Source of the DNA: a virus
Length of the DNA: 64,000 bases
Reading direction: 5' to 3' (one strand)
Virus record (IMG/VR): IMGVR_UViG_3300046820_001062
Location: 1 to 64,000 of that record
In this document: piece by piece, positions 1-64,000 of the stretch
Position numbering within the stretch: the stretch's first letter is position 1
Layout: the number at the start of each line of letters is the position of its first letter
The notes under the pieces: model-generated
Seen by the model: only the letters and a program-made list of their open reading frames with translations
What the model was told of the DNA's origin: nothing
Databases searched by the model: none
Program-made: the position numbers and the translations under genes

Positions 1-225
1 CCTTTTGTAAAGAAGACACTTACTGACTATTATGGAGTACATACCCCAGAGTGGGTTTACATTGAATCTTTTTTATTTCCTGCAAAGTATTTTAAACAGT
101 ATTCACAAATACTTGATGTGGAAGAAGATTTTTTAAGAAGTGTTGGTGAGTTATGCGACCACTATGACAAGAAAAAAGAAACCTTCACAGACAAATGTCC
201 TGAAGGTGTAGAATGGATTAATTAA
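1..225 (+). CDS. Hypothetical protein, 5'-truncated by window edge
   Basis: Frame 1 is open from base 1 (PFVKKTLTDYYGVHTPEWVY...EGVEWIN) to TAA at 223-225; not in ORF track. Confidence 0.75.
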   Translation, partial: PFVKKTLTDYYGVHTPEWVYIESFLFPAKYFKQYSQILDVEEDFLRSVGELCDHYDKKKETFTDKCPEGVEWIN

Positions 226-251
226 CAACTTAAATTTTTAATAAAAACCAA

Positions 252-644
252 ATGCAAAAAGAAACCAAATGTATGTTTGTGTACAGCACAGACTGGTATG
301 GACGCAAAAGCTTCCGTATGTTGCCAATGTCCAATGAATGTCCATTCAATGAGGTAATCTATGATCCAAACACACGTGTGTTAGCTGTGATCAGTAAAGA
401 CAAAAAAGACAAACCTCAAATGTTACCTAAGTTATCAGACAAAGGTCAAGTAATTCCTATGCGAGGCGTAGAAGGTCAACAGATTGTTGAAGAACGCAGA
501 ATCATGGAGACTTACTATGAGTACTACATTGATAACAAAAAAGACATTGAAAGATTTATCATGACTTTTGCGGTTAACACTGATCATGAAGCATTGAACA
601 TTATCAATGAACCTATTGACTTAGCCCCAGAAACTGAAATGTAA
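252..644 (+). CDS. Hypothetical protein (130 aa) coupled to DNA polymerase
   Basis: A-rich leader (aaaaaccaaATG); TAATG overlap with polB start at 644. Confidence 0.85.
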   Translation: MQKETKCMFVYSTDWYGRKSFRMLPMSNECPFNEVIYDPNTRVLAVISKDKKDKPQMLPKLSDKGQVIPMRGVEGQQIVEERRIMETYYEYYIDNKKDIERFIMTFAVNTDHEALNIINEPIDLAPETEM

Positions 645-2614
645 TGAGTAGACAGCGTAAATTTTGGATAATGGACTATGAAACCATTGTCAATTGTTTT
701 ATTGCTGTTTTTCGCTCTTATGATTCTGATGAACAACACATATTTGTTATGGGTAAACACCGTAATGATATTCACTTGTACATCAAATTCTTATTAGAGA
801 ACCAACAGAATAAAGATTGGCATTTTGGTTACAACAACCTTGCGTTTGACGCGCAGATTACTGAGCATATTCTTGAAAACTTAGACTTCTACTCTGGTTT
901 ACAGGGTGAAGAAGTTGCTGCAAGAGTATACGCTTATGTAAAGACTATTATTGACAAATCTAATAGAGGTGAATTCTTAGATTATCCAGAATTTAGACTG
1001 ACTATTCCTTGCCTTGACATTTTTAAGTTGAATCACTGGGACAGCAATGCAAAACGTACTTCTCTTAAATGGGTTCAGTTCTCTATGGACTGGCACAATG
1101 TAGAAGAAATGCCTCACCCTCACGGGGAGAGAATTGAAGACCAAACTACTTTAGACATGGTTATCAATTACTGTATTAATGACGTGCTGTCCACCAAAGA
1201 GATTTTTGTGCTTAGAAATCCAAAAGGTGAGCAGATAATGGCCAGCCAAATAAACTTGAGAGCTGAACTTAGTTCAACGTATGAGTTATCCTTGCACAGT
1301 GCTAGTGAGCCAAGAATTAGTAAAGAGATGTTTTTACACTTCTTAAGCGAAAAGCTAGGCAAGAATAAGAAAGAGATTAAAGTAATGAAAACAGAAAGAC
1401 CAACAGTCACTGTTAGAGATATTATTTTACCTTCTGTAAAGTTTCATACGCCAGAGTTTAATGCTGTACATAACTGGTTTAAGAGTTTGATTGTTGATAC
1501 AGCAATTGACTCTGAAAAGGAAGAATCTGGTCCTAAGTATAGGATGAATTTTAAAGACACACCTACTGATTATGGCTTAGGTGGTTTGCATGGTTGTACC
1601 AAATCTGGTATTTATGAGGCAGGCAAAGGAAAGAAAATATTGAGTGCAGACGTTACTTCATTCTATCCTAACCTGGCAATTAAAAATGGATGGTCACCAG
1701 CTCACATACCTAAATCTGATTTCTGTGAACTTTATGAATGGTTCTTTGAAGAGCGTAAGAAGTATCCAAAGTCTTCTCCTTTAAACTATCTATTCAAGAT
1801 TATTCTAAACTCAACTTATGGTCTTAGTAAGAACAAACATTCTTTCTTGTATGACCCAGAGTTTACTTTTAGAATTACTATCAATGGTCAATTGCTGCTA
1901 AGTATGCTTTATGAGATGCTAGCAACCAGAATTCCTGGAGCAATTCCTTTGATGCAAAACACAGATGGTTTAGAGTTTATTGTAGATGAAGAACATGAGT
2001 CTAAATTCTATGAGATATGTAAAGAATGGGAAGCTCTTACACAACTTCAATTAGAAACTGTAGAGTACCAGAAAATGATTATTGGTGACGTAAACAATTA
2101 TATTGCTGTTTACAAAGATGGCAAGACTAAATGCAAAGGACGTTTTGAATTTGAGGAGTTACCTCTTCATAAGAACAAGTCTTTGCTGATTATCTCCAAA
2201 GCTTGGTATGCATATTTTGTACATGGTAAAGATCCAGCAGAGTTCTTGAAAGAGAACCGCAACATCTTTGACTACTGTGCTGGTGCAAAATTGAGAGGTG
2301 ATTGGTACTTTGAAGAAAGAGGTGTTAAAGACGGACAGTATATAGCCACAAAACTGCAGAAACTTGTACGTTATTATATCTCTCAGAAAGGTATCAAAAT
2401 AATCAAATGTAATCCAGATGGCAGGGAAATTCAACTGGAAAGTGGTAAAACACTCCAGACAATCTTCAATAAGTTTGAAGACAAAACGTGGGAAGAATAT
2501 GATGTAGATGAAAAGTTTTATCTAGATAAGATCTATGAGGAAATTAAAAAGATAGAAAGTACATCATTAGTATTACCATCTCACAATCAAGTTAATCAAT
2601 TATCTCTCTTTTAA
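644..2614 (+). CDS. polB: Family B DNA polymerase with 3'-5' exonuclease
   Basis: ExoI MDYET, ExoII GYNNLAFD, ExoIII YCINDV; polymerase motifs ADVTSFYPN, KIILNSTYG, NTDG; C-terminal QLSLF. Confidence 0.95.
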   Translation: MSRQRKFWIMDYETIVNCFIAVFRSYDSDEQHIFVMGKHRNDIHLYIKFLLENQQNKDWHFGYNNLAFDAQITEHILENLDFYSGLQGEEVAARVYAYVKTIIDKSNRGEFLDYPEFRLTIPCLDIFKLNHWDSNAKRTSLKWVQFSMDWHNVEEMPHPHGERIEDQTTLDMVINYCINDVLSTKEIFVLRNPKGEQIMASQINLRAELSSTYELSLHSASEPRISKEMFLHFLSEKLGKNKKEIKVMKTERPTVTVRDIILPSVKFHTPEFNAVHNWFKSLIVDTAIDSEKEESGPKYRMNFKDTPTDYGLGGLHGCTKSGIYEAGKGKKILSADVTSFYPNLAIKNGWSPAHIPKSDFCELYEWFFEERKKYPKSSPLNYLFKIILNSTYGLSKNKHSFLYDPEFTFRITINGQLLLSMLYEMLATRIPGAIPLMQNTDGLEFIVDEEHESKFYEICKEWEALTQLQLETVEYQKMIIGDVNNYIAVYKDGKTKCKGRFEFEELPLHKNKSLLIISKAWYAYFVHGKDPAEFLKENRNIFDYCAGAKLRGDWYFEERGVKDGQYIATKLQKLVRYYISQKGIKIIKCNPDGREIQLESGKTLQTIFNKFEDKTWEEYDVDEKFYLDKIYEEIKKIESTSLVLPSHNQVNQLSLF

Positions 2615-2615
2615 T

Positions 2616-3449
2616 ATGAAAAGAACAGTAAATGGAATGCATGCGTATTCCAAAATGATTGGAGCAGCTTTGCCTGCTAAAACTGACACTTACACGCCCA
2701 TTGCTCACAGTAATGTAATCAATAGAGTGCGTTCTGAAATCACAAATGCTGGTTTCATCATCACTGGTGAAGAGTATCGTTGTTCAAACGATGCTCAAGT
2801 AGCCATTGGAACCTTTAGAATGAATTTTAAAGCTGATCCAGACATTGAGTTGTCTGCTAACTTTTTAAATTCTTACAACAAACAATATGCATTTCGCTTT
2901 AACCTTGGTGGTTTAGTAAAAGTGTGCAACAATGGTATGATGCTAAACAATAATAAGTTTGGTGCATATAAGCGTGTGCACAAAGGTGCTGCTGATTTGT
3001 TAGCTGAAGGTAAAATTGCAGATTTCATTAAAGACTCTGAAGTATACTGGGAAAATCTAGTAGAACACAAAGACAAAATGAAAGATGTATTATTGACAAG
3101 CACAACTCAACATGATTTGTTAGGTGAATTGTTTTTCAAACGTAAAGTTTTAAATACAATGCAGCTTAACCAAATACGTTCTGAGATGGAAAAACCAACT
3201 TTTGAGTATAAAGTTGACAATGATTCTGCTTGGGCATTGTATAATCATATTACATTGTCCTTAAAAGATTCACATCCTGCAACCTGGATGGACGACCAGA
3301 CTGCAGTGCATGAAGTTTTTGCTCACATGCTAGGACTTGAAACTGAAGACACGTCTGTTATTGCTGAAGTTGACTACAAAGTAGAGTCATCTGAAGCAGA
3401 ACCTGATGTATTCTTAGTTGAAGAAGTAGAGGAGCTACATCCTTTTTAA
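2616..3449 (+). CDS. DUF932-like phage protein with acidic C-terminal tail
   Basis: TYTPIAH, NSYNK...F, GGLVKVCNNGM, RVHKG and SAWALYNHIT resemble the DUF932 family; recognised by eye. Confidence 0.65.
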   Translation: MKRTVNGMHAYSKMIGAALPAKTDTYTPIAHSNVINRVRSEITNAGFIITGEEYRCSNDAQVAIGTFRMNFKADPDIELSANFLNSYNKQYAFRFNLGGLVKVCNNGMMLNNNKFGAYKRVHKGAADLLAEGKIADFIKDSEVYWENLVEHKDKMKDVLLTSTTQHDLLGELFFKRKVLNTMQLNQIRSEMEKPTFEYKVDNDSAWALYNHITLSLKDSHPATWMDDQTAVHEVFAHMLGLETEDTSVIAEVDYKVESSEAEPDVFLVEEVEELHPF

Positions 3450-3460
3450 TTGTTAATGAC

Positions 3461-3496
3461 AATAGCAGGGGCCTAAAAACCCCTGCTCTATTGTTT
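3461..3496 (+). terminator. Intrinsic terminator-like hairpin
   Basis: AGCAGGGG (3464-3471) / CCCCTGCT (3480-3487) followed by T-rich ctattgttt, just after the DUF932 gene. Confidence 0.7.
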
Positions 3497-3514
3497 ATGC
3501 TAAACTAAAAACCT

Positions 3515-3679
3515 ATGATTGATATAATCCAAGATGCCTATCTTAAAGTCAAAGACAGAAGGACTGGCGTAAACAAAGTACTACTTCTCAGAAGGTATTT
3601 AAGAATGAAGTACAAACTTCAAATTTCAAGATCTAGTCTTATTAGCAGACTTAAAACCTGGAAAAAAGAAAAATTATGA
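3515..3679 (+). CDS. Small basic protein (54 aa), possible DNA binder
   Basis: MIDIIQDAYLKVKDRRTGVNKVLLLRRYLRMKYKLQISRSSLISRLKTWKKEKL; aaaacctATG leader; ATGA overlap with next gene; below ORF-track cutoff. Confidence 0.7.
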   Translation: MIDIIQDAYLKVKDRRTGVNKVLLLRRYLRMKYKLQISRSSLISRLKTWKKEKL

Positions 3680-4353
3680 TAAAACTAATTGGTATCTCTG
3701 GCAAAATAGGGTCTGGTAAAGACACCTTTGCTGAAATCATAAGATTGCTTACAAGCAGTTCTTATTTGACAAATCAAACTATTGAGCATTTCTTGCGCAA
3801 TCCAAATCCTAACATCACAAGAACAGAATGGAGAGTACAAAAATTTGCAGGTAAGCTCAAAGAAGTTGCATCTCTACTTACAGGTATTCCTGTATACAAG
3901 TTTGAGGACCAGGATTTCAAGAAAACTAACCTACCAGAAGAATGGAATGTCTGGCATCCTAATTTGGATCGCTCTGAACCAATGACAGTAAGGGAACTGT
4001 TGCAAAAACTAGGCACTGAAGCTATGCGAAATGGTCTTCATACTAATGCATGGGTTAATGCTACTTTTGCCAACTATGACTACTATTCAAAATGGTTAAT
4101 TACAGATGTACGTTTTCCAAATGAAGCTGCAGCTATTATTGAAAAAGGTGGTCTTCTCGTAAGACTTAACAGAAATTCTGAGACAGGGGATCATCCTTCT
4201 GAAACAGCACTTGACAATTATGATTTTCAAATTGTTATAGAAAACACAGGGTCTTTAACTGAGCTTATTGATAAGGCCAGAGAGTTCTGTGAAAAATATA
4301 ACTTACTTGAAAAACACGATGATTATCCACCACACACTGAAGGTTTCTTTTAA
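3676..4353 (+). CDS. Deoxynucleoside monophosphate kinase (T4 gp1-like)
   Basis: P-loop GISGKIGSGKDT; RELLQKLGTEAMR; ITDVRFPNEA; HPSE. Confidence 0.88.
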   Translation: MIKLIGISGKIGSGKDTFAEIIRLLTSSSYLTNQTIEHFLRNPNPNITRTEWRVQKFAGKLKEVASLLTGIPVYKFEDQDFKKTNLPEEWNVWHPNLDRSEPMTVRELLQKLGTEAMRNGLHTNAWVNATFANYDYYSKWLITDVRFPNEAAAIIEKGGLLVRLNRNSETGDHPSETALDNYDFQIVIENTGSLTELIDKAREFCEKYNLLEKHDDYPPHTEGFF

Positions 4354-4364
4354 TTTATAAGACT

Positions 4365-4694
4365 ATGCTTAATAAAAATAAATTGTACCTAGTATTGGAC
4401 CCTGAAGGTCATAACGTTGAGTATACAATTCATGCACCTGCTGATGAAGATATCTTTGTTATGAGAAGGTCTAAAAATTGTACATGGTCAGATCATGTAC
4501 AAGATGAAATAATCCTAACTGTATTTAATACAGGTAATGGTTGTAGAATTAAATGGGAGGAAAAACCAGGTAAAGTTCTGGACTATTGTCAAATTGCAGA
4601 ATTGACTATCATGCTAAACTTCATCAATCACAATGAACGTATGCCTCTAAAGTTTACTATTGTTGATGCTGATGACATTGTAGATCTTGTTTAA
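4365..4694 (+). CDS. Hypothetical protein (109 aa)
   Basis: ORF in operon context, closed by a terminator. Confidence 0.8.
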   Translation: MLNKNKLYLVLDPEGHNVEYTIHAPADEDIFVMRRSKNCTWSDHVQDEIILTVFNTGNGCRIKWEEKPGKVLDYCQIAELTIMLNFINHNERMPLKFTIVDADDIVDLV

Positions 4695-4696
4695 AA

Positions 4697-4726
4697 CGAA
4701 AATCCCCCTGAAAAGGGGGACTTTCT
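4697..4726. terminator. Probable bidirectional intrinsic terminator
   Basis: TCCCCCT-GAAA-AGGGGGA stem-loop (4703-4720) with A-tract left and ctttct right, between convergent genes. Confidence 0.8.
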
Positions 4727-4777
4727 AACAGAAGAAGAAACCAACTAAACTATGAAGTATAGCTTTTTTTAATATTT

Positions 4778-5431
4778 TTATGATAAGCTTTTCAGCATCT
4801 CAATCATCTTAGGATGTGGGTAGATGTCTACCTTGTCTTTTCTTACAGAATTATGTGTGTAAACACCTGGCTCACCAGATAAAGCTCTTTTACTGATGTC
4901 CCAAATGTCTTCACTATAAGATAAGGGAATTTTATACTTTTCCTTCCATAGTAACAATAATTCTTTTACACTTGCAATCTGTGCATCAGTGTAGTTGTGA
5001 TAATACTTGAAACCTTTGTAAGGTTTATCAAGTGTACATACCTCACTTGCCGGCACTTCTCTGTTTACATAATTGTAAAACTTACCATCTTTTAAAGTAA
5101 GTTGGCCCCAGTTACAAATCTCAATACCAATTGAAATCTTATCAAGGCTCTGATACTTTACACCAGCTTTTGTAAACACATCTTGTTTTAATCCAAGATG
5201 ATATGCCCAATGTTTAGAACTAAAACCTTGAATAATTTGACCATCTACAGTTCCTTTTCCATTACCAGAAATAGAAACACATGTTCCAATTCTTTCTGAA
5301 TTAGAAGCCCATCCTGCAAATACTTGCTCACCATTAGCATTACCTGCTGTATGATGTAAATAAATTTGTTTTTTTGGATGTTCTTCCTGAAAGTATTGAC
5401 TTGCTGGAAACGTTACTTGTTTAATGTCCAT
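4778..5431 (-). CDS. Endolysin, N-acetylmuramoyl-L-alanine amidase (Amidase_2 type)
   Basis: IYLHHTAG, WAYHLG, SIGIEICNWG, YTHNSVRKDKVD zinc-amidase motifs. Confidence 0.9.
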   Translation of the reverse strand: MDIKQVTFPASQYFQEEHPKKQIYLHHTAGNANGEQVFAGWASNSERIGTCVSISGNGKGTVDGQIIQGFSSKHWAYHLGLKQDVFTKAGVKYQSLDKISIGIEICNWGQLTLKDGKFYNYVNREVPASEVCTLDKPYKGFKYYHNYTDAQIASVKELLLLWKEKYKIPLSYSEDIWDISKRALSGEPGVYTHNSVRKDKVDIYPHPKMIEMLKSLS

Positions 5432-5436
5432 GACTT

Positions 5437-5694
5437 TTAAATTTGTTCTTCAGTTGATTTAGTTTTGGTAAGTGTAAACTTATCAACGCTAGTTAATCCT
5501 AAGCATCCAAATGCTAATAAAGCAACACTTTCAATCAATGCTGGAGAAAGAGTTGGATTCTTAGCTGAAAAAACTGAGTAAATTAATGTAAAGCATAGTG
5601 TAATAGAACACATAAATCCTACAACACGTTTTGAGCTAACAGATCCTTTTTCATCTGAAAGCATAGACTTGAGAAATGCTGTTAGTTTTTTCAT
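5437..5694 (-). CDS. Probable holin (two hydrophobic segments)
   Basis: 85 aa; SSKRVVG then TM segments FMCSITLCFTLIYSVF and LIESVALLAFGCLGL; directly upstream of endolysin. Confidence 0.7.
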   Translation of the reverse strand: MKKLTAFLKSMLSDEKGSVSSKRVVGFMCSITLCFTLIYSVFSAKNPTLSPALIESVALLAFGCLGLTSVDKFTLTKTKSTEEQI

Positions 5695-6296
5695 TTTAAT
5701 TTGATTTTCCAGTATGAAGAGATACCAAAATAAGGTTGTAGATTTTGTGAGATGCCTGTTTGCACTCCATAAATCTGATCCTTTTTGGTTTTGTATAGTA
5801 GACCTACTTGAAGATTAGCTAACTCAAGACTTTTGTTTATAGAAATTCCACCTCCTATATACAACTGCCTGCGTTGTTCTTGTTGTACATAGCCTGTAAC
5901 TGTAGGTAATTTATAATTATGTTGATAGACTCTAGATTTCAATAAATTATATTGTAAAGTATCTATTACAACAAGATACCCAAGAGTATCCAATTGTATT
6001 GAGTCACGATAGAGATTTCTAGTTCCATAGCTTTTTGCAAGATTTGTATACTGTATTTTAAGTTTGTTGTAATTTGTGTCTGGTACAAAAACTGTATCTC
6101 CTGGTAAGGGAATTGTATCTCTTACAAGAACAGGTACTCTCTTAACCTCAGTTTTGAGAACATGTTTCCAGACTGTATCATAAAGAACTTTATTTTCACC
6201 TGGAACAAATACTTTGTTAGGTGAGCTACAAGATCTCTGTAAGAGTATAATGCATACTAATACTGCAATTACAATTAAATATATTCGTTGGTTCAT
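5691..6296 (-). CDS. Membrane-anchored lysis accessory protein, spanin candidate
   Basis: N-terminal hydrophobic segment ending LLQRSC; helical middle; C-terminal alternating beta strands ending YWKIKLK; lysis-cassette context. Confidence 0.55.
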   Translation of the reverse strand: MNQRIYLIVIAVLVCIILLQRSCSSPNKVFVPGENKVLYDTVWKHVLKTEVKRVPVLVRDTIPLPGDTVFVPDTNYNKLKIQYTNLAKSYGTRNLYRDSIQLDTLGYLVVIDTLQYNLLKSRVYQHNYKLPTVTGYVQQEQRRQLYIGGGISINKSLELANLQVGLLYKTKKDQIYGVQTGISQNLQPYFGISSYWKIKLK

Positions 6297-6310
6297 CTAA
6301 TCTGTTTTGG

Positions 6311-6643
6311 TTAACGCTTCTTCTTTGGTACTAGCTCATATTCTTCATCCTTTAAAATAGGTGAAGAACGTTGCTCTGTTTCATTAGGTGGTGGGGTTTG
6401 TGCTGGCGTGCTTTTTAATGGTGTCAGGACATACGTCTTTAGTAACTTGACATCATCCTCAAGTTGCTGAATTTTAACTCTGTCTGCACTTTGCTGTGTA
6501 AGCAAAAGTTTAACATCTGCACGCATTTCTGTTACGTCTCTCCAGAGTAACATGCCAACAAGGCCAATTAGAACAGGACTAGCCCATTCTTTTAAAATAG
6601 AAATAACCTGTTCTCTAGGGTATTCTCCTTTGGTATTGCTCAT
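6311..6643 (-). CDS. Single-TM coiled-coil protein (holin/antiholin-like)
   Basis: TM WASPVLIGLVGMLLW followed by heptad region; first gene of the lysis cassette. Confidence 0.55.
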   Translation of the reverse strand: MSNTKGEYPREQVISILKEWASPVLIGLVGMLLWRDVTEMRADVKLLLTQQSADRVKIQQLEDDVKLLKTYVLTPLKSTPAQTPPPNETEQRSSPILKDEEYELVPKKKR

Positions 6644-6687
6644 TTTTGTAAGAATATAAGTTATTATAAGATAATTTATACTCCTAC

Positions 6688-6712
6688 CTCTCTCATATAT
6701 AATATACAGAAA
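6688..6712 (-). promoter_or_regulatory. Candidate phage promoter motif copy A
   Basis: Minus strand TCTGTATATTATATATGAGAGAG, about 45 nt upstream of the lysis cassette; matches copies at 13104, 24613, 52535 and 6845. Confidence 0.5.
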
Positions 6713-6844
6713 TAATTACAAAGAACAAAAGAATCTCAAACTAATCTTTCTCTTTTTAAAAAATATTTACCATCTTTGTACTCCATGAAAAATCCAAAAA
6801 ACTGTAAAACTTAACACTCTTATTCTTGGCAAAGAAGGGTGATT

Positions 6845-6866
6845 TTTGTATCTTATATGAGTGAGG
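6845..6866 (+). promoter_or_regulatory. Candidate phage promoter motif copy E (divergent side)
   Basis: TTTGTATCTTATATGAGTGAGG upstream of the RNR operon. Confidence 0.4.
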
Positions 6867-6926
6867 TCAGAGTTTGATTTCACCTTATACACAACCTGGA
6901 AAGTGATAGCTTTGCCAGGTTTTTTT
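6861..6926 (+). ncRNA. Structured leader or small RNA: hairpin plus terminator-like hairpin upstream of nrdB
   Basis: GTGAGGTCA/TGATTTCAC stem (6861-6883), then AACCTGGAAAG-TGATAG-CTTTGCCAGGTT plus T-run (6893-6926). Confidence 0.4.
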
Positions 6927-6986
6927 GCCAATAAGTACTGGTAATCAGTTAACTAACTTTAAAATTAACAATAAATATAAACAACT

Positions 6987-7961
6987 ATGGGTATCTTTGA
7001 CAAACGTGTGGCCTTCAAGCCCTATGAGTATCCTGAAATTATTAAGTTCAGGGATGCTATCAAACACAGTCGTTGGGATGTTGAAGAGTTTAACTTTGAC
7101 TCTGACGCTTTTGACTTCAAACACAAATTAAGTCCTCATGAAAAAGAGGCAATCAAAAGAACTCTTTTGGCTATTTCACAGATAGAAGTATCTGTAAAAA
7201 CATTCTGGGCAAAGCTTGGTGAGCATATTCCAAAACCAGAATTTAACTCAGTAGGAATCACGTTTGCAGAAAATGAAGTTGTACACTCTGAAGCTTATAG
7301 CAAGTTGCTAGAAGTTTTAGGATTAAACAATGAATTTGATATGCTGTTACAGAATCCAGTTATTGGAGGACGCGTGGATTATTTGACAAAGTATCTTAAG
7401 AACAGTGGAGAAAACGCCAAACAGGTTTACACTTTAAACCTTGCTCTCTTCTCTATGTTTATTGAGAACGTATCATTATTTAGCCAGTTTGCTATTGTAA
7501 AATCTTTTATTGAAAAGAAAAACATGTTGAAAGAAGTAGACACTGTTATTGAAGCTACAATGAAAGAAGAAATTATACATGCGCAGCTTGGTATGCATGT
7601 TATCAATCTAATCAAGAAAGAATACCCAGAATGGTTTGACCAAGATTTTTATGACAAAATCTACAGGGCCTGCAAAAAAGCTTTTGATGCAGAAGTAAAA
7701 ATCATTGACTGGATATTTGAAAATGGAGAGATTGATAGTATCTCAAAAGATGCTGTTATTGAATTTATTAAATCAAGATTTAATGCTTCATTAACTGCTA
7801 TTGGTGGCAAAGAACTTTTTGAAATTGATGAAGACAAACTTTCAGAACTGTATTGGATGGTTGAGGCTATCTATGGTTATGTGCGTAATGACTTCTTCAA
7901 TACACAAGGAACTAACTACACTAAATTTCAAAAATCTATAACAAGTAAAGACTTATTTTAA
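6987..7961 (+). CDS. nrdB: Ribonucleotide reductase class I beta subunit, class Id-like
   Basis: Ligand motifs SQIEVSVK, ENEVVHSEAY, IENVSLFSQF, EEIIH; C-terminal DFF...NYTK...SITSKDLF, recalled as typical of Flavobacterium beta subunits. Confidence 0.93.
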   Translation: MGIFDKRVAFKPYEYPEIIKFRDAIKHSRWDVEEFNFDSDAFDFKHKLSPHEKEAIKRTLLAISQIEVSVKTFWAKLGEHIPKPEFNSVGITFAENEVVHSEAYSKLLEVLGLNNEFDMLLQNPVIGGRVDYLTKYLKNSGENAKQVYTLNLALFSMFIENVSLFSQFAIVKSFIEKKNMLKEVDTVIEATMKEEIIHAQLGMHVINLIKKEYPEWFDQDFYDKIYRACKKAFDAEVKIIDWIFENGEIDSISKDAVIEFIKSRFNASLTAIGGKELFEIDEDKLSELYWMVEAIYGYVRNDFFNTQGTNYTKFQKSITSKDLF

Positions 7962-7962
7962 C

Positions 7963-9618
7963 ATGACAACAAAAATGGACTGGTACACACCCCTCAGTGA
8001 AGAATTCATGGGAAGAGGGTATTTTCACAACAATGAATCTATTGAAGATAGAATCAACTCTATTGCCAACTTAGTTGGTGAAACATTTAAGGATGACGAG
8101 ATAAAAGCAAAGGTAAAAGATTACATTGAAAAAGGTTACTATGTACTTCCATCACCTGTATGGAGTAACGTAGGTACTGGTCGCGGTTCTGGTATTTCTT
8201 GTTTTAACACACATGTCAGTGACAGTATTGAATCTATTGTTAGAGCAAATGCTGAAGTTGGTATGCTTTGTAAAATTGGAGGAGGAACATCAGGTTACTT
8301 TGGTGAATTACGTCCAGCTGGTACACCCATCTCAACAGGTGGTGAAACCTATGGAGCTGTGCATTTTATGCAGATGTTTGACACAACCAAAAATGTTATC
8401 TCACAAGGTAATGTTAGACGTGGTGAATTTGCTGCATATCTTGACATTGATCATGGTGATATTAAAGATTTCTTGAGAATCAATGGTGAGGGCCACAAAC
8501 TTCAACGTTTTCCTTTTGGTGTTTGTGTTTCTGACAAATGGCTTGAAGAAATGAAAGCAGGCGATATGGAAAAGCGTGAGCTATGGGCCATGGTAATTGA
8601 CAGCAGAAACAGAACTGGCTTTCCTTACATATTCTATACAGATAATGTAAACAATGCAACTGTTGATGTATACAAAGACAATGGATCTGTTATTAACTCT
8701 TCTAACATGTGTACAGAGATATTACTTCCTTCTACAGAAGAAGAATCCTTTGTGTGTGACTTAGTAGGCATGAACCTAGTTAAGTTTGATGAATGGAAAG
8801 ACACTGACGCTGTACGCATTGCTGTTTACATTGCAGATGCTGTTTTGACTGAGTTTATAAACAAGTATAGAGATGTTGCTTTTATTAGCAGAGCTATCCG
8901 TTTTGCAGAAAGACATAGAGCTATTGGTATTGGAGCATCAGGTTATCATTCTTACTTGCAAAGTAATATGATTCCTTTTGAGTCAATGCAAGCTAAGCTT
9001 GTAAACACTTTGATTTTCAAAACAATACAAGAACAATGTTGGGCAGCAAGCCGTGAGATGGCGTCACGCTTTGGTAAACCAGAAGTTCTTGCTTCTGACA
9101 AATATGATAGACGTCATACCACGCTTACAGCGATTGCTCCAAACACTTCTTCTTCTTTCATCATGGGACAACAGTCTCAGAGTATAGAACCTTACACCAG
9201 TAATTACTATATCAAGAAGACAGCAAAGGTTAAGCATTCTGTAAAGAACCCTTATCTAAAAGAGCTTCTTGCTAAGTTGGGTAAGGATACAATGGAAGTA
9301 TGGCAGTCAATCCTGGAAAGAGCTGGTAGTGTTCAACACTTATCATTCTTGTCAGAAGAAGAAAAACTTGTGTTCAGAACCTTTATGGAAATCTCCCAGA
9401 TGGAAATTATTATTCAAGCTTCTACGCGTCAGAAATATGTTGACCAAGGACAGTCTTTGAATCTTATGATCCATCCTCAAACGCCAACAAAAGATATTAA
9501 TACTTTGTTATTGAAAGCCCATGAGTTGGGTATCAAAACGTTGTACTATCAATTGGGGCAAAACGCTGCTCAAGAATTTGCAAGAGACATTCTTTCTTGT
9601 GAATCCTGTGCAGGATAA
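7963..9618 (+). CDS. nrdA: Ribonucleotide reductase class I alpha subunit (551 aa, no ATP cone)
   Basis: SCF (ISCFNT), NMCTE catalytic loop, AIAPNTSSS, KTLYY tyrosine pair, C-terminal CESC. Confidence 0.95.
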   Translation: MTTKMDWYTPLSEEFMGRGYFHNNESIEDRINSIANLVGETFKDDEIKAKVKDYIEKGYYVLPSPVWSNVGTGRGSGISCFNTHVSDSIESIVRANAEVGMLCKIGGGTSGYFGELRPAGTPISTGGETYGAVHFMQMFDTTKNVISQGNVRRGEFAAYLDIDHGDIKDFLRINGEGHKLQRFPFGVCVSDKWLEEMKAGDMEKRELWAMVIDSRNRTGFPYIFYTDNVNNATVDVYKDNGSVINSSNMCTEILLPSTEEESFVCDLVGMNLVKFDEWKDTDAVRIAVYIADAVLTEFINKYRDVAFISRAIRFAERHRAIGIGASGYHSYLQSNMIPFESMQAKLVNTLIFKTIQEQCWAASREMASRFGKPEVLASDKYDRRHTTLTAIAPNTSSSFIMGQQSQSIEPYTSNYYIKKTAKVKHSVKNPYLKELLAKLGKDTMEVWQSILERAGSVQHLSFLSEEEKLVFRTFMEISQMEIIIQASTRQKYVDQGQSLNLMIHPQTPTKDINTLLLKAHELGIKTLYYQLGQNAAQEFARDILSCESCAG

Positions 9619-9619
9619 T

Positions 9620-9627
9620 TAACTTTG
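9620..9627 (+). promoter_or_regulatory. Bacteroidota-type -7 promoter element
   Basis: TAACTTTG matches TAnnTTTG, 19 nt before the ATG at 9647. Confidence 0.5.
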
Positions 9628-9646
9628 TAAAAGTAAAACCAACAAT

Positions 9647-10270
9647 ATGAAAGATCTATATGATTACTTAGTCAAAAACAAGGTAAGCCCTAATGGATTG
9701 TTTGTATTACATTGCACCTTTAACAACTATATGTACCCATCTTATGTGAATTTCAAGACGGAGCAATACCGTCTTGAAACCACTGGACATCTTGTAAAAG
9801 AAAGTACAGGTGTAAATGATATTTACAAAATAACTCTAACAGGCGAACACCTTTTGAAAGAGTGTGAACACATTCTTAACAAAGCAAAGCGTGCTAAAAA
9901 GAATCCAATTGCTCTTGCTGAATGGGATGATAAGATTGCTGAATACAATCAATTGTTTCCTGCTGGTAAGAAATCTGGTACAAGCTTAGCATTCCGCACT
10001 AATCCTAAAGAACTTGTTGCAGCATTTGTATGGTTCTTTAAAGAATATCCTGAGTATACTTGGGATGATGTCTTTACTGCAACTAAAAGATATGTAGAAA
10101 GTTTTGAAGCTACTTCAGACTATACATACATGCAAACATCAAGATACTTTATTAAAAAAGATGACAAGAATAAAAACACAATTTCAAATCTAGCTGGTAT
10201 ATGTTATAACATTGCTGAAGGAAATGATGAAGATGTTTCTGATTCTGGTTATCATTATTTTGGCCCTTAA
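9647..10270 (+). CDS. Hypothetical protein (207 aa), possibly replication-associated
   Basis: N-terminal winged-helix-like segment; C-terminal FFKEYPEYTWDDV...YMQTSRYFIKK; function not assignable. Confidence 0.8.
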   Translation: MKDLYDYLVKNKVSPNGLFVLHCTFNNYMYPSYVNFKTEQYRLETTGHLVKESTGVNDIYKITLTGEHLLKECEHILNKAKRAKKNPIALAEWDDKIAEYNQLFPAGKKSGTSLAFRTNPKELVAAFVWFFKEYPEYTWDDVFTATKRYVESFEATSDYTYMQTSRYFIKKDDKNKNTISNLAGICYNIAEGNDEDVSDSGYHYFGP

Positions 10271-10280
10271 ACATAAGACA

Positions 10281-10676
10281 GTGGTTAAAGCAATTAAAAT
10301 TGACGCAAAAAATAGATGCATTGAGATTGTGGATTTAGGTCCACAACTCAGTGACATTTATCAGTTACTTGAATGTAACATTATGACTGTTGCATATCCG
10401 CAAACAGTAGAACCTACATCTGATGTTATCTATGTAGATGACGAAGGTTTATTTAAACCTGTTGACAAAATTCCAGGTGCTTTCTTTATTGATATCTATC
10501 CCGCACAACCATTATTTGGTCATGCACTTATAGTGGGTACAGATGATGAAGGAGGTAACGCTGACACTACTTTCACAGTAGAACAAGTTTCTGATATGGT
10601 GCAGTTTCTTGATGAAGAAGAGGTTAAACTATGGCAGGAACATCTTACAAAACCACCTCAAATATTTACATTCTAA
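10281..10676 (+). CDS. DUF3846-like phage protein
   Basis: IYVDDEGL and FGHALIVGTDDEG motifs; GTG at 10281 preferred over track start 10212, which overlaps the upstream gene. Confidence 0.65.
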   Translation: MVKAIKIDAKNRCIEIVDLGPQLSDIYQLLECNIMTVAYPQTVEPTSDVIYVDDEGLFKPVDKIPGAFFIDIYPAQPLFGHALIVGTDDEGGNADTTFTVEQVSDMVQFLDEEEVKLWQEHLTKPPQIFTF

Positions 10677-11371
10677 TGGACAACAAAGTAGAATTACTAG
10701 GATACTATGGAACTGATCTGGTTCATGCACAATCTGCATGGACCAGTACTTCCAGAGATTTGTCAGAAGACAAATTACAACGAGTTGACAAATTACTTGA
10801 GATGCTTGCCTCAGAAGGACATCACACACCTTTTGAAAAATCATCACTACACTTTCTTGTAACAGTAGATCAAGCCACACATATTCACTTGCTAAAACAT
10901 CGCGTTGGTGTAAGTATTAATGGTGAGTCTGCTAGGTACAAAGAATTAAAAGAAGATAAGTTTTATATTCCTGAAGATTGGAAAGGACAACCCTTGTCTG
11001 AGGATTTATATCTTCATGATGAGATGTCTGAAGATGAACTATCTTGGAAAAAAGGAGTAGATTACTGGAGCAATGTATTGCAAGACTTTACAGATATTTC
11101 AAATTATCTGTATCACAATTGTTTAAAAGACTTGACACCCTTGATAGGACGCAAACGTGCTAAGGAGTCTGCAAGATTTTTTAAAACAATGAACTCACAA
11201 ATTACCATGGATGTAATGTTTAACTGGAGAAGCTTTGCTCACTTTTTAAAACTGCGTAATTCAGAACATGCACAAAAAGAAGTGAGAGAATTAGCACAGC
11301 AGATGCTGCAACTTGTAAAAGATATTCCAGGAAATCCTTTTGAGAAAACCATTAAAGCATTTAACTTATGA
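10676..11371 (+). CDS. thyX: FAD-dependent thymidylate synthase ThyX
   Basis: GHHTPFE, KHRVGVSINGESARY, NWRSFAHFLKLR, HAQKEVR; start at 10676 by TAATG coupling. Confidence 0.92.
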   Translation: MDNKVELLGYYGTDLVHAQSAWTSTSRDLSEDKLQRVDKLLEMLASEGHHTPFEKSSLHFLVTVDQATHIHLLKHRVGVSINGESARYKELKEDKFYIPEDWKGQPLSEDLYLHDEMSEDELSWKKGVDYWSNVLQDFTDISNYLYHNCLKDLTPLIGRKRAKESARFFKTMNSQITMDVMFNWRSFAHFLKLRNSEHAQKEVRELAQQMLQLVKDIPGNPFEKTIKAFNL

Positions 11372-11856
11372 AATGGTATTACAAACTAAAGTATTTTCTA
11401 GAAGACTTTTCTTGGATGAAAGTGTACTTTTCACCTTTCAAAATTCCAAAGTTAAAATTCTACTTTGGTAAAATTGCAATAGGAACTCCATACTTTTATC
11501 CAAGAGTACTTGACAAAAAAACACGAATGTTTAAACCTAAAAAAATAGGTTTTGACTTTGTTGGTTTAGGTTGGAAAACCAAATGGGAAGATAATGACTA
11601 CAGACATGAATGGAATCCAAGATGGTCATTTGTATTTTTCAAATGGCAATTTGTTGTGTTTTTTCATGTTCCTGATAGTACACATTACTGGGAATGTTGG
11701 TTGTATTATTCAAGAGACACTCATAAAGGATTACCTGCAGGATTTAGAGTATTACAAGCAAGACGAGAGTTTCCTTGCAAATATACTGTCTATCAAAATG
11801 GTGATGAGTGGAATATTGATTATTGGGAATCAATTCTAAAAAAGAAATACTTGTAA
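11368..11856 (+). CDS. Trp/aromatic-rich hypothetical protein (162 aa)
   Basis: ATGA overlap with thyX; about 11 Trp. Confidence 0.8.
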   Translation: MKWYYKLKYFLEDFSWMKVYFSPFKIPKLKFYFGKIAIGTPYFYPRVLDKKTRMFKPKKIGFDFVGLGWKTKWEDNDYRHEWNPRWSFVFFKWQFVVFFHVPDSTHYWECWLYYSRDTHKGLPAGFRVLQARREFPCKYTVYQNGDEWNIDYWESILKKKYL

Positions 11857-11892
11857 ATAAAAAAGGGCCTTGCAAAACAGGGCCCTTTTCTT
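11857..11892. terminator. Bidirectional intrinsic terminator at the strand switch
   Basis: AAAAGGGCC...GGCCCTTTT inverted repeat (11861-11889) between the convergent replication and virion blocks. Confidence 0.85.
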
Positions 11893-11912
11893 TACTACAA
11901 ACAAATCTATTA

Positions 11913-12350
11913 TTACAAACCAAGCAACTTAAAAAATGCAGGAAAGTTTCCTTCAGTTTCTAAAGATGCAAAATCTTCAATCTTAAAGTTTGGTTGCTCA
12001 AGTTCTTTTTCTTGTACAAACAATTCTTCTAATTGCTCTCTAAACTTAATGTAGTCAGGGTGTAATTGAACCTTGTCTGGTTCACCGTTTTCACCTTTGA
12101 TAGTTTCAATTTCTGGAATAGAAATCTGACCATCTTTTTCTACACCTAATTCTTTAATAAGATCCATACGCATTTTTTCAAATGTTTCTTTCTCTTCACC
12201 AGTTACTTTAGCAATCTTAGTAAGTTGATACTTTGTTGCTAGTGACATTTTTTGGGAGAGCAATCCCTTGAACTTTTCAGTTCCATTTAGTTCAGCATCC
12301 AATGTTAAGATCTCAGCAACATTGAATTTGATTTTTGTTGATTCTGCCAT
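11913..12350 (-). CDS. Hypothetical helical protein (145 aa), possible tail-fibre chaperone
   Basis: Last gene of the fibre module; has its own promoter. Confidence 0.75.
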   Translation of the reverse strand: MAESTKIKFNVAEILTLDAELNGTEKFKGLLSQKMSLATKYQLTKIAKVTGEEKETFEKMRMDLIKELGVEKDGQISIPEIETIKGENGEPDKVQLHPDYIKFREQLEELFVQEKELEQPNFKIEDFASLETEGNFPAFFKLLGL

Positions 12351-12380
12351 AAATTGATTTTTTAATATTAAAAGTCTTTA

Positions 12381-12411
12381 CAAAGATAATTAATTGTTTG
12401 ATAAATACAAA
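12381..12411 (-). promoter_or_regulatory. Bacteroidota primary-sigma promoter
   Basis: Minus strand TTTG (12411-12408), 19 nt spacer, TATCTTTG (12388-12381): full -33/-7 consensus. Confidence 0.75.
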
Positions 12412-12412
12412 C

Positions 12413-12562
12413 TTATCTACCTTGTCCTCTATATGGTTTTACATAATTTTTAGAGGTCTTGATGCTAGATTGTTTTGTTTTAGCATGTACGCCTGGTCTT
12501 CTTACTTTGGGCTTTACTTTGTGTATCACAGAGTTCATAGCCCCGCCTTTCTTTGCTGCCAT
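12413..12562 (-). CDS. Small very basic protein (49 aa)
   Basis: MAAKKGGAMNSVIHKVKPKVRRPGVHAKTKQSSIKTSKNYVKPYRGQGR; 14 K/R and no D/E; starts 4 nt after upstream stop; missing from ORF track. Confidence 0.8.
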   Translation of the reverse strand: MAAKKGGAMNSVIHKVKPKVRRPGVHAKTKQSSIKTSKNYVKPYRGQGR

Positions 12563-12566
12563 AACC

Positions 12567-13079
12567 TTAACAATCTACAACGTTTCCTTCTCCAAATAGA
12601 GACTCCAATTTAGTTTTCAATTGACCATAGCCAAAAGTGAAAACATCAACACCTTCTACAGAAGACATATCAGGAACAATTTTCACAGAAGTTTCTTCAA
12701 CTTCAGTCATAACTGATTGAATTATTGTTTTAGTAACAAGTTCTGTAGTGTCAGGAGCTCCATCAACACCTGGTACATTAATTTCTTCAGTTACTTCTAC
12801 TTCTGTAGGAACTGGTTTAGTTACTGTATAAGTTGTTGGAACTTCTTTAGTCAATGCAACAGTGAAAACTTCACCAATTTTTGCGTTTTTAGCAACAGTT
12901 GAAGCAGGACCTGCAGGACCTGAAAGATAGTTAGCTGAAGCATCAGCTGCAGAATTAAAAAGTTGCAATGCAAAGCTTGCTTGACCACCTTTGTTGATAT
13001 TGTAGTTTACAATACGAACATAAGCTTCATTGGTAATTCCTTGATCTGTACCAATTTCAGATGTGATTTTTAGTGCCAT
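12567..13079 (-). CDS. Hypothetical protein (170 aa) of the tail-fibre module
   Basis: Intact ORF with a T/V/E-rich low-complexity middle; preceded by motif copy B. Confidence 0.8.
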   Translation of the reverse strand: MALKITSEIGTDQGITNEAYVRIVNYNINKGGQASFALQLFNSAADASANYLSGPAGPASTVAKNAKIGEVFTVALTKEVPTTYTVTKPVPTEVEVTEEINVPGVDGAPDTTELVTKTIIQSVMTEVEETSVKIVPDMSSVEGVDVFTFGYGQLKTKLESLFGEGNVVDC

Positions 13080-13103
13080 TGTTATAATTTTTTTTAGTTA
13101 ATT

Positions 13104-13124
13104 TCTACATTAATAATATACAAA
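13104..13124 (-). promoter_or_regulatory. Candidate phage promoter motif copy B
   Basis: Minus strand TTTGTATATTATTAATGTAGA. Confidence 0.55.
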
Positions 13125-13140
13125 ATATCTAGGAATTTAC

Positions 13141-13401
13141 CTAATTTCCAGATGATTGCAAAGTTTCTAAGAGTCTATGGTGAAAAACCATAGAGAAAAT
13201 AGGAATTGTTTTTGAGGTAACAGACGTATTTCTACTCACTGTCATTTTAAAGTCCTCATTATTTTTCTTTGTACAATAGAAGAACACTGAGTCAAGCACA
13301 TTTATAATTACTTCAATTTTAAATGTATCAGGACCTATTGTATACTCATCACCTACTCTATATAAGTGATTACCAATTGTATATGAATTTAAGTTTGTCA
13401 T
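13141..13401 (-). CDS. Hypothetical protein (86 aa)
   Basis: Fills the gap between the Cys-rich gene and motif B. Confidence 0.65.
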   Translation of the reverse strand: MTNLNSYTIGNHLYRVGDEYTIGPDTFKIEVIINVLDSVFFYCTKKNNEDFKMTVSRNTSVTSKTIPIFSMVFHHRLLETLQSSGN

Positions 13402-13417
13402 ATGTTAGTTTTTAATT

Positions 13418-14329
13418 TTATCTTATTGAACATGATTGGTTGTTATGATATACTCCATAATGTGGTTGTGCAAAGTCAATACAGTAATCAATTGGTCTAT
13501 TATCATATTCATACAATTGAACCAAAAAACCATCACAAGTAGTAAATTCTTGATATCCACCTCCATCAGCCCATCCCCAATAGCAGTCAACACTACCACC
13601 ACAACCACAGTCTGGATGATTTGGAGTTGTTACCCCAAAATATGTACCCCAACAACCATCAGCATAATAGTTACCATAATCACAACCGTTACATCCTGAT
13701 GATAAATATGTACCATTTGATGGTGCACAACAGCAACCTCCACAACCTGTACTACATCCCTGATTTACATCATAATATCCACATGCTCCATTAGCATATC
13801 TATAATAAAGATTACATCCAGAGCAATAAGAAGTCAGAAAAGTACCATAAGCAGCACATCCTGATGATGTTGTTCCTGACATTGTATTTGAATATCCTGA
13901 ATATCCTCCTGTTGAAGTACAAGTTATTCTTATTCTAAAATAATATGTTGTACCAGAAGCAAGACCAGATATAGTTCTTGGTGACACACATCCTGCTGAA
14001 ACATTTGTCCAGCTAGATTGGTTAGTGCTGTATTCTATATGAGAAGCTGAACAGTTAGATAAACCAACCCAGTATACATCAAGGCTTGAAGATGTTGCAT
14101 TGCCAACAGATGTAATAGCTGGAGTATTACAACATGCAAACCCATGGTTATAGTTTCTCCATTCACTAAATGAAGCAGGATTAGAACTACTAGGATATGA
14201 TGGGCTACATGTATTTATTGTAGCATATCCACCATTTTCTGCAGTATCTATAGAAATATTTGCATTAGAAGCTCTTCCTAATTCTAGGTTGATTCCTGTT
14301 GCTGAAACTGATCCACTTCCTATTGGCAT
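13418..14329 (-). CDS. Cys-rich fibre-tip/adhesin candidate with fibronectin type III-like domain
   Basis: N-terminal GINLELGR...SFSEW module; FN3 signature SSLDVYW...ISGLASGTTYYFRIRITC; two Cys/Gly/Tyr repeats; about 24 Cys. Confidence 0.65.
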   Translation of the reverse strand: MPIGSGSVSATGINLELGRASNANISIDTAENGGYATINTCSPSYPSSSNPASFSEWRNYNHGFACCNTPAITSVGNATSSSLDVYWVGLSNCSASHIEYSTNQSSWTNVSAGCVSPRTISGLASGTTYYFRIRITCTSTGGYSGYSNTMSGTTSSGCAAYGTFLTSYCSGCNLYYRYANGACGYYDVNQGCSTGCGGCCCAPSNGTYLSSGCNGCDYGNYYADGCWGTYFGVTTPNHPDCGCGGSVDCYWGWADGGGYQEFTTCDGFLVQLYEYDNRPIDYCIDFAQPHYGVYHNNQSCSIR

Positions 14330-14330
14330 A

Positions 14331-17300
14331 TTAGTTTAGTTTAGCTTTAAGTTCCTCAATCTCTTTTTGTTGTTCTTTAATTGCTTCAATTAGAACCCCC
14401 ACTATGTTACCATATTTTACGCCATATTCGTCAACGTCTGCAGCATAAGTAACAACTTCAGGTAATACTTCATTTATTTCTTGAGCAATAACACCTGTTT
14501 GTCTACCCTTTTCAGTTTCGTCTGTTCTAACATAGTAAACACCTCTTAATTGTTTTACTTTTTCTAAAGCACTATCAATAGTAACAATTTCAGATTTCTT
14601 TCTAGCATCAGAATAAGCAACAATGTCGCCTTCAGCATACAAACTACCATTTACATATACACGATATGAACTAGATGTTGTTGAGTTACCAAGTCCTAAA
14701 CATGTATTTCCTCTATGCCAATACCATGGCCAACGTCCACCCTGATTCTCACAATATAGACCACCATTACCACCTTCGTGCATGTAGTTGTTAAAATATC
14801 CAGCATCATCTTTAATCAATAAACCATTGTATCCACCTTTAGCATATCCAAATATTTCCCATGTACCATGTGAGGAATTTGTATTTCTTCTAAAGTGTCC
14901 ACCGTAATCTTGTTGATAAAGACCTGTATCTCCTTGTGCTCTAAACCAGTTATTTGCATATACAGCACCAACATCAATTCTATTGAAACTAACATTATCA
15001 GATGTTCTCACATACTGATTCATGTTGTAAGCATATGGATCATCTTCAACAGTCAACAAAGTTCTAGTAGATTGCCAACCACCATTATAACGTCTAGTGT
15101 AAGTACGATCATTCCACATGTTTTGCCAAATCTGCCAACCATAAGATTGATCACCAGGATTAGAACCTAATGTTAAACCATTTCTATAAGTTCCACTATA
15201 TGCCCAATCATACCATGCTCTTAAACCATATCCAGGGTGAGTATTATCAATAGCAGCTCCAACAGGATACAATCTATCAGCATTACTTGCAGAAGAAGCA
15301 CTTGATGCAGAACCTGCTGAATTAGCATATCTTACACCTAAATCAGATGGTTCAACCCATCCTGATCCAGAATAAGCACCATTATTATAAACATATCTTG
15401 AATAATCAACGTAGTTTCTACCTTCACCTCTTGAAATAGCTACACGAGAACCTGAATCATAAATAGCAGGAGCACGTACATCATCTCTAGCTCTAATTGA
15501 ACCAGAGATTGCAGCTAAGAATGTACCATTCTCCATTACAAGAAGACCATGGGTATTCAAGTTACTTGCTACACCACCAGCATTAGGATGAGACCAAGCA
15601 AGACCATATAGTGATCCAGTAGATGAGCCATCCATTGGTAATTTATAAGAATCACCCATTGCCCAAACACCTTGATAAACTGTAGAAGAATATCTACCTA
15701 CAATTGTTTGACCATAATTTGAATCCAAATAATGATGACCTGTAGAATACATGCTACCATTAGTTTCAAATTGATGACCATTACCATTACCTGGAGCATT
15801 ACCAATATAAGTACGCCCATAAATCCAGTTAGTTCCTCCAGCAGTAGTAATACCATTTGGAAAAAATGCAGAATCTGATGTTCCCCAAGGATTACCAGGA
15901 CTTATAAAACCTCCTCTTGCATATATTACATCTGAATTAGGATTTATATATACTTGTGAAGTACCATAAACACTGTTGCCAGAACCCCAAAGAAGTTGAT
16001 AGGTTGAGTTAGAATCATTATTGTAGTTGATTGTAACTTGACTAGATGTTGATGCACTACCTGCACTATTTGCATAAGCAACACGAACAGTTCCTGGAGT
16101 AGCTGGAGAAACTTTAAGTTCCCAATAACTACCACCATCGTAGTTCATGTATAAATAATAAGGAGCACCATCACCATATCTATATGGAGAATCTGATGCA
16201 TAAAGTCTTGTAGCACTTGTAGCATAAGTTGCGGTTGTCGCACTACTTGCTGATCCAGCACTATTTGCGTAGTTTACAGATTGTGAACCAATATTACCAG
16301 AGTCTATAACAGTTCTCCAAGCTTGCCATGTTCCACTATTTTTACCTCTAACAGCAATTTGACCTGTTCTAAAATCACCATAAATTTGGTGAATCCATGA
16401 ACTATTATATGCAGATGAGTAAAGACCACCATCTGTTTGACCAAATAAAGATACACTTGTATTATAACCTATTTGATTTTGTGTAACGTTATCAGGATTA
16501 ATACCATTAGCTGAACTATTAAGTGTTAATCCACTAACAGATCCTGCTGAACCACTAATAGATCCACTTGATGTAATGTATCCAGAGTTATTTGTAAATC
16601 TGGAAATATTCATGTCAAAAAGTGAATCAGCATAGTCAGCTCTATAAGCAGTGTTTACCAATACCGCAGAAGGGTCTGTTCTACCAACACCCCAAGAACC
16701 TAGGTGTAAATATGCACCATAGTCATTTGGAACTGTTTGGGAAACACCACTAATACTAGAAAGAGTTAATCTTCCAGACATTGTACCTCCTGCTAAAGGA
16801 AGTTTTGTATTATCAGTAGAACTAATAGTCCATGATCTGTTTGCTGTAAGATCATAAGATGTTCCGTTAATAGTTATTGTTCTACTACCTGGAACGTATC
16901 CTGCACTTGCATGATTTCCCCAACCATAAGCAGTATTCCAATGTGATGAATTACCACCAGGAGCTACAAGTAATGTAGCAGACTCAAATCTAGCGTTGGT
17001 ATAAATACCACCATTAGTTGAGTTTAAGAAATATGATGCACCGTTTAAGTAAAAAGCATTTGAAGCAAAGAAATTTGTTGCATAACTATTTGTAGTAGTT
17101 ATTGTACCAATACCACTAATATCAACACCTTGTCTTAAATATCTGCCATCAAGCAATGATTGCTTTTTAGTTCTAAGTCCATCAATACGTGATGAGTTTA
17201 CTTGACCTAATCCTAATGGAACTGGCGCATATACATCATACTGATTTGTTCCAGACCACGCATCATCATAAGATAATGTAGCTGAACTGTACAAAATATC

Positions 17301-19058
17301 TGGTGAACCTGATTGATAAAAACCATTAATTGCTTGGTCTGAGAACAAGTGATAAATAGCACCACCACCTCTAAGCATGAATACATAACTCATTGAGTGG
17401 CTGTATATGAACATATCAGCACACACATTAGTATATGATTCATTGAATACTCTGATACGGTCAGCATATTCTGCTCCACCCCAGCCACCAAAGTTACCCT
17501 CCCAATCTAATAGAAGTCCGCCATGGTGTACACCAGTACCAATTGGGTCCCATGGAGCTTGTTCTCCATAGCCACGCTTGATAATAATTCTTCTCCAAAC
17601 ATCTTGATCACCACCCCAGAACTGTACTGCATAGAATTTATCAGGATCACCATTGACAACAATGTCACAAGAATATGGCAAAGTTGTTACACCAAGCATA
17701 TTAGATAATCCATTAACCATTGACGTAGTTAATTGAGAACCACCAAAGTAAACACTGCTAAATGTAGGTGAACTATCTGTTCTCACATTCTGGTTCAAGT
17801 ATGTAGAAAGCCATTGACCTCTTGTACCTAAATAAATATCAGAGTTTACAAGTAAGTTGCCATTAGTTCTAATGCCTGAGTTACCTGTATTTCCATAAAA
17901 ATAGTAGGAAGTTTGTGAACCTGATACCCCATTGTTAAACCCAGGGTAAATAGCACTTGTGGTAATTAAATCACCACCTACAGTAACGCCCGTGTTAAAG
18001 TTTGCATAAGTACCATCATTATAGAAACCTTTTCTTGATGTATAATTGTTTGCACTATTTAATGAATAGAAACCTCCATTTTCACCTGCATAGTATGAAC
18101 CATCAATAAGTGTAGACACTTGCGCGTTGTTTGACATAAGCACCCACTCACCACCAACAACACTGTATCCAGCTTGTCTAGTAAATCCATAAGATCCAAA
18201 GTCTGCCATCCAAGAACCACCTAATGGTAAATAAGTACCACTGTGGTTGTGAGAAGCTAATGCAAAATCACCAGCAGCATACGTTGCAGCTGAACCTAAT
18301 CCTAAGTTTGTTCTACCATACCCTTGCTGGGTAGAGTTAAGTCCTTGAGAACCAGTATCAATTCTTAATCTATTTCCTAAAGCAGTAGTAACTGTTGTAG
18401 AAAATGCTGCGTCATTACCTAATGCTGCAGCTAATTCATTTAATGTATCTAAAGTAGATGGAGCACTAGCAACAAGATTTGCAATCTGTGTTGTAACATA
18501 TGAGGTTGTAGCATAACCTGCTGAAGCATGGTTACCCCATCCATATGCAGTGTCCCAGTTCTGATCTTTTCTTGTATCGCCAATATAAAAAGCACCAGCT
18601 GATAGATCACCATCAACACTGCCACCGTTATATTTTCTAACTCTTAAACCTCTCCATGTACCTGAAGCAGCATTTGAATCTTGTTGACCAATATATGCCC
18701 AAGTTGTATTATTTTGAGAACCTGTAGGTAAGTTGAGTCTAAATGAATAAGACCAGTCATGAGATCTACCCCAAACAAATTGGCCATCTCCTCTTAAGTA
18801 CCAAGTAGTATTACCACCATAATCTGAAATCACACGGTAAGAACCTCTTGTATAGTCATCTAAATAAGAAGCAGTTATCCATGAACCATAGTTTCCAAGG
18901 TCATTTGTAAATTGTGACAACAATGTTGGTTTGCCTGTTACATTTGACCATGCAACAGAACCAGCACTAGACGCGTAATTTACTGACTGAGAAGCAATGT
19001 TTCCAGCATGTATGGCAGCATATCCACCTATTGTTGTACCAAGTAATAAAGTAGCCAT
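14331..19058 (-). CDS. Long tail fibre with C-terminal intramolecular chaperone (peptidase S74)
   Basis: APSTLDTLNELAAALGNDAAF fibre repeat; repeated YANSAGSA linkers; C-terminal YSDARKKSEI...TGVIAQEINEVLPEVV...EAIKEQQKEIEELK. Confidence 0.9.
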   Translation of the reverse strand: MATLLLGTTIGGYAAIHAGNIASQSVNYASSAGSVAWSNVTGKPTLLSQFTNDLGNYGSWITASYLDDYTRGSYRVISDYGGNTTWYLRGDGQFVWGRSHDWSYSFRLNLPTGSQNNTTWAYIGQQDSNAASGTWRGLRVRKYNGGSVDGDLSAGAFYIGDTRKDQNWDTAYGWGNHASAGYATTSYVTTQIANLVASAPSTLDTLNELAAALGNDAAFSTTVTTALGNRLRIDTGSQGLNSTQQGYGRTNLGLGSAATYAAGDFALASHNHSGTYLPLGGSWMADFGSYGFTRQAGYSVVGGEWVLMSNNAQVSTLIDGSYYAGENGGFYSLNSANNYTSRKGFYNDGTYANFNTGVTVGGDLITTSAIYPGFNNGVSGSQTSYYFYGNTGNSGIRTNGNLLVNSDIYLGTRGQWLSTYLNQNVRTDSSPTFSSVYFGGSQLTTSMVNGLSNMLGVTTLPYSCDIVVNGDPDKFYAVQFWGGDQDVWRRIIIKRGYGEQAPWDPIGTGVHHGGLLLDWEGNFGGWGGAEYADRIRVFNESYTNVCADMFIYSHSMSYVFMLRGGGAIYHLFSDQAINGFYQSGSPDILYSSATLSYDDAWSGTNQYDVYAPVPLGLGQVNSSRIDGLRTKKQSLLDGRYLRQGVDISGIGTITTTNSYATNFFASNAFYLNGASYFLNSTNGGIYTNARFESATLLVAPGGNSSHWNTAYGWGNHASAGYVPGSRTITINGTSYDLTANRSWTISSTDNTKLPLAGGTMSGRLTLSSISGVSQTVPNDYGAYLHLGSWGVGRTDPSAVLVNTAYRADYADSLFDMNISRFTNNSGYITSSGSISGSAGSVSGLTLNSSANGINPDNVTQNQIGYNTSVSLFGQTDGGLYSSAYNSSWIHQIYGDFRTGQIAVRGKNSGTWQAWRTVIDSGNIGSQSVNYANSAGSASSATTATYATSATRLYASDSPYRYGDGAPYYLYMNYDGGSYWELKVSPATPGTVRVAYANSAGSASTSSQVTINYNNDSNSTYQLLWGSGNSVYGTSQVYINPNSDVIYARGGFISPGNPWGTSDSAFFPNGITTAGGTNWIYGRTYIGNAPGNGNGHQFETNGSMYSTGHHYLDSNYGQTIVGRYSSTVYQGVWAMGDSYKLPMDGSSTGSLYGLAWSHPNAGGVASNLNTHGLLVMENGTFLAAISGSIRARDDVRAPAIYDSGSRVAISRGEGRNYVDYSRYVYNNGAYSGSGWVEPSDLGVRYANSAGSASSASSASNADRLYPVGAAIDNTHPGYGLRAWYDWAYSGTYRNGLTLGSNPGDQSYGWQIWQNMWNDRTYTRRYNGGWQSTRTLLTVEDDPYAYNMNQYVRTSDNVSFNRIDVGAVYANNWFRAQGDTGLYQQDYGGHFRRNTNSSHGTWEIFGYAKGGYNGLLIKDDAGYFNNYMHEGGNGGLYCENQGGRWPWYWHRGNTCLGLGNSTTSSSYRVYVNGSLYAEGDIVAYSDARKKSEIVTIDSALEKVKQLRGVYYVRTDETEKGRQTGVIAQEINEVLPEVVTYAADVDEYGVKYGNIVGVLIEAIKEQQKEIEELKAKLN
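16896..18557 (-). repeat. Duplicated fibre module W(N/D)TAYGWGNHASAGY
   Basis: Copies at 16896-16940 and 18513-18557, with synonymous divergence. Confidence 0.85.
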
Positions 19059-19059
19059 A

Positions 19060-22000
19060 TTATTTAGTTTCTAATTTATTGATTTTATCTGATAATTCTT
19101 TTATTGTCTGTAACAAGACTACTGAAAGTCTTGTATAGTTAAGTGAGTCTGGTTGACCTGCTTCATTATAATTTACAAATTCAGGGAACAACTCACTAAC
19201 TTCTTCAGCAATAAGTCCTATTTCTTGTTCTGCATTGCCAATTTTATTATAGCGTACAGGTCTTAATTTATTAACTTTCTCAGTAACTGTTTCAAGATTT
19301 ATTACGTTCTCTTTATATCTTAAAGAAGATGTTTCATTAATATGACCTTGAACTGTAATATCATTTTGAAAAGTTACATTCAAAGCTTCAAAAACAACAT
19401 CTGTTGATACTACATGTACAGGATCTGGAGAAGTTACATTCCAATAATTAACTAATGCTGCAGATGTAATGTATCCTGGTCCATTAGATAATTGGTTTAA
19501 GTTTGTCAAGTTGTTTGCATGCCATATAGCATATCCATTCCAACTAATTTCTTTTGAAGTACCATTCAAATAGAATACAACAGCATTACCACTACTATCA
19601 AACATTCTAAGATTTAACTTAGAACCATTATTACTAGAACCTGGATTATAGTGAGGATAATGATTACCATTAGCATCATATGCGTCAAAGTAGTGATGTC
19701 CATTAAAATGGTTTGCTGTACTGCTAAGTGTAATGGCAGTGCTAGTTGAAGCACCACGAGCTGTTACAGTTGCAAGTGTATCAGTTTCTGTGTAAGAAGT
19801 TAAAAATCCTTGAGAACTAACCCAAGATTGTGTTGCTAAGTTGTTTCCTTTATATTGAATAATGTTTGTATTCACATAAAACAACTCTGTACTAGATGAT
19901 GTCACTTTTAATCCCTCATCTCCATTGTCAGAAAGAGCAATTAATAAGTTTGAGTAAGCTCTTGTTCCATTTCCACCATCGCCTGTTGACTCAAATGTAA
20001 TAGAAGCACCGTCAGTATTTGCAGCCCAAGTTATACCAGCACCACTTGATCCAAAAGATAAGTTGCCAGTCATGCTATCACCAGAATTATTTACCCATAT
20101 ATCAGAGACTGATGTTAAGTAACCTTGTGATTGAACCCATGCTTGAGTTGCATATCCTGATAATGAAGCGGAAGTAATATAACCACTAGGGTTTGTTGAG
20201 TTATAAGGAGTATATCCTAAAGCTGTAGTTACGTTTGCAGATGTGATACCTGTAATATAACCAGGACCATTTGTTAACTGATTTAAGTTTGTTAAGTTAG
20301 CAGCAGTCCAAATTCTATTTCCACCCCAAGTCAAATCACCTGATCCAACTCTACCTAATGTAGTAGCCCAATCAGAACCAAAAGCAATATAACCAGCGTT
20401 ATTATTTTGTTGACCAACAACACCTAAAGTATTAGCATTATTTACATCACCAATCCAAACATCATCACCAACCTTTAGATTAGCACCACTACCATTGTTT
20501 GTCAAAAACACTTTGTCAAAAGATGGAGTTGCTGATGTTGCTACTGATTGACCAATAGAAACTGTAACAGCTCCTGTAGTTGAGTTTACAGAAACTCCTG
20601 TACCGGCATTAACTGAAGTTACAGCACCAGCAGGTGAAGCAACTGTAATAACGTTACCAGAAGAATCAAAAGCTAAATATCCAACAGCAGTACCGCTAAA
20701 TGAATTTACAGCTGTATAAGCATTAAGTACTAATTGTCTATTAGATAAGTTGAGAGACATTGCAACACCAGTTGTTGCAGTATCACTTCCATAAAGGAAT
20801 CTAAGTACGTCATGCCAAACATCAATATGTGCTGCATAACTATATGAAGTAGCTTTGTTTAATACTAACTGACCACCTTCATCAGTACCATGAGCACCCA
20901 AAGATAAACTAGCTTCTGCTGCAATAGGTGCACCATTTAAACGTAAGTTTGTCGCAGTAGCACCACCATTGAAAGCTACACCATTTGGTGTTGATGCTCC
21001 TCTTGCAGTAACTGTAGCAAGAGTATCTGTTTCTGTGTAAGAAGTTAAGTATGTAGCTGTGTCTACAGATCCATCTGCCTTTAAGAATTGAGAGGATGTA
21101 CCTCCAACTTTAACAAATGAATTACCTGTAATATTATAAGCACGCAAATCTGCATAAGCAAATGAAGCATGCGCTGTATCAATGTAAGGGGAAGCATCTG
21201 GCTCAGGAGTATATCCTTTAAAGAACTTCCAGACATTGTCAGAAGCATCTCTAAATAAACCAGCATGTCCATAAGTGCCATCGTTGTATCCACCTGCAAA
21301 ACCAAGATCTGGATTAGCTGCTGTTTTAGCTCTAGCAGTTCCACCAGAAACAAAACTACCTGTCACACTACTTGCAACTGTAAATGAGTTGCTAGATACT
21401 GCAGTAATAGTTTGGTTAGTTAAATTGTATACACTTGGACTTACACCAGTAATAGTTACAACCATTCCAGTAGAATAGTTGTGAACTTCTTGGGTTGTAT
21501 AAACTACTGATGAACCATTACCAACAGCATTTGTAATTGTTGTTTGAATACCATTATTCAGATAAATCATATTATCTGATACACTCAAGTTTTGAGCGTT
21601 TACAGTAGTGGTAGTACCTCCAATTGTAAGGTTACCAGCTATATTAAGGTCTCCACCAACATATAAGTTTTTAGCAACTCCTAAACCTCCACCAATAACA
21701 ACTGCACCAGTAGATATAGAAGTTGATTGAGTAGTGCTAGAAAATGTTTTAATACCAGCAATAGTTTCGTTGCCAGTTGTATGAACTACACTTGCATCAT
21801 TTGCTGCAGTGTATCCTAAAAGTGTTGCAATTGATTTTGGTTTGTATAAACTTGTGGATGACTCATATGATATTACATAATTATTTTGTACACCATTTTC
21901 TACATAGTTGTGAAGTTCTCCAAATTCAAATCCATTCTGTACTTTTACAAAGATCTCACCATTGTTGGCATTAGCCCTTGTAACAATACCTATAAATACC

Positions 22001-22728
22001 AAGTGTCTTGGAGCAACTGGTTTATTTGATAAACCAAAAATAAGATCTCCATTAACACCTAACCATACAGGATCTCCTGCATTTGCAGTAGCAGTGTTTA
22101 ATCCAGCCAAAAGACCTTCAGTAACAACATTAGCAAATCCATTTATAGAAACTGTTGCATCTAAAAGACCCATGGTCTTAGAAGATGTAGCTTCAGAATC
22201 ATTGGAAGCTAAACCAACAATCATGTTTGTTCCGTCAGAAGACGTAACATAAACAGCTTGTCCAATGTTTATTGCCACTCCAGCCTTGACAGCATGTCTA
22301 ACAAAATCTGTAGATAATGCTGAAGGAAAAGTTTGCAGTGCGCCAGTACCATCTATGTACTGAGAAGTTGTTCCAGTAGGATTATTGTATTTTGCGTTTA
22401 AAGCTGCCTGTAAATCTGTTTGACTAGAAAGAGTTCCTGTAATTGTACCCCATGTCACTGGTGTTGAAATAACACTAATAGTACCATCAACAGCAATACT
22501 TAAACCTGATCCAATTTTAACACCTCCAATAACACTTGCAGAAGCAATGCTTAATGCAATTGTTACATCACCAGTACCTGGGTTAATTCCAGTTGAAGAA
22601 GACAATGTCAATCCTGTTCCAGCAATAACCTTTGTGATCAATGCTGAACCTGACGTAGTAGTGTTTATATCACTTCTTATAATGTTCAGAGGTCTTATCT
22701 GAGACTTCCTAACTAGAGTTATTGACAT
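19060..22728 (-). CDS. Second tail fibre with C-terminal intramolecular chaperone (peptidase S74)
   Basis: VHTTGNETIAGIKTF and DNMIYLN fibre motifs; C-terminal TSSLRYKENV...IGLIAEEVSELFPEFV...LNYTRL. Confidence 0.88.
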   Translation of the reverse strand: MSITLVRKSQIRPLNIIRSDINTTTSGSALITKVIAGTGLTLSSSTGINPGTGDVTIALSIASASVIGGVKIGSGLSIAVDGTISVISTPVTWGTITGTLSSQTDLQAALNAKYNNPTGTTSQYIDGTGALQTFPSALSTDFVRHAVKAGVAINIGQAVYVTSSDGTNMIVGLASNDSEATSSKTMGLLDATVSINGFANVVTEGLLAGLNTATANAGDPVWLGVNGDLIFGLSNKPVAPRHLVFIGIVTRANANNGEIFVKVQNGFEFGELHNYVENGVQNNYVISYESSTSLYKPKSIATLLGYTAANDASVVHTTGNETIAGIKTFSSTTQSTSISTGAVVIGGGLGVAKNLYVGGDLNIAGNLTIGGTTTTVNAQNLSVSDNMIYLNNGIQTTITNAVGNGSSVVYTTQEVHNYSTGMVVTITGVSPSVYNLTNQTITAVSSNSFTVASSVTGSFVSGGTARAKTAANPDLGFAGGYNDGTYGHAGLFRDASDNVWKFFKGYTPEPDASPYIDTAHASFAYADLRAYNITGNSFVKVGGTSSQFLKADGSVDTATYLTSYTETDTLATVTARGASTPNGVAFNGGATATNLRLNGAPIAAEASLSLGAHGTDEGGQLVLNKATSYSYAAHIDVWHDVLRFLYGSDTATTGVAMSLNLSNRQLVLNAYTAVNSFSGTAVGYLAFDSSGNVITVASPAGAVTSVNAGTGVSVNSTTGAVTVSIGQSVATSATPSFDKVFLTNNGSGANLKVGDDVWIGDVNNANTLGVVGQQNNNAGYIAFGSDWATTLGRVGSGDLTWGGNRIWTAANLTNLNQLTNGPGYITGITSANVTTALGYTPYNSTNPSGYITSASLSGYATQAWVQSQGYLTSVSDIWVNNSGDSMTGNLSFGSSGAGITWAANTDGASITFESTGDGGNGTRAYSNLLIALSDNGDEGLKVTSSSTELFYVNTNIIQYKGNNLATQSWVSSQGFLTSYTETDTLATVTARGASTSTAITLSSTANHFNGHHYFDAYDANGNHYPHYNPGSSNNGSKLNLRMFDSSGNAVVFYLNGTSKEISWNGYAIWHANNLTNLNQLSNGPGYITSAALVNYWNVTSPDPVHVVSTDVVFEALNVTFQNDITVQGHINETSSLRYKENVINLETVTEKVNKLRPVRYNKIGNAEQEIGLIAEEVSELFPEFVNYNEAGQPDSLNYTRLSVVLLQTIKELSDKINKLETK
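19741..21050 (-). repeat. Duplicated fibre module LTSYTETDTLATVTARGAST
   Basis: Copies near 19741-19802 and 20991-21050 share the 20-mer gtttctgtgtaagaagttaa. Confidence 0.85.
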
Positions 22729-22747
22729 ATCTTAAGTAATTATTATT

Positions 22748-23317
22748 TTATGGTATGGTTATCTTATAGTCAACAGTCAATAGATCATCTACAGAAGGAG
22801 GAGTATGAAACTGAATCATATCAGGTTGAACTTCGTCATAATCATATCCTGCCCCAAGAGTTTGTCTAATACCGTTGATATAAACCCTAGTGCTATCTGG
22901 TACAAATATATTTCTAAGTTGAAAAGCTGAGTTAATCCCATTTCTCACACCTATAATATCATAATCATAATCAGTTATATCTACAACAGAAGACGCATCA
23001 GAATAAACATTCCCATTTGCATCTACTTTAAGAACACCAGCATTTAAAGAGGTGAATGCCACAGAACCATTAACTGCTAATCCACCAAGTGTTAAGCTTA
23101 AGCTAGTGATATTATCATTAGCAAGAACTTGATCAATTCCAATACTAGAAGACGCAGCACCAAGATCAGATAACATTTGAAGTGCTGTTCTGAATTTTAC
23201 ACCTTTGGTGGAAGGATCATAAACTAAAAATTTGTCAGCCACAATCCCCAACTGTGGGAGATTGTGAACTGACAGCATTCCTCTTATTAATAAATCTGTT
23301 TCTACTCTACGACTCAT
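22748..23317 (-). CDS. Probable virion structural protein (189 aa), fibre module
   Basis: C-terminal beta-sandwich-like GVRNGINSAF...VYINGIRQ...YDY; context. Confidence 0.7.
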   Translation of the reverse strand: MSRRVETDLLIRGMLSVHNLPQLGIVADKFLVYDPSTKGVKFRTALQMLSDLGAASSSIGIDQVLANDNITSLSLTLGGLAVNGSVAFTSLNAGVLKVDANGNVYSDASSVVDITDYDYDIIGVRNGINSAFQLRNIFVPDSTRVYINGIRQTLGAGYDYDEVQPDMIQFHTPPSVDDLLTVDYKITIP

Positions 23318-23363
23318 GTATGTGTTGTTTTATGTCATAAGACACTTTTAAATTATTATCCTA

Positions 23364-24545
23364 TTAGATAATAACCACTTTAAATTCATCTGGTTGTGGT
23401 GGTAATGCAAAGCTTAATTGAATTTCATTAGCTGTTAATACAACTACATCACATTCTACCAATTGACCAGGCATTACTCTTTCATAAACTTGTACTAAAA
23501 TATCTTCAGAACCTTTGCCATGGTAAACTACAAACTGAGTATTAGAACCATCACCAATATTATCAACAAACTTAAGTTCTTTTGAAGCAATAGAAGTAAC
23601 GTGACCAAATGTGTCAACACCAATGCTTTGAATTACAGTTGTACCACTATTAGACGCAGTAGTTGCAGTTGACGTATCTGTATGAGCTACAGTAACTTGG
23701 TTACCAACAGTTGTTACAGTAATACCAGCACCAGCAATTACGTTAGGCGAATCATTTGAGGTTGTAATAGTGTAGAAAGTTGTACCATCAGAGGTCAATT
23801 CCCACTTATCAGTTGTTTCATTCCAACGGATAGAAACATTTGATAATGTACCACGTTCAACTTCAATGCCAGCATTTTCTGTAGGAGTAGCTCCTGTGTA
23901 GTTACTGTTTAATGTGATAATATTATCAGCAATAAGAACAGTTTCTGTATTTACAGTTGTGGTAGTTCCGTTTACTACAAAGTTAGCATTGATAATGATG
24001 TCACTACCATTGAACTGAATAGGTGAATTTTTTAGGTTACCAGCAGCACCATCCCAGATAGGTACAGTATTGTCACTCAAGTTAGCTGCATTTTTCAATG
24101 CTACACTTGGAGTTGAACCTTCACCACCTGAAGAAGACACTGTAATACCAGTACCAGATGCAACACCTGCTACATAATCACCTGTGGTGTCAGTACCTAA
24201 AGCAACACTATTTGCTGCAATTGTAACTGCTACAGTTAAAGCTCCAGAAACATAAGAAGCAGAACCAACAACATCACCTGTAAGGTTAATGCTGTTTAAG
24301 CTTTTTTGTAGTTTGTTGAAAGCTGTAATTACTGTATCACTTGCTGAAATAGCTGAAGCTGTTGCTGCAATTGAATAAGTTGTCAGAGTTCTATCAAGAA
24401 CAAAGTCTTTAACAGATCCGTCTGTTTCTTTTTTGGTTAACCAACCATTTGAGATGTAAGCCTTTACAAAGCCTGCACCTGGGTTGGAAATGCTAGCAGC
24501 ACTCAATTCAGGAAGCTGTAAAGGCACTAAGAATTTTGATGCCAT
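23364..24545 (-). CDS. Fibre-like structural protein (393 aa)
   Basis: DNIITLN...AGIEVERG...WNETTDKW motif related to the 1222-aa fibre; GTGITV repeats. Confidence 0.75.
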   Translation of the reverse strand: MASKFLVPLQLPELSAASISNPGAGFVKAYISNGWLTKKETDGSVKDFVLDRTLTTYSIAATASAISASDTVITAFNKLQKSLNSINLTGDVVGSASYVSGALTVAVTIAANSVALGTDTTGDYVAGVASGTGITVSSSGGEGSTPSVALKNAANLSDNTVPIWDGAAGNLKNSPIQFNGSDIIINANFVVNGTTTTVNTETVLIADNIITLNSNYTGATPTENAGIEVERGTLSNVSIRWNETTDKWELTSDGTTFYTITTSNDSPNVIAGAGITVTTVGNQVTVAHTDTSTATTASNSGTTVIQSIGVDTFGHVTSIASKELKFVDNIGDGSNTQFVVYHGKGSEDILVQVYERVMPGQLVECDVVVLTANEIQLSFALPPQPDEFKVVII

Positions 24546-24612
24546 AATATCTTTATTTAATGTTTAATGTTACAAATTTGCAGGAAAACAGGCATTCCAA
24601 AAGAAATGGTGT

Positions 24613-24632
24613 CCTCTATTATAATATAAGAA
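24613..24632 (-). promoter_or_regulatory. Candidate phage promoter motif copy C
   Basis: Minus strand TTCTTATATTATAATAGAGG upstream of the fibre operon. Confidence 0.45.
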
Positions 24633-24669
24633 ATAATCCAGAAATATCTATAAAATACTTCCAGAATTT

Positions 24670-24708
24670 AAGAATAACTGGTCACACTTGGCAACCAGTT
24701 ATATTCTT
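24670..24708. terminator. Long imperfect hairpin at the end of the cargo operon
   Basis: Minus-strand RNA AAGAAUA-UA-ACUGGUUGC-CAAGU-GUGACCAGU-UAUUCUU; U-tract weak on the coding strand. Confidence 0.5.
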
Positions 24709-27700
24709 ATTGTTTTGCTTTCATCTGATCTATCCTGTAGTTAGGATTAACTAGATCTCTAAAATTCTTAATACCTGTCAAATCCATCAGGTCTTTGCCA
24801 ATTTTAGCATCACCTTTTTGATATGCACCATATTTACGTCCATAGAATGCTTCTTTCCAAATGTCTTGATAAAACTGACTGTCATTATCAGGATCAGGTT
24901 CTTCTCCACCATTCATTGTCATAGCCATTCCATAGCTAATTGCATGAGAACCAAACTTTTTAAGGGCATTTAATTCTCTTGTATAGGAAGATACTGTGGT
25001 AAAGTTTCTAATGTATTCCTCAGAACCTCCACCAACTGGGAACATTGATACTGTTTCCCCTTTAACACCCCACAATACTCTAATAGCATTACCTTCAAGG
25101 AAACTTAATTCCTCATCATCATCATCTTTCTTTCTAACATAGTTTCTAGCCATCATTGATAGAATAGTTAGTATTAACATAGCAATAGCATCTCTTCTTG
25201 CTTGGTTTACCTTTCTTGTCAGAAAACTACCCATCTGATTCTTGTTGCTTTTTGACATTCTCTTGCTTCCTAGCAACAAATGTTTACCAACTTCTTGAGG
25301 GCCATATGCTTTCCAAGCTGTTGCCACTGCACTCCAGTAACCCATAGCTGCTTCAGAACCTTCCCAGTTTGGACGTAAGTATCCAAATCTGTTAAGTAAC
25401 TGAGGCACAAGATACTTTCTGAAGAAGAACACCATTTTACCAACCATGTTTTCTTCAAACTTAGTTTGGTCAGCTTTTGCATAGTTACCTTGAGCACGTC
25501 TCATTTCAGAGTAAATAATGTTTCTTACTCTGTTCTCATCATCTTGTGTGTACTCAACATCATTTCTTCTAATCATGCGTCCTTCTGAATCTTTCATGTA
25601 GATTTCATGAACAGGTACAGTTACGTCCTCACCATTAGCATCCTTCTTATAAACAGGTTTACCTTGACTATCATAACTATCGATAACTTTAAATCTGTGG
25701 TGATTCATTACAGCATACATTACAGTAACTGCAATTTCAGTATCACCTTTGTCTTGTAGCATATAGCCTAACTCTTGGACATTCAATGCTTTACCTTTAA
25801 GTCTGCGTCCTTTTGTTCCAGTAATTTCAGATACATACTTTAAGAAATCCTTTTGTGCAGGGTTAAAGAAACGATACAACATTGTAGAATCACTAACATC
25901 ACTTACCTTGCCCCAATCAGCAAAGTAGTTGTGCAAGAATCCATTGTATCCATATACTTTAGATTTAGCCCACATATAGTCAGCCTGTGTATACTTATCA
26001 CTTGCCAATCCACCTGCTGCAATAAATGCTTGTACGTTTCCTGAAATATAGTTCTTTGCCTGGTTGGCAACGTCAAAACCAATTCTAATAAAACTTGTGT
26101 ATGCAAATACTGCGTTCATTCTTTTGGTTAGCTTTCTATTCAAGTCGCTACCACTTTCTGTTTGACCATATAAAAACTTTCTACGTTCAAACTGAAGAAT
26201 GCTAATTACGTTTTTAAGTTCTGACAAACGTTTTGACATATCTATTTTTACGTCTTTGCCTGTTGCTTCATCCTTGATAAACATTGGTTTATCTTGCTGA
26301 ATGTTTTTCTGCAACTGCTCCGCCATAAATTCTAAATGTTCAATGTACATATCTGCTTGAGGAGCAACGTTTTGCATTGCAATATTATAATGAGCCTCTG
26401 TTGAATATTTTATAATTGAACCAATTGCATCTCTTGACTGTAAGTTTTCAGGTAATTGATCTGTAAATCTGTGTCTAATTTTAGAACCTAGATCACCAAA
26501 TACATTCTCAACAGCATCTTGTGAACCATATACCTTAACACTTTTGTCAATAAATTTCTGCCACTCAGCTTCAATAGAGTTTACCATTCCCTTACTAGAA
26601 ATATTTTCCACTGTTGAAGCAGCAAAACCTGGAACCTGATATCCAATCTTACGTCCTTCTGTCTTCATTTGTAAGTCAAAGAACATTTTCATGGTATCAT
26701 TATAGAAGCTGAATAACTCTTGATCTTTCATTAACTCCTTATATTTAGGATTAATATTAGGTGAGTTCTCATATCCAGGTGTTACAATGTAATGACCATC
26801 TTTGTTTTTACTAATAGCCTTTGGCATTGGTACACCATCTGGTGACTTCAAGAAATTAGGATTTTTTGAAGACTCTTTTAAACGTTTGATTTTGTATTTA
26901 GGATGAGGTACAGTTTCCATATACTTATCCTTTACAGTAGCAGCTGGTAACTTCTCAAAGTTATAGTTCTTTGGTACTCTATTATTTCTAATATCATACC
27001 CACTAAGAATGCTTTGATATTTATTATCATGGTGCATGTTATACCATTTTTCAAATTCTGCCTCTTGTAATCCAAATTGAGTTTCCTCAAAGATTAATTC
27101 TTCTTCCGCATCCTCAATAGCTTTTTTGTCACCAGATGTTCTAGCAACAGCAAGTTTATTTTCAGCTTCAATGATAGATCTTTGATGTGCATATAATGAT
27201 TTTACTTTTGATTCAAAAGCATCATTGTATGATTCACTCAATTGTAGTGATGATATTCTTTTGATTGCATCAGTTATTTCTCTTGATGCCTTCTTTTCTT
27301 CAGCAGTAAGTTTACCACCAGATTTAGAATTTTGCTCAATAATACTTTCAATTTCTGCATCTATTTCACTTAGTGTATCAATTTCAGATTGACTTAAATA
27401 TTGTGGTTTAATTCTTCCACCAATCTTATATGGTGAAAGTATGTCTCTACGCTTCTGCATCAAATCTGCAATCTCAGGATCAGATCCAAATATTGCAGCT
27501 CTTGCTTCATACAGAGCACTTAGTTCTTCATACCACTCAGAAGTAGGTTTAGTGACAGTGTTATCCTTTTTCCATTTTTCCCAAAGTTCAGGATGCTCTG
27601 ACTCATATCTAGACTTAGCATTAAACTGCATTCTTTCAAAGAAAGCTTGGTTAGTATCAAATTCAAATAGTGAGTTAAACTCATCTATCATATCTGCATA

Positions 27701-30604
27701 CTTTGGATTAAGTTCTTTTGCTTCAGCTCTTAACTTTTTAATTTCAATTTCCAGTTCTTGTAAGCGTTCAAAGTCATGATCCTCAAGTAATACTTCATTA
27801 CCTTTACCTACTTGGAAAGTAATGGTTTCAACTTCAAGATACTTTTCTTGCAACTTATCTTTGATATCATGAGGCATTCCAAGTTGTAGTTCATAGAACT
27901 TTTCATTAAATGGTAAGTGTGCATTATCCAACATCCATTTAATGTAATTAGTATTCTCTGCTTCTCTTTCAGATTGTTTTGCTAAAAGAGCATCTTTATA
28001 TTGTTGAGCATCTGCAGATTTAATGTTTTCATTAAACTTAATCTTAGCTTCATAAATCTCTTTATTCAACTGTCTGATTCTTGCACTAAATGCTCTGTAG
28101 GTATTCTCATATTCTTCACCAAAAGGTTTTGTCATATAAAGAATATTCTTTTCTACAGGGTTGCCATCTTTATCAATGCTAGTTGTTTTTCTCCATTCAG
28201 ACACTCTTTCATTTAGTTGTTCAACAGACATTCTTTTTAAAAGTGAATCTCTTTTCTGATCAAACTTCAATACTGCAAGGTTATTTTGAATTTCCATTCT
28301 AGCTAATCCTTCAGCATTTTTAAGCATCATTGTAAATGCAGCAATCTCAACACTACTATTTGAAGCAGACGCAATAGCTTTATCTAACATTAAGTTTTGT
28401 AACCAGCTATTACTATTAAAAGCTGTATTAGAACCCAAGTAAAGATTTGAGGTTGAAGTGGTTACGCCAGAAATATATCTTTCCAATGCAGCATCATCAA
28501 AGTCCAATCCACCATCAATGATAGCTTCTACTGTAAGTATTTGTCTTTCAAGTTTTTCAATCTCCAACATTAAACCTGGAGTATTGTCATTACCATCTTT
28601 TTCTAATTTCTCAGCAAGTTTTTGTTTATATTCCTTGCTCATAAATGAAAGCATAGATGACTTGACTGATTGAAAAATGCCATTAGCTTTACCAGCTTTT
28701 AGATTTTCAAGTTGCTTTTTCAATGTAATTAACTTTGCTTGCAATGCTTCTTTTACATCTGCATTTACTTCAGCAAACACTTTACTTCCAGGAGTCTTTA
28801 GAACTTGGATTGAATTGTGCATTGCTACTTTTGCAAAGTTTGACTGGATTCTAGCTAATGATGATTCCATCTCAGAAAGACGTTTCATCACTTCACTATC
28901 TACTGTTATATTGTTTTCAGGATTACTTCTAGCATCATCTACAATTTCTTTAATAATGTCTACTACAACATCCAAAGACTTAGATTTTTTATATGCTTCT
29001 AGAATCTGTACGCCTTCTTTTGACGTATAAGATTCCTTGTTAATTTTAAAGTTTGCAATTGCTTCATCAGATAATCTTGATAGAGTTTCCAAATCAATAC
29101 CCACAGACTCAATGGCCAAAGCTAAGTTCACTGAAAATTTTACATCCTCTGCTGATTGTGGTCTAGACAGAATAGCATTAAAGTCATTTAATGTTTTACG
29201 TCTTGTAGCAAGTATCTCTCTTAACGCTGGATTACTCTGATTAACATCAAGCTCTTTAATTTGCTTATTAATTTGATCTAACTCAGCATCTGCAATTTGT
29301 TTTAGTCTACTTCTTAGAGTTTCATCATTTTTAGATGTTGGTTCAAACTCTAATAGTTTTGCTTCCTTTTTAGCTTTTTCTTCTTCTTCAGTATCTGATG
29401 TAGGTATTTCTTTATCAACCACATCTCTCAAACTTTTAATCAGATCAGCTCCTCTAGTTGGATCAGCTACCCAATGCCCATTGTTATTTGGAATGTCTGC
29501 TGAACCTGCATAGTTGTAATAATTATCTTCATCAAATACATGTACTGTAGCTCCAACAAATTTTTTGTTATCATCTGTCTGATACATAAGAGCAACAATA
29601 GACTGAGCATTTACTTCTAGTCCACTTTGCTGTAAAATGTTCTCATATACTTTTAGCTGTAATGTCCATGTATCATATGCAGTTCTACCCTGACCTCTAA
29701 AAGCAGGTGAAGTTCCTTCTTTGTTAGACACAGGAAAAGATTTTTCTGCAAGATCTACAAATGCTAAGTCTTCATTTATAACTGGTTGACCAATTGGATC
29801 ATACTCAACAAGACGCTTTACTTTTTTAGTTTTAAAGTCAAATACACTTACACGTCCTTGAGTATCTACAAGCATCAAATCCAAACGTCCAATAACAGTA
29901 GTTCCAGTTCTGGTAGTACCTGTTACAGTAATCTCTGGAAGAATCATGTAACCTCTGTCATTATGTATTGATACGTGCATTGCTAAACGCTTTGCCATAT
30001 CAAACATTGTTGATTCATCCAAGTTTTCAATAAAGAAAGGATTCTTCTTTGTATAATTATTGTAGGCTTCTTTAAAGAAGTCTTCATCCACAATTTCAAA
30101 TATAGACTTTCCTGTATCCAAAGACTTGAGTTGACCTAACTCAAGAACCTCATGCATAAATGTTCCAAATAATTTAAATGCTTCATACTCTTTAGGATCT
30201 ACATTAAAGTCAGAAGACCCAATAAAGTTAGATACACTTACTGTTTTTACAGTTGGTTGTCCATTTTTTGCTAACTGAATATTTCTTCTTAAGAATTCTT
30301 GATAGTTATCATTCATTGAGATAAGCTGATCAATAGTATCTTTCTGTTTAGGATTAGCTTGGAACTTAAGTTTTTCTAAAGAAGTTCTTTGTTGGATCGC
30401 ACGTTGTAGTTTAAACTCATCAGAAGATCTAGATACTTGTTCATCCTTTTCTTCAACTTTAAGTTTGCTTAATAGTGCTTCAGCCTCTTCAACAGAAGGA
30501 GTATTGTTTCCATTTAAAGTATAAGCAGTCATAGCCTGACCTTCACCTAGTTTTTCTACTAGTTCTTTCCACTCAGGACTATTTGGATTTGGACATGTGT
30601 TCAT
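24707..30604 (-). CDS. Giant virion cargo protein (1965 aa) with N-terminal PD-(D/E)xK nuclease domain
   Basis: GTFMHEVLE...PE...GRLDLMLVD...FDFKT...QLKVY; long coiled coils; C-terminal hydrophobic helix AIAMLILTILSMMA; follows the RNAP gene. Confidence 0.8.
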   Translation of the reverse strand: MNTCPNPNSPEWKELVEKLGEGQAMTAYTLNGNNTPSVEEAEALLSKLKVEEKDEQVSRSSDEFKLQRAIQQRTSLEKLKFQANPKQKDTIDQLISMNDNYQEFLRRNIQLAKNGQPTVKTVSVSNFIGSSDFNVDPKEYEAFKLFGTFMHEVLELGQLKSLDTGKSIFEIVDEDFFKEAYNNYTKKNPFFIENLDESTMFDMAKRLAMHVSIHNDRGYMILPEITVTGTTRTGTTVIGRLDLMLVDTQGRVSVFDFKTKKVKRLVEYDPIGQPVINEDLAFVDLAEKSFPVSNKEGTSPAFRGQGRTAYDTWTLQLKVYENILQQSGLEVNAQSIVALMYQTDDNKKFVGATVHVFDEDNYYNYAGSADIPNNNGHWVADPTRGADLIKSLRDVVDKEIPTSDTEEEEKAKKEAKLLEFEPTSKNDETLRSRLKQIADAELDQINKQIKELDVNQSNPALREILATRRKTLNDFNAILSRPQSAEDVKFSVNLALAIESVGIDLETLSRLSDEAIANFKINKESYTSKEGVQILEAYKKSKSLDVVVDIIKEIVDDARSNPENNITVDSEVMKRLSEMESSLARIQSNFAKVAMHNSIQVLKTPGSKVFAEVNADVKEALQAKLITLKKQLENLKAGKANGIFQSVKSSMLSFMSKEYKQKLAEKLEKDGNDNTPGLMLEIEKLERQILTVEAIIDGGLDFDDAALERYISGVTTSTSNLYLGSNTAFNSNSWLQNLMLDKAIASASNSSVEIAAFTMMLKNAEGLARMEIQNNLAVLKFDQKRDSLLKRMSVEQLNERVSEWRKTTSIDKDGNPVEKNILYMTKPFGEEYENTYRAFSARIRQLNKEIYEAKIKFNENIKSADAQQYKDALLAKQSEREAENTNYIKWMLDNAHLPFNEKFYELQLGMPHDIKDKLQEKYLEVETITFQVGKGNEVLLEDHDFERLQELEIEIKKLRAEAKELNPKYADMIDEFNSLFEFDTNQAFFERMQFNAKSRYESEHPELWEKWKKDNTVTKPTSEWYEELSALYEARAAIFGSDPEIADLMQKRRDILSPYKIGGRIKPQYLSQSEIDTLSEIDAEIESIIEQNSKSGGKLTAEEKKASREITDAIKRISSLQLSESYNDAFESKVKSLYAHQRSIIEAENKLAVARTSGDKKAIEDAEEELIFEETQFGLQEAEFEKWYNMHHDNKYQSILSGYDIRNNRVPKNYNFEKLPAATVKDKYMETVPHPKYKIKRLKESSKNPNFLKSPDGVPMPKAISKNKDGHYIVTPGYENSPNINPKYKELMKDQELFSFYNDTMKMFFDLQMKTEGRKIGYQVPGFAASTVENISSKGMVNSIEAEWQKFIDKSVKVYGSQDAVENVFGDLGSKIRHRFTDQLPENLQSRDAIGSIIKYSTEAHYNIAMQNVAPQADMYIEHLEFMAEQLQKNIQQDKPMFIKDEATGKDVKIDMSKRLSELKNVISILQFERRKFLYGQTESGSDLNRKLTKRMNAVFAYTSFIRIGFDVANQAKNYISGNVQAFIAAGGLASDKYTQADYMWAKSKVYGYNGFLHNYFADWGKVSDVSDSTMLYRFFNPAQKDFLKYVSEITGTKGRRLKGKALNVQELGYMLQDKGDTEIAVTVMYAVMNHHRFKVIDSYDSQGKPVYKKDANGEDVTVPVHEIYMKDSEGRMIRRNDVEYTQDDENRVRNIIYSEMRRAQGNYAKADQTKFEENMVGKMVFFFRKYLVPQLLNRFGYLRPNWEGSEAAMGYWSAVATAWKAYGPQEVGKHLLLGSKRMSKSNKNQMGSFLTRKVNQARRDAIAMLILTILSMMARNYVRKKDDDDEELSFLEGNAIRVLWGVKGETVSMFPVGGGSEEYIRNFTTVSSYTRELNALKKFGSHAISYGMAMTMNGGEEPDPDNDSQFYQDIWKEAFYGRKYGAYQKGDAKIGKDLMDLTGIKNFRDLVNPNYRIDQMKAKQ

Positions 30605-30605
30605 A

Positions 30606-33600
30606 TTATAAGCACTTAATTTTATCTATAATTTGTTCATTTGACATTGTTGCTCTTAGGTTAGCAATCATACCTTGCGCTGCAGCTTTGAATACTTCTG
30701 GAGACATTCTCTTGCTACTTTCTGAATATAAAGAATTAACAACCTCATCAGTTAAATTTAAGTTCTCCATATCAATTTGCAACTGAGATTTAGTTGCAGG
30801 TTCCTGAGTTTGTTTTTCTGTAGATTCTGGTAGTGTTCCTACTGCTTCTTCAGACTTTTTAATCTCTGGTGCAATATACTCTAATTTTTCCTTACCTGAA
30901 ACATAATCCATATACTTCTTAGTATTCTCTTTTGTAAAACCAATTGGACTTAATGTTCCAGCTGTAAGTTGTGATGGAATTAATGCATATCTAGCAGACA
31001 TACCTTTGCTGATATATTCACCTCTACCAACAATAGAATTGATAACTGTTTTACCAAAACTGTTATTACTTATTTCATCATCTACACCCTGTAATAAATA
31101 CTTACTTCTATCTATAGAAATGATCAGTGGAAAATTGTACAATTCATTAATTGGATCATATTTAATACCCAATTTCTTACCAATTGCTTCAACAGTCTTT
31201 TTAGTTACTTGTACAATATCTTTTGGTACATCCATATTAAATTCCAATACTTCTACTGGTTTTTTATTTATAGTATCTACCAGTTTTACACTTGTCACAT
31301 CTCCTTCAGTAAATTGTCCAGTGATTCTTGAAATTACTTCTCTGGCAACAGCTCTTCGTTCTCTTTCTTTAGTACCTTCTTCAAACTGAAGTGATGTCAT
31401 TATATTTGACATGTTGTTTAATGATAGTCGTTCTGCAATTTTAATCTTGGTATTACCAACTTCTTTACTTGCAGCTTGAGCCATTTGAATAAACAACTCA
31501 TCAAATAAATCATAAACTTCTTTCTCAGTAATTTCTTTACCTAAAAACTCTTGAATAGCACTGATCAATTTGTAGCGATCACCTTTGGTTTCCTCAAGTT
31601 TAGAAATAAAGGTCTCAATGTAACCAGACAAATCTAATTGCATTTCAGGATTCATGTACTGTAAAAAAGATCCTGATTTATATTGCATACCAGTTTTTGC
31701 AAGTTCATGATAGAATAACTTCTTCATAAACATGTTTTCTGTTCTCAATAAGAAGTCTGCATCGTCAGATACTTCATCAGCAAGTTTACCTGAAATCTTA
31801 GACTTGTTAATCATCTTAAGACTTCTTTCATTCAAATAACCACCAGACTTTAAGAATACTTTGTTATCAGATACATCTGGTCTTAGTAACTGTAAGAATT
31901 TATTTTGAGGATACTTCTTTTGCATGTCCTCTAATTCTTTAGCTAACTCATTTGTAAACCAATATTCAGGAGTAAATGTATTAAGTAGATTCTGATCATC
32001 TTCCTTAATCAATGTATCCATTGTTGTACCAGTAATTCTACTTCCAGGCATTGACATTTGATACTTTCTCAAAGCCACAAAGCTTGTAATAATTTTTGCA
32101 ATGTTTGCTTGATCTGTAAATACAGTTTCAAATGACTTTTTAATTGGAGCAAAGAACTCTGTTCTTTCTAAGAATATTTTAGACGCTTGAGTATTTAAAT
32201 CTTCTATTGCCTCAAGTAATTGTGGCCATACTTGATTATTTTCAAAAATCTTATCACTTGACTCTTTTGTAAAAATACTTTCACCAGCTTCTAAGTTTCT
32301 TACATTAGTCAATAGCTTATCAAAATTAACAAAAGAAGGATTAAGCTTTTTAAATAAATCAATAATTGAACCTGCACGTTTGATATCAAATGTTTGTTGT
32401 GCTTGCTCTTTGTAAAGTTGTAACAAAATCATTTTTTGCTCAACTTCAGAAAGTTCTGTTCTGTTCAATACTTTTTCTGCAGCATTTTCCTCTGACTTAG
32501 ATTCTACAATAGCAGATACCTTATAACCAATATCAGTAGAAGATAATGTATTGTTAAGAATTGCTTTTGGATCTAGAGCTTTAGCATTAAAATCAATTAA
32601 GAGTTTATTCTTATTGATAATAATGTTATAAGGATTTGATCGTGGAGATATTAAACCTGCACTAATTAAGTTTGGAATAGCATCTTTATTTTCAGCAGCT
32701 AATAACTTTATCTGTTCTGCTACTTCATTATTTAAGAATTTGTATGCAGTAGCCATTGACTCACTGATAGCATATTTTGTAGACTGAACACTTTGCACTG
32801 CTTTTTTAATTTCAGGTATAAAGTTAAATCCAATAGCGAACTCAGGTGACATACCTACACCTATCATGGCAAGTGTAACACCAGCGTTTACTTCATTCAT
32901 TTGTAATGCTGCAGGAATAGGTTTCTTAGCACCATCCGCAAACATACCAAGAATGTTACCAATCAATGCTATAACACGTTGATCTTCAATGTTTAATGTA
33001 CCAAACTTATTAAAGTTTACTTGTTCTAAATTTGCATTTTTAAATGCCCAAACAACATTCTCAGGTTTTAATTCCAATCCATATTGAGATGCAAGAGCTA
33101 AGAACTTATTAATGTTTGCTGTAATACCAATACCATCTTTGTTCATAGCATTTCCTACTTTAGTAGAAACCACACCATCAGTTGTATACATATTGTACTT
33201 GGTAGAAAAATCTTTAATGTCAATACCAAATGCTTCTAAAATATCCTCAAAACGTTGAGTAGAAGATCTTTCATGAATGTACAAGAATTTATGTACAGCT
33301 TCGTTAGATACAATGTTTAACTTAGCTTGTAAGTTTTTGTTTTGGAATACAGGACGTACTGATAAAGCATAATTAGGATTTGCTTCAAATGCTTGAGCAC
33401 TTGTTGGTAATCCTAGTTTACTAAATGCTTGCAAAGTTGCAGCAACCTTAAGTCCTGCAAATGTAAAGCGTTTTGCTCTACTTACTTCTCTACCATATTT
33501 ATTTCTTTGATCACGTTTCTGTCCTAGTTCTTCATTATATTCACCTACCTCTTTACCTAAATCAATTCTATCTTGCAATGCTCTTCTGTCTGAAGGATTA

Positions 33601-36600
33601 ACTTCATTTCTTCTAATAGCATCAACAAATTCTTCTTTAGCTTCATCTCTTATCTCCATTAATTCCTCAATATCAATAACAAGATTGTCATAAGATTCTT
33701 TAAGTTCTGCAAAATTCATTGCACCATTGTAGTCAGACTCATCAAATCCTGAATGGTATAGAATACTTAAAGCTTCTTCAGTTATGTTGTAAGAATTATT
33801 TTCAAGCAATGCTTTTGTTTCTTTTTTAATTAAAGCTTTTAAGTCTGCATCCTTACTCATATACTGAACAAACTCAGCATACTTATTTAAGTTTGTGTTC
33901 TTTCCATCTTGATACTCACCATATAACTTAGGATTACCTGATAAGTCAAAGTAATGTGCAAATGTTTGACCATACAAAGCATCAACGTCAAAGTCAGAAC
34001 CTGCAAGTAAGTGTACAAAATGTGGTACAATTACACCATTAAGATTAGAACTATCAATAAAATCAACAACTTTGATTGCAATCATAGAACGCTTGTCCTC
34101 TGTAGGAATACGTACACCAAACATCTTAGTTAAGTTCTGCATGTAGAATCTCTCATGTGCAGCACTTTTAAACAAAGGTTTAGGCATAATTGCTTCTACA
34201 TAGTAAGTCTTAACTCCATTTACTTCTTCAACTGTTACACCAAGAGGTCTTGATTTTACATTAGGATAAGCTGAAGGATTCTTACGATATTGTTCTGTAG
34301 TAATAACATTTCCATTTTCATCTTCAAGTACATTATAACCAAAAGAAGAGATATGTATATTTTTGAAACCAGAACCTTTTTCATCTGTAACATGTTTTGA
34401 ATATTGTGAAAAGAAATAATACTCAAGCATGTTACGCACGCCAGGAAGATTTGCACTATGAACTGGCTTACCAGAAGCATCTACATCAAATAATTTTAAT
34501 GTTGCTGTAGGTGCACCTTGTTCTTCTAAACTTGTACGTATTAATGTAAATATTTTACCAACCTCAAAGTCACCATCTTTTCTCAAGATAGTTTTTAAGT
34601 TAGCTAAGTTAGATACACCAATTTCTTTTAATGTACTTTGATATTCTTCAAGAACACTTGCAATATTATCAATTGCTTTTTGCTCTGAAGCTGTAATACT
34701 TAAACCGCTTGCTTTAGCAATTTCTGCAAGATTAATTAAATCAGCAGCAATAAGGGCCTTGCTTTGTACAGAAAACTTAGCTTTATCCTTAACACCAGAA
34801 GTCTCTACTTGTAAAAACTTAAATTTATTATCTACTTGTAAAGAAGACATTGCAAGATTGATATAACTATCTGTGCCTGCAATTCTTTCTGCCTCTATCG
34901 CATAGTCAACAGGAAGCATTGTAGCATTTTTAGATGCAGTAGTATCCATAAGTTGATCAACTTGATGATACTCCATAGCATTTAAAATGTTATGTAATGT
35001 TTGACGATGAGGTAATGCTTTAAAGTATGTATGAATTTCTTCTACGTTCTTTGTAATTGCATTGTCAATATCTGTAAGTGCACCTAATTCACCAGCAAGA
35101 ACTAAATCTTGACGTTGTCCACGTAAAGAATAAATATCCATGTACAAACCATGAAGTGCATTATGAGCATCTTCTAAAGTTTGCCCAGCTTTTGGTGTAA
35201 GAATGCTTACATCATTTCTGTCAATATAGTTTTCAGATTGTTTATGATAACTATTTCTTGCTGCTGTAACAGTTTTCTTAGGGTTGTTTACAACCTTACC
35301 TGCTTCCATTACGCGTATTTCTGTTTCAGAAAGCTCACGGTAATGCTTAGCAATGAGAGAATGCAATATCTCAGGACTCAATCTACCCATAGATTCATGC
35401 ATATCAATTTGATGCATCAGCGATGAGATACTTTGTCCATCAAATATATCATACATTGATGTACCATAATCCTTAAGAATTTCTTCTCTTACAGATTCTG
35501 ACTCAATGCTTTCATCATTTATAACCTCCTGCTCAGAATAGTAGGGACCATATTGAGGATAGCTTTCATTTATGTAACCCTGTATGGTATTTAAGAACGC
35601 AACTTTGTGGTAACCTTCTTTCATTGTACTACCACCAGCTAATAACTTCTTATTACGCTTAAAGTAGTCAGTTGCATCCTTAACATTCATTGCAATATCA
35701 CCATCAATTATTTCATTGAAATGTAAAGCATTCATCCAGTTGTTAAAGAAAGCATCAGCAACTAATCCTCTCAAATCTGTTGCTGCTTCTAGTTTACCAC
35801 CAGCCTCATTATAATTCTCCTTTGTTTTCTGATAAAGGCCATCAATTGAAACTGCAGGCGCACTGTCAACTCTCAATACAGAAGGTATAAGAGTTGATGT
35901 ATAATAAGTAATAGGTTCTACTTCTGGACCACCAACACCTCTTGTGATTAATTCACCTTTGGCATTTCTTTGTTTTTGAGTAGTTTTTTGTAATATACCT
36001 AAATCAATAAGTTTGGTAGCATGCTTGTTTAATTGTTCTTTAGCATAATTTTCTAAAGTATCCAGTAATGCATCTTTTATTTCTTGATCAAGATCTTCAA
36101 ATGCAATACCCGCTTTTGCAAAATCTGCCAAACCAGTTTTAGTTTCATTAGATTCTAATTCTGGATTAGCACTGAAAAAATCTGCTATCTTATTAAACTT
36201 ATATGCTCTTAAAGATGAATCATCTGTAATAGCTTTAGATTTATCTTGACTATCTAACTTACCATTGTATTTATCAATTATTTTATTAGACTCTTTGTTG
36301 TCAAAGTTTTCTTTGTTCTCAGCACTTCTAGCCCACTCTTTAGCAATACGGTTGTATTCTTGTTTAACAACAGCTTCAAGAGTATCAACAATTTTAAGAC
36401 GTTTGTCAGCATTTAAAACTAATCCTTTAGAATTAGCAAATTGATTATATAATGCTGTTACCAAGAAGTTTGTTTGAGATGCTTCTAACTGAGAAAATGA
36501 ACGTACATAGGTTTGAATTTTTGTAGCTACATCTTTTACTTTTCCATTTTCATCTAACTCTTGTCTAAAACTAGACTCAGTTGTTCTCTGTAAGAACGTA

Positions 36601-39600
36601 AGAATGTTTGTAATGTATAAAGACTTCTCATCAATATTTTTAAAACTCTTTCCTTCTTTTTGTTTTTCACCAATAGTTTGAGACACACCTCCAAACAATG
36701 ATACTTTGAAGTTGTCCATAAACAATTTCATTTCTTTTGCCTTTTGGGTATCTAATCCTTTAAGTAAATCACCTAACATTGCATTATCTGCATAGAATGA
36801 TTCTAAGAAATCTGCATAAAAAGGATCTTCTTTTAAAGTTTCAAGTAAACCTTTTGTACGTATTGACTGAGCAATAATAGTTGCAGGTGTGTAACTTACA
36901 TATCTATAGATAGGTTTACCCTCTGCATTACGTACAGTACTTGGTAATTCATTAGGATCATATTTAACAATGTACTCTGCTGCTTTTTTAATAATGGAGT
37001 TAAAGCGATTAACTGTATCACTCTTGCTGTTCTTTTCATCTAGTAATACTGCAAAGTCATTTGAAGAGATTTTGTTTATACTTATCTTTTCAAAAATATT
37101 AATTACATCAGTAAAGAAATCCTTTTCCAAATACTTCTTCTCAGAAATAAATTTAGAGTGATTATTGTAATGTGTAAGTGGAGTACCTGTAATATTTAAA
37201 GTTGCTTTATTATCAACTTGATCAATTGCCATAATTGACATTCTAATCAAAGATTTAGGAAACTTCATGCCTACATCTTCAAAAGCTTTTTGTAACTCAA
37301 TAGTAATACTTTCTAGTTTTGCATTTTGAGATGTAACATCACTTAAAATAAAACTACTAGTTTTAATTGTACGTGATAACTGTAACAGTTTATCTACAGC
37401 AGCTAAGTACTCTGGATTGTTTTTATTTTCTTTGTACTTCTGAATAACAGAAGTAACTAAATTTCTTTTCTTATTATTAACATCCTGAGAATGTACTTTA
37501 TCAACAAGAGTAAAGTTTCTTGTATCAGTAAGAACTTCATCACCTTCTAAGAATGTTTGAGTTGTTTTAACATCAATCATGACATAATCAATCTCAGTCT
37601 TGTGTAAGACATCAACTATCATGTTGTATAATTGCTTGTTAGATTGAGGCACTCCTGACTCATCCATTTTTGTGTAGCGATTCAACTTATCATAGACAGC
37701 CATTAAATCACTACCAGCACTTGTATAGCCATCCTCAATTTGTTGTTGAGCAATAACTTTGATGTGCTCAATAATATTCTTAGGATCTATTTCAGCAGAT
37801 ATTTTAATAAGAGAACCAAATACTTGTTCACCAGCAATCATTCTAGGAACTTTAATTCCTAATGTTGGATGAACTTGGTCATATCTTACTACCGCTAAGA
37901 ACTTTCTAATCTGTCTTGGTAAAGACTCTAAAGCGTTGATCTCATTAAATGAAGCATCAAAATCAGAAGATTCTGGAACTTCTTGTTGGTCTTCAGCATC
38001 GTCATTTGCAATAGTATTTTCATTTGCACCTGACAATTCTTTTTCAATAACATCTTTATCAGAAGATTTTTCACTACCGTCAAGAATTGAATTAATTTTA
38101 TCAACTTGTTCTTTGACCTGCTTTTTAAGCATTTCATAAGATACTTGACCCAGGTGATTGTCTTGTAATTCTTCTTCACCATATACTTTAACAGAATTGT
38201 TTTTGTTAAATCTGTTATCATAAGATGGATTATCAGTTGTATTTAAATCATACAATGCTTCACCTTTTGCTCTAGCTCCCAACATAAATCTGTAGTTAGC
38301 ATACAAAGGGCCCATTGTTTTAATTACCTTTTCTTTTAATTCAGGATTAGACTTAAACAATTCTGCATTTGTCCTTAGCAAAACATCCATGTTATACTCA
38401 TAGTCCAATACAAGTTGAGCAATCCTATCAAACTTAGTAGAGAATGATTCTTTTTGCCCATCTTCTATTACATAACCCGCTAACATGTTTACAAGTTGAT
38501 CTTGGTCTGCTTTAGACAAGACACTTGTTTTTTGACCAACACCAGCTGGTGTGGATACAATTTGTTTAAGACCTGGAATCAACTCATAAGCAACCTGTCC
38601 ATCATATATACCAGAAGAGATTACTTCATTTCTGTATTGACCATTTTTAATTTTACCATAAACATTGTCAATGTAGTCTCCTTTAGATGTAAACATTGCC
38701 AATAGCTTTTTAAGCATAGCCATAAACTGACCAAGAATACCTTTTGGTTTAGTATTCTTTAACATATAGTTTTGGAATCCATCAGCTAGAATCTCTTCTG
38801 CTTGCAGGCGCGTCATTTCTTCTTTGTTATAAACATAGTTACGTTGACGTGCAAACTCTTTTAGAGCACCTTCAGTAAACTTATTAGCATGCTTTTTATT
38901 ACTTGTAACTGCATTAATAAGATTTTGTCTTTCCTCAGAATTCATTAAGAATCTGAATACACCATGAAAAGCTTCATGATAAATTACACCTTGTCCTTTT
39001 AGTGCATTATTCAAATAAATAACTTTATCTTTAAATGCACCTAGTACAGTTCCGTCTAATTTAGTAAGATCAATTACATCAGCTAAAGATTCATTATCAA
39101 TTAAGAATTGTGGTAATGCTTGTGCTAACCATTCAGAAGCAGCAAGTCTTTGTTCAGCTGTTTCAACAATAACATTTGCATCATCTGTTAAAGAGAACAC
39201 CTCAATGTCAGGAATATCTGTAGTGTCTTCTTCAATTGTATTTAAAGGTTCTTGTTTGTGAATCTTTTCACTCTCTACAATTGGAGCAATTACTTCTTGT
39301 GTTTTAGTAACCTGTGCAACAGCAGCTTTTGGAACTACTGTAAATTTCTTACTACTAGCTTGTAATATTTTAAAGTTTGCAAGATCTTCACGATACTCTT
39401 TACGCTGAGCAGGTTGAGCATATTCTATTCTAGGATATAATACACCAGACTCATCAGTATCAGCTACTAATAGCTCAGGTCTATAAACCCCATTAAATGT
39501 AAAATCTCTTTTTAATTGTTGTACAAACTCTGGGAACATTGTTGTTCTTTCAGCAAGTTTGTTTATAATATTATCAACTAAATATTCTGCAAACTCTTTT

Positions 39601-41927
39601 TGAGCTTTTTCAATACTATCACTTAATTGTTTTAAAATAAGAAGAGCTGTTTCTGAATTACTCAACTTATTTACTTGCTCATAGAATGCAACTAAATCTG
39701 TGGTGTTTGTTAAATCTAAAGTTTTTAAAGCAGGATATGCTTCTCTTACTTGATTTACAAGAGGACCTTTTCCAATTAATGCTTTAGCTAAATTTGTTAT
39801 AACAGCTTCATTAACAGGAAAATTAAACTGATTTTTATTTTCAGGTTCAGCAATAAAACCATAAGGACCTTGTTTGTCCATTGGTCTAATTTCTATTTGT
39901 AACTGTCCTGCTTTTGATGTTGCAAAGTTTACACGCAATGGTGCTTTGTTATCATCATTTGGTCCTTGTTTTGCTTTGTTGTAAAACTTGAATCCATATG
40001 CATTTCTATCAAAATTTCTGATATCACCAGCTCTGTTTGCTGATGTTTGAAGAATATTTGCTAGAGATACAATAAACTTTGCAAACTCTACTTGCTGAGA
40101 CATCTGTAATACAGGAGCAATACTTCTGTATCCAATTGTTCCATCAGCATTAAAACGCAACAGGATATTTAACTGATTACCATGTTCTGGTTTAACTATT
40201 TTACCTTGTATCTCAGAAGGATTGATACCTAATACATCACTTGCATACACCTCTTGAGAAACTGTAGCACCATTCTCTAATTGAATTAGTTGTCCTTTTG
40301 CTAAAAATGGTTTAAGTATGTAAGGATCATTTTTAACTTTTGTATAAATAAAAGGAACACTGATTACTTCTGAGTTTACTATTGCACCATTAACCATTGT
40401 TACAACTGTCAATGGTTTTGACAAAGTTGTATCTAATTCTATCTCATCTTTTAGTAATTGCTTTTTGCTGATATCTGTTCTTTTTGAATTAGCTTCATAA
40501 GAATTAAAAAATTCAGTAGTAACATCAATTGAGTTATCAGATGTACCAGCAACCTTATCAGAAATACTTGATTTAAAAACTTGAAATAATTTGTTAGACT
40601 CAGACATTGACATAACATCTGTATCAGTTAAGGATTTATTTCCTTCTTTTGTATTCTTTACGGCAAGAGTTTTAACCAATGCCAAATGTTCTGGGTTTGA
40701 AAAGTCAACTCTCTCTGTTGTATTATCACTACTAACAAATACAAAGTTGTCAGAAGAATACATGTAAAATTTTTCACCGCTGCCAATAATCTCACCAACA
40801 AGAACAAATTGTTGTTCACTTGCTTTAGGTCTAGAAACAGTCATGATCTTCTTAGTGGAAGATGCTTGCAACGCTTTTATTTGTGTAGCGTTTTCAAATG
40901 TTTCATGTTCTCTGTTTTCAAGGGAAGAATACTTTGGATTTTGTTTTGCTGCTTCCTGGATACGTTCAACCCTTCTATCTGCAACATCACTTAATTTAAC
41001 TGCATGAATTTTAATACCAGCTTGTGGATTTTTCATGTTAGCTAATTTCTTTTCTAATTCAAATTGATCAGCTGAATCAACTGCTTTAATTGAAAAACTA
41101 GAAAGAAGTGTGTGTTCTTGGAATACTTGTTCCCCAGCATTACTTTTTGAGTTATCTGCAACGCGTGCGTCTTTTGCTGCAAGAATTTGTGAAGAATCAA
41201 TTGTTTGCAAAGATCCATCACTTGTAATAACTTTAAATTGTTCATCTTGTCTTACTCCTTCAACCATTTGACCATTTGTCAAAGTGATTAATACATTATT
41301 CAAATCTGCTAGATTAGCAATATCTGACAATGGAATAAAACTAGATGATTTCCTTAAAGAGTTTATCGCTTCATCAACCTGCTTGATTAAAAAATCTTTA
41401 TGAGCTTGAGGAGAATCATGTTCTATAATTGCGTTCTTAATTGCTGTAGAAAATTCATTTAGCAATTGTTCTCTTTCCTCATTTGTTGGAAAAGCTGTAA
41501 TACTAAAATAGTTTTTAACAGATGTAAGAATACCTTCAGAAGAAATTAAGTCCTGACGTGTTATGTTCTTTTTAGTAGATAATTTGTCAATTGCTTTAGA
41601 AATGCTTTCAACTTTTAAAGGTGAAGGCTTTTTAACGCCTAACATTTCACTGACTGTTGATACATAATTTGATGCATCATCCATAAGTACTACAGCACTG
41701 ATAACGCCTTCAGCATTTCCAGGATTGTAAAACTCACTATCAATACCTGCTAAACCCTTATAAATATAAGCCATGTTATGCAGTGACATCATCTTTTGTT
41801 CAGGAGTCAGTGCACTACCAAGTATAAACTTTGAAGCATTATCAAAGTTATTATATACTGAAGGGTCTAGTTTAATTAAGTTAAGTACAACTGAAGTGTA
41901 CTTGTCAGTTTGTATTTGACATGCCAT
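30606..41927 (-). CDS. crAss-like single-chain virion RNA polymerase (3773 aa) with zincin motif
   Basis: Catalytic GSDFDVD (DFDVD codons 33981-33995) preceded by FGVRIPT; HEAFH (38964-38978) with downstream AEEILAD. Confidence 0.88.
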   Translation of the reverse strand: MACQIQTDKYTSVVLNLIKLDPSVYNNFDNASKFILGSALTPEQKMMSLHNMAYIYKGLAGIDSEFYNPGNAEGVISAVVLMDDASNYVSTVSEMLGVKKPSPLKVESISKAIDKLSTKKNITRQDLISSEGILTSVKNYFSITAFPTNEEREQLLNEFSTAIKNAIIEHDSPQAHKDFLIKQVDEAINSLRKSSSFIPLSDIANLADLNNVLITLTNGQMVEGVRQDEQFKVITSDGSLQTIDSSQILAAKDARVADNSKSNAGEQVFQEHTLLSSFSIKAVDSADQFELEKKLANMKNPQAGIKIHAVKLSDVADRRVERIQEAAKQNPKYSSLENREHETFENATQIKALQASSTKKIMTVSRPKASEQQFVLVGEIIGSGEKFYMYSSDNFVFVSSDNTTERVDFSNPEHLALVKTLAVKNTKEGNKSLTDTDVMSMSESNKLFQVFKSSISDKVAGTSDNSIDVTTEFFNSYEANSKRTDISKKQLLKDEIELDTTLSKPLTVVTMVNGAIVNSEVISVPFIYTKVKNDPYILKPFLAKGQLIQLENGATVSQEVYASDVLGINPSEIQGKIVKPEHGNQLNILLRFNADGTIGYRSIAPVLQMSQQVEFAKFIVSLANILQTSANRAGDIRNFDRNAYGFKFYNKAKQGPNDDNKAPLRVNFATSKAGQLQIEIRPMDKQGPYGFIAEPENKNQFNFPVNEAVITNLAKALIGKGPLVNQVREAYPALKTLDLTNTTDLVAFYEQVNKLSNSETALLILKQLSDSIEKAQKEFAEYLVDNIINKLAERTTMFPEFVQQLKRDFTFNGVYRPELLVADTDESGVLYPRIEYAQPAQRKEYREDLANFKILQASSKKFTVVPKAAVAQVTKTQEVIAPIVESEKIHKQEPLNTIEEDTTDIPDIEVFSLTDDANVIVETAEQRLAASEWLAQALPQFLIDNESLADVIDLTKLDGTVLGAFKDKVIYLNNALKGQGVIYHEAFHGVFRFLMNSEERQNLINAVTSNKKHANKFTEGALKEFARQRNYVYNKEEMTRLQAEEILADGFQNYMLKNTKPKGILGQFMAMLKKLLAMFTSKGDYIDNVYGKIKNGQYRNEVISSGIYDGQVAYELIPGLKQIVSTPAGVGQKTSVLSKADQDQLVNMLAGYVIEDGQKESFSTKFDRIAQLVLDYEYNMDVLLRTNAELFKSNPELKEKVIKTMGPLYANYRFMLGARAKGEALYDLNTTDNPSYDNRFNKNNSVKVYGEEELQDNHLGQVSYEMLKKQVKEQVDKINSILDGSEKSSDKDVIEKELSGANENTIANDDAEDQQEVPESSDFDASFNEINALESLPRQIRKFLAVVRYDQVHPTLGIKVPRMIAGEQVFGSLIKISAEIDPKNIIEHIKVIAQQQIEDGYTSAGSDLMAVYDKLNRYTKMDESGVPQSNKQLYNMIVDVLHKTEIDYVMIDVKTTQTFLEGDEVLTDTRNFTLVDKVHSQDVNNKKRNLVTSVIQKYKENKNNPEYLAAVDKLLQLSRTIKTSSFILSDVTSQNAKLESITIELQKAFEDVGMKFPKSLIRMSIMAIDQVDNKATLNITGTPLTHYNNHSKFISEKKYLEKDFFTDVINIFEKISINKISSNDFAVLLDEKNSKSDTVNRFNSIIKKAAEYIVKYDPNELPSTVRNAEGKPIYRYVSYTPATIIAQSIRTKGLLETLKEDPFYADFLESFYADNAMLGDLLKGLDTQKAKEMKLFMDNFKVSLFGGVSQTIGEKQKEGKSFKNIDEKSLYITNILTFLQRTTESSFRQELDENGKVKDVATKIQTYVRSFSQLEASQTNFLVTALYNQFANSKGLVLNADKRLKIVDTLEAVVKQEYNRIAKEWARSAENKENFDNKESNKIIDKYNGKLDSQDKSKAITDDSSLRAYKFNKIADFFSANPELESNETKTGLADFAKAGIAFEDLDQEIKDALLDTLENYAKEQLNKHATKLIDLGILQKTTQKQRNAKGELITRGVGGPEVEPITYYTSTLIPSVLRVDSAPAVSIDGLYQKTKENYNEAGGKLEAATDLRGLVADAFFNNWMNALHFNEIIDGDIAMNVKDATDYFKRNKKLLAGGSTMKEGYHKVAFLNTIQGYINESYPQYGPYYSEQEVINDESIESESVREEILKDYGTSMYDIFDGQSISSLMHQIDMHESMGRLSPEILHSLIAKHYRELSETEIRVMEAGKVVNNPKKTVTAARNSYHKQSENYIDRNDVSILTPKAGQTLEDAHNALHGLYMDIYSLRGQRQDLVLAGELGALTDIDNAITKNVEEIHTYFKALPHRQTLHNILNAMEYHQVDQLMDTTASKNATMLPVDYAIEAERIAGTDSYINLAMSSLQVDNKFKFLQVETSGVKDKAKFSVQSKALIAADLINLAEIAKASGLSITASEQKAIDNIASVLEEYQSTLKEIGVSNLANLKTILRKDGDFEVGKIFTLIRTSLEEQGAPTATLKLFDVDASGKPVHSANLPGVRNMLEYYFFSQYSKHVTDEKGSGFKNIHISSFGYNVLEDENGNVITTEQYRKNPSAYPNVKSRPLGVTVEEVNGVKTYYVEAIMPKPLFKSAAHERFYMQNLTKMFGVRIPTEDKRSMIAIKVVDFIDSSNLNGVIVPHFVHLLAGSDFDVDALYGQTFAHYFDLSGNPKLYGEYQDGKNTNLNKYAEFVQYMSKDADLKALIKKETKALLENNSYNITEEALSILYHSGFDESDYNGAMNFAELKESYDNLVIDIEELMEIRDEAKEEFVDAIRRNEVNPSDRRALQDRIDLGKEVGEYNEELGQKRDQRNKYGREVSRAKRFTFAGLKVAATLQAFSKLGLPTSAQAFEANPNYALSVRPVFQNKNLQAKLNIVSNEAVHKFLYIHERSSTQRFEDILEAFGIDIKDFSTKYNMYTTDGVVSTKVGNAMNKDGIGITANINKFLALASQYGLELKPENVVWAFKNANLEQVNFNKFGTLNIEDQRVIALIGNILGMFADGAKKPIPAALQMNEVNAGVTLAMIGVGMSPEFAIGFNFIPEIKKAVQSVQSTKYAISESMATAYKFLNNEVAEQIKLLAAENKDAIPNLISAGLISPRSNPYNIIINKNKLLIDFNAKALDPKAILNNTLSSTDIGYKVSAIVESKSEENAAEKVLNRTELSEVEQKMILLQLYKEQAQQTFDIKRAGSIIDLFKKLNPSFVNFDKLLTNVRNLEAGESIFTKESSDKIFENNQVWPQLLEAIEDLNTQASKIFLERTEFFAPIKKSFETVFTDQANIAKIITSFVALRKYQMSMPGSRITGTTMDTLIKEDDQNLLNTFTPEYWFTNELAKELEDMQKKYPQNKFLQLLRPDVSDNKVFLKSGGYLNERSLKMINKSKISGKLADEVSDDADFLLRTENMFMKKLFYHELAKTGMQYKSGSFLQYMNPEMQLDLSGYIETFISKLEETKGDRYKLISAIQEFLGKEITEKEVYDLFDELFIQMAQAASKEVGNTKIKIAERLSLNNMSNIMTSLQFEEGTKERERRAVAREVISRITGQFTEGDVTSVKLVDTINKKPVEVLEFNMDVPKDIVQVTKKTVEAIGKKLGIKYDPINELYNFPLIISIDRSKYLLQGVDDEISNNSFGKTVINSIVGRGEYISKGMSARYALIPSQLTAGTLSPIGFTKENTKKYMDYVSGKEKLEYIAPEIKKSEEAVGTLPESTEKQTQEPATKSQLQIDMENLNLTDEVVNSLYSESSKRMSPEVFKAAAQGMIANLRATMSNEQIIDKIKCL

Positions 41928-41955
41928 ACTTTTATATTCTTTGATTTTACGAAGA

Positions 41956-44900
41956 TCAAGAGAAACAATCTGTTATCTTCCTCAATTCATCTAAAATTGA
42001 TTCTTCAGTAACAATACCTCCCTCTACAAATTTACTACTTTTTTCTGATACTTGCTGCATTTCAGCGGTACTAATTACACCTTGAATTTGCTTATGTAAT
42101 GTTTGTAAACTTTCAAGAGTTAAACTTGCAGAAGTTGCAGGTGATACAGTTGTGTCAAACAAAGTTGGTTGTGATTCATCAGACTTTGTTACAATAACAG
42201 CTTTTGGTTTACCATACTTTATAGGTTGACCTGTAATAACAGATTCTCTAATTGCAGTTAATAACTCTTTACCTTTTGGTGTTTTATAATACTCCTCAAG
42301 AGTTTCAAAACTTGTTTTGTTCATGCTGTTAAATCTTTTCATTGATTTCATAGCACGATCATGCATTTCAACAATCTTAGAGTTTTCTGAAAGATCTTCT
42401 AACATTGGAGAAATGAATTGTTTAGCAAACTCAAGATTTAATCTTGTAGCATTCAAACTGTCAGAAAGCTGTTGAGCTTCTTGTTCACTTTCAAACTTTT
42501 CAGATGTTACAGGAGTATTGCTTTTATCTACAACATCAAAACCAGACTCAGTTGTACCATCTACTACAAATGGTTCTTCATTTTCAACAGGTTGAACACC
42601 CATTAATCCAGCAAGCATGCTTGATACATCTTGAGCACCTACACCATCTGTACCCTCTTCTGTCACAGGTTGAACTGCAACAGGTTGTTCTACAGGAGTC
42701 AATGTTTCAACTTCTGTTTCAATAGGAGTTGGTTCTTCAACAATCTCACCGTTCTCATCTACAAAAGGAACAGGAGCTTCTTCTTCTACTTGATCACCAC
42801 CGTTTATAGGAACTCTTGAAATCAACTCACCATCAGGTCCAACCTCTGGTAAATCTTCTTGATTTGCAGTAATGATTGGTTCTTCTGTTACAGGTTCCTT
42901 AGATTTTTGCTCTTTAACTTCATTATCAAAGTCATCTTTAAACATGTTATAAACCTTTTCTTCATTAGGAAGTAAAGGTTGATTCTTAACTAGTTTGTCA
43001 AGAATAACAAATTTTCTAACACTTGCATCATCTAATGCTCCGGCAGCAATGATTTCATCTAACTCTTCTACTGACAAATCAGATAAGCCATCAGATTTAT
43101 ATTTTGCAATACCTTCTTTAACTGCAGTTTTAATAGTTTCATTTATCTGCTCTGATAACTTTTGAGCATACTCAGCATTTTCAATACCAACATTTGGATC
43201 TACAGCTAACGTGAGGATATTGTTATAAGCCTCACTAGAAGTTACAGCTGTTTCAATATCAGCTAGAAGATTTACATACTCTTGTTGATTTAAACCTAAT
43301 TCAATAGCAGCTGTCATTGCTGCAGTAGAGTAGCGTGCTGATACAGTATCTACATAAGTAATCAACTTATGCTTGAACTTACCATCAGCCATTCTTGCCA
43401 ATGCTCTTTGAAAGTTTTCTGGATTCATCAATACATCTACTGACCTCATATAGTCTTTAGTATCTTGATCCAATCTCATGTAATCATAGACTTTCTCAAA
43501 AGAATCTCTAACAGTTTGTTCTGTCAATTCAGTGTTGTTACCAGCTTGTTTGTTTTTAATAGCCATTAACTTTCTGAATGTATCTAAAACTTCAGGATGA
43601 TCTATGCTATATACTTCCTCATTTCTTTTTGTTTTAACGCCATTTTCATCCTCCTGTTCAGTTGTATCTAAATACTTCTGACCAACAAATAAGTTAGATT
43701 CATCTTCAGTAATATCTTCACCTTCAGCATTTTTACCTATAACATTTTTTCTAGTATCCCAAAATGTTTTCCATTTGTTAACTAATGCAAGTTCCTCCTG
43801 TTTATTTTTAATTTGTTCAGCAAGTGCTTTTTTAGCTTCAGGTTCAATACCTTCAGCCTGTATGTTTGTATTTAAAATTTTAAGTTCAGCTATAATATTT
43901 CCCACTTCAGCATCTACTGATCCAGCATTTGTCAATGTTCTTAATGCAAAGTCAGCTGAAACACCCATGTTAGGCATTGCCAATATTTCACTGGCTACTT
44001 GCTTTGCACGATTTGAAGTCATCTCACCTTTTACAGTATTCAATGCAATTACCTGAATCGCATCTTCTTGAGCTTGTCTTGTTATACTTGTAACATATCT
44101 ACCTCTTGATCCTTCTGAATAAGCTATAGGATTAGCTAGTTTATTTTTAACATGACTTGTCACGTTATCAATAGTGTCAGAATACTTTTTAATATCTCTA
44201 GCTACTGCTTCAGAAAACTCTTGAGCTGTAGCATATTTTGTGTTTTCTAATTTATAACCAAATGATTTTTCAAAATCTTCTGCAGTCATGTCTACACCCA
44301 TATCTTTAACAGCTTTGTAAAGCATGTCAATTGAATGTGTACGTTTAGCACTTGCTACTGCAGATAATAATGAATTGTCTTTACCATTTTCAAAATCATA
44401 TCTTGAACCTTGTGCTGCTGCTTGTGCGACTTCTTGAGCAGCAGTCATTTGAGCATTAAAGTTAAATACTTTTTGTTCAAACTTACCTTCGTGAGCTTGT
44501 TTGAACAATGAGTTCATTTGTGATAAATCATCATCTAATTGTTTTTCAGCCTTTAAAATAGGATTTGAAGTAGGATCATTTTTGTATTGATTACTTATTA
44601 CAGCCCTATTTGCAGCATCCAAAGATCTTGATGCTACAGCTGTTGGGAGTCTAATAACAGAACCTGTTAACGCACCCATTAAGAATGTTTTTAAACCTTG
44701 TTTTGTAAACTGCTCTTCAGCTCCTTTTTCAAATGCTTCTGACAATGCGTACTTTGTACCATTCATTTGCCCAGCATAATAATCACGCCACCCAGCAGCA
44801 GTTGTTTCTTGTAAGTTTTCCTGAAGACCTTCTACAATTTCAAACTTAAGAGCATCTTTAAAGAACGCTTTACCAAATTGGTATGCTGCTTCTTTTTTGC

Positions 44901-46380
44901 CAAAATCTTTTGCTACTTGACCTAAGACACCATAAGCACCAGTAAATCCTTTTTTGTATAATTTGCTAGCAGCTGCTTTACCTTCAACTCTAAGAATCTG
45001 TTCAGCAACATCACTAGCTATCATGTTTGCTGGTAAGAACTTATTAAATAAAGTACCAAACTCAAGTTTGTTTGTAGCTAGTAGGACTGCCATGTTTGTG
45101 TTAAAGTTAGAAGAACTTGCATTCATAGCTAGTCCTCTCATTCTTTCAAACTCTTCAGCTGTAGGCGGAACACCATTGTTATCAATCTTATGCTGCTGTA
45201 CCATTTTATCAAGTGTATCACCATAAGATGTTACAGCTTCAAAACTTGCTTCAGTAGCAGCCATGTTCATTTCTTGACCAACACGTCTTAATCCTTGTAA
45301 TCCTAATCCCACCAATTGTCCAGCAGATGCACCACCTTTTGCAGCAGCAGCAACTCTTTCACCATATCTGATACCAGTACCAACTAAAGGAGTACCTTTA
45401 ATAAAATTTTCTCCAAACTCTGCAAAGGATTTAGACTTTAAAGTCTTTAGCCAACTATAGTTAAATGCTTCAAAGGTTTGAGCAACAGTAGATCTTAGTG
45501 GTGAAGCTGATGCATTTGCAATTTTAGCAGCCTCATCCATTTTATTTAAAACAGAAAGTTCTTCTACACTCTTAGCTCCAAGTCTACCAAAACCTTGTAA
45601 TACATCTTTACCAAAGACTCTTGCACTACCCATAAAGCCTTCTTTTACTCCAACTCTTGTAGCAGTTGCTCCAAAAGATACAGCTCCAGCGCCCCCTGTT
45701 AATGCTGTTATAGCTATGTCAGCAGCAATCTCAATACCAAGACCAGCAAATGTGCCCAATGCAAAACCAGCATTACCTACAAATTCTGATACTGTTCTTT
45801 TGCTAAAAATACTATCTTCATTTTGAGGTTGTTCAAACACAAAGTTTTTCTTCATGTCCAACTGATCTTTATAATAAGTCTCCATCATTGTAGTCTCATC
45901 TGGTTTCATTTTATCCCAGTCAAGAGTAAACAATGCTTCAGCCATACGTCCATAACCTTTCCAGTAATCTGAAAATGTATTACCAAACTTATATCCAAAT
46001 GAATCAAAACCTTTACCTAATGCAGTACCCCAAGTTTCTTTGTCAGCAAACTTCTGATAGTTTGTAGTATCAAATGGATTGAAGTGTTTTGCATCAAATC
46101 CTTCCTGATACATATATTGATCTGTTAAAGACTCAGGTGCATATGCTATGCCACTAGGTCCAACAGGTCTATTTACTTTTTGTAGTAAAGTTTGTGGTTG
46201 ATCATCAAAGTATACATCTCTTGTGCTTTGAGCATTAAGAGAATCAAAGTTGCTACTAAAGTTATTCTTACCTTTCTTAGGAGGATCAAATGCAGTTCCT
46301 AGTGCTGTTGAAATAGGATCAACAGCTACACTTTGATCTTGCATGCCTTGATTAAAATCAAATGTTATATTCTCTGCCAT
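41956..46380 (-). CDS. Giant virion cargo/ejection protein (1474 aa) with membrane-like segments
   Basis: Gly/Ala hydrophobic stretch VGNAGFALGTFAGLGIEIAADIAITALTGGAG; acidic Pro-rich linker; directly upstream of RNAP. Confidence 0.75.
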   Translation of the reverse strand: MAENITFDFNQGMQDQSVAVDPISTALGTAFDPPKKGKNNFSSNFDSLNAQSTRDVYFDDQPQTLLQKVNRPVGPSGIAYAPESLTDQYMYQEGFDAKHFNPFDTTNYQKFADKETWGTALGKGFDSFGYKFGNTFSDYWKGYGRMAEALFTLDWDKMKPDETTMMETYYKDQLDMKKNFVFEQPQNEDSIFSKRTVSEFVGNAGFALGTFAGLGIEIAADIAITALTGGAGAVSFGATATRVGVKEGFMGSARVFGKDVLQGFGRLGAKSVEELSVLNKMDEAAKIANASASPLRSTVAQTFEAFNYSWLKTLKSKSFAEFGENFIKGTPLVGTGIRYGERVAAAAKGGASAGQLVGLGLQGLRRVGQEMNMAATEASFEAVTSYGDTLDKMVQQHKIDNNGVPPTAEEFERMRGLAMNASSSNFNTNMAVLLATNKLEFGTLFNKFLPANMIASDVAEQILRVEGKAAASKLYKKGFTGAYGVLGQVAKDFGKKEAAYQFGKAFFKDALKFEIVEGLQENLQETTAAGWRDYYAGQMNGTKYALSEAFEKGAEEQFTKQGLKTFLMGALTGSVIRLPTAVASRSLDAANRAVISNQYKNDPTSNPILKAEKQLDDDLSQMNSLFKQAHEGKFEQKVFNFNAQMTAAQEVAQAAAQGSRYDFENGKDNSLLSAVASAKRTHSIDMLYKAVKDMGVDMTAEDFEKSFGYKLENTKYATAQEFSEAVARDIKKYSDTIDNVTSHVKNKLANPIAYSEGSRGRYVTSITRQAQEDAIQVIALNTVKGEMTSNRAKQVASEILAMPNMGVSADFALRTLTNAGSVDAEVGNIIAELKILNTNIQAEGIEPEAKKALAEQIKNKQEELALVNKWKTFWDTRKNVIGKNAEGEDITEDESNLFVGQKYLDTTEQEDENGVKTKRNEEVYSIDHPEVLDTFRKLMAIKNKQAGNNTELTEQTVRDSFEKVYDYMRLDQDTKDYMRSVDVLMNPENFQRALARMADGKFKHKLITYVDTVSARYSTAAMTAAIELGLNQQEYVNLLADIETAVTSSEAYNNILTLAVDPNVGIENAEYAQKLSEQINETIKTAVKEGIAKYKSDGLSDLSVEELDEIIAAGALDDASVRKFVILDKLVKNQPLLPNEEKVYNMFKDDFDNEVKEQKSKEPVTEEPIITANQEDLPEVGPDGELISRVPINGGDQVEEEAPVPFVDENGEIVEEPTPIETEVETLTPVEQPVAVQPVTEEGTDGVGAQDVSSMLAGLMGVQPVENEEPFVVDGTTESGFDVVDKSNTPVTSEKFESEQEAQQLSDSLNATRLNLEFAKQFISPMLEDLSENSKIVEMHDRAMKSMKRFNSMNKTSFETLEEYYKTPKGKELLTAIRESVITGQPIKYGKPKAVIVTKSDESQPTLFDTTVSPATSASLTLESLQTLHKQIQGVISTAEMQQVSEKSSKFVEGGIVTEESILDELRKITDCFS

Positions 46381-46398
46381 CTGGATGGTTTATTTTCT

Positions 46399-49023
46399 TT
46401 ATTGTCCTAATTCGTATTGTTTTCTCATATTGATGTAGTTATCAAAAGTTGAGTTAATTATCTCATTAGCTTTTAATAAACTGTTTACATCACCTGGTCT
46501 AAAAGGAATATATGATATTTTTTGCTCACGCTGTTTAGTTTGTGGATTGTAAATATCCATATTAAAAAGCAAAACAGGATTACCAGATGCATCTTGAGAA
46601 CCTTGGAGATTGTAATCAAAGTCATATCCTTTAAATGACTGTTCACCTTTCACATTAGCACCAGGATTAGTTAAGAACTCATCTAATAAACCTAATGACT
46701 GTGAAGATACAGAATTAATAGTTGCATATCTATTGATTCTACCCAATGCACTATTTGCACTTGCAGATTCATAAGGTAATACAAAGGTTAATGTACCTGG
46801 ATTTTTGATTCCAATCTTTTTACCAATTGGTGACTTCTGAGAAATGTTAACTTGAATATTTGCATTTTGACCATCATAACTAACAATAGCTTGATCCCCA
46901 AATAGGTCTGCTAAATCTGAAGTATTAAGATTTCTCAAAACACTCATATCAATTGTTGAACCATCAGATGATGTAATTGATTTAACAGCATATGGATTTC
47001 TAACCAATGTTTCAATTTCAGCAGCATTTAATTTGCTAAACTTGTAATTATTAGTTACAGGTCTTGTTCTACCTGCATATTCTGAAGTAACCAAAGTACC
47101 TAATCTTTCTTTTGCAGCAGGAGTTAAGTTTGTTAAATCTAAATCATAAGCTCCGTTAGCAAGTCTTCCTCTAATGACTGCACCTGCGTATTGTGATTTA
47201 ATTTTTCCGTCAGCATCCACAACTTCTTGAGATAATCTCAACATGTTTTTGTTAAGATTAATTCTTTCTGATTCTAATGTTTTAAAAGCATTTGATGCAC
47301 CTCTGAAACTTTCTACATATTTAGCAGAATCACCTGTTTTGTGCAACCTTGAATAAATTGGAAGTTTTTCAGTTGCTGCTTTGTAAGTATAACCAGCTAA
47401 TCCATCAACCAATCCAATAGCTTGTGCAGCTGTTGTTGGAGGTTGAATATTAATGCCTAGTTTATCACCAAACATTTTTAGAGTAGCTTTATCTTCTGCT
47501 GTCAAAGTAATTTTTTGACCAGCACCCATTTGTTTAATTCTGTTTATGGTATTATAAACATCAGAGTATGCTTTAGCATCTTCATTCAATACAAGTTTAA
47601 CCAAACCATTTTCTGCATTAAACGCTGTTGCAAAAGCTTTCTCTCTATTTACATTCATGCCTTTAGAAACAAGTTCAGCTCCACTTTGTGGTGTACCTAA
47701 ACCTTGTCCAATAAACTCTTCTGATGGTAGGTATCCTTTACCTTTTAATTCCATCATTTTAAGTTCAGTGGTAATACCAAACTTTTCTTTATCCCAAGCA
47801 AGTTTTTGTCCTTGCATTGCTAAGTTTGCTGCAGCAATTCTTTCACTAGATGCAATATGTGCTTTTGTAGCCCAAGTTGTATCTCCTCTATATTCAATAG
47901 ATTGTTTTGCAGTTGCAAATGTATTACCAAATACTTGTGCTGTATTTTCTCTTGCTTCTCTTGTAAACAAAGAATAAAGATTTGATGCTACATATTGTGG
48001 TCCTTCCTGTTGCATTTTTGCAATATCTGATTTAGAACCATCAAGTGTATTTTTATAATCATCTCTCTTTTTAAGCAATTCTTGGTAATCATCTTTAATG
48101 TGAGGCAATGATGGAGGAAATCCATTAGGATATTTCTTCTCATACAAAGCTATTTCATCATCAAGTTTTTTAAGTTCTTTATCTGCAGTTATTCCTTGTG
48201 TTGCAACCTTTTCATTTATAACTGGAAGTAGTTTCTCAGAAACTCTTTTAACAGCTTCTTCTCGTGAAATACCACTTGCAGACATTTCATTTCTTATTGT
48301 TGTTTCAGCTGCAACACGTCCCATTACTTGAAACTGTCTATCAAATCTGGTTCCCATTGTAGCTTTAGCCCACTCACTAAAAATAGGAGCAACGCCTGCA
48401 CCATTTACACGCTTAATTATATAACCTTTTCCATCAGGAGTAGCTTGTGTAATTTCTAAACCTTGTTCTTTTGCAGCTTTTCTAAGATACTCCATTGTAT
48501 CTTCAAAGGGAACAAACTCACGTGGTTGTACACTTTGCAATGAACCATCTCCTCTTTTAGCATTTCTCAAATCTTCTTCAGCAAAAGCAATATCCATTTT
48601 GCTATAGTCACTATACATAGCACGTATTTTTGGATCAGTACTATTTTTATACTGGTCCATCTTTTGTTTTTGTGCTTGATGGAATCTAGTTACTGCCATA
48701 TCATATGCTAAATCTTGATCCTGAGAAATAGGATCAATTAGACTTTGTGCACGCATGATATTGGTAGGATTAGAAAGGTCAACATTAGAAACACTTTTTA
48801 ATGCTCCTTGTAATTTCTTGAAAGCTTCTTGTCTAAACGATTCATTGTCTGAATTTGTCAATGAGCTATTCAAAACAGAATTGTAAAGATTTTTGACCAT
48901 GCTAAAACCACGATCATATTCAGCCTGTCTTGTGCCATATACCTGAGTCAAAAACTGATAATCAGGTTTGTACAACTGCATTGGACCAAATTGATCAGTA
49001 AGTCCTTTTATAAATGTTGCCAT
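46399..49023 (-). CDS. Virion cargo protein (874 aa)
   Basis: Cys-free, helical N-terminal half (MATFIKG...PDYQFL...QAEYD); position in the crAss-like cargo block. Confidence 0.7.
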   Translation of the reverse strand: MATFIKGLTDQFGPMQLYKPDYQFLTQVYGTRQAEYDRGFSMVKNLYNSVLNSSLTNSDNESFRQEAFKKLQGALKSVSNVDLSNPTNIMRAQSLIDPISQDQDLAYDMAVTRFHQAQKQKMDQYKNSTDPKIRAMYSDYSKMDIAFAEEDLRNAKRGDGSLQSVQPREFVPFEDTMEYLRKAAKEQGLEITQATPDGKGYIIKRVNGAGVAPIFSEWAKATMGTRFDRQFQVMGRVAAETTIRNEMSASGISREEAVKRVSEKLLPVINEKVATQGITADKELKKLDDEIALYEKKYPNGFPPSLPHIKDDYQELLKKRDDYKNTLDGSKSDIAKMQQEGPQYVASNLYSLFTREARENTAQVFGNTFATAKQSIEYRGDTTWATKAHIASSERIAAANLAMQGQKLAWDKEKFGITTELKMMELKGKGYLPSEEFIGQGLGTPQSGAELVSKGMNVNREKAFATAFNAENGLVKLVLNEDAKAYSDVYNTINRIKQMGAGQKITLTAEDKATLKMFGDKLGINIQPPTTAAQAIGLVDGLAGYTYKAATEKLPIYSRLHKTGDSAKYVESFRGASNAFKTLESERINLNKNMLRLSQEVVDADGKIKSQYAGAVIRGRLANGAYDLDLTNLTPAAKERLGTLVTSEYAGRTRPVTNNYKFSKLNAAEIETLVRNPYAVKSITSSDGSTIDMSVLRNLNTSDLADLFGDQAIVSYDGQNANIQVNISQKSPIGKKIGIKNPGTLTFVLPYESASANSALGRINRYATINSVSSQSLGLLDEFLTNPGANVKGEQSFKGYDFDYNLQGSQDASGNPVLLFNMDIYNPQTKQREQKISYIPFRPGDVNSLLKANEIINSTFDNYINMRKQYELGQ

Positions 49024-49052
49024 GTGATATTTCTACTTTACTTTTAATTAAA

Positions 49053-52000
49053 TTATTGTTCTTCCCAAGGAGTAGCGTTAAAAGATGCTGGTAAGGTTGA
49101 ACCACTCATGTATGCTTGTTGAAAATTATTTCTCCATGTAGGTGTTTGTTTTGCAGTTTGCAAATACATATTAGACACCTGATCTGCATATTTTCTTGCA
49201 CTTTCTTCTCCTCTTGTTCCAACAGCTTCATCATATGCTTGCTTCCATGCTGCATTTGCAGTTTGTGTCATTGCAGCTGGGTTATATCCAGTCCCAACAC
49301 CACCTCTTCCTGCACCATATGGATTTTGATATACGTCAGGAGCCATACCAGTTCCTTCATCACCAAACATTTGTCTACCTTGCCCAGAAAAATCTACATC
49401 ACCTAAAATAGGATCAATATAAACTTGCGGGAATAATACATTCTCCATTTGTTTTTTTCTGAACCAGTTAGTTGTTCCATTATTAAATGCTGCAATTTCT
49501 CTCCATTTCTTTTGTTGTAAAGCATTGTCATATTGTTGATTCATGGTTGCCATGTCTTCAACATATTTTTGACGTGCTGTTTCATTACCAACAATTTCTT
49601 GGTTTTGAACTTGTGCACTATTATTGTAAGCTTGATTTACAATTCCAATATTTGCAGCCTCTGTTGTATCTAAAACATTTGCAGCATTAGCAAATCCTTC
49701 TCCAGATGCACCAAGCATTGTTGCTAGTCCCACATTACCATCAGCAGTATTCTCTACTTGATTTTGGTATCTTGCCATCTGTTCTTGATTAGCAGCAAGT
49801 TTTCTTGTAGGATCTAATAAGTCATATCCAGGTGTAACTAAATCAATTTTACCTTGTGTAGGTTCATAACGATTTACTTGATCTGTTACTGTACCAACAT
49901 AGTTTACAATGTCTTGTAGCCACCAAGGTCCTTCTTTTTTAGGTTGCTTTTCAAAAGTTTTAGTAGGAGTACTAATACATTGACCATCAACAACACCTTT
50001 ATCTTTTGAAGCAGCACCTACAGCTTTAATATTTGAACCAGAAGGTGCAACAGGTTGTTCACCTGTTTTATGAGAAACAGAAACAACATTCTTAGTACCA
50101 TCTGTATACTCAACACAGAAATAAGCAACTTCTTGTCCAGGTTGTTCTGGTGGTTTTGGAGCATCAAAAAATCTAGGTACAGAATAAGTTACTTGTCCAA
50201 ACTTAGAATCTCTATAATAAGGATTGTCTTCTTTTTTACCTTGACCTAGTGGTGTAAAGTATGGAACACCAAACTGCTTCATTGATTTTTCATTGATAGC
50301 ATCTTGGAACCAACCTGAAGCTTTATCTCCAGTAGCTTTTCCTGCTTTTAAATCTTTTTGAAATTGAGCAAAACCTCCAGCATATTGAGCATCAATCCAG
50401 TCACCATGTCTTCTTTGAAAATCAGACCATTCTTGTGGAGATAAATCTCCTGACTGTCTTGCTGCTGCATTACCAGATGATAAATAAATACCAGTACCTT
50501 TTACATTAGGTTGATTAGCAAATGAACCAAAGTTTGTTTCTGTATATAATACATTAGGGGAACCAGCTAAAATCTTATTAATGTTGGTAGAACCATATTG
50601 TTCAAATTGAGTATCAGTTCTAGGACCAGACATAATGATTGTACCATTGGCATCTTTCATTATTTTAGTTGCTCCTTTGTAGAAAAGATATCTTACTTCA
50701 CCTTTATCATTTGTAACAGTACCAACAGCAATTTCTTTATTTGGATCAATACGTTGATTACCAGCAGCTTGTGCTTGTTGCTGTGTTCCAACAGTAGTAT
50801 TTAATGTACCTGGTTGTGTTTGTTGAGGAGTACCTTGAACTGTTCCAGCATCTTGATACTGATTCAGTGTAGAACCACCATATCTAAATGATTTAAAAAT
50901 ATCAGCGTCACTTTTACCATTTACATTTTGTACTGGTGCTTTTTTAACTGGTTGTTCTGTCTCAGTTTTTGTTTTTGGTGGTGTTTCAGGTTTGTTTCCT
51001 GACACTTGCTTATTTAAATTAGCAACACTTTCAGAATTTGTTACATCACCCGTATTGCCACTTGTGTCTACATATGTCCATCCAGTTGATGAATTAGCAT
51101 CTTTATAGTAAGTGTATTTATCTCTACCAGCAATTTTATATTCTGTTCCAGTTGGTTTTGCTTTTTCAGTAATTCCATTACCATAAGGACCATATGCATC
51201 TGTTGTATTACCTGTTGCTTGTGCTGCAGGTTTTTGATTCATCCAATCCTTTTTAAAAGTAGCTAAAGGAATTACCTTGTAACCTCCATAAGTATCTGCA
51301 TATGAACCAATATTTTTATCAGGGTCTGAAATTTGTTTTACCTGTACAACAGCTCCGTCACTATCTGTTAATTTATTTTGAGTGACTTTATACTTTTTGT
51401 TACCTACTGTATAAACATCTCCAATTTTTGGCATTGTAGGATCTACAACTGGTTGTGTTGAAGCTGGTGCTGTAGCACTGTAATTTAAAGTATAGTATTT
51501 ATTACCTTGACCTGGAAGTGATACTGCTTGATTCATCCAACCCAAGTTTTTTATACTTGTGTAATAGTCAGGATCAATTAAAGCTTGACCTGCGTTATAA
51601 CCCAAATCAAGTTTTCCATTTTTTTGCATTTCAAGATAATCCTTTAAAGGAAGTTCTGTTATGGTGTCGCCATTTGATAGTTTAATAGCTTTATCAAAAG
51701 TTACCCATTCATCAGAACCTGCACCTGCAGTATCCCAAAAACCTTCATAACGTGATTTAATTTTGTATTCTTTACCATCAATGTAAAACTTCTCACCTAC
51801 TTTACCACCATTTTGATAATTTCTAACAAAGCCACCACGTTTCATTTCTTCTTGTCCTTCAAGAACTTCATGAGCAACACCTTCACTTTTTTCCATACCA
51901 GGCATTTGTGCACCTTGTAAACCAGCCATTACAGATTCAGCAATAGCAGGAACACCATCAGGAAATCCTTTCATTGATTCCTGTACTAAAGCAAGCATAC

Positions 52001-52493
52001 CCAATTTTTGAGTATTCTTTTTTAGCATTTCAGCAGCAGAACGTTTTTGAATAGCATCAGTGTCATCACTTTTTAAGTCTTGAACATACTGATTAATTTG
52101 ATATTTCTTTGCAATTTCCGCAGGAGTGTATCCACCTTTCTTTTCCTTCAATCCAAAAATAGTCTCAAGAACTTCTTTGTCTTTGATTCTTAATTTTTTA
52201 GTATCAGAAAATATAAAGGAACCTTCAGGAATATTTACAGGCATACCACCTTTAGAGTGACGTTTTCCAACAAATGTAAATTGTTCTAGAAAACCATCTC
52301 TATTGATATCACCAACTACTGTTTCACCACCCTCTACTTCAATGTTTGCTTCTTCTTTAGGAACAGCACCCATAGTATTTTTAACATTACTTGTGCCTTC
52401 ACCAGAATTAGTGAAACTAACATTTCTACCAACTAAACTATAATCTTGTTGGTCTCCAGGTTTTGGTGCTTTTTTGATTCTAATCTTTTGCAT
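49053..52493 (-). CDS. Virion cargo protein (1146 aa) with xxxGG-bounded variable cassettes
   Basis: N-terminal NIEVEGGETV...GKRHSKGG...GSFIFSD block; motif pairs MKRGG/YQNGG and FRYGG/YQDAG; C-terminal WWLQD...Q-rich helix. Confidence 0.75.
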   Translation of the reverse strand: MQKIRIKKAPKPGDQQDYSLVGRNVSFTNSGEGTSNVKNTMGAVPKEEANIEVEGGETVVGDINRDGFLEQFTFVGKRHSKGGMPVNIPEGSFIFSDTKKLRIKDKEVLETIFGLKEKKGGYTPAEIAKKYQINQYVQDLKSDDTDAIQKRSAAEMLKKNTQKLGMLALVQESMKGFPDGVPAIAESVMAGLQGAQMPGMEKSEGVAHEVLEGQEEMKRGGFVRNYQNGGKVGEKFYIDGKEYKIKSRYEGFWDTAGAGSDEWVTFDKAIKLSNGDTITELPLKDYLEMQKNGKLDLGYNAGQALIDPDYYTSIKNLGWMNQAVSLPGQGNKYYTLNYSATAPASTQPVVDPTMPKIGDVYTVGNKKYKVTQNKLTDSDGAVVQVKQISDPDKNIGSYADTYGGYKVIPLATFKKDWMNQKPAAQATGNTTDAYGPYGNGITEKAKPTGTEYKIAGRDKYTYYKDANSSTGWTYVDTSGNTGDVTNSESVANLNKQVSGNKPETPPKTKTETEQPVKKAPVQNVNGKSDADIFKSFRYGGSTLNQYQDAGTVQGTPQQTQPGTLNTTVGTQQQAQAAGNQRIDPNKEIAVGTVTNDKGEVRYLFYKGATKIMKDANGTIIMSGPRTDTQFEQYGSTNINKILAGSPNVLYTETNFGSFANQPNVKGTGIYLSSGNAAARQSGDLSPQEWSDFQRRHGDWIDAQYAGGFAQFQKDLKAGKATGDKASGWFQDAINEKSMKQFGVPYFTPLGQGKKEDNPYYRDSKFGQVTYSVPRFFDAPKPPEQPGQEVAYFCVEYTDGTKNVVSVSHKTGEQPVAPSGSNIKAVGAASKDKGVVDGQCISTPTKTFEKQPKKEGPWWLQDIVNYVGTVTDQVNRYEPTQGKIDLVTPGYDLLDPTRKLAANQEQMARYQNQVENTADGNVGLATMLGASGEGFANAANVLDTTEAANIGIVNQAYNNSAQVQNQEIVGNETARQKYVEDMATMNQQYDNALQQKKWREIAAFNNGTTNWFRKKQMENVLFPQVYIDPILGDVDFSGQGRQMFGDEGTGMAPDVYQNPYGAGRGGVGTGYNPAAMTQTANAAWKQAYDEAVGTRGEESARKYADQVSNMYLQTAKQTPTWRNNFQQAYMSGSTLPASFNATPWEEQ

Positions 52494-52534
52494 AATAAAC
52501 TTGTGAAGTTTAAACTTTATTATATGGTAAACCT

Positions 52535-52559
52535 CCTACATTTAGAATTTACAAATTTA
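52535..52559 (-). promoter_or_regulatory. Candidate phage promoter motif copy D overlapping a TAnnTTTG element
   Basis: Minus strand TAAATTTGTAAATTCTAAATGTAGG; 17/21 identical to copy B. Confidence 0.55.
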
Positions 52560-52599
52560 ATTTGATTTTTCCAATTTTAGAAGGGTTTTTCTATGTTTT

Positions 52600-55500
52600 T
52601 TAGTCAAGATATTCTATCTCTCCTCCCATTGCAAGAATGCGCTTAATCTCTTCTTCATCAGCATAAAACTCACCGCCTTCAGCATAGTGTCTAGTTGCTG
52701 GAATGAAAGGAATTAAACCACCATATCTAGCAGATGACATCTTAGTTCCAAAGTCTTGAATAGGGGTATTGGCAACTAAACCAAAATTAGAAGCAGGTCC
52801 TGCGTTTAATGTGTAATTACCAAAAGGATTAATAGCATTTTGAGGATTGTATCTGTTCATTGTGTTGCCAATTTCCTTCAATCTTTGTTCATATTCTTTT
52901 TGATAATCTTTAGCACCAAGTACTTGATTAACCATTCCTAATCCAGCAAGTGCATTATTAGCAGCAACAATACCTGCAGTATCACCACGTTTTGTTTGAG
53001 TAAATCCATTTGCTGTTGGTGAAGTAGTTCCAGGTTGTGCATTACCACCAGGTGTTTGAGCTGTTTCTACACCTCCCACACTTGTAGCTGTTGCAGGTGT
53101 GTTTGCAGCTTTAAAGCCAGCAAGATACTGCTGATAATCATTCATATCTCTACCTTCTTCACCCATAAGACCTCTACCATTTTGAGCCATCCATTCATCA
53201 TATGTTAATGGTGTATCACCACCATCTTGATATCTACGCATAGTACCACCATATCTAGCTAAATTCTCATAAGAAGGACCAGATGGATATCCACCATCAA
53301 AATCACCAGGACCCATAGGACCTGAAGGAATCATGTTATCTTTTCTTCTTTTCTCATTAAGAGGAGAATCCTGATACATTTCAGGAGATGACCAATCTTT
53401 CATAATAGCATCTTGTTTTTCTTTTCTTGCTTGTATTACATCTTGAAGTTTACCTGATTCTTGTGTTTCAGGGTTTACAACATATTCTGTGGTCTTTGGT
53501 TTTGCAAACAACTTCTCATAACCAAGAACTGCACCAGATAATCCAGCAGCAGCGCCAGCAATGCCTTTTACTGTACCAAGCAAACCTTTGTTAGGTAAAG
53601 CCCAAACCATTGATCTTGGATCTCCAAGTGAATTTGCTGCAGCCAAGCCTCTGTTCCAAGAATTATTCTTTAATGAATTAAGAGTATGTGATTCAGTTAC
53701 ATCAGTTCTTTGATCTCCTGCTGTATATGTATCATAATCATATGCTCCACCATCTTGCATTTTAGTTTTAGCCATTTCTAAAAACTTTTGCAAATCATAC
53801 TTAACACCTTCACGTTCAAAATCAGCCATCATGTTTTTAGCAATTTTTTGCCTGTTCTGTGGATCATTAACTTGTGTCAAGATATTTGCAATTCCTTCTA
53901 CCATTTCAACATCGTTTTCACCACCTTCTGCCCATGTACCAAAACGTTTATGCCAGTATAATGGACTGAATGGATCTTTTGCTTTTGCAGAATCTCTTCC
54001 ACCCATTCTATCCCAGAATCTGTCTTTGCGTTTCTCAGAACCATGTTGTTTAAAATCTTGCATTCCTTTCCATCCGCCATGCACCACTTTATACTGATCA
54101 CCTTTCTTTGCAAGAACCATCCATTTTTTACCAGGACGTGTTGACTGTTTTTTAACACCAACTTTTGTAAAGCCCATATTCTTATAGCGTGAAGGAATAG
54201 TTCCTCCTTCTGCCATTTCATAAAGTTGACCACCAAGTTCTTTTGCAAAGTTTCTAGCAAAGTTTGCTTTCTTAACCATTTCAGGTGAGTACTCTTCTTT
54301 ATTATTTAAAATATGTTCAGCAGCTTCTTGCACAGACATTCCCATTTTAGTTGCTTGTGCTTTAAATGTACCTTTTTTTCTAGGGTTTATTTTAATACCA
54401 CCATATTTCATTTCATCATCTGACTCTAATAATTCAGAAGAAGTATCTTCAATGTCTTCTGTATCTAAAGGAACATCTTCTTCTTCCATATCAGATTCTG
54501 CAATATCATTCATTGCTGATTGAATTATTCCTTGTCCTTGTTCTTCTGACAAACCTTGTTCCATTAACATCTTAAGAATATCATCAGGATTAGTTCCACC
54601 TTCTAACATCATGGAGATTTCTCCTAATGCATCATCAATATTTCCTGTCTTTTGTGATTCTTCAGATTCTTGTTGTTGAGGTTGCATTTCTCCACCATAT
54701 TGTTTTACATAGAAACCACCATCTGGTGCAGGCGCCCATGATTCACCACTTGCTAAAAATTCTTGATAGTTTGCAGGATTATTAGGATTACCAGAAGTAG
54801 CTACAGGTTTTCTTACTTGTGCAGCAATCTCTTGTTTCTTTCTAGCTAACATTGCCTCATCAAAAGCTTGTTGTTGTTGTGCTGTTGCGTTATCATAGTT
54901 TACAAACTTTTTAAGATTATCTGCTTGAGGTCCTGCAAAGTTTCTATTTGCAGATGCAAAATCAGAACCATAATCAGTTCTTACACCATTAATCTCAGTA
55001 CTAACTTTTGGTACCATTTGATTAAGAGTTTTTAATCCTAAGAATCCATCTACTCTAGAGATACCATTCTTAAAACTATTTGCTGTTTTAACACCCATTT
55101 GACCAGATGCAGTATTACCTGCAGCCATGTTTAAAAAGTAAGATTGATAGTCTTTTACTTTGTTACTATCAATTGCAGCATTAGGATTTTCTTGATTGTA
55201 TTTTTTAATCAATTCATATCCTAGTTTTTTATCATGATTGTATCTATCATCAGAAGCAGCACCACTTTTCTTTGCATACTTTACAAACTGATTCCAATTA
55301 TTAAGATCTTGTGGAGACAATGAATTTGTTTCAGGTTCTCCACCATATTCCATTTGACCACCACATTCCATACAACCACCATTCATCATTTCTGGAATAT
55401 AACCACCAAATGCATAATCACTTACTTCCATACCAAATTCTGCTTTTCTCCAGCTTCCACCTTTTTCTTTATACCATTTTGCAGCATAACCATTTGCGTA

Positions 55501-57132
55501 TGCAGAAGGATAGACATCATATTTAGATTTGGCAGCAGCCTTAGCTCTTGACCATAATTCAGGATTAGTAGGAACATTTCCTCCTTTTGCCATCATGTCT
55601 AGTTCATTATAATCTTTCATTGTAAAGTTGTTTTCTATTAAATTTTCTCCACCAAACTCATTTCTTTTATGATTATAGTCAATGCGTTTACTTGAAGTTT
55701 TTGATCTTTTAAATTTATCTTTTTCAGATTGACTTAATTCTGAAGCTGTTTTTGGTGTGTCACTGTTTACTCTTTTTGAAGGTCTACACGCAGGATAACC
55801 AGCACGTTTTTCTCCTTCTTGTCTTCCACACTCTTTTCCTGTTTTTACATCAATCCACTTCTCAGCAAACCATCTATCTAATCCACCATGTTGTCCTCCA
55901 TCTTTAGCGTAAGGACTAAATTGATTAGTTTCTTTTTTAGATATAGTATTTAACATGTCTACAATTTGTTTATCATTGTAAACATCTCTTAATTGTTCCA
56001 ATGGATCATACCCTGTTTTAATATGATCTTTATATTTTTTTAAAATTTCAAGTGTAACTTTTTGATTAAATGGATTATATAATCCTTGATTTTTTGCATT
56101 ATATCTAAAATTCAAAAGTCTAGCTCTTGTTTCTGTAGGATCAGCTACATAATTTTGAAACTCACTTAACTGTCTTTTTCCATCCTTACCATATGCATAG
56201 GTTTGTATTTTTTTCAAATCTGAATCTGGCATTAAATAACCAGATGCATCTGAAGCATGACCAAGTTCATGTACTAAAGTTTGATTAGCAGCATCTAAAT
56301 AAGACTCATCATGTAAATGTATATCATAATTATTTTTTGGAATAAGGGCTGCAATGCCTGCATACTTTTGAGAAGGTGCAAAAATATAACTGTTTAAACC
56401 AGTTTTACTAAACAAATCATTTGCACCTGTTAATTCATTTTTTCTTGTTGCAAAACCTGCCGTACCTGAATTTGGATCACTACTAGATTCTTTACTATCT
56501 AACTGTTTATTAAAGTTTTTAAATGTATGTACATTTACATTAGCTTGTTTAATTAAAGCGTTTCTGTCATTAATAATTTTATCAGCATATATGTAGTTTA
56601 TTCCAGAAGGATCATCTTTATCTACACTATCATATAACATTTGCTTACCCATGGCAGAGTTATTCCAATTGGTTAAAAACTGTCTTTCTGCAAATGCTTG
56701 ATTTGTTAATGGAGGCAGCATTCCTGCTTGTCTAAGTTTTCTTGTATCTGCATTTGGATTCAATGAGCTAGCACCACCATACTGCATTTTCCAATTAGAA
56801 GATGGTTGCTCTAATTCAGGTTGCATTGTATAATCAGTAGTTATTTCTGAACCTACAGGTAAATCTTGTGCAGCAACTAAATATCTTTGATTACCCTGTG
56901 CTATGCTAATAGCATTTGGTTCAAAAGAATGATTATGAAATTTTCCTATTTTACCAACAGGTTGTCCATTTGAATGAGCAAGTCCTATAACTTCACCTTC
57001 TCTTATGTTTTTATTTGTAAAAAGCCCTTTACCTTGAATTTTACTTTTATCAACAAAAACATTATTTTCTTCTTGAGCTTCTTGCGCCCTAGAAGAAATA
57101 AACTTCATCAATATTTTATTCTTATCATTCAT
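52600..57132 (-). CDS. Multi-module GG-punctuated protein (1510 aa): SET domain, zincin, DUF5872-like and DUF5754-like modules
   Basis: SET motifs SKIQGKGLF, NHSFEPN, EITTDY; HELGH; RWFAEKW...CGR...YPACRP; YPSAYA; KKWMV...VHGG...DFKQH; about 20 xxxGG motifs. Confidence 0.85.
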   Translation of the reverse strand: MNDKNKILMKFISSRAQEAQEENNVFVDKSKIQGKGLFTNKNIREGEVIGLAHSNGQPVGKIGKFHNHSFEPNAISIAQGNQRYLVAAQDLPVGSEITTDYTMQPELEQPSSNWKMQYGGASSLNPNADTRKLRQAGMLPPLTNQAFAERQFLTNWNNSAMGKQMLYDSVDKDDPSGINYIYADKIINDRNALIKQANVNVHTFKNFNKQLDSKESSSDPNSGTAGFATRKNELTGANDLFSKTGLNSYIFAPSQKYAGIAALIPKNNYDIHLHDESYLDAANQTLVHELGHASDASGYLMPDSDLKKIQTYAYGKDGKRQLSEFQNYVADPTETRARLLNFRYNAKNQGLYNPFNQKVTLEILKKYKDHIKTGYDPLEQLRDVYNDKQIVDMLNTISKKETNQFSPYAKDGGQHGGLDRWFAEKWIDVKTGKECGRQEGEKRAGYPACRPSKRVNSDTPKTASELSQSEKDKFKRSKTSSKRIDYNHKRNEFGGENLIENNFTMKDYNELDMMAKGGNVPTNPELWSRAKAAAKSKYDVYPSAYANGYAAKWYKEKGGSWRKAEFGMEVSDYAFGGYIPEMMNGGCMECGGQMEYGGEPETNSLSPQDLNNWNQFVKYAKKSGAASDDRYNHDKKLGYELIKKYNQENPNAAIDSNKVKDYQSYFLNMAAGNTASGQMGVKTANSFKNGISRVDGFLGLKTLNQMVPKVSTEINGVRTDYGSDFASANRNFAGPQADNLKKFVNYDNATAQQQQAFDEAMLARKKQEIAAQVRKPVATSGNPNNPANYQEFLASGESWAPAPDGGFYVKQYGGEMQPQQQESEESQKTGNIDDALGEISMMLEGGTNPDDILKMLMEQGLSEEQGQGIIQSAMNDIAESDMEEEDVPLDTEDIEDTSSELLESDDEMKYGGIKINPRKKGTFKAQATKMGMSVQEAAEHILNNKEEYSPEMVKKANFARNFAKELGGQLYEMAEGGTIPSRYKNMGFTKVGVKKQSTRPGKKWMVLAKKGDQYKVVHGGWKGMQDFKQHGSEKRKDRFWDRMGGRDSAKAKDPFSPLYWHKRFGTWAEGGENDVEMVEGIANILTQVNDPQNRQKIAKNMMADFEREGVKYDLQKFLEMAKTKMQDGGAYDYDTYTAGDQRTDVTESHTLNSLKNNSWNRGLAAANSLGDPRSMVWALPNKGLLGTVKGIAGAAAGLSGAVLGYEKLFAKPKTTEYVVNPETQESGKLQDVIQARKEKQDAIMKDWSSPEMYQDSPLNEKRRKDNMIPSGPMGPGDFDGGYPSGPSYENLARYGGTMRRYQDGGDTPLTYDEWMAQNGRGLMGEEGRDMNDYQQYLAGFKAANTPATATSVGGVETAQTPGGNAQPGTTSPTANGFTQTKRGDTAGIVAANNALAGLGMVNQVLGAKDYQKEYEQRLKEIGNTMNRYNPQNAINPFGNYTLNAGPASNFGLVANTPIQDFGTKMSSARYGGLIPFIPATRHYAEGGEFYADEEEIKRILAMGGEIEYLD

Positions 57133-60100
57133 TACCTTGAACTATTGAGATGTTTTGAATTTGTTAGTTTTAAAATCATTTTTTTATCACCACTTACATT
57201 CTTACGCAAGATTACTTTGTTACCATAGTGTCTAAACTTCTTATGTTCAGTAGGTGTCTTAAAGTAATTTACATAATCAGGATTAATTGTTCTTTCATAA
57301 CCTGAACATTTTGTAATCCACATAGGTGTGTCATTACCAGAAAACTCACCTCTATCTTTTGTAACATCCCAGAATTGATTAAATCTAAATCTATTTTCTT
57401 CTTTAGAATAAAGAATATCAATACCTGTTGTTGTTGCTTGTGGATAGTTTACTAAATCTAAAGGATTATTTTTACCTTTAAGTTTCAGTTTAAGTAATCC
57501 AGACATTTGCTCAGAGTTATGTATAATAGCTCTGTCAAAGTTTTCATCTAAGATATGATTAAAATCTTTACCATCATTGAAGAATTTATAAACGTCTAGT
57601 GTGTATTCAATACTTCTTAATGTAGTGATGTTATTAGGTGTTGTCACAGGGTATTCTACTTCCCATGGATAATCTACACCATAGTAGTTAGCAAAACTAT
57701 CCCAGCGATCATTGTGTTTCCAAAATCCTCTACCTTTAATTGTAAAGAAGTGTTCATGTGACGGCATCAACAAACTAGGTTTCCAATCATGGAAACTAAT
57801 CCATAACTTTTGTTTAGGATCATAACTGATAGTCCAACCACATGGTTTAAAACATTTAGGATCATCATAAGCACAAGGGCATTTGATAATTGTAGGCTTA
57901 TTTACAATAACTTCTAATTCACATATTGTACTTTGATCTCCTCTAACACTAATCAAACTATAAGTAGTAGTTGCTGTTGGTGTTACAATCATTGAATCTA
58001 CAGGGTTAACTGTATAATTACCAGGCATCAATGTAACTGAATCTGGATTACCTGTTACAGACCAAGTTAAATTGATTGATTCTCCTTCATTTATAACATA
58101 AGGAACAGAATCAAATGTGCACTCTAAAGTAACAGGAGGACATGGAACATTTAAAATTGTATCTGATATAATACTACCTACTATACCAGTTGCAGCTTGA
58201 CTTTTTGTACCACCTGTAGTATTTGCATAGATGTCATGAATTAAAGATATGGTAGGAGCAACTGATGGACTAGTTACACCAACACCTGTTGCAATTGGAA
58301 ATATTTTAATATCTGCTGCTGCAGCATTGTTTGCAATAGTCTGTGCATTAACATCGTCTTGACCAACAACATAGTAATCATCTGTACCAGATGGTCTAGC
58401 ATCTGTAATCATAATGATTAACTTAATAGCATCTGTCCTAAATGTACCTGCGTCACCATCAACTGCCATTTGAATACCAACATCTGTTGGTTCTGGTTCA
58501 TTACAACCATTACCTAAAGTTACTGCTTGTAATGCTGCATTAAAAGCTGTTATGTTATTAGCTGACATTGAATGCCTAACCACGTTGTCTAATGCACAAG
58601 TTTGATTTACAGTGATTAATCCAAATCTGTAATCATTGTTTGATTTTGTTACAGCATCTGCAGCAATGTTTGATATACTAGTTTTTAAGTTATTCAATAC
58701 ACCACCCATACTACCAGTAATATCTAACACAAAAACCAAATCTAATGGTGCAGTACAGAATACAGGTTCTTCAGCCATTAGCATCATAGCTGGTCTACCA
58801 GCAACAGATATTTCACCTAATGTTCCTTGTAATGATATTGATGGTGTTTCTCCGCATGAATACACAGGAGTAACAGAAATTTTATAATGTGAATCTAAGT
58901 TTAGGGTTTCACTTTGTGGAACAGAACCTGAAAAATAGTTTATAGTTGAAGGTATAGTATAAGTATTTGCAGGATAACTTAATGTTTCTCCTTTCATAAA
59001 TGTACTATAGGTATAGTCACCCATAAAGCTATCATAAGTTCCTAACCAAATCTGAATAAGATATTGCTGTGGATTTTCTTGATTTGATGCTAATGTGGGA
59101 TGACTCCAATCTACAGTAACAGTTCCATCTTCATTTAGCCCACCTACAGTCATAGATGTAATTTGTGTTGGTACACATTCAGAAGGAGTACTACCGCCAC
59201 CTGTAGTTCCACATATGTAATATGGTACACCAGATGGATCATCAAAATGTAAATCTGATCTCAAAGGAACGTAGTCTTTCTTAGTAAAGTATACTAATTC
59301 ATACTGAGGATCATAAATAGACTGTACACCAATACCTGCAACAGGGTTGTCATAAAGTGGATAATCAGGATATTGACGTAGTAACTCTGAAGGTAAGTTT
59401 TCTGCAAACCAGAATTTCATACCATTTCTAGATATCTCATCAAGACTGCCGGCATAATGCATAATTTTACCTGACTTCTGAGAAGCATAAAATAAACCAT
59501 GTGGAGTATTTACAGCTGATCTTGAAGAAATACATGCACCATATTCTAATGCGTCATCAGCATTAGTAAGACTTTGCATGTTTTGTTGGAATAATCCACC
59601 ATCACCAATTGTAATTTTAACACCACCTTTAGTCTGTAATTGATCAACACCTACAAATTGTGTAGGTTCTGCATTCTCAAATAATATTACAGCACCTGTG
59701 CCATTTAAAGATTTTATTGTGCTGATTTTTCCTCCAAAATCTTTATAGTTAAGTGGTAAAAAGTTTCTCCAGTTATCTCGTTTGAGACCTGACTGCTGTT
59801 GGAGAGAGTACACTCCACGTTTAGGGTAGTACTCAAAACATGTGCTATATATGGTTGGGTCATAGTCTCTTGGGAGAATTTGTCCCCAGGTAGCAAAGTT
59901 GTTGAACAGTTTGGATGTGCTAAGTGATAAGTCATACTTGTTATAAATTGGTTTGGTAATCAAATCTGATCTGAACATCAATTGCTCATCATTAAATGAA
60001 TTACCATATACATCATAGAACTTTTGAAAATCTTCCTCACCATAGTCTCTAAAAGCCATGTTAAGTTCAGACTCTGTGTAAAAATCTCTGATACCATTAT

Positions 60101-63100
60101 GAAATAAATATGCAAAACACTTTCTTAAAGTCCATGTACCAGTTCCACCAGCTCTGTCCATTCTATGAAAACTACTTGGTGTTGTAAAATTTAATTGTGG
60201 TACAATTCCCAAAAATCCTCCTAATGATATATTCATGTCAAAGTCTGTTGTATCAAACTTATCATAATCAATCCAATATCTTGGAGCAGGGCCATTTACA
60301 TAATTTCTATAATTGTACTCAGTAGTATTTGGCATGTCAAACATCCATGTGTTAAAGAACATGTATGGATTTTTTTCAGTGTATCTGTTAATATAGATAT
60401 CACCACCAAATATAACAGAAGTGTTATACTTTGTTATTAACTGAGGAGTTGTTGAATATATACATGAATCTGTTGGCAATTGAACAATAGAACTCAATTG
60501 ACCATACTGATTTTCAAAATCAACTTTTAATGCACCATAATAAGCAACAGTATTTGTTGTAATAGAATCTTTAACAGGATTAGAACGATCAATGCCACCA
60601 TCCTGAACTCTATGTTTTGTATTATCAGTAGTTGAAGAAACATCTGGTAAATCTGATGTTAACTTGACAGCTACATATTTGTTTCTATTTAGATTGTTAA
60701 TTCTATATGTGGCATCAAAATCATGAATACCTGAACCAATATATTTAGCTCCTGAATCTGCAACTTTTCTTCTAAAGGCTCTTGGTAAACCAGAAGGAAC
60801 AGATGAGTTAGAAACAGGTGAGTATGAATCATAAAAACCATGACTGTTATATTGAAGCATGTACTGTCTTTCTTTACCAAGTTTTCTAAAAATTTCTAAA
60901 ACTTGATCTGTACCTTGCCCCCAATAGTATGCTCCTGAAGCAATCATCACAGCAATACCTGCAATTGTTGTTGCCACACTACCAGATCCCCAAACACTCA
61001 ATGCACTTGTTGCTCCACCTAAAATAAGATCTCCTATTGCAGAAGCTGGTCCTGATTCTCTTGATGCTTCAGCGCCACCCAAATAAGCACCTGTACCTAG
61101 AGCTAATGCCCAAGGATCATTTTTTGCAGTGTATGTAGTTTTACCTACAGCTGCTACTAAAGCAATACCTAAACCAATAATTCCAGCAGTTACAAAAGCA
61201 CCATCTGTTAAGATTACATGTTTAGGATGTTTATGAGGATATTCAAACTTACCAATTACTTTACCTCTTTCCTCTGTGTATATTTTAACATAGTTTGAAC
61301 CAATGTATGGTTTAACAAAATTTGTTTCTACAGCATGAAATGATAAATAATTTCTCTTATGAGTATCTAATTTTGATGCAGATTCTACGCCAGATTGACT
61401 TCCTTTTCCTTCATCAAGAATAGAATAGTCATTACTTAAGAAGTTATCAGGTCTAATATCATTGTAAGGATAGTTTTGAAATAATCCTTTTCTACCAGTA
61501 CTACCTTGAATATCAAACTCAAACATGTTGTTAAATAAACCTTTAGCAACAATAGTTCTATTTCCTTCTCTTGAACCCCTTAATATCTCATAACCTACAA
61601 TATCTTTGATTGCTTTTAAATCCTCGTCAACTGGATGTTGTATGTTTGAAAATTGAACACCAAGATTATAAATATAATCACCACCTTGACTATGAATATG
61701 AATTGTTTCATTAGAAGGCATTTTGTGGTGTCTAATTGGTTTACCACATAGTGTACCCCATACTTCAGGTTTATCATCTGGATATTTTTCAGTTGATTCC
61801 CAGTATGCCATATCACCTTTAGCAATAATAACACCGCCATCTTTGGTTGTACCAGATGCTAAATATTTTGTAGCAGTATCATATACTTGCCAAACTTGAG
61901 TTTCGTTTGAATAAACAACATCTGATGTTGACACAGAAGCTGTATCAGCAGGAGTTGCTAATCTACCAGGAATATGAAAAGAAGCACTTCTTGCACCAGT
62001 TTTGTATACCCATCTAATAAAGAATGCATACACTTCATCACGCATGTATCCTGTAACATTACCGCCATTGTGATAATATGAAGAAGGATATTGTGCAGCA
62101 ACCCATTCTACTTTGATATCATTTGCTTGTTTCTGATAATTAAAATAAGGTTGAGTAGTTACCCCAGTTCTGATAAGATAGTTATTGACAGAGTGCATTT
62201 TCTCACTCTTTTCATAAACTACAGATTTTAAAGGTATTACTGCAAGTTCAACTGTTGGTAAACTTTGATTATATAAGTCAAGATGTACTGATGTTTGTCT
62301 AATTGAATAGTTACCAATTTTTTTAGCAATAGTTTGCTGATTAATTACAGCAATAACAACAAGTTCATATTCATCATAATCCTTGTCTAAGTTCTCTATT
62401 GTAATATCTAATGCACCACCTATTCCAGTATGATCCCACAATGCTTGTGGTTGACTTGGAATAGAATAGTCAGTAAGTCTTATTCCATTTTCAGAATAAG
62501 CTACAACAGCCATGTAACTACCATTATTTAACTGACCAGCTCCTTGAGCCTTTTTTACAGTAACGCAAGGTTGTGTTACAAGAGGATGTAATCTTATAGC
62601 ATCGCAATCTAGCTCTGTGGTATATTCAGGAATAAAACAATCCTCATCTTGTGATAAGTTGTTACCTGTAGTTTTATATGGAACCCTATCAAGATTTAAT
62701 ACTCTATCAGGATTTAAATTGTCTTGAAAATATGTTGAATAAGTACAGTCATAGTTTTCCTTTGTGACTGCAGTAATCAAATGTGTTTTTTTAAAACCAA
62801 GACATGGATCATTTACAACTTTTGTATATGAACAATCTCTTTCATCAAAGATACCTATCTCTGATGAAACATCATTTGTAGAGAATATAACCCAAGATGT
62901 TTTAGACTTGTGAGAAATACCAATAACATCATAAGTTGCGTTTACACAAAACTTATTAGAAGGTTCATTTCCTATGGAACCAGTCTCACCATAGTGAGCA
63001 TTGTTAATAGCATTTACCGCATTAGTCCAAAGACCTTCTGAAATGTAAATATCAGTATAGTCTTTGACCATACCTTTATTAAAGGCATTTGTCTTGGCAG

Positions 63101-63128
63101 CACTTGTATTTGTAAAATTCTCGCTCAT
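57132..63128 (-). CDS. Tail stabilisation/muzzle protein (1998 aa) with inserted FN3-like and vWA domains
   Basis: Beta-rich scaffold with GDIYINRY and WTISY...WISFHDWKP blocks of crAss-like stabilisation proteins; MIDAS DLVFVLDITGSMG; follows tail ring gene. Confidence 0.75.
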   Translation of the reverse strand: MSENFTNTSAAKTNAFNKGMVKDYTDIYISEGLWTNAVNAINNAHYGETGSIGNEPSNKFCVNATYDVIGISHKSKTSWVIFSTNDVSSEIGIFDERDCSYTKVVNDPCLGFKKTHLITAVTKENYDCTYSTYFQDNLNPDRVLNLDRVPYKTTGNNLSQDEDCFIPEYTTELDCDAIRLHPLVTQPCVTVKKAQGAGQLNNGSYMAVVAYSENGIRLTDYSIPSQPQALWDHTGIGGALDITIENLDKDYDEYELVVIAVINQQTIAKKIGNYSIRQTSVHLDLYNQSLPTVELAVIPLKSVVYEKSEKMHSVNNYLIRTGVTTQPYFNYQKQANDIKVEWVAAQYPSSYYHNGGNVTGYMRDEVYAFFIRWVYKTGARSASFHIPGRLATPADTASVSTSDVVYSNETQVWQVYDTATKYLASGTTKDGGVIIAKGDMAYWESTEKYPDDKPEVWGTLCGKPIRHHKMPSNETIHIHSQGGDYIYNLGVQFSNIQHPVDEDLKAIKDIVGYEILRGSREGNRTIVAKGLFNNMFEFDIQGSTGRKGLFQNYPYNDIRPDNFLSNDYSILDEGKGSQSGVESASKLDTHKRNYLSFHAVETNFVKPYIGSNYVKIYTEERGKVIGKFEYPHKHPKHVILTDGAFVTAGIIGLGIALVAAVGKTTYTAKNDPWALALGTGAYLGGAEASRESGPASAIGDLILGGATSALSVWGSGSVATTIAGIAVMIASGAYYWGQGTDQVLEIFRKLGKERQYMLQYNSHGFYDSYSPVSNSSVPSGLPRAFRRKVADSGAKYIGSGIHDFDATYRINNLNRNKYVAVKLTSDLPDVSSTTDNTKHRVQDGGIDRSNPVKDSITTNTVAYYGALKVDFENQYGQLSSIVQLPTDSCIYSTTPQLITKYNTSVIFGGDIYINRYTEKNPYMFFNTWMFDMPNTTEYNYRNYVNGPAPRYWIDYDKFDTTDFDMNISLGGFLGIVPQLNFTTPSSFHRMDRAGGTGTWTLRKCFAYLFHNGIRDFYTESELNMAFRDYGEEDFQKFYDVYGNSFNDEQLMFRSDLITKPIYNKYDLSLSTSKLFNNFATWGQILPRDYDPTIYSTCFEYYPKRGVYSLQQQSGLKRDNWRNFLPLNYKDFGGKISTIKSLNGTGAVILFENAEPTQFVGVDQLQTKGGVKITIGDGGLFQQNMQSLTNADDALEYGACISSRSAVNTPHGLFYASQKSGKIMHYAGSLDEISRNGMKFWFAENLPSELLRQYPDYPLYDNPVAGIGVQSIYDPQYELVYFTKKDYVPLRSDLHFDDPSGVPYYICGTTGGGSTPSECVPTQITSMTVGGLNEDGTVTVDWSHPTLASNQENPQQYLIQIWLGTYDSFMGDYTYSTFMKGETLSYPANTYTIPSTINYFSGSVPQSETLNLDSHYKISVTPVYSCGETPSISLQGTLGEISVAGRPAMMLMAEEPVFCTAPLDLVFVLDITGSMGGVLNNLKTSISNIAADAVTKSNNDYRFGLITVNQTCALDNVVRHSMSANNITAFNAALQAVTLGNGCNEPEPTDVGIQMAVDGDAGTFRTDAIKLIIMITDARPSGTDDYYVVGQDDVNAQTIANNAAAADIKIFPIATGVGVTSPSVAPTISLIHDIYANTTGGTKSQAATGIVGSIISDTILNVPCPPVTLECTFDSVPYVINEGESINLTWSVTGNPDSVTLMPGNYTVNPVDSMIVTPTATTTYSLISVRGDQSTICELEVIVNKPTIIKCPCAYDDPKCFKPCGWTISYDPKQKLWISFHDWKPSLLMPSHEHFFTIKGRGFWKHNDRWDSFANYYGVDYPWEVEYPVTTPNNITTLRSIEYTLDVYKFFNDGKDFNHILDENFDRAIIHNSEQMSGLLKLKLKGKNNPLDLVNYPQATTTGIDILYSKEENRFRFNQFWDVTKDRGEFSGNDTPMWITKCSGYERTINPDYVNYFKTPTEHKKFRHYGNKVILRKNVSGDKKMILKLTNSKHLNSSR

Positions 63129-63499
63129 TACTCTTTGATGTTGTAATTTTTCTGACGTAATACTTTATAAATTGTCTCAGTCAAGTGACCAACTAACCAT
63201 GCAGTAGATTCTTCATCTGTGATGTTAATGTCAGTTAATATTCTAACTGCTAAATGGTATACCTCATGTGATATAAGATTGATTGTAAGTTTATCTTCTT
63301 CATATACAATGTAGTATTCTAAACCATTTTTACCAGGCATATCAAACACACATCCATAACTATCTGTAACATCAACTAATGACTTAGTTTTTTTATCAAT
63401 ATAGTCTTGCATATCCTGCATGCTTTCTACAACACGTAGATTTACTACTGCATCATAAATAGCAAGGTTTATTTTTTTTTTAAATATTTTTGCAGCCAT
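63128..63499 (-). CDS. Small zincin-like metallopeptidase (123 aa)
   Basis: SHEVYH followed by DEESTAW; TAATG-coupled on both sides. Confidence 0.65.
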   Translation of the reverse strand: MAAKIFKKKINLAIYDAVVNLRVVESMQDMQDYIDKKTKSLVDVTDSYGCVFDMPGKNGLEYYIVYEEDKLTINLISHEVYHLAVRILTDINITDEESTAWLVGHLTETIYKVLRQKNYNIKE

Positions 63500-64000
63500 T
63501 AGATATTGCTCTTAAACATGTTATAGTAATTATGATACTGAGCTTTTCTATTTAACTCCCACGTTTTCTTTAGTTCTCTAAAGTCTGGTGTGTTGATAAA
63601 TGATAAAGCGTTGTTTCTAGCCACTCTTAGTTTTTGTTCTACTAATTGTAGATAGTTAATGACATTCTCTCCAGACATATATAAGTTTTCATATATTCTC
63701 TGTTTTAATGCATACTCATAAAATTCATTTACTAATGGATGTTCCATAACCAAAAGGTTACCTTTGTCATCCTCCATTAAACTTTGATAATTAATATATA
63801 CAACACCCTCATCAAAGTTTGTAACTAAAAATCCATTTTTGATATAAGCTACATTTGGATCATGACTATTCAAATTAAAACAATCAGCAGATACTGATTT
63901 GCTTTTTTCTATTCTTAAAGGAATCAAATGTGAATGCTCATATCTTCTTCCATTTAGATTATATGCTACAACTTTTTTACCACTTGCATCACTTACAATT
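63499..64000 (-). CDS. Tail ring/tubular protein, 5'-truncated by window edge
   Basis: Frame stays open from 63999 through the track's TTG at 63927; C-terminal GVVYINY...HPLVNEFYEYALKQRIYENL resembles crAss-like ring proteins. Confidence 0.65.
   Translation of the reverse strand, partial: IVSDASGKKVVAYNLNGRRYEHSHLIPLRIEKSKSVSADCFNLNSHDPNVAYIKNGFLVTNFDEGVVYINYQSLMEDDKGNLLVMEHPLVNEFYEYALKQRIYENLYMSGENVINYLQLVEQKLRVARNNALSFINTPDFRELKKTWELNRKAQYHNYYNMFKSNI

Follow-up and report, generated by a model that had tools for sequence, protein, structure and literature searches.

Three consecutive cargo proteins of a freshwater crAss-like phage were found to possess cysteine (Cys) only at the termini that face each other in gene order, and we consider it probable, at roughly 0.7, that each facing pair forms a disulfide, by which the three proteins would be tied end to end in the way proposed below. 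The window, that is, the whole stretch of DNA analyzed here, comprises 64,000 nucleotides (positions 1 to 64,000 of IMG/VR virus record IMGVR_UViG_3300046820_001062). Throughout, A denotes the 1474-aa protein, B the 3773-aa RNA polymerase and C the 1965-aa protein, whose genes are consecutive and all located on the minus strand (Table 1).

The cargo block and the placement of its cysteines

Table 1. Location of the cargo proteins and of their sequence features in the window
Feature	Position	Strand	Remarks
Two upstream cargo-like proteins	46399..52493	-	874 aa (0 Cys) and 1146 aa (Cys 793, 839)
Protein A, 1474 aa	41956..46380	-	First link of the proposed chain; counterpart of crAss001 gp47 (N-terminal part) and phi14:2 gp67
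A C-terminal clasp, residues 1456-1474, IVTEESILDELRKITDCFS	41959..42015	-	Amphipathic helix, then Cys1472
A/B spacer, 28 nt	41928..41955	-	
Protein B, 3773 aa	30606..41927	-	Virion-type RNA polymerase; middle link of the proposed chain
B N-terminal domain, residues 1-63, predicted to dock	41739..41927	-	Cys3 on flexible tip before helix 7-20
HEAFH zincin metalloprotease motif, B residues 984-988	38964..38978	-	
DFDVD catalytic motif, B residues 2645-2649	33981..33995	-	
B C-terminal clasp ..SNEQIIDKIKCL	30609..30644	-	Cys3772
Protein C, 1965 aa	24707..30604	-	Last link of the proposed chain; counterpart of crAss001 gp49 and phi14:2 gp65
C N-terminal clasp MNTCPNPNSPEWKEL	30560..30604	-	Cys4 (30593-30595)
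PD-(D/E)XK nuclease-like domain, C residues 139-262	29819..30190	-	Pfam PF12705, E = 1.8e-5, above curated cut-off

Judging from homology and gene order, the window encodes the cargo block of a freshwater crAss-like phage, with the RNA polymerase included. As in Crassvirales-type blocks, the middle protein contains a DFDxD motif, the flanking proteins are homologous (A only transitively) and synteny is retained. Protein B showed 25-38% identity to the RNA polymerases (RNAPs) of crAss002, p-crAssphage and crAss001 (tblastn and BLASTP), and its DFDVD motif is common to crAss001 gp50, p-crAssphage gp44 and phi14:2 gp66. Protein C was similar to phi14:2 gp65 (E = 2.7e-5), to a B-C fusion of phage Lbo-JY46 (E = 6e-6) and to crAss001 gp49 (E = 8e-4). 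The similarity of A to crAss001 gp47 and phi14:2 gp67 was weak and transitive, via a 1552-aa protein of Lbo-JY46 (E = 1.6e-10), and a tblastn search of A against the phage collection gave no match. Searches of all three proteins against PHROGs and Pfam returned nothing besides the PD-(D/E)XK domain of C. The 1146-aa and 874-aa open reading frames (ORFs) preceding A appear in the same order as gp45 and gp46 before gp47 in crAss001; a 1998-aa virion structural protein is located further upstream, and tail fibre proteins are located downstream. Judged from sequence, A, B and C are most likely packed in the virion and injected into the host. DNA of this phage was found mostly in freshwater and aquatic metagenomes.

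The zincin motif of B has its counterpart in protein A of crAss001 (gp47, residue 2157) and at residue 2001 of the A-B fusion of cr55_1, and the HExxH segment of crAss001 gp47 matched B (E = 3e-7). Since this motif is present in B here but in A of crAss001, the position of the A|B break differs in this lineage.

A re-check of the codons placed the single Cys of A at residue 1472 (41965-41967; C-terminus ..ITDCFS), the only two of B at residues 3 (41919-41921; MACQ..) and 3772 (30612-30614; ..KIKCL), and the only one of C at residue 4 (N-terminus MNTCPN..). All four positions given by the initial annotation were exact, and its statement that the two outer ends of the trio and the whole 874-aa protein upstream of A are devoid of Cys was borne out by the residue check. 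The three proteins together possess 4 Cys per 7212 residues versus ~74 expected from the genome-wide Cys frequency of 1.02%, and the chance that these Cys would lie so near the facing termini was ~3.5e-12 with the per-protein counts taken as given. For comparison, a control set of 128 other non-redundant ORFs (same operons, relatives) contained 3 with a Cys within the first 8 residues and none with a Cys within the last 6. No terminal Cys was present on either side of the junction between the 874-aa protein and A, and, as far as sequence indicates, both the 874-aa and the 1146-aa proteins are outside the Cys chain.

One part of the initial annotation had to be given up. It had claimed that the C-terminal motifs of A and B resemble each other and that the N-termini of B and C do so more weakly; the former matched over 11 columns only (hhalign E = 0.05), which is statistically unsupported, and comparison of the latter detected nothing. 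The idea that cognate modules resemble each other was dropped on these results.

Conservation of the cysteine pairs through gene fusion and fission

Pairing of terminal Cys is conserved across Crassvirales and beyond and tracks gene architecture, with cr116_1 as a partial exception. First, the terminal Cys were unchanged across the A, B and C families, down to 25-35% identity. In the A family (P0130-P0179), Cys was found at position -3 or -2 from the C-terminus in 50 of 50 members and was the sole Cys in all but one; every full-length member of the B family had Cys at both ends; and all 83 full-length C homologues started with M-x(1-6)-C, mostly followed by P-N, down to 25% identity. Residues L1466, I1469, C1472 and F1473 of the A clasp were unchanged in 35 homologues, and C3 and C3772 of B in 27 aligned homologues. 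At the junctions it is the Cys alone that is conserved and the flanking residues vary; the C-terminal motif of B differs wholly between clades (..KIKCL versus ..DPTDENNC), and the Cys is kept.

Second, we surveyed non-redundant junctions in IMG/VR relatives that had both genes on the same contig. A Cys pair was present at 29 of 29 A|B junctions, with exactly one Cys in A each time, and at 40 of 40 B|C junctions, where the Cys of B was located at -1 to -5. Counting Cys positions in orthologous trios had been proposed as a check of the original observation, and the positions are conserved. Given the tight gene packing, one may ask whether selection acts on the nucleotides instead of the protein, so that the Cys codons would reflect a signal in the DNA or RNA at gene boundaries, for example one for translational coupling, a promoter or a structured RNA: the start codon of C is 1 nt past the stop codon of B in the window, and in the one genome with a split C gene the GTG start of the downstream gene overlaps the stop codon (GTGA). 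Such a signal appears very improbable, as the distance of the Cys varies from 1 to 15 residues before the stop and from 3 to 8 residues after the start across relatives, the A|B spacer ranges from -1 to 32 nt, other equally tight junctions of the same operon lack Cys, and the pair survives at 25% protein identity. We rejected this explanation on the variable spacing and on the use of either TGT or TGC as the Cys codon of A. The upper end of the distance range is represented by L075, whose C-terminal Cys, 15 residues from the end, is less strictly terminal.

Third, the Cys pairs followed natural fusions and fissions of the cargo genes. None of the fused A-B or B-C junctions in the IMG/VR relatives contained a Cys pair. 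The A-B fusions (2500-4415 aa) had no N-terminal Cys and mostly possessed no Cys in total, and the B-C fusions, which were found in nine Intestiviridae genomes and in Leptolyngbya phage Lbo-JY46, kept the A|B pair and lacked the C-terminal Cys. Further splitting of B was observed at 12 loci, and all 12 middle pieces (B2, 149-744 aa) had exactly two Cys, one at residue 3 or 5 and the other at -2. In the genome in which C is split, Cys flank the break on both sides and the C1 piece has a Cys at each end. Depending on lineage, the A|B break is located on differing sides of the zincin domain, and it is flanked by Cys in both cases. An intein or autoproteolysis was also considered and was rejected, as there is nothing to cleave when the genes are split, and Cys are missing from fused junctions.

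The partial exception, cr116_1, encodes an extra 833-aa protein that has a Cys at its C-terminus and, as annotated, no N-terminal Cys, which results in three C-terminal versus two N-terminal Cys and a mismatch at one junction. An alternative start for this protein was rejected because in-frame stops are present directly upstream of the annotated ATG. The odd count would fit an explanation in which each terminal Cys has a separate partner (the portal, the inside of the capsid, a second copy of its own protein or a lipid) and pairing at junctions is a by-product; so would the Intestiviridae cargo-1 homologues, which have a lone Cys near the C-terminus and no obvious partner in the next gene. We regard separate partners as quite unlikely, given the complete match of Cys across both kinds of junction, the presence of Cys at each end of middle pieces but never at the outer ends, and the docking of the junction-1 termini on each other that is predicted below.

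Predicted docking and the proposed disulfide chain

Co-folding of facing termini, another check that had been proposed at the outset, gave a positive result for A and B. For junction 1, the C-terminal 120 aa of A and the N-terminal 200 aa of B were co-folded, with self-built alignments taken from the window and the loci of relatives only. The median ipSAE was 0.69 (runs 0.64, 0.71 and 0.69), whereas the best of three controls reached 0.01; among reference pairs, 58 of 80 solved complexes and 2 of 110 mismatched pairs attained this ipSAE mark, counts that apply only roughly with self-built alignments. Contact agreement between runs was at least 52% and partner pLDDT at least 51. The predicted interface involves residues 102-119 of the A fragment and residues 2-5, 7-20, 22, 34-48 and 54-63 of B, and both Cys-bearing tips fall within it. 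These figures are model confidences and not measured values, and they support docking of the C-terminal helix of A on the N-terminal domain of B at junction 1. An AF2 model of this B domain had a pLDDT of 82.9, with helix 7-20 and values below 50 for residues 1-4; Foldseek of the model against PDB gave no match at E <= 0.001, and a PDB profile search with the domain gave chance-level matches only.

The co-fold would back docking whatever the chemistry at the two Cys, and one might suppose that docking of the termini is non-covalent and that the two Cys belong to the interface without a disulfide, as a two-thiol metal bridge or as packing residues, which would provide a reversible and redox-independent linkage. 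This would agree with assembly in a reducing cytoplasm and with the fact that gut crassviruses live without oxygen, which counts against disulfide formation. However, a packing role would tolerate other residues, and it is the Cys alone that is invariant while its flanks change; two thiols alone would bind a metal poorly, and they are not accompanied by a conserved His, Asp or Cys; and the equivalent pair of cyanopodophage A4 (see below) has been observed as a disulfide. We consider non-covalent docking unlikely, although less so than separate partners for each Cys.

The disulfide reading, which we prefer, may be described as a series of steps. As the particle is assembled, each protein would dock by its C-terminal helix onto the N-terminal helical domain of the next one, and this docking would bring the two thiols close. 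Once the virion is mature and no longer in the reducing cytoplasm, the paired thiols would be converted to an inter-protein disulfide at each junction, and A, B and C would become one nearly linear covalent thread of ~7200 residues. Placement of the Cys at the extreme termini would keep the thread unbranched, so that it could pass the narrow tail channel unfolded, with each protein pulling in its successor in the order of the genes. In the reducing cytoplasm of the host, thiol systems of the host would cleave the links, which would release the polymerase together with its companion proteins. A search of the genome of this phage for a thioredoxin gene gave none, and thus we make no claim of a phage-encoded reductase. 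The head-to-tail pairing of Cys that the initial annotation had proposed is supported by the invariance of the Cys, the census of split and fused genes, the predicted docking at junction 1 and the A4 example; what did not survive is the resemblance of the docking modules.

Crassviruses are the most abundant human gut phages, and the structural atlas of crAss001 leaves the question of how proteins of 150-430 kDa, including an RNA polymerase, pass through a narrow tail. A rule of end-to-end tying would explain concretely how delivery could be ordered and how the proteins could be released once inside the host, and it would account for the free fusion and splitting of cargo genes between families as well as for the odd residual Cys in proteins that are otherwise purged of it. 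In its widest form, to which we would give somewhat less than even odds, the RNAP cargo of the whole Crassvirales and of related phages would be a single covalent, nearly linear polymer of 5000 to >8000 residues in which disulfides replace peptide bonds, such that genes could be cut or fused anywhere provided that the ends are capped with Cys. This polymer would precede the DNA through the tail, drawn in according to gene order, and its disassembly by the reducing systems of the host would give a redox-timed and protease-free release of the polymerase.

Comparison with cultured crassviruses and other ejection systems

The same Cys rule was followed in phi14:2, in crAss001, in gut Intestiviridae and Suoliviridae and in the Leptolyngbya phage. 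In phi14:2, Cys occurs only at the last residue of gp67, at residues 3 and 2179 of gp66 and at residue 3 of gp65, three proteins that have been verified in the virion by mass spectrometry (MS). In crAss001, whose gp47, gp50 and gp49 are cargo proteins by MS, Cys occurs at residue 2339 of gp47, at residues 5, 1334 and 2404 of gp50 and at residue 5 of gp49; the C-terminal Cys of gp50, 9 residues from the end, is less strictly terminal. Disulfides are known in the virion tail of crAss001 (PMC10172136), and the MS work on that phage included a sample that had not been reduced. The papers on crAss001 and phi14:2 do not mention terminal cysteines or a covalent link, nor does the crAss001 supplement discuss gp47, gp49, gp50 or disulfides. 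The blocks of both phages share with the window homologous proteins in the same gene order, a DFDxD polymerase in the middle and an identical terminal Cys pattern. They differ in size, B having 3773 aa in the window versus 2180 in phi14:2 gp66 (PDB 6VR4) and 2412 in crAss001 gp50; in the zincin domain, which is in B of the window phage but in A of cultured crassviruses; and in the PD-(D/E)XK-like domain, which is present in C of the window, unlike in the two cultured phages. As the rule holds in phi14:2 and crAss001, cultured phages are available in which the idea can be tested at once.

Ejection proteins of Schitoviridae (N4 gp50, DEV gp71-gp73) are Cys-free, which has been explained as avoidance of unwanted disulfides on entry (PMC11445570). 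They resemble the crAss block in the strong suppression of Cys and in the route of delivery, a giant virion RNA polymerase and partner proteins leaving through the tail. However, suppression is complete in Schitoviridae and the polymerase is one polypeptide, whereas the crAss block keeps a minimum of Cys precisely at the inter-protein junctions.

The closest parallel is offered by cyanopodophage A4 (Anabaena phage A-4L; PNAS 2025), in whose pre-ejectosome the C-terminal helix of gp27 is inserted in gp26 (PDB 9K3A) and held by a Cys1715-Cys5 disulfide, as observed by cryo-EM (PMC12002296). In the A-4L record, the sole Cys of gp27 is 3 residues from the C-terminus, the sole Cys of gp26 is residue 5, and the two genes are adjacent. 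Thus, in A4, the upstream protein has its Cys close to the C-terminus, the product of the next gene has its Cys close to the N-terminus, and Cys is otherwise scarce, which is the arrangement found in the window and its relatives, and its geometry is that predicted for A with B. On the other hand, A4 belongs to another family, as a T7-like podophage of 42 kb, and has a single link and no RNA polymerase; its bond was reported as a local stabiliser, with no rule that tracks gene fusion or fission (PMC12002296). No relationship between gp27 or gp26 and the crAss proteins was detected by BLASTP (E > 0.1) or hhalign (probability < 1%), nor by the Foldseek and profile searches of PDB with the B N-terminal domain. 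The block in the window would work like the A4 pair but belongs to other protein families, so the precedent is one of analogy. The initial annotation had known of no such system; this single link was published in 2025, and our literature search found no description of a multi-link Cys chain with an RNA polymerase in crassviruses. We suggest that the single disulfide of A4 may exemplify a principle of broader reach among the proteins that phages eject.

Cargo trio and its cysteines

The three consecutive giant proteins, A, B and C, are listed in the table. B shares 25-38% identity with the RNA polymerases of crAss002, p-crAssphage and crAss001 and, judged by sequence comparison, is distantly related to the virion RNA polymerase of crAss phages. 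C, which has a PD-(D/E)XK-like domain, is similar to phi14:2 gp65 and crAss001 gp49, and A is tied to gp47 of crAss001 and gp67 of phi14:2 via a Leptolyngbya phage protein. In phi14:2 and crAss001, mass spectrometry places the counterparts of all three proteins in the virion, and they are believed to be ejected. Upstream of the trio lie genes for a large virion structural protein and two cargo-like proteins, and downstream those for tail fibres; the DNA of the window occurred mostly in freshwater/aquatic metagenomes (about eleven studies).

Genes of the cargo trio and motifs of B (positions in the window unless residues are given)
Feature	Position	Strand	Description	Evidence
A	41956-46380	-	1474 aa	translation
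B	30606-41927	-	3773 aa	translation
C	24707-30604	-	1965 aa	translation
DFDVD catalytic motif	B residues 2645-2649	-		motif in translation
HEAFH zincin motif	B residues 984-988, 38964-38978	-		motif in translation

The initial annotation had placed the cysteines of the trio only at its facing termini, and our translation with re-checked codons matches that count exactly. A has a single Cys at residue 1472 (..ITDCFS), B has two, at residues 3 (MACQ..) and 3772 (..KIKCL), and C has one at residue 4 (MNTCPN..), whereas both outer ends of the trio and the 874-aa protein upstream have none. At the overall rate of the 123.7-kb phage genome (1.02%), ~74 Cys would be expected in the 7212 residues of the trio; given the actual counts, the probability of cysteines lying this near the facing termini is ~3.5e-12.

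Cysteine content also differed sharply across the window: the cargo and fibre block (19060-52493) had 7 Cys in about 11000 aa, whereas outer structural proteins were rich in Cys (24 in 303 aa at 13418-14329 and 26 in 1998 aa at 57132-63128, both on the minus strand). A cargo-1-like protein of 1146 aa (49053-52493, minus strand) had Cys 793 and 839, about 46 residues apart; many of its relatives had a similarly spaced pair (791/837, 786/829, 829/871, 852/887) and others had no Cys; the pair may bind a metal or form a disulfide within the protein. In a 170-aa ORF located downstream of the tail fibres (12567-13079, minus strand), the only Cys was the final residue (..NVVDC); this ORF had no PHROG match and no partner was identified. 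Finally, the same 130-aa ORF was found at either end of the 123.7-kb record (252-644 and 122510-122902), which suggests terminal redundancy or assembly of a circularly permuted genome.

Cysteine pairs at the gene junctions of relatives

We analyzed non-redundant IMG/VR loci from profile-guided retrieval, using only junctions on one contig, and counted as a pair a Cys near the C-terminus of the upstream protein together with one near the N-terminus of the next. The pair was present at 29/29 A|B junctions, in all of which A had exactly one Cys, and at 40/40 B|C junctions; the arrangement noticed in the window is thus conserved in these relatives. In other ORFs of the same operons (n=128), Cys occurred in the first eight residues in 3/128 and in the last six in 0/128. 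All 83 full-length C homologues began with M-x(1-6)-C, down to 25% identity, most of them with no further Cys. Every full-length B homologue had Cys at position 3 or 4 as well as at the final or penultimate residue, the latter being kept even between clades with wholly different C-terminal motifs. In the A family, Cys was at -3 or -2 in 50/50 homologues and was the sole Cys in 49/50. A nucleotide-level artefact as the origin of these codons fits less well, as flanking residues, spacer (-1 to 32 nt) and Cys codon all differ among relatives, which points to selection on the cysteine itself rather than on a nucleotide signal.

Judging from their sequences, the cultured phages phi14:2 and crAss001 obey the same rule. 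In phi14:2, the sole Cys of gp67 is its last residue, gp66 has Cys at 3 and 2179 only, and gp65 at 3 only; in crAss001, Cys is found in gp47 at 2339, in gp50 at 5, 1334 and 2404, and in gp49 at 5. The terminal rule was likewise obeyed in IAS virus. A partial exception was cr116_1 (13272-27983), which has a 215-aa gene and a gene for an additional protein of 833 aa between its gp50-like and gp49-like genes; this additional protein has Cys as its last residue and no N-terminal one, and in-frame stops lie just 5' of its ATG.

The RNA polymerase starts annotated in crAss002 (16077) and cr110_1 (16050) probably lie upstream of the true ones, by 32 and 14 codons respectively, and in both an internal M-S-C start agrees with all relatives. 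In four Intestiviridae loci (L009, L010, L012 and L013), the cargo-1 homologues shared a single conserved Cys that lies 2-11 residues before the C-terminal end (..SCR, ..[FR]CGG..); the gene after them had no matching N-terminal Cys, and the lone Cys may form a homotypic link.

Gene architecture differs between lineages, and the cysteines track it. A and B are fused in Suoliviridae cr55_1 and cr118_1, in cr108_1 and in 15 IMG/VR lineages; the fusion ORF has no N-terminal Cys and usually has 0 Cys over up to 4200 residues, and where its end was readable, its last residues included a Cys and the next protein began with M-x-C. B and C are fused in Leptolyngbya phage Lbo-JY46 and in nine genomes of Intestiviridae, p-crAssphage and crAss002 among them; all of these retained the A|B pair, the fusion being without a C-terminal Cys. 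Conversely, B was split again in 12 loci, where the additional middle protein (149-744 aa) contained just two Cys, one at residue 3 or 5 and the other at -2, and in one genome C was split with Cys on each side of the new break. In that genome (locus L142, reverse strand, 2970-3000), the gene 3' of the 384-aa piece has a GTG start overlapping the upstream stop (GTGA); when read from this GTG, the protein begins (M)TCQL, so the pair holds at this extra break. In crAss001 and p-crAssphage, the homologue of the zincin motif of B is located in protein A (gp47), and in cr55_1 it is in the fused A-B protein; thus, the A|B break differs by >1000 residues between lineages. Relative to the zincin domain, the break of this clade and that of crAss001 lie on different sides, and both are flanked by Cys.

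Predicted docking and a possible disulfide chain

A co-fold was computed for the C-terminal 120 residues of A and the N-terminal 200 of B, with alignments from the window and fetched loci only. Median ipSAE was 0.69 (runs 0.64, 0.71 and 0.69) vs 0.01 for the highest-scoring control of three; the ipSAE mark was reached by 58/80 solved complexes and 2/110 mismatched pairs, counts that hold only roughly here because own alignments were used. Contact agreement between runs was at least 52% and partner pLDDT at least 51. In the predicted complex, the C-terminal helix of A runs antiparallel to helix 7-20 of B, and the interface includes both Cys-bearing tips. In the AlphaFold2 model (pLDDT 82.9), the N-terminal domain of B is built entirely of helices, and its residues 1-4, among them Cys3, are disordered. 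The docking of termini proposed by the initial annotation is therefore predicted for A|B, and the models support binding of the A C-terminus to the B N-terminal domain; its further claim that the docking modules resemble each other was unsupported.

In the best reading, held with a confidence of about 0.7, the two Cys of each pair are joined by an inter-protein disulfide once the virion is mature. Non-covalent or metal-bridged docking of the termini, and a separate partner for each terminal Cys, both fit less well. With disulfides at these sites, A, B and C would form a single nearly linear thread, unbranched owing to the terminal position of the cysteines and hence able to pass the tail, perhaps in a set order, and the parts would be set free by reduction once in the host cytoplasm. 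This idea is directly testable on phi14:2 or crAss001.

Comparison with known systems

Suppression of Cys in ejected proteins has been documented for N4-like phages (PMC11445570). The crAss001 atlas reported tail disulfides and nothing of the kind on gp47, gp49 or gp50 (PMC10172136), and the phi14:2 preprint, which notes that its three cargo proteins may occur fused in certain phages, does not mention cysteines. The initial annotation knew of no description of such a system; this stands for crassviruses, in whose literature we found no such Cys chain, but not more widely. In cyanopodophage A4, gp26 receives the C-terminal helix of gp27, which a disulfide between Cys1715 and Cys5 fastens in place (PMC12002296); the two adjacent genes encode no other Cys in the A-4L record. 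Comparisons of sequences, profiles and folds found no similarity of A4 gp27 and gp26 to A, B or C. The terminal-Cys pattern of the trio is real, with one solved example of its kind known, and the A-B-C block would work like the gp27-gp26 pair while lying outside the A4 protein families.

Follow-up and report, generated by a model that had tools for sequence, protein, structure and literature searches.

A hydrophobic-x-x-Gly-Gly element at the module junctions of a polyvalent C1-type cargo protein in a crassvirus

Described systems and the crassvirus locus

A hydrophobic residue at P4 is common to the sites of adenain, of PLpro and of double-glycine leaders. The consensus of adenain and of the ASFV enzyme is (M/I/L)-X-G-G↓X, and double-glycine leaders, whose partner is a C39 peptidase, carry hydrophobic residues at -4 and -7. 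In T4 and in phiKZ/SPN3US-like phages, the prohead protease cuts after Glu and also trims capsid proteins, and the internal or ejection proteins of these phages are packaged, are delivered with the DNA and contain short conserved motifs at their processing points. Polyvalent proteins combine two to fifteen unrelated domains in one phage polypeptide (Iyer et al. 2017, PMC5512222); the passages of that article on processing propose that zincin domains process such proteins and state that DdrB of phage P1 is cut. Among crassviruses, gp45 of Bacteroides phage crAss001 is cargo protein C1, represented in PDB 7QOG and related entries; the study describing it treats it as a single chain that links the tail to the capsid (Bayfield et al. 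2023, PMC10172136).

Here we examine a related protein encoded on a 64,000-nt stretch of viral DNA (IMGVR_UViG_3300046820_001062:1-64000; the window). The genome is that of a crassvirus, is 98% complete and has Pfam matches to Crass_capsid and CrAss_Ring_1/2. A single ORF on the minus strand (52600..57132) is translated into a protein of 1510 aa, P0001. Its gene lies directly 3′ of, and abuts, the gene of a muzzle-like protein of 1998 aa (57132..63128, minus strand), which has a vWA insertion (VWA in Pfam), is classed by PHROG as a virion structural protein and matches crAss001 gp44 in BLAST (E = 2e-4). The gene order is the same at the cr128_1 and crAss001 loci. Downstream of P0001 are encoded gp47-, gp50- and gp49-like proteins; the cargo proteins of this genome include one of 1146 aa downstream of P0001 (49053..52493, minus strand) and one of 3773 aa (30606-41927). 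We assign P0001 with high confidence to the C1 (gp45)-type cargo/ejection proteins of crassviruses, enlarged here into a polyvalent protein. As judged from synteny, it would be packaged and ejected into the host.

Like that of gp45, the gene of P0001 comes right after the muzzle gene, and its product contains a hydrophobic Gly-rich segment, has one small module in common with gp45 and obeys the same aromatic-x-x-GG rule. Unlike gp45, P0001 is nearly twice as long and contains extra enzyme and DUF modules. Homology between both proteins consists of one module of ~60 aa and weak similarity along the hydrophobic segment, and searches returned neither a significant full-length sequence match to gp45 nor a PDB sequence match. 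The portal-bound domain of gp45 (425-552) is not in P0001; a candidate lies in the next ORF, since the N-terminus of the 1146-aa protein appears to resemble it by sequence (E = 0.003 against gp45 aa 480-545 in hhalign, with weak collinear BLAST matches).

P0001 also resembles the polyvalent proteins that phages and conjugative elements encode, as characterized in the passages of PMC5512222 considered here, in its many unrelated domains and extensive mosaicism: Pfam recognizes SET, DUF5872 and DUF5754, further modules are present, and the HSP maps are mosaic. Zincin-like HExxH modules are frequent in that class, and P0001 has a candidate for one, with the sequence HELGH. In contrast, P0001 has a conserved junction motif, which the passages of PMC5512222 on processing, cleavage and zincins do not describe; the terms 'SET domain' and 'crAss' are absent from the whole article.

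Module organization of the cargo protein

P0001 begins with a leader, continues through about a dozen small, mostly helical or basic modules and ends in a conserved part that contains hydrophobic segments; all coordinates below are on the minus strand. The leader (aa 1-22, MNDKNKILMKFIS..., 57067..57132) is conserved at the N-terminus in many homologues of this family of 121 members, in many of them with GG at its end, and may dock at the muzzle or tail. A SET-domain module (aa 23-114, 56791..57066) comes next, with a Pfam match at aa 56-101 (E = 3.8e-7) and weak PDB matches to KMT2 SET domains; it is followed by MQYGG (aa 116-120) and by a zincin-like module recognized by its HExxH sequence motif (aa 121-411, 55900..56772; HELGH at aa 288). 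Two Pfam DUF5872 stretches come after it. The N-part (aa 418-492, 55657..55881) lies between QHGG and NEFGG and aligns with a free-standing 87-aa protein of Prochlorococcus phage P-SCSP2, which begins one residue past the GG of P0001. The C-part (aa 519-571, 55420..55578; YPSAYAN) is preceded by MAKGG, is modelled with a pLDDT of about 90 and matches the C-terminal end of a protein from a Synechococcus phage at 78% identity. Four motifs, YAFGG, MMNGG, MECGG and MEYGG, then stand in a tandem array with no modules between them (aa 572-598, 55339..55419), in a stretch of pLDDT<50 where HSP ends accumulate.

The central part begins with a variable module (aa 599-808, 54709..55338) that precedes PDGG/KQYGG, occurs in only ~23/120 homologues and contains some confident helices in the AlphaFold model; a fold search with this module gave no match. 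A small helical module with an acidic linker (aa 815-912, 54397..54690; helices at aa 832-880, then disorder) has MLEGG within the fold and MKYGG at its end. The module shared with C1/gp45 of gut crassviruses (aa 913-968, 54229..54396), which ends at KELGG, has 55% identity with the homologue of gp45 in phage cr128_1 (BLAST, E = 3e-16) and is weakly similar to crAss001 gp45 aa 374-419 (E = 0.011). The Pfam DUF5754 module (Tlr6F family; the name Tlr6f is taken from PMC12220804) at aa 978-1067 (53932..54201) is flanked by MAEGG and WAEGG; its alignment columns, which are nearly invariant, mark it as the core of the family. Between WAEGG and MQDGG lies a mobile module (aa 1072-1129, 53746..53919) that is N-terminal in many homologues, with HSPs running from aa 1069-1131 of P0001 to aa 12-82 of P0020-P0029. 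Finally, the conserved C-terminal region (aa 1136-1510, 52603..53727) has two hydrophobic Gly/Ala-rich segments and is modelled by AlphaFold at low confidence. Its GG islands (ARYGG, YQDGG, ARYGG, YAEGG and LAMGG) stand in otherwise variable linkers: an alignment of 44 sequences gives the GG columns scores of 8-9 (out of 9) and the columns around them 0-5.

The 292 homologues of P0001 are mosaic, and some have peptidoglycan hydrolase domains. Comparison of their module content gave mosaic HSP maps, and one relative that is 99% identical (P0002) corresponds to P0001 minus aa 121-400. In relatives L076-L081, the modules are spread at this locus over four to five ORFs, the portal-bound domain is divided between ORFs, and short tails and leaders around GG are retained. 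These comparisons support the modular payload between muzzle and ejection proteins that the preliminary description proposed, and show its modules to be exchangeable.

The Gly-Gly element marks module junctions

The 13 strict [MYWF]xxGG motifs and the 7 variants first noticed in this protein are all present in its translation, and the motifs are enriched. P0001 contains 28 GG against a shuffle mean of 14.1, a number attained in 4/20000 shuffles, and its 13 strict motifs compare with a mean of 1.8 and a maximum of 9 in 20000 shuffles. Given a GG, M/Y/W/F occupies position -3 in 13/28 cases, where 3.6 are expected (binomial P = 1.5e-5). Across 122 ORFs of the genome (at least 80 aa, nested ORFs removed), P0001 accounts for 13 of ~37 strict motifs; the 1146-aa protein has few (MKRGG, YQNGG and FRYGG) and the 3773-aa protein has none. 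The GG listed for P0001 are at 119, 412, 494, 517, 576, 585, 591, 597, 813, 845, 911, 967, 976, 1070, 1128, 1295, 1304, 1471, 1486 and 1503. The hydrophobic residue stands three positions before the first G, that is, at P5, with a polar P4 (Q/E/A/K), and protein-level preferences exist at -3 and at +3/+4. We define the junction element as hydrophobic(M/Y/W/F)-x-x-G-G-x-(I/L)-P, present at every inter-module junction.

Homology and fold borders coincide with the motifs. Of 453 internal HSP ends in BLAST alignments with 120 homologues, 73% fall no more than 8 aa from a GG; with sites placed at random (5000 trials), the share averaged 27% and never exceeded 66%. AlphaFold, applied to aa 401-1135, places 15/19 GG in linkers of pLDDT<50 between confident small modules and 4/19 inside modules, at 558, 845, 1019 and 1044; 6-7 come directly after the end of a helix. 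Moreover, free-standing modules in other phages start or stop where the GG motifs of P0001 sit. The initial proposal that the motifs mark the borders of about ten modules thus holds for most of them, as HSP ends and AlphaFold linkers indicate, but not for all.

The DUF5754 module separates junctions from free ends. GG is found at 155/155 and 165/165 of its internal borders, counts that come from related family members and are not independent events, and at 0/10 and 0/5 of its free ends in free-standing or terminal copies; in free-standing DUF5872 proteins, too, the free ends are without it. The motif is therefore a mark of fusion and not of cargo as such, and the element is a property of the junction and of neither flanking module. 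For the same reason, a capsid-loading signal repeated on each module, as suggested earlier, becomes less likely. The motifs might instead serve as short docking sites for a component of the virion (portal, tail-barrel rings or muzzle), for the packaged DNA or for some assembly factor, providing multivalent loading or ordered release of cargo. Short conserved motifs in disordered regions, the conserved leader with its terminal GG and the tandem array, which fits avidity, would suit such a role, as would the fact that both resolved pieces of gp45 begin at or just past a motif: SAYGG precedes the tail-barrel helix 214-245, and AFGG opens the portal-bound domain 425-552. Nevertheless, the motif-free ends of DUF5754 and DUF5872 make docking unlikely, as does the near absence of motifs from the virion's giant RNAP-type cargo proteins.

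Exchange at the motif is seen in gp45. Its many aromatic-x-x-GG motifs (SAYGG, FAEGG, KAFGG, NAFGG and FAYGG) bracket the resolved pieces and the indel cassettes. In crAss001-type gp45 genes, the cassette flanked by FAEGG and AKDGG is deleted, truncated or substituted with its limits exactly at these two motifs and with microhomology of GGTGGTGG; deletions join at GGTGGTGG or GGTGGAGG. These joints, and the relatedness of the family members behind the DUF5754 counts, could be taken to mean that the motif lacks a function at the protein level and is a by-product of GGTGGTGG-type microhomology recombination or of shared descent of linker plus module. We regard this as improbable: the DNA around the motifs of P0001 has little in common beyond GGWGGW, the GG stays constant while flanking residues and adjoining modules vary, the preferences at -3 and +3/+4 concern the protein and not the DNA, and the motif is retained across deeply diverged crassvirus lineages.

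Cleavage site or hinge

The motifs might be cleavage sites at which a polyprotein is cut at or next to GG, freeing small effectors: the SET methyltransferase, Tlr6F/DUF5754, DUF5872 and, in relatives, peptidoglycan hydrolases. A junction-specific, strictly conserved motif in disordered linkers, between modules that are separate small genes in other phages and separate ORFs in L076-L081, has the look of viral polyprotein cleavage sites. P0001 shares with the substrates of adenovirus adenain, ASFV pS273R and the double-glycine/C39 systems a GG that ends a unit, a hydrophobic residue before it and a location at the borders of virion-packaged pieces. However, the analogy with adenain and ASFV drawn at the outset was not sustained. 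The hydrophobic residue lies one position farther from the GG than in these two systems (P5, with a polar P4, unlike the known GG-directed proteases), the spacing differs from that of double-glycine leaders, and the cognate cysteine protease was not found in the crassvirus genome. In this 98%-complete genome, Pfam gave no match at E<=1 to Ulp1/adenain-type proteases of families C5 and C48 (PF02902, PF00770), and no match to the C39 peptidase (PF03412) or to prohead proteases of the S77, S78 and ClpP-like types (PF03420, PF04586, PF00574). P0001 resembles the internal or ejection proteins of T4 and phiKZ/SPN3US-like phages in its presumed packaging and delivery with the DNA and in its short conserved motifs, and differs from them in that no S77, S78 or ClpP protease was found. 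Pfam sweeps of 102 further ORFs returned no peptidase among the matches listed (for the second set, 25 of 61 families).

Candidate proteases would be a packaged gp47-type HExxH of the 3773-aa protein, the HExxH module in cis or a host enzyme. The 3773-aa protein carries HEAFH at aa 984-988 (38964..38978, minus strand), a candidate packaged zincin; YHEAFH is common to it and to crAss001 gp47 (aa 2157), the region aligning at E = 1e-7, and a Pfam search of the HEAFH region gave no match. The module in cis is conserved as HExxH[AST]xD at varied positions in 25/121 homologues and showed no Pfam match, MPTase-PolyVal included, with a weak lead to LPD23 in Atlas (0.86). It is dispensable, being missing from 79% of homologues and from the 99%-identical P0002. 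Published proposals point towards processing: fused crassvirus RNAP polyproteins have been called 'likely cleaved' and phi14:2 gp65 orthologues carry a zincin-like protease domain (doi 10.1101/2020.03.07.982082), in line with the polyvalent zincins and P1 DdrB in the passages cited above. The re-analysed MALDI peak lists published in 2018 gave no full-length gp45 signal in bands of 70-270 kDa, a weak point for cleavage; against it, crAss001 gp47, gp49, gp50 and gp44 migrate at their full-length sizes. The built gp45 chain 425-552 begins AFGGW and the chain in the virion is therefore continuous through one GG (G428-W429), an observation that informs on that site only and on the virion state only. 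Cutting might take place within the capsid or after ejection in the cell, the latter fitting the crAss001 map better. Four GG lie within folded modules, and a cut at the last motif, LAMGG-EIEYLD*, would release six residues only; related C-termini have G-Y there instead, which points to a structural turn. Taking both sides together, cleavage is the main rival and a real but rather doubtful possibility.

The reading that we tentatively place first, although still at less than even chances, is that the GG elements are hinge and helix-stop junctions of an uncut, beads-on-a-string cargo. Passage of the gp45 chain through AFGGW, the failure to find GG-type or prohead protease families and the loss of the HExxH module from a 99%-identical relative would all agree with an uncut chain. 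Some features fit a hinge poorly: a mere hinge needs neither an invariant GG nor preferences at -3 and +3/+4, ordinary linkers drifting freely; the tandem motifs at aa 572-598 have nothing between them; the split relatives keep tails and leaders at GG; and two HExxH candidates exist, in P0001 and in the 3773-aa protein.

As hinges, the junctions would allow the cargo chain to be packaged uncut, with its modules as beads on a string. Each Gly-Gly would end the last helix of a module and serve as a hinge, so that every small module might fold and unfold on its own and travel independently through portal and tail. Modules could then be inserted, lost or swapped at GG without harm to their neighbours, and GGTGGTGG-type coding microhomology may aid this exchange.

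A modular, probable cargo protein of a crassvirus

The source record is a single virus sequence of 123,730 bp, rated 98% complete, of which the window covers the first 64 kb. Pfam models Crass_capsid, CrAss_Ring_1 and CrAss_Ring_2 matched in the genome and, judged by its sequence, the virus is a crassvirus. An intact ORF at 52600-57132 (minus strand) encodes a protein of 1510 aa. It belongs to a minus-strand operon that runs from a ring protein through a 123-aa ORF and a 1998-aa muzzle-like protein to the 1510-aa ORF, and continues with ORFs of 1146, 874 and 1474 aa, a 3773-aa protein and, last, a gp49-like protein of 1965 aa. The muzzle-like protein matches gp44 of crAss001 by BLAST (E = 2e-4), and a PDB sequence search with it gave no match. 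In the 3773-aa protein a gp47-like region (E = 1e-7) is fused to a gp50-like RNA polymerase region (E = 3e-12). The gene that follows the muzzle gene in crAss001 codes for cargo protein C1 (gp45); C2 and three cargo proteins associated with the polymerase come next, and the virion contains all of them (PMC10172136). Two further domains were seen in this operon. At aa 1463-1615 the muzzle-like protein (57132-63128, minus strand) has a von Willebrand A domain (Pfam E = 6.5e-10), which the aligned portion of crAss001 gp44 lacks, and aa 139-262 of the gp49-like cargo protein (24707-30604, minus strand) match the PD-(D/E)XK nuclease superfamily (Pfam E = 1.8e-5).

The 1510-aa protein is assembled from several modules. 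Pfam recognises a SET module, DUF5872 in two halves and DUF5754, which is nearly invariant across the family and goes by the name Tlr6f in work on polinton-like viruses (PMC12220804). The other parts are a HELGH module, which recurs as HExxH[AST]xD in 25 of 121 homologues, not always in the same place; a stretch of roughly 210 aa; a small block that is helical and acidic; a module sharing 55% identity with a segment of the gp45 homologue from the gut phage cr128_1; a mobile 58-aa module; and a C-terminal region in which two segments are hydrophobic and rich in Gly and Ala. Relatives additionally carry glucosaminidase, YkuD, SLT, LysM and DUF3597 domains. A PDB sequence search with the whole protein returned SET matches at noise level only, a Foldseek comparison of a model of aa 401-1135 with the PDB gave no hit at E<=0.001, and Pfam, PHROG and Atlas identified neither the HExxH module nor the giant neighbour proteins. 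The AlphaFold model of the C-terminal region was of low confidence (pLDDT 56) and no fold claims are drawn from it.

The DUF5754/Tlr6F module (53932-54201, minus strand) is the most conserved part of the family, with about 60 nearly invariant columns. In three loci of other phage contigs (L079, L088 and L091) a free DUF5872-like gene (112-118 aa, FPSARASQ) adjoins a free DUF5754 gene (91-98 aa), the pair corresponding to modules that are parts of one chain in the cargo protein. Phages have members of both families, a giant algal virus genome lists both, and Tlr6F has in addition been reported from polinton-like viruses; their placement inside a virion protein that is probably ejected provides a concrete lead to the function of these uncharacterised families. 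Conserved ends were also observed. The N-terminal leader (57067-57132, minus strand, and homologues P0002-P0121) reads M-x-[DN]-K-N-x-ILMKFIS and often ends in MREGG; a second leader class in homologues is MK[NK]WLD[KR][FY]xxGG, a related NWL[DE]xY.. ends some C-termini, and there is a conserved C-terminal tail GGEIEF[LI]D, of which G-Y-EFEII is a variant.

Gly-Gly motifs at module borders

The ORF contains every motif listed in the preliminary description, 13 strict [MYWF]xxGG copies and seven variants. Shuffled versions of the protein contained a mean of 1.8 strict motifs and a maximum of 9 in 20000 trials. Gly-Gly pairs occur at twice the frequency expected from shuffles, and M, Y, W or F occupies position -3 in 13 of 28 pairs against 3.6 expected. 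Outside the 1510-aa ORF, the strict motif is about twelve times rarer per residue in the genome. The feature is family-wide: 121 homologues contain 1280 strict motifs in 152,000 residues, with the extended consensus [M/Y]-[Q/E/A/K]-x-G-G-[E]-[I]-[P]. We found no description of a hydrophobic-x-x-GG junction motif in the literature searched.

Three independent lines of evidence, namely homology, predicted structure and free-standing modules, place the motifs at module borders, as had been proposed, but four Gly-Gly pairs fall inside predicted folds. Regarding homology, the 292 homologues have mosaic structures, and their matches span between 6% and 74% of the query. The ends of their high-scoring segments cluster at residues 120, 401-411, 599-600, 786-813, 1069-1071 and 1129-1131, each cluster being a Gly-Gly site. 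Of 453 internal ends, 73% are no more than 8 residues away from a Gly-Gly (random placement, mean 27%, at most 66%). A 99%-identical relative differs solely in lacking residues 121-400, a piece that begins right behind MQYGG and stops shortly before AKDGG, and the WAEGG-to-MQDGG piece is N-terminal in many relatives. The earlier reading of the protein as a modular payload is supported.

The AlphaFold model of residues 401-1135 shows small, confidently predicted modules separated by segments of pLDDT<50. These segments contain 15 of the 19 Gly-Gly pairs, six or seven of them directly after the end of a helix, and the pairs at 558, 845, 1019 and 1044 lie inside predicted folds. Helix capping accounts for part of the motif pattern, a point in favour of an uncut chain.

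Free-standing modules end at the same places. Residues 418-492 correspond to an 87-aa protein of Prochlorococcus phage P-SCSP2, which starts where the 1510-aa chain leaves QHGG. Free-standing DUF5754 proteins (91-108 aa) start M-(A)-I-P-x-R-Y-K, and several of them, stopping at ...K-T-W, fit exactly between MAEGG and WAEGG. Counting all non-identical family members and related loci, all 155 internal DUF5754 copies scored on the upstream side have a Gly-Gly within 12 residues, and all 165 scored on the downstream side have one within 8; since these proteins share ancestry, the counts do not represent independent events. At free ends it was found in none of ten proteins that start with the module and none of five that end with it. 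The neighbours and flanking residues of DUF5754 differ while the Gly-Gly stays, and in the conserved C-terminal part the Gly-Gly columns form islands of conservation within variable linkers. That the motifs serve as docking peptides is a further reading, which we consider quite improbable.

Cassette exchange and gene splitting in gp45-type proteins

The gp45 protein of crAss001 contains the motifs SAYGG, FAEGG, KAFGG, AKDGG, NAFGG and FAYGG. Its pieces resolved by cryo-EM are residues 214-245 and 425-552 (PMC10172136); the former starts four residues after SAYGG and the latter starts with AFGG, after which FAYGG follows. When 34 non-identical IMG/VR relatives of gp45 were aligned, the stretch 264-372 (about 110 aa) proved variable. 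Some relatives lack it (junction FAEGG-GIHIKK), some have a shorter form (FAFGG-NLFDE) and some carry about 280 different residues in its place (FADGG...KAEGG-GIHIKK), always with the change exactly at Gly-Gly motifs. The region after FAYGG (or FDKGG) is a second variable stretch that changes likewise. In close crAss001 relatives (loci L092-L130), the cassette between FAEGG and AKDGG measures 0, about 45, about 110 or about 280 aa. The rule that modules are joined only via hydrophobic-x-x-Gly-Gly, and that cassettes are gained or lost exactly there, holds in this distant crassvirus, known from an IMG/VR record, and in crAss001-type gut phages. The joined DNA at gp45 cassette junctions shares GGTGGTGG or GGTGGAGG. 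A repeat at the DNA level as the sole cause of the motifs was rejected, motif codons in the 1510-aa ORF sharing only GGWGGW, and we regard it as very improbable that the motif is a by-product of recombination.

The portal-bound domain of gp45 is absent from the 1510-aa ORF. The N-terminus of the 1146-aa ORF (49053-52493, minus strand), EVEGGE...SFIFSDTKKLRIKD...YTPAEIAKKY, resembles this domain (hhalign E = 0.003, with collinear weak BLAST hits); direct BLAST of the 1146-aa ORF against gp45 was not significant, and only the profile comparison is suggestive. The 1146-aa ORF also has a few of the motifs (MKRGG, YQNGG, FRYGG). Because of the resemblance, two genes of this phage appear to share C1 between them, a point that matters for the question whether its tail-side and capsid-side parts have to be one chain. 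In relatives L076-L081 the corresponding region consists of four or five consecutive ORFs, with one break inside the gp45-type portal-bound domain (...YIFSDKLTI* / MKTK..YKGMTFAQASKK). In L076, L077, L078 and L081 (about 9800-12900 of each locus) separate ORFs follow the muzzle gene with 4-nt ATGA overlaps, their sizes being about 61 aa (L077, L078), about 105 aa (a free DUF5754), 200-600 aa and about 400 aa. From these split ORFs and the 1146-aa N-terminus, the number of genes that carry the C1 function seems to differ between lineages: one, two or several.

Hinge or cleavage site

Peptide masses from the published 2018 crAss001 gel (supplement of PMC6235969) were re-analysed for bands 3-9, about 270 to 70 kDa. 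The bands were assigned to gp50 and gp47, gp49 and gp44, gp20, gp26 and gp22, gp22 and gp25, gp25, and gp23, which shows that large cargo proteins are intact in crAss001 virions. In these bands, peptide-mass matching never placed gp45 above shuffled controls, which has no firm bearing on whether gp45 is intact, and gave no signal above chance for gp46. The 2018 text does not include gp45 among the detected proteins (PMC6235969), and the gp45 peptides quoted in 2023 are ordinary tryptic peptides away from Gly-Gly (PMC10172136). An uncut virion chain is favoured by the crAss001 model, which runs through G428-W429, and the authors of that structure bridge the tail and capsid pieces of gp45 with one chain (PMC10172136). 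Our tentative preference is that Gly-Gly forms a hinge or helix-stop junction of an uncut, beads-on-a-string cargo.

That the motifs are instead cleavage sites of a cargo polyprotein is conceivable, if on the unlikely side. Their strict, junction-only conservation within disordered linkers speaks for it, as do tandem motif arrays and the retention of tails and leaders in split relatives. Against it, the in-cis HExxH module is dispensable, and a cut at the last motif would release no more than six residues; related tails have G-Y in place of that motif. The preliminary analogy with adenain and the African swine fever virus protease is not supported. Pfam models for C48, C5, C39, S78, S77, ClpP and MPTase-PolyVal had no match in the six-frame genome, so that no Ulp1/adenain-like or prohead protease was found, and two Pfam sweeps of 102 ORFs gave no peptidase among the matches listed. 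Cutting by a known type of Gly-Gly protease is further opposed by the motif itself, whose hydrophobic residue is at P5 and whose P4 is polar, a pattern unlike that of adenain, PLpro or double-glycine leaders. The protein fits the polyvalent proteins of Iyer et al. (PMC5512222), which are multi-domain, virion-delivered and often equipped with zincin-like peptidase modules proposed to process them; it differs in that the Pfam model of their peptidase, MPTase-PolyVal, has no match in this genome.

Cleavage also has two HExxH candidates on its side. The second is YHEAFH at aa 984 of the 3773-aa cargo protein (30606-41927, minus strand; motif 38964-38978), which matches YHEAFH at aa 2157 of crAss001 gp47 and is a conserved zincin-like candidate; no Pfam model detects a zincin in this region. 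Drobysheva et al. reported a zincin-like protease in gp65 orthologues and regarded cleavage of the fused polymerase polyproteins as probable (doi 10.1101/2020.03.07.982082). If the cuts were made only once the cargo had been ejected, they would be compatible with the virion map. C1-type cargo might then be a cassette-exchangeable polyprotein whose junctions are cut after ejection by a packaged, order-wide gp47-type zincin, freeing strain-specific small effectors; we think this rather unlikely. The effectors released into the host would be the SET methyltransferase, Tlr6F/DUF5754, DUF5872 and cell-wall hydrolases.

Crassviruses are the most abundant human-gut phages, and the way in which several megadaltons of protein are loaded and injected by them is an open question (PMC10172136). 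The junction rule would explain how they diversify the injected payload, and would show where to split these proteins into domains for structural and functional work and where test cargo can be grafted. If the junctions are cleavage sites, they would define a new processing system in tailed phages without a prohead protease, and cutting after ejection by a gp47-type zincin, if true, would give first assigned roles to the widespread Tlr6F family and to the conserved zincin.
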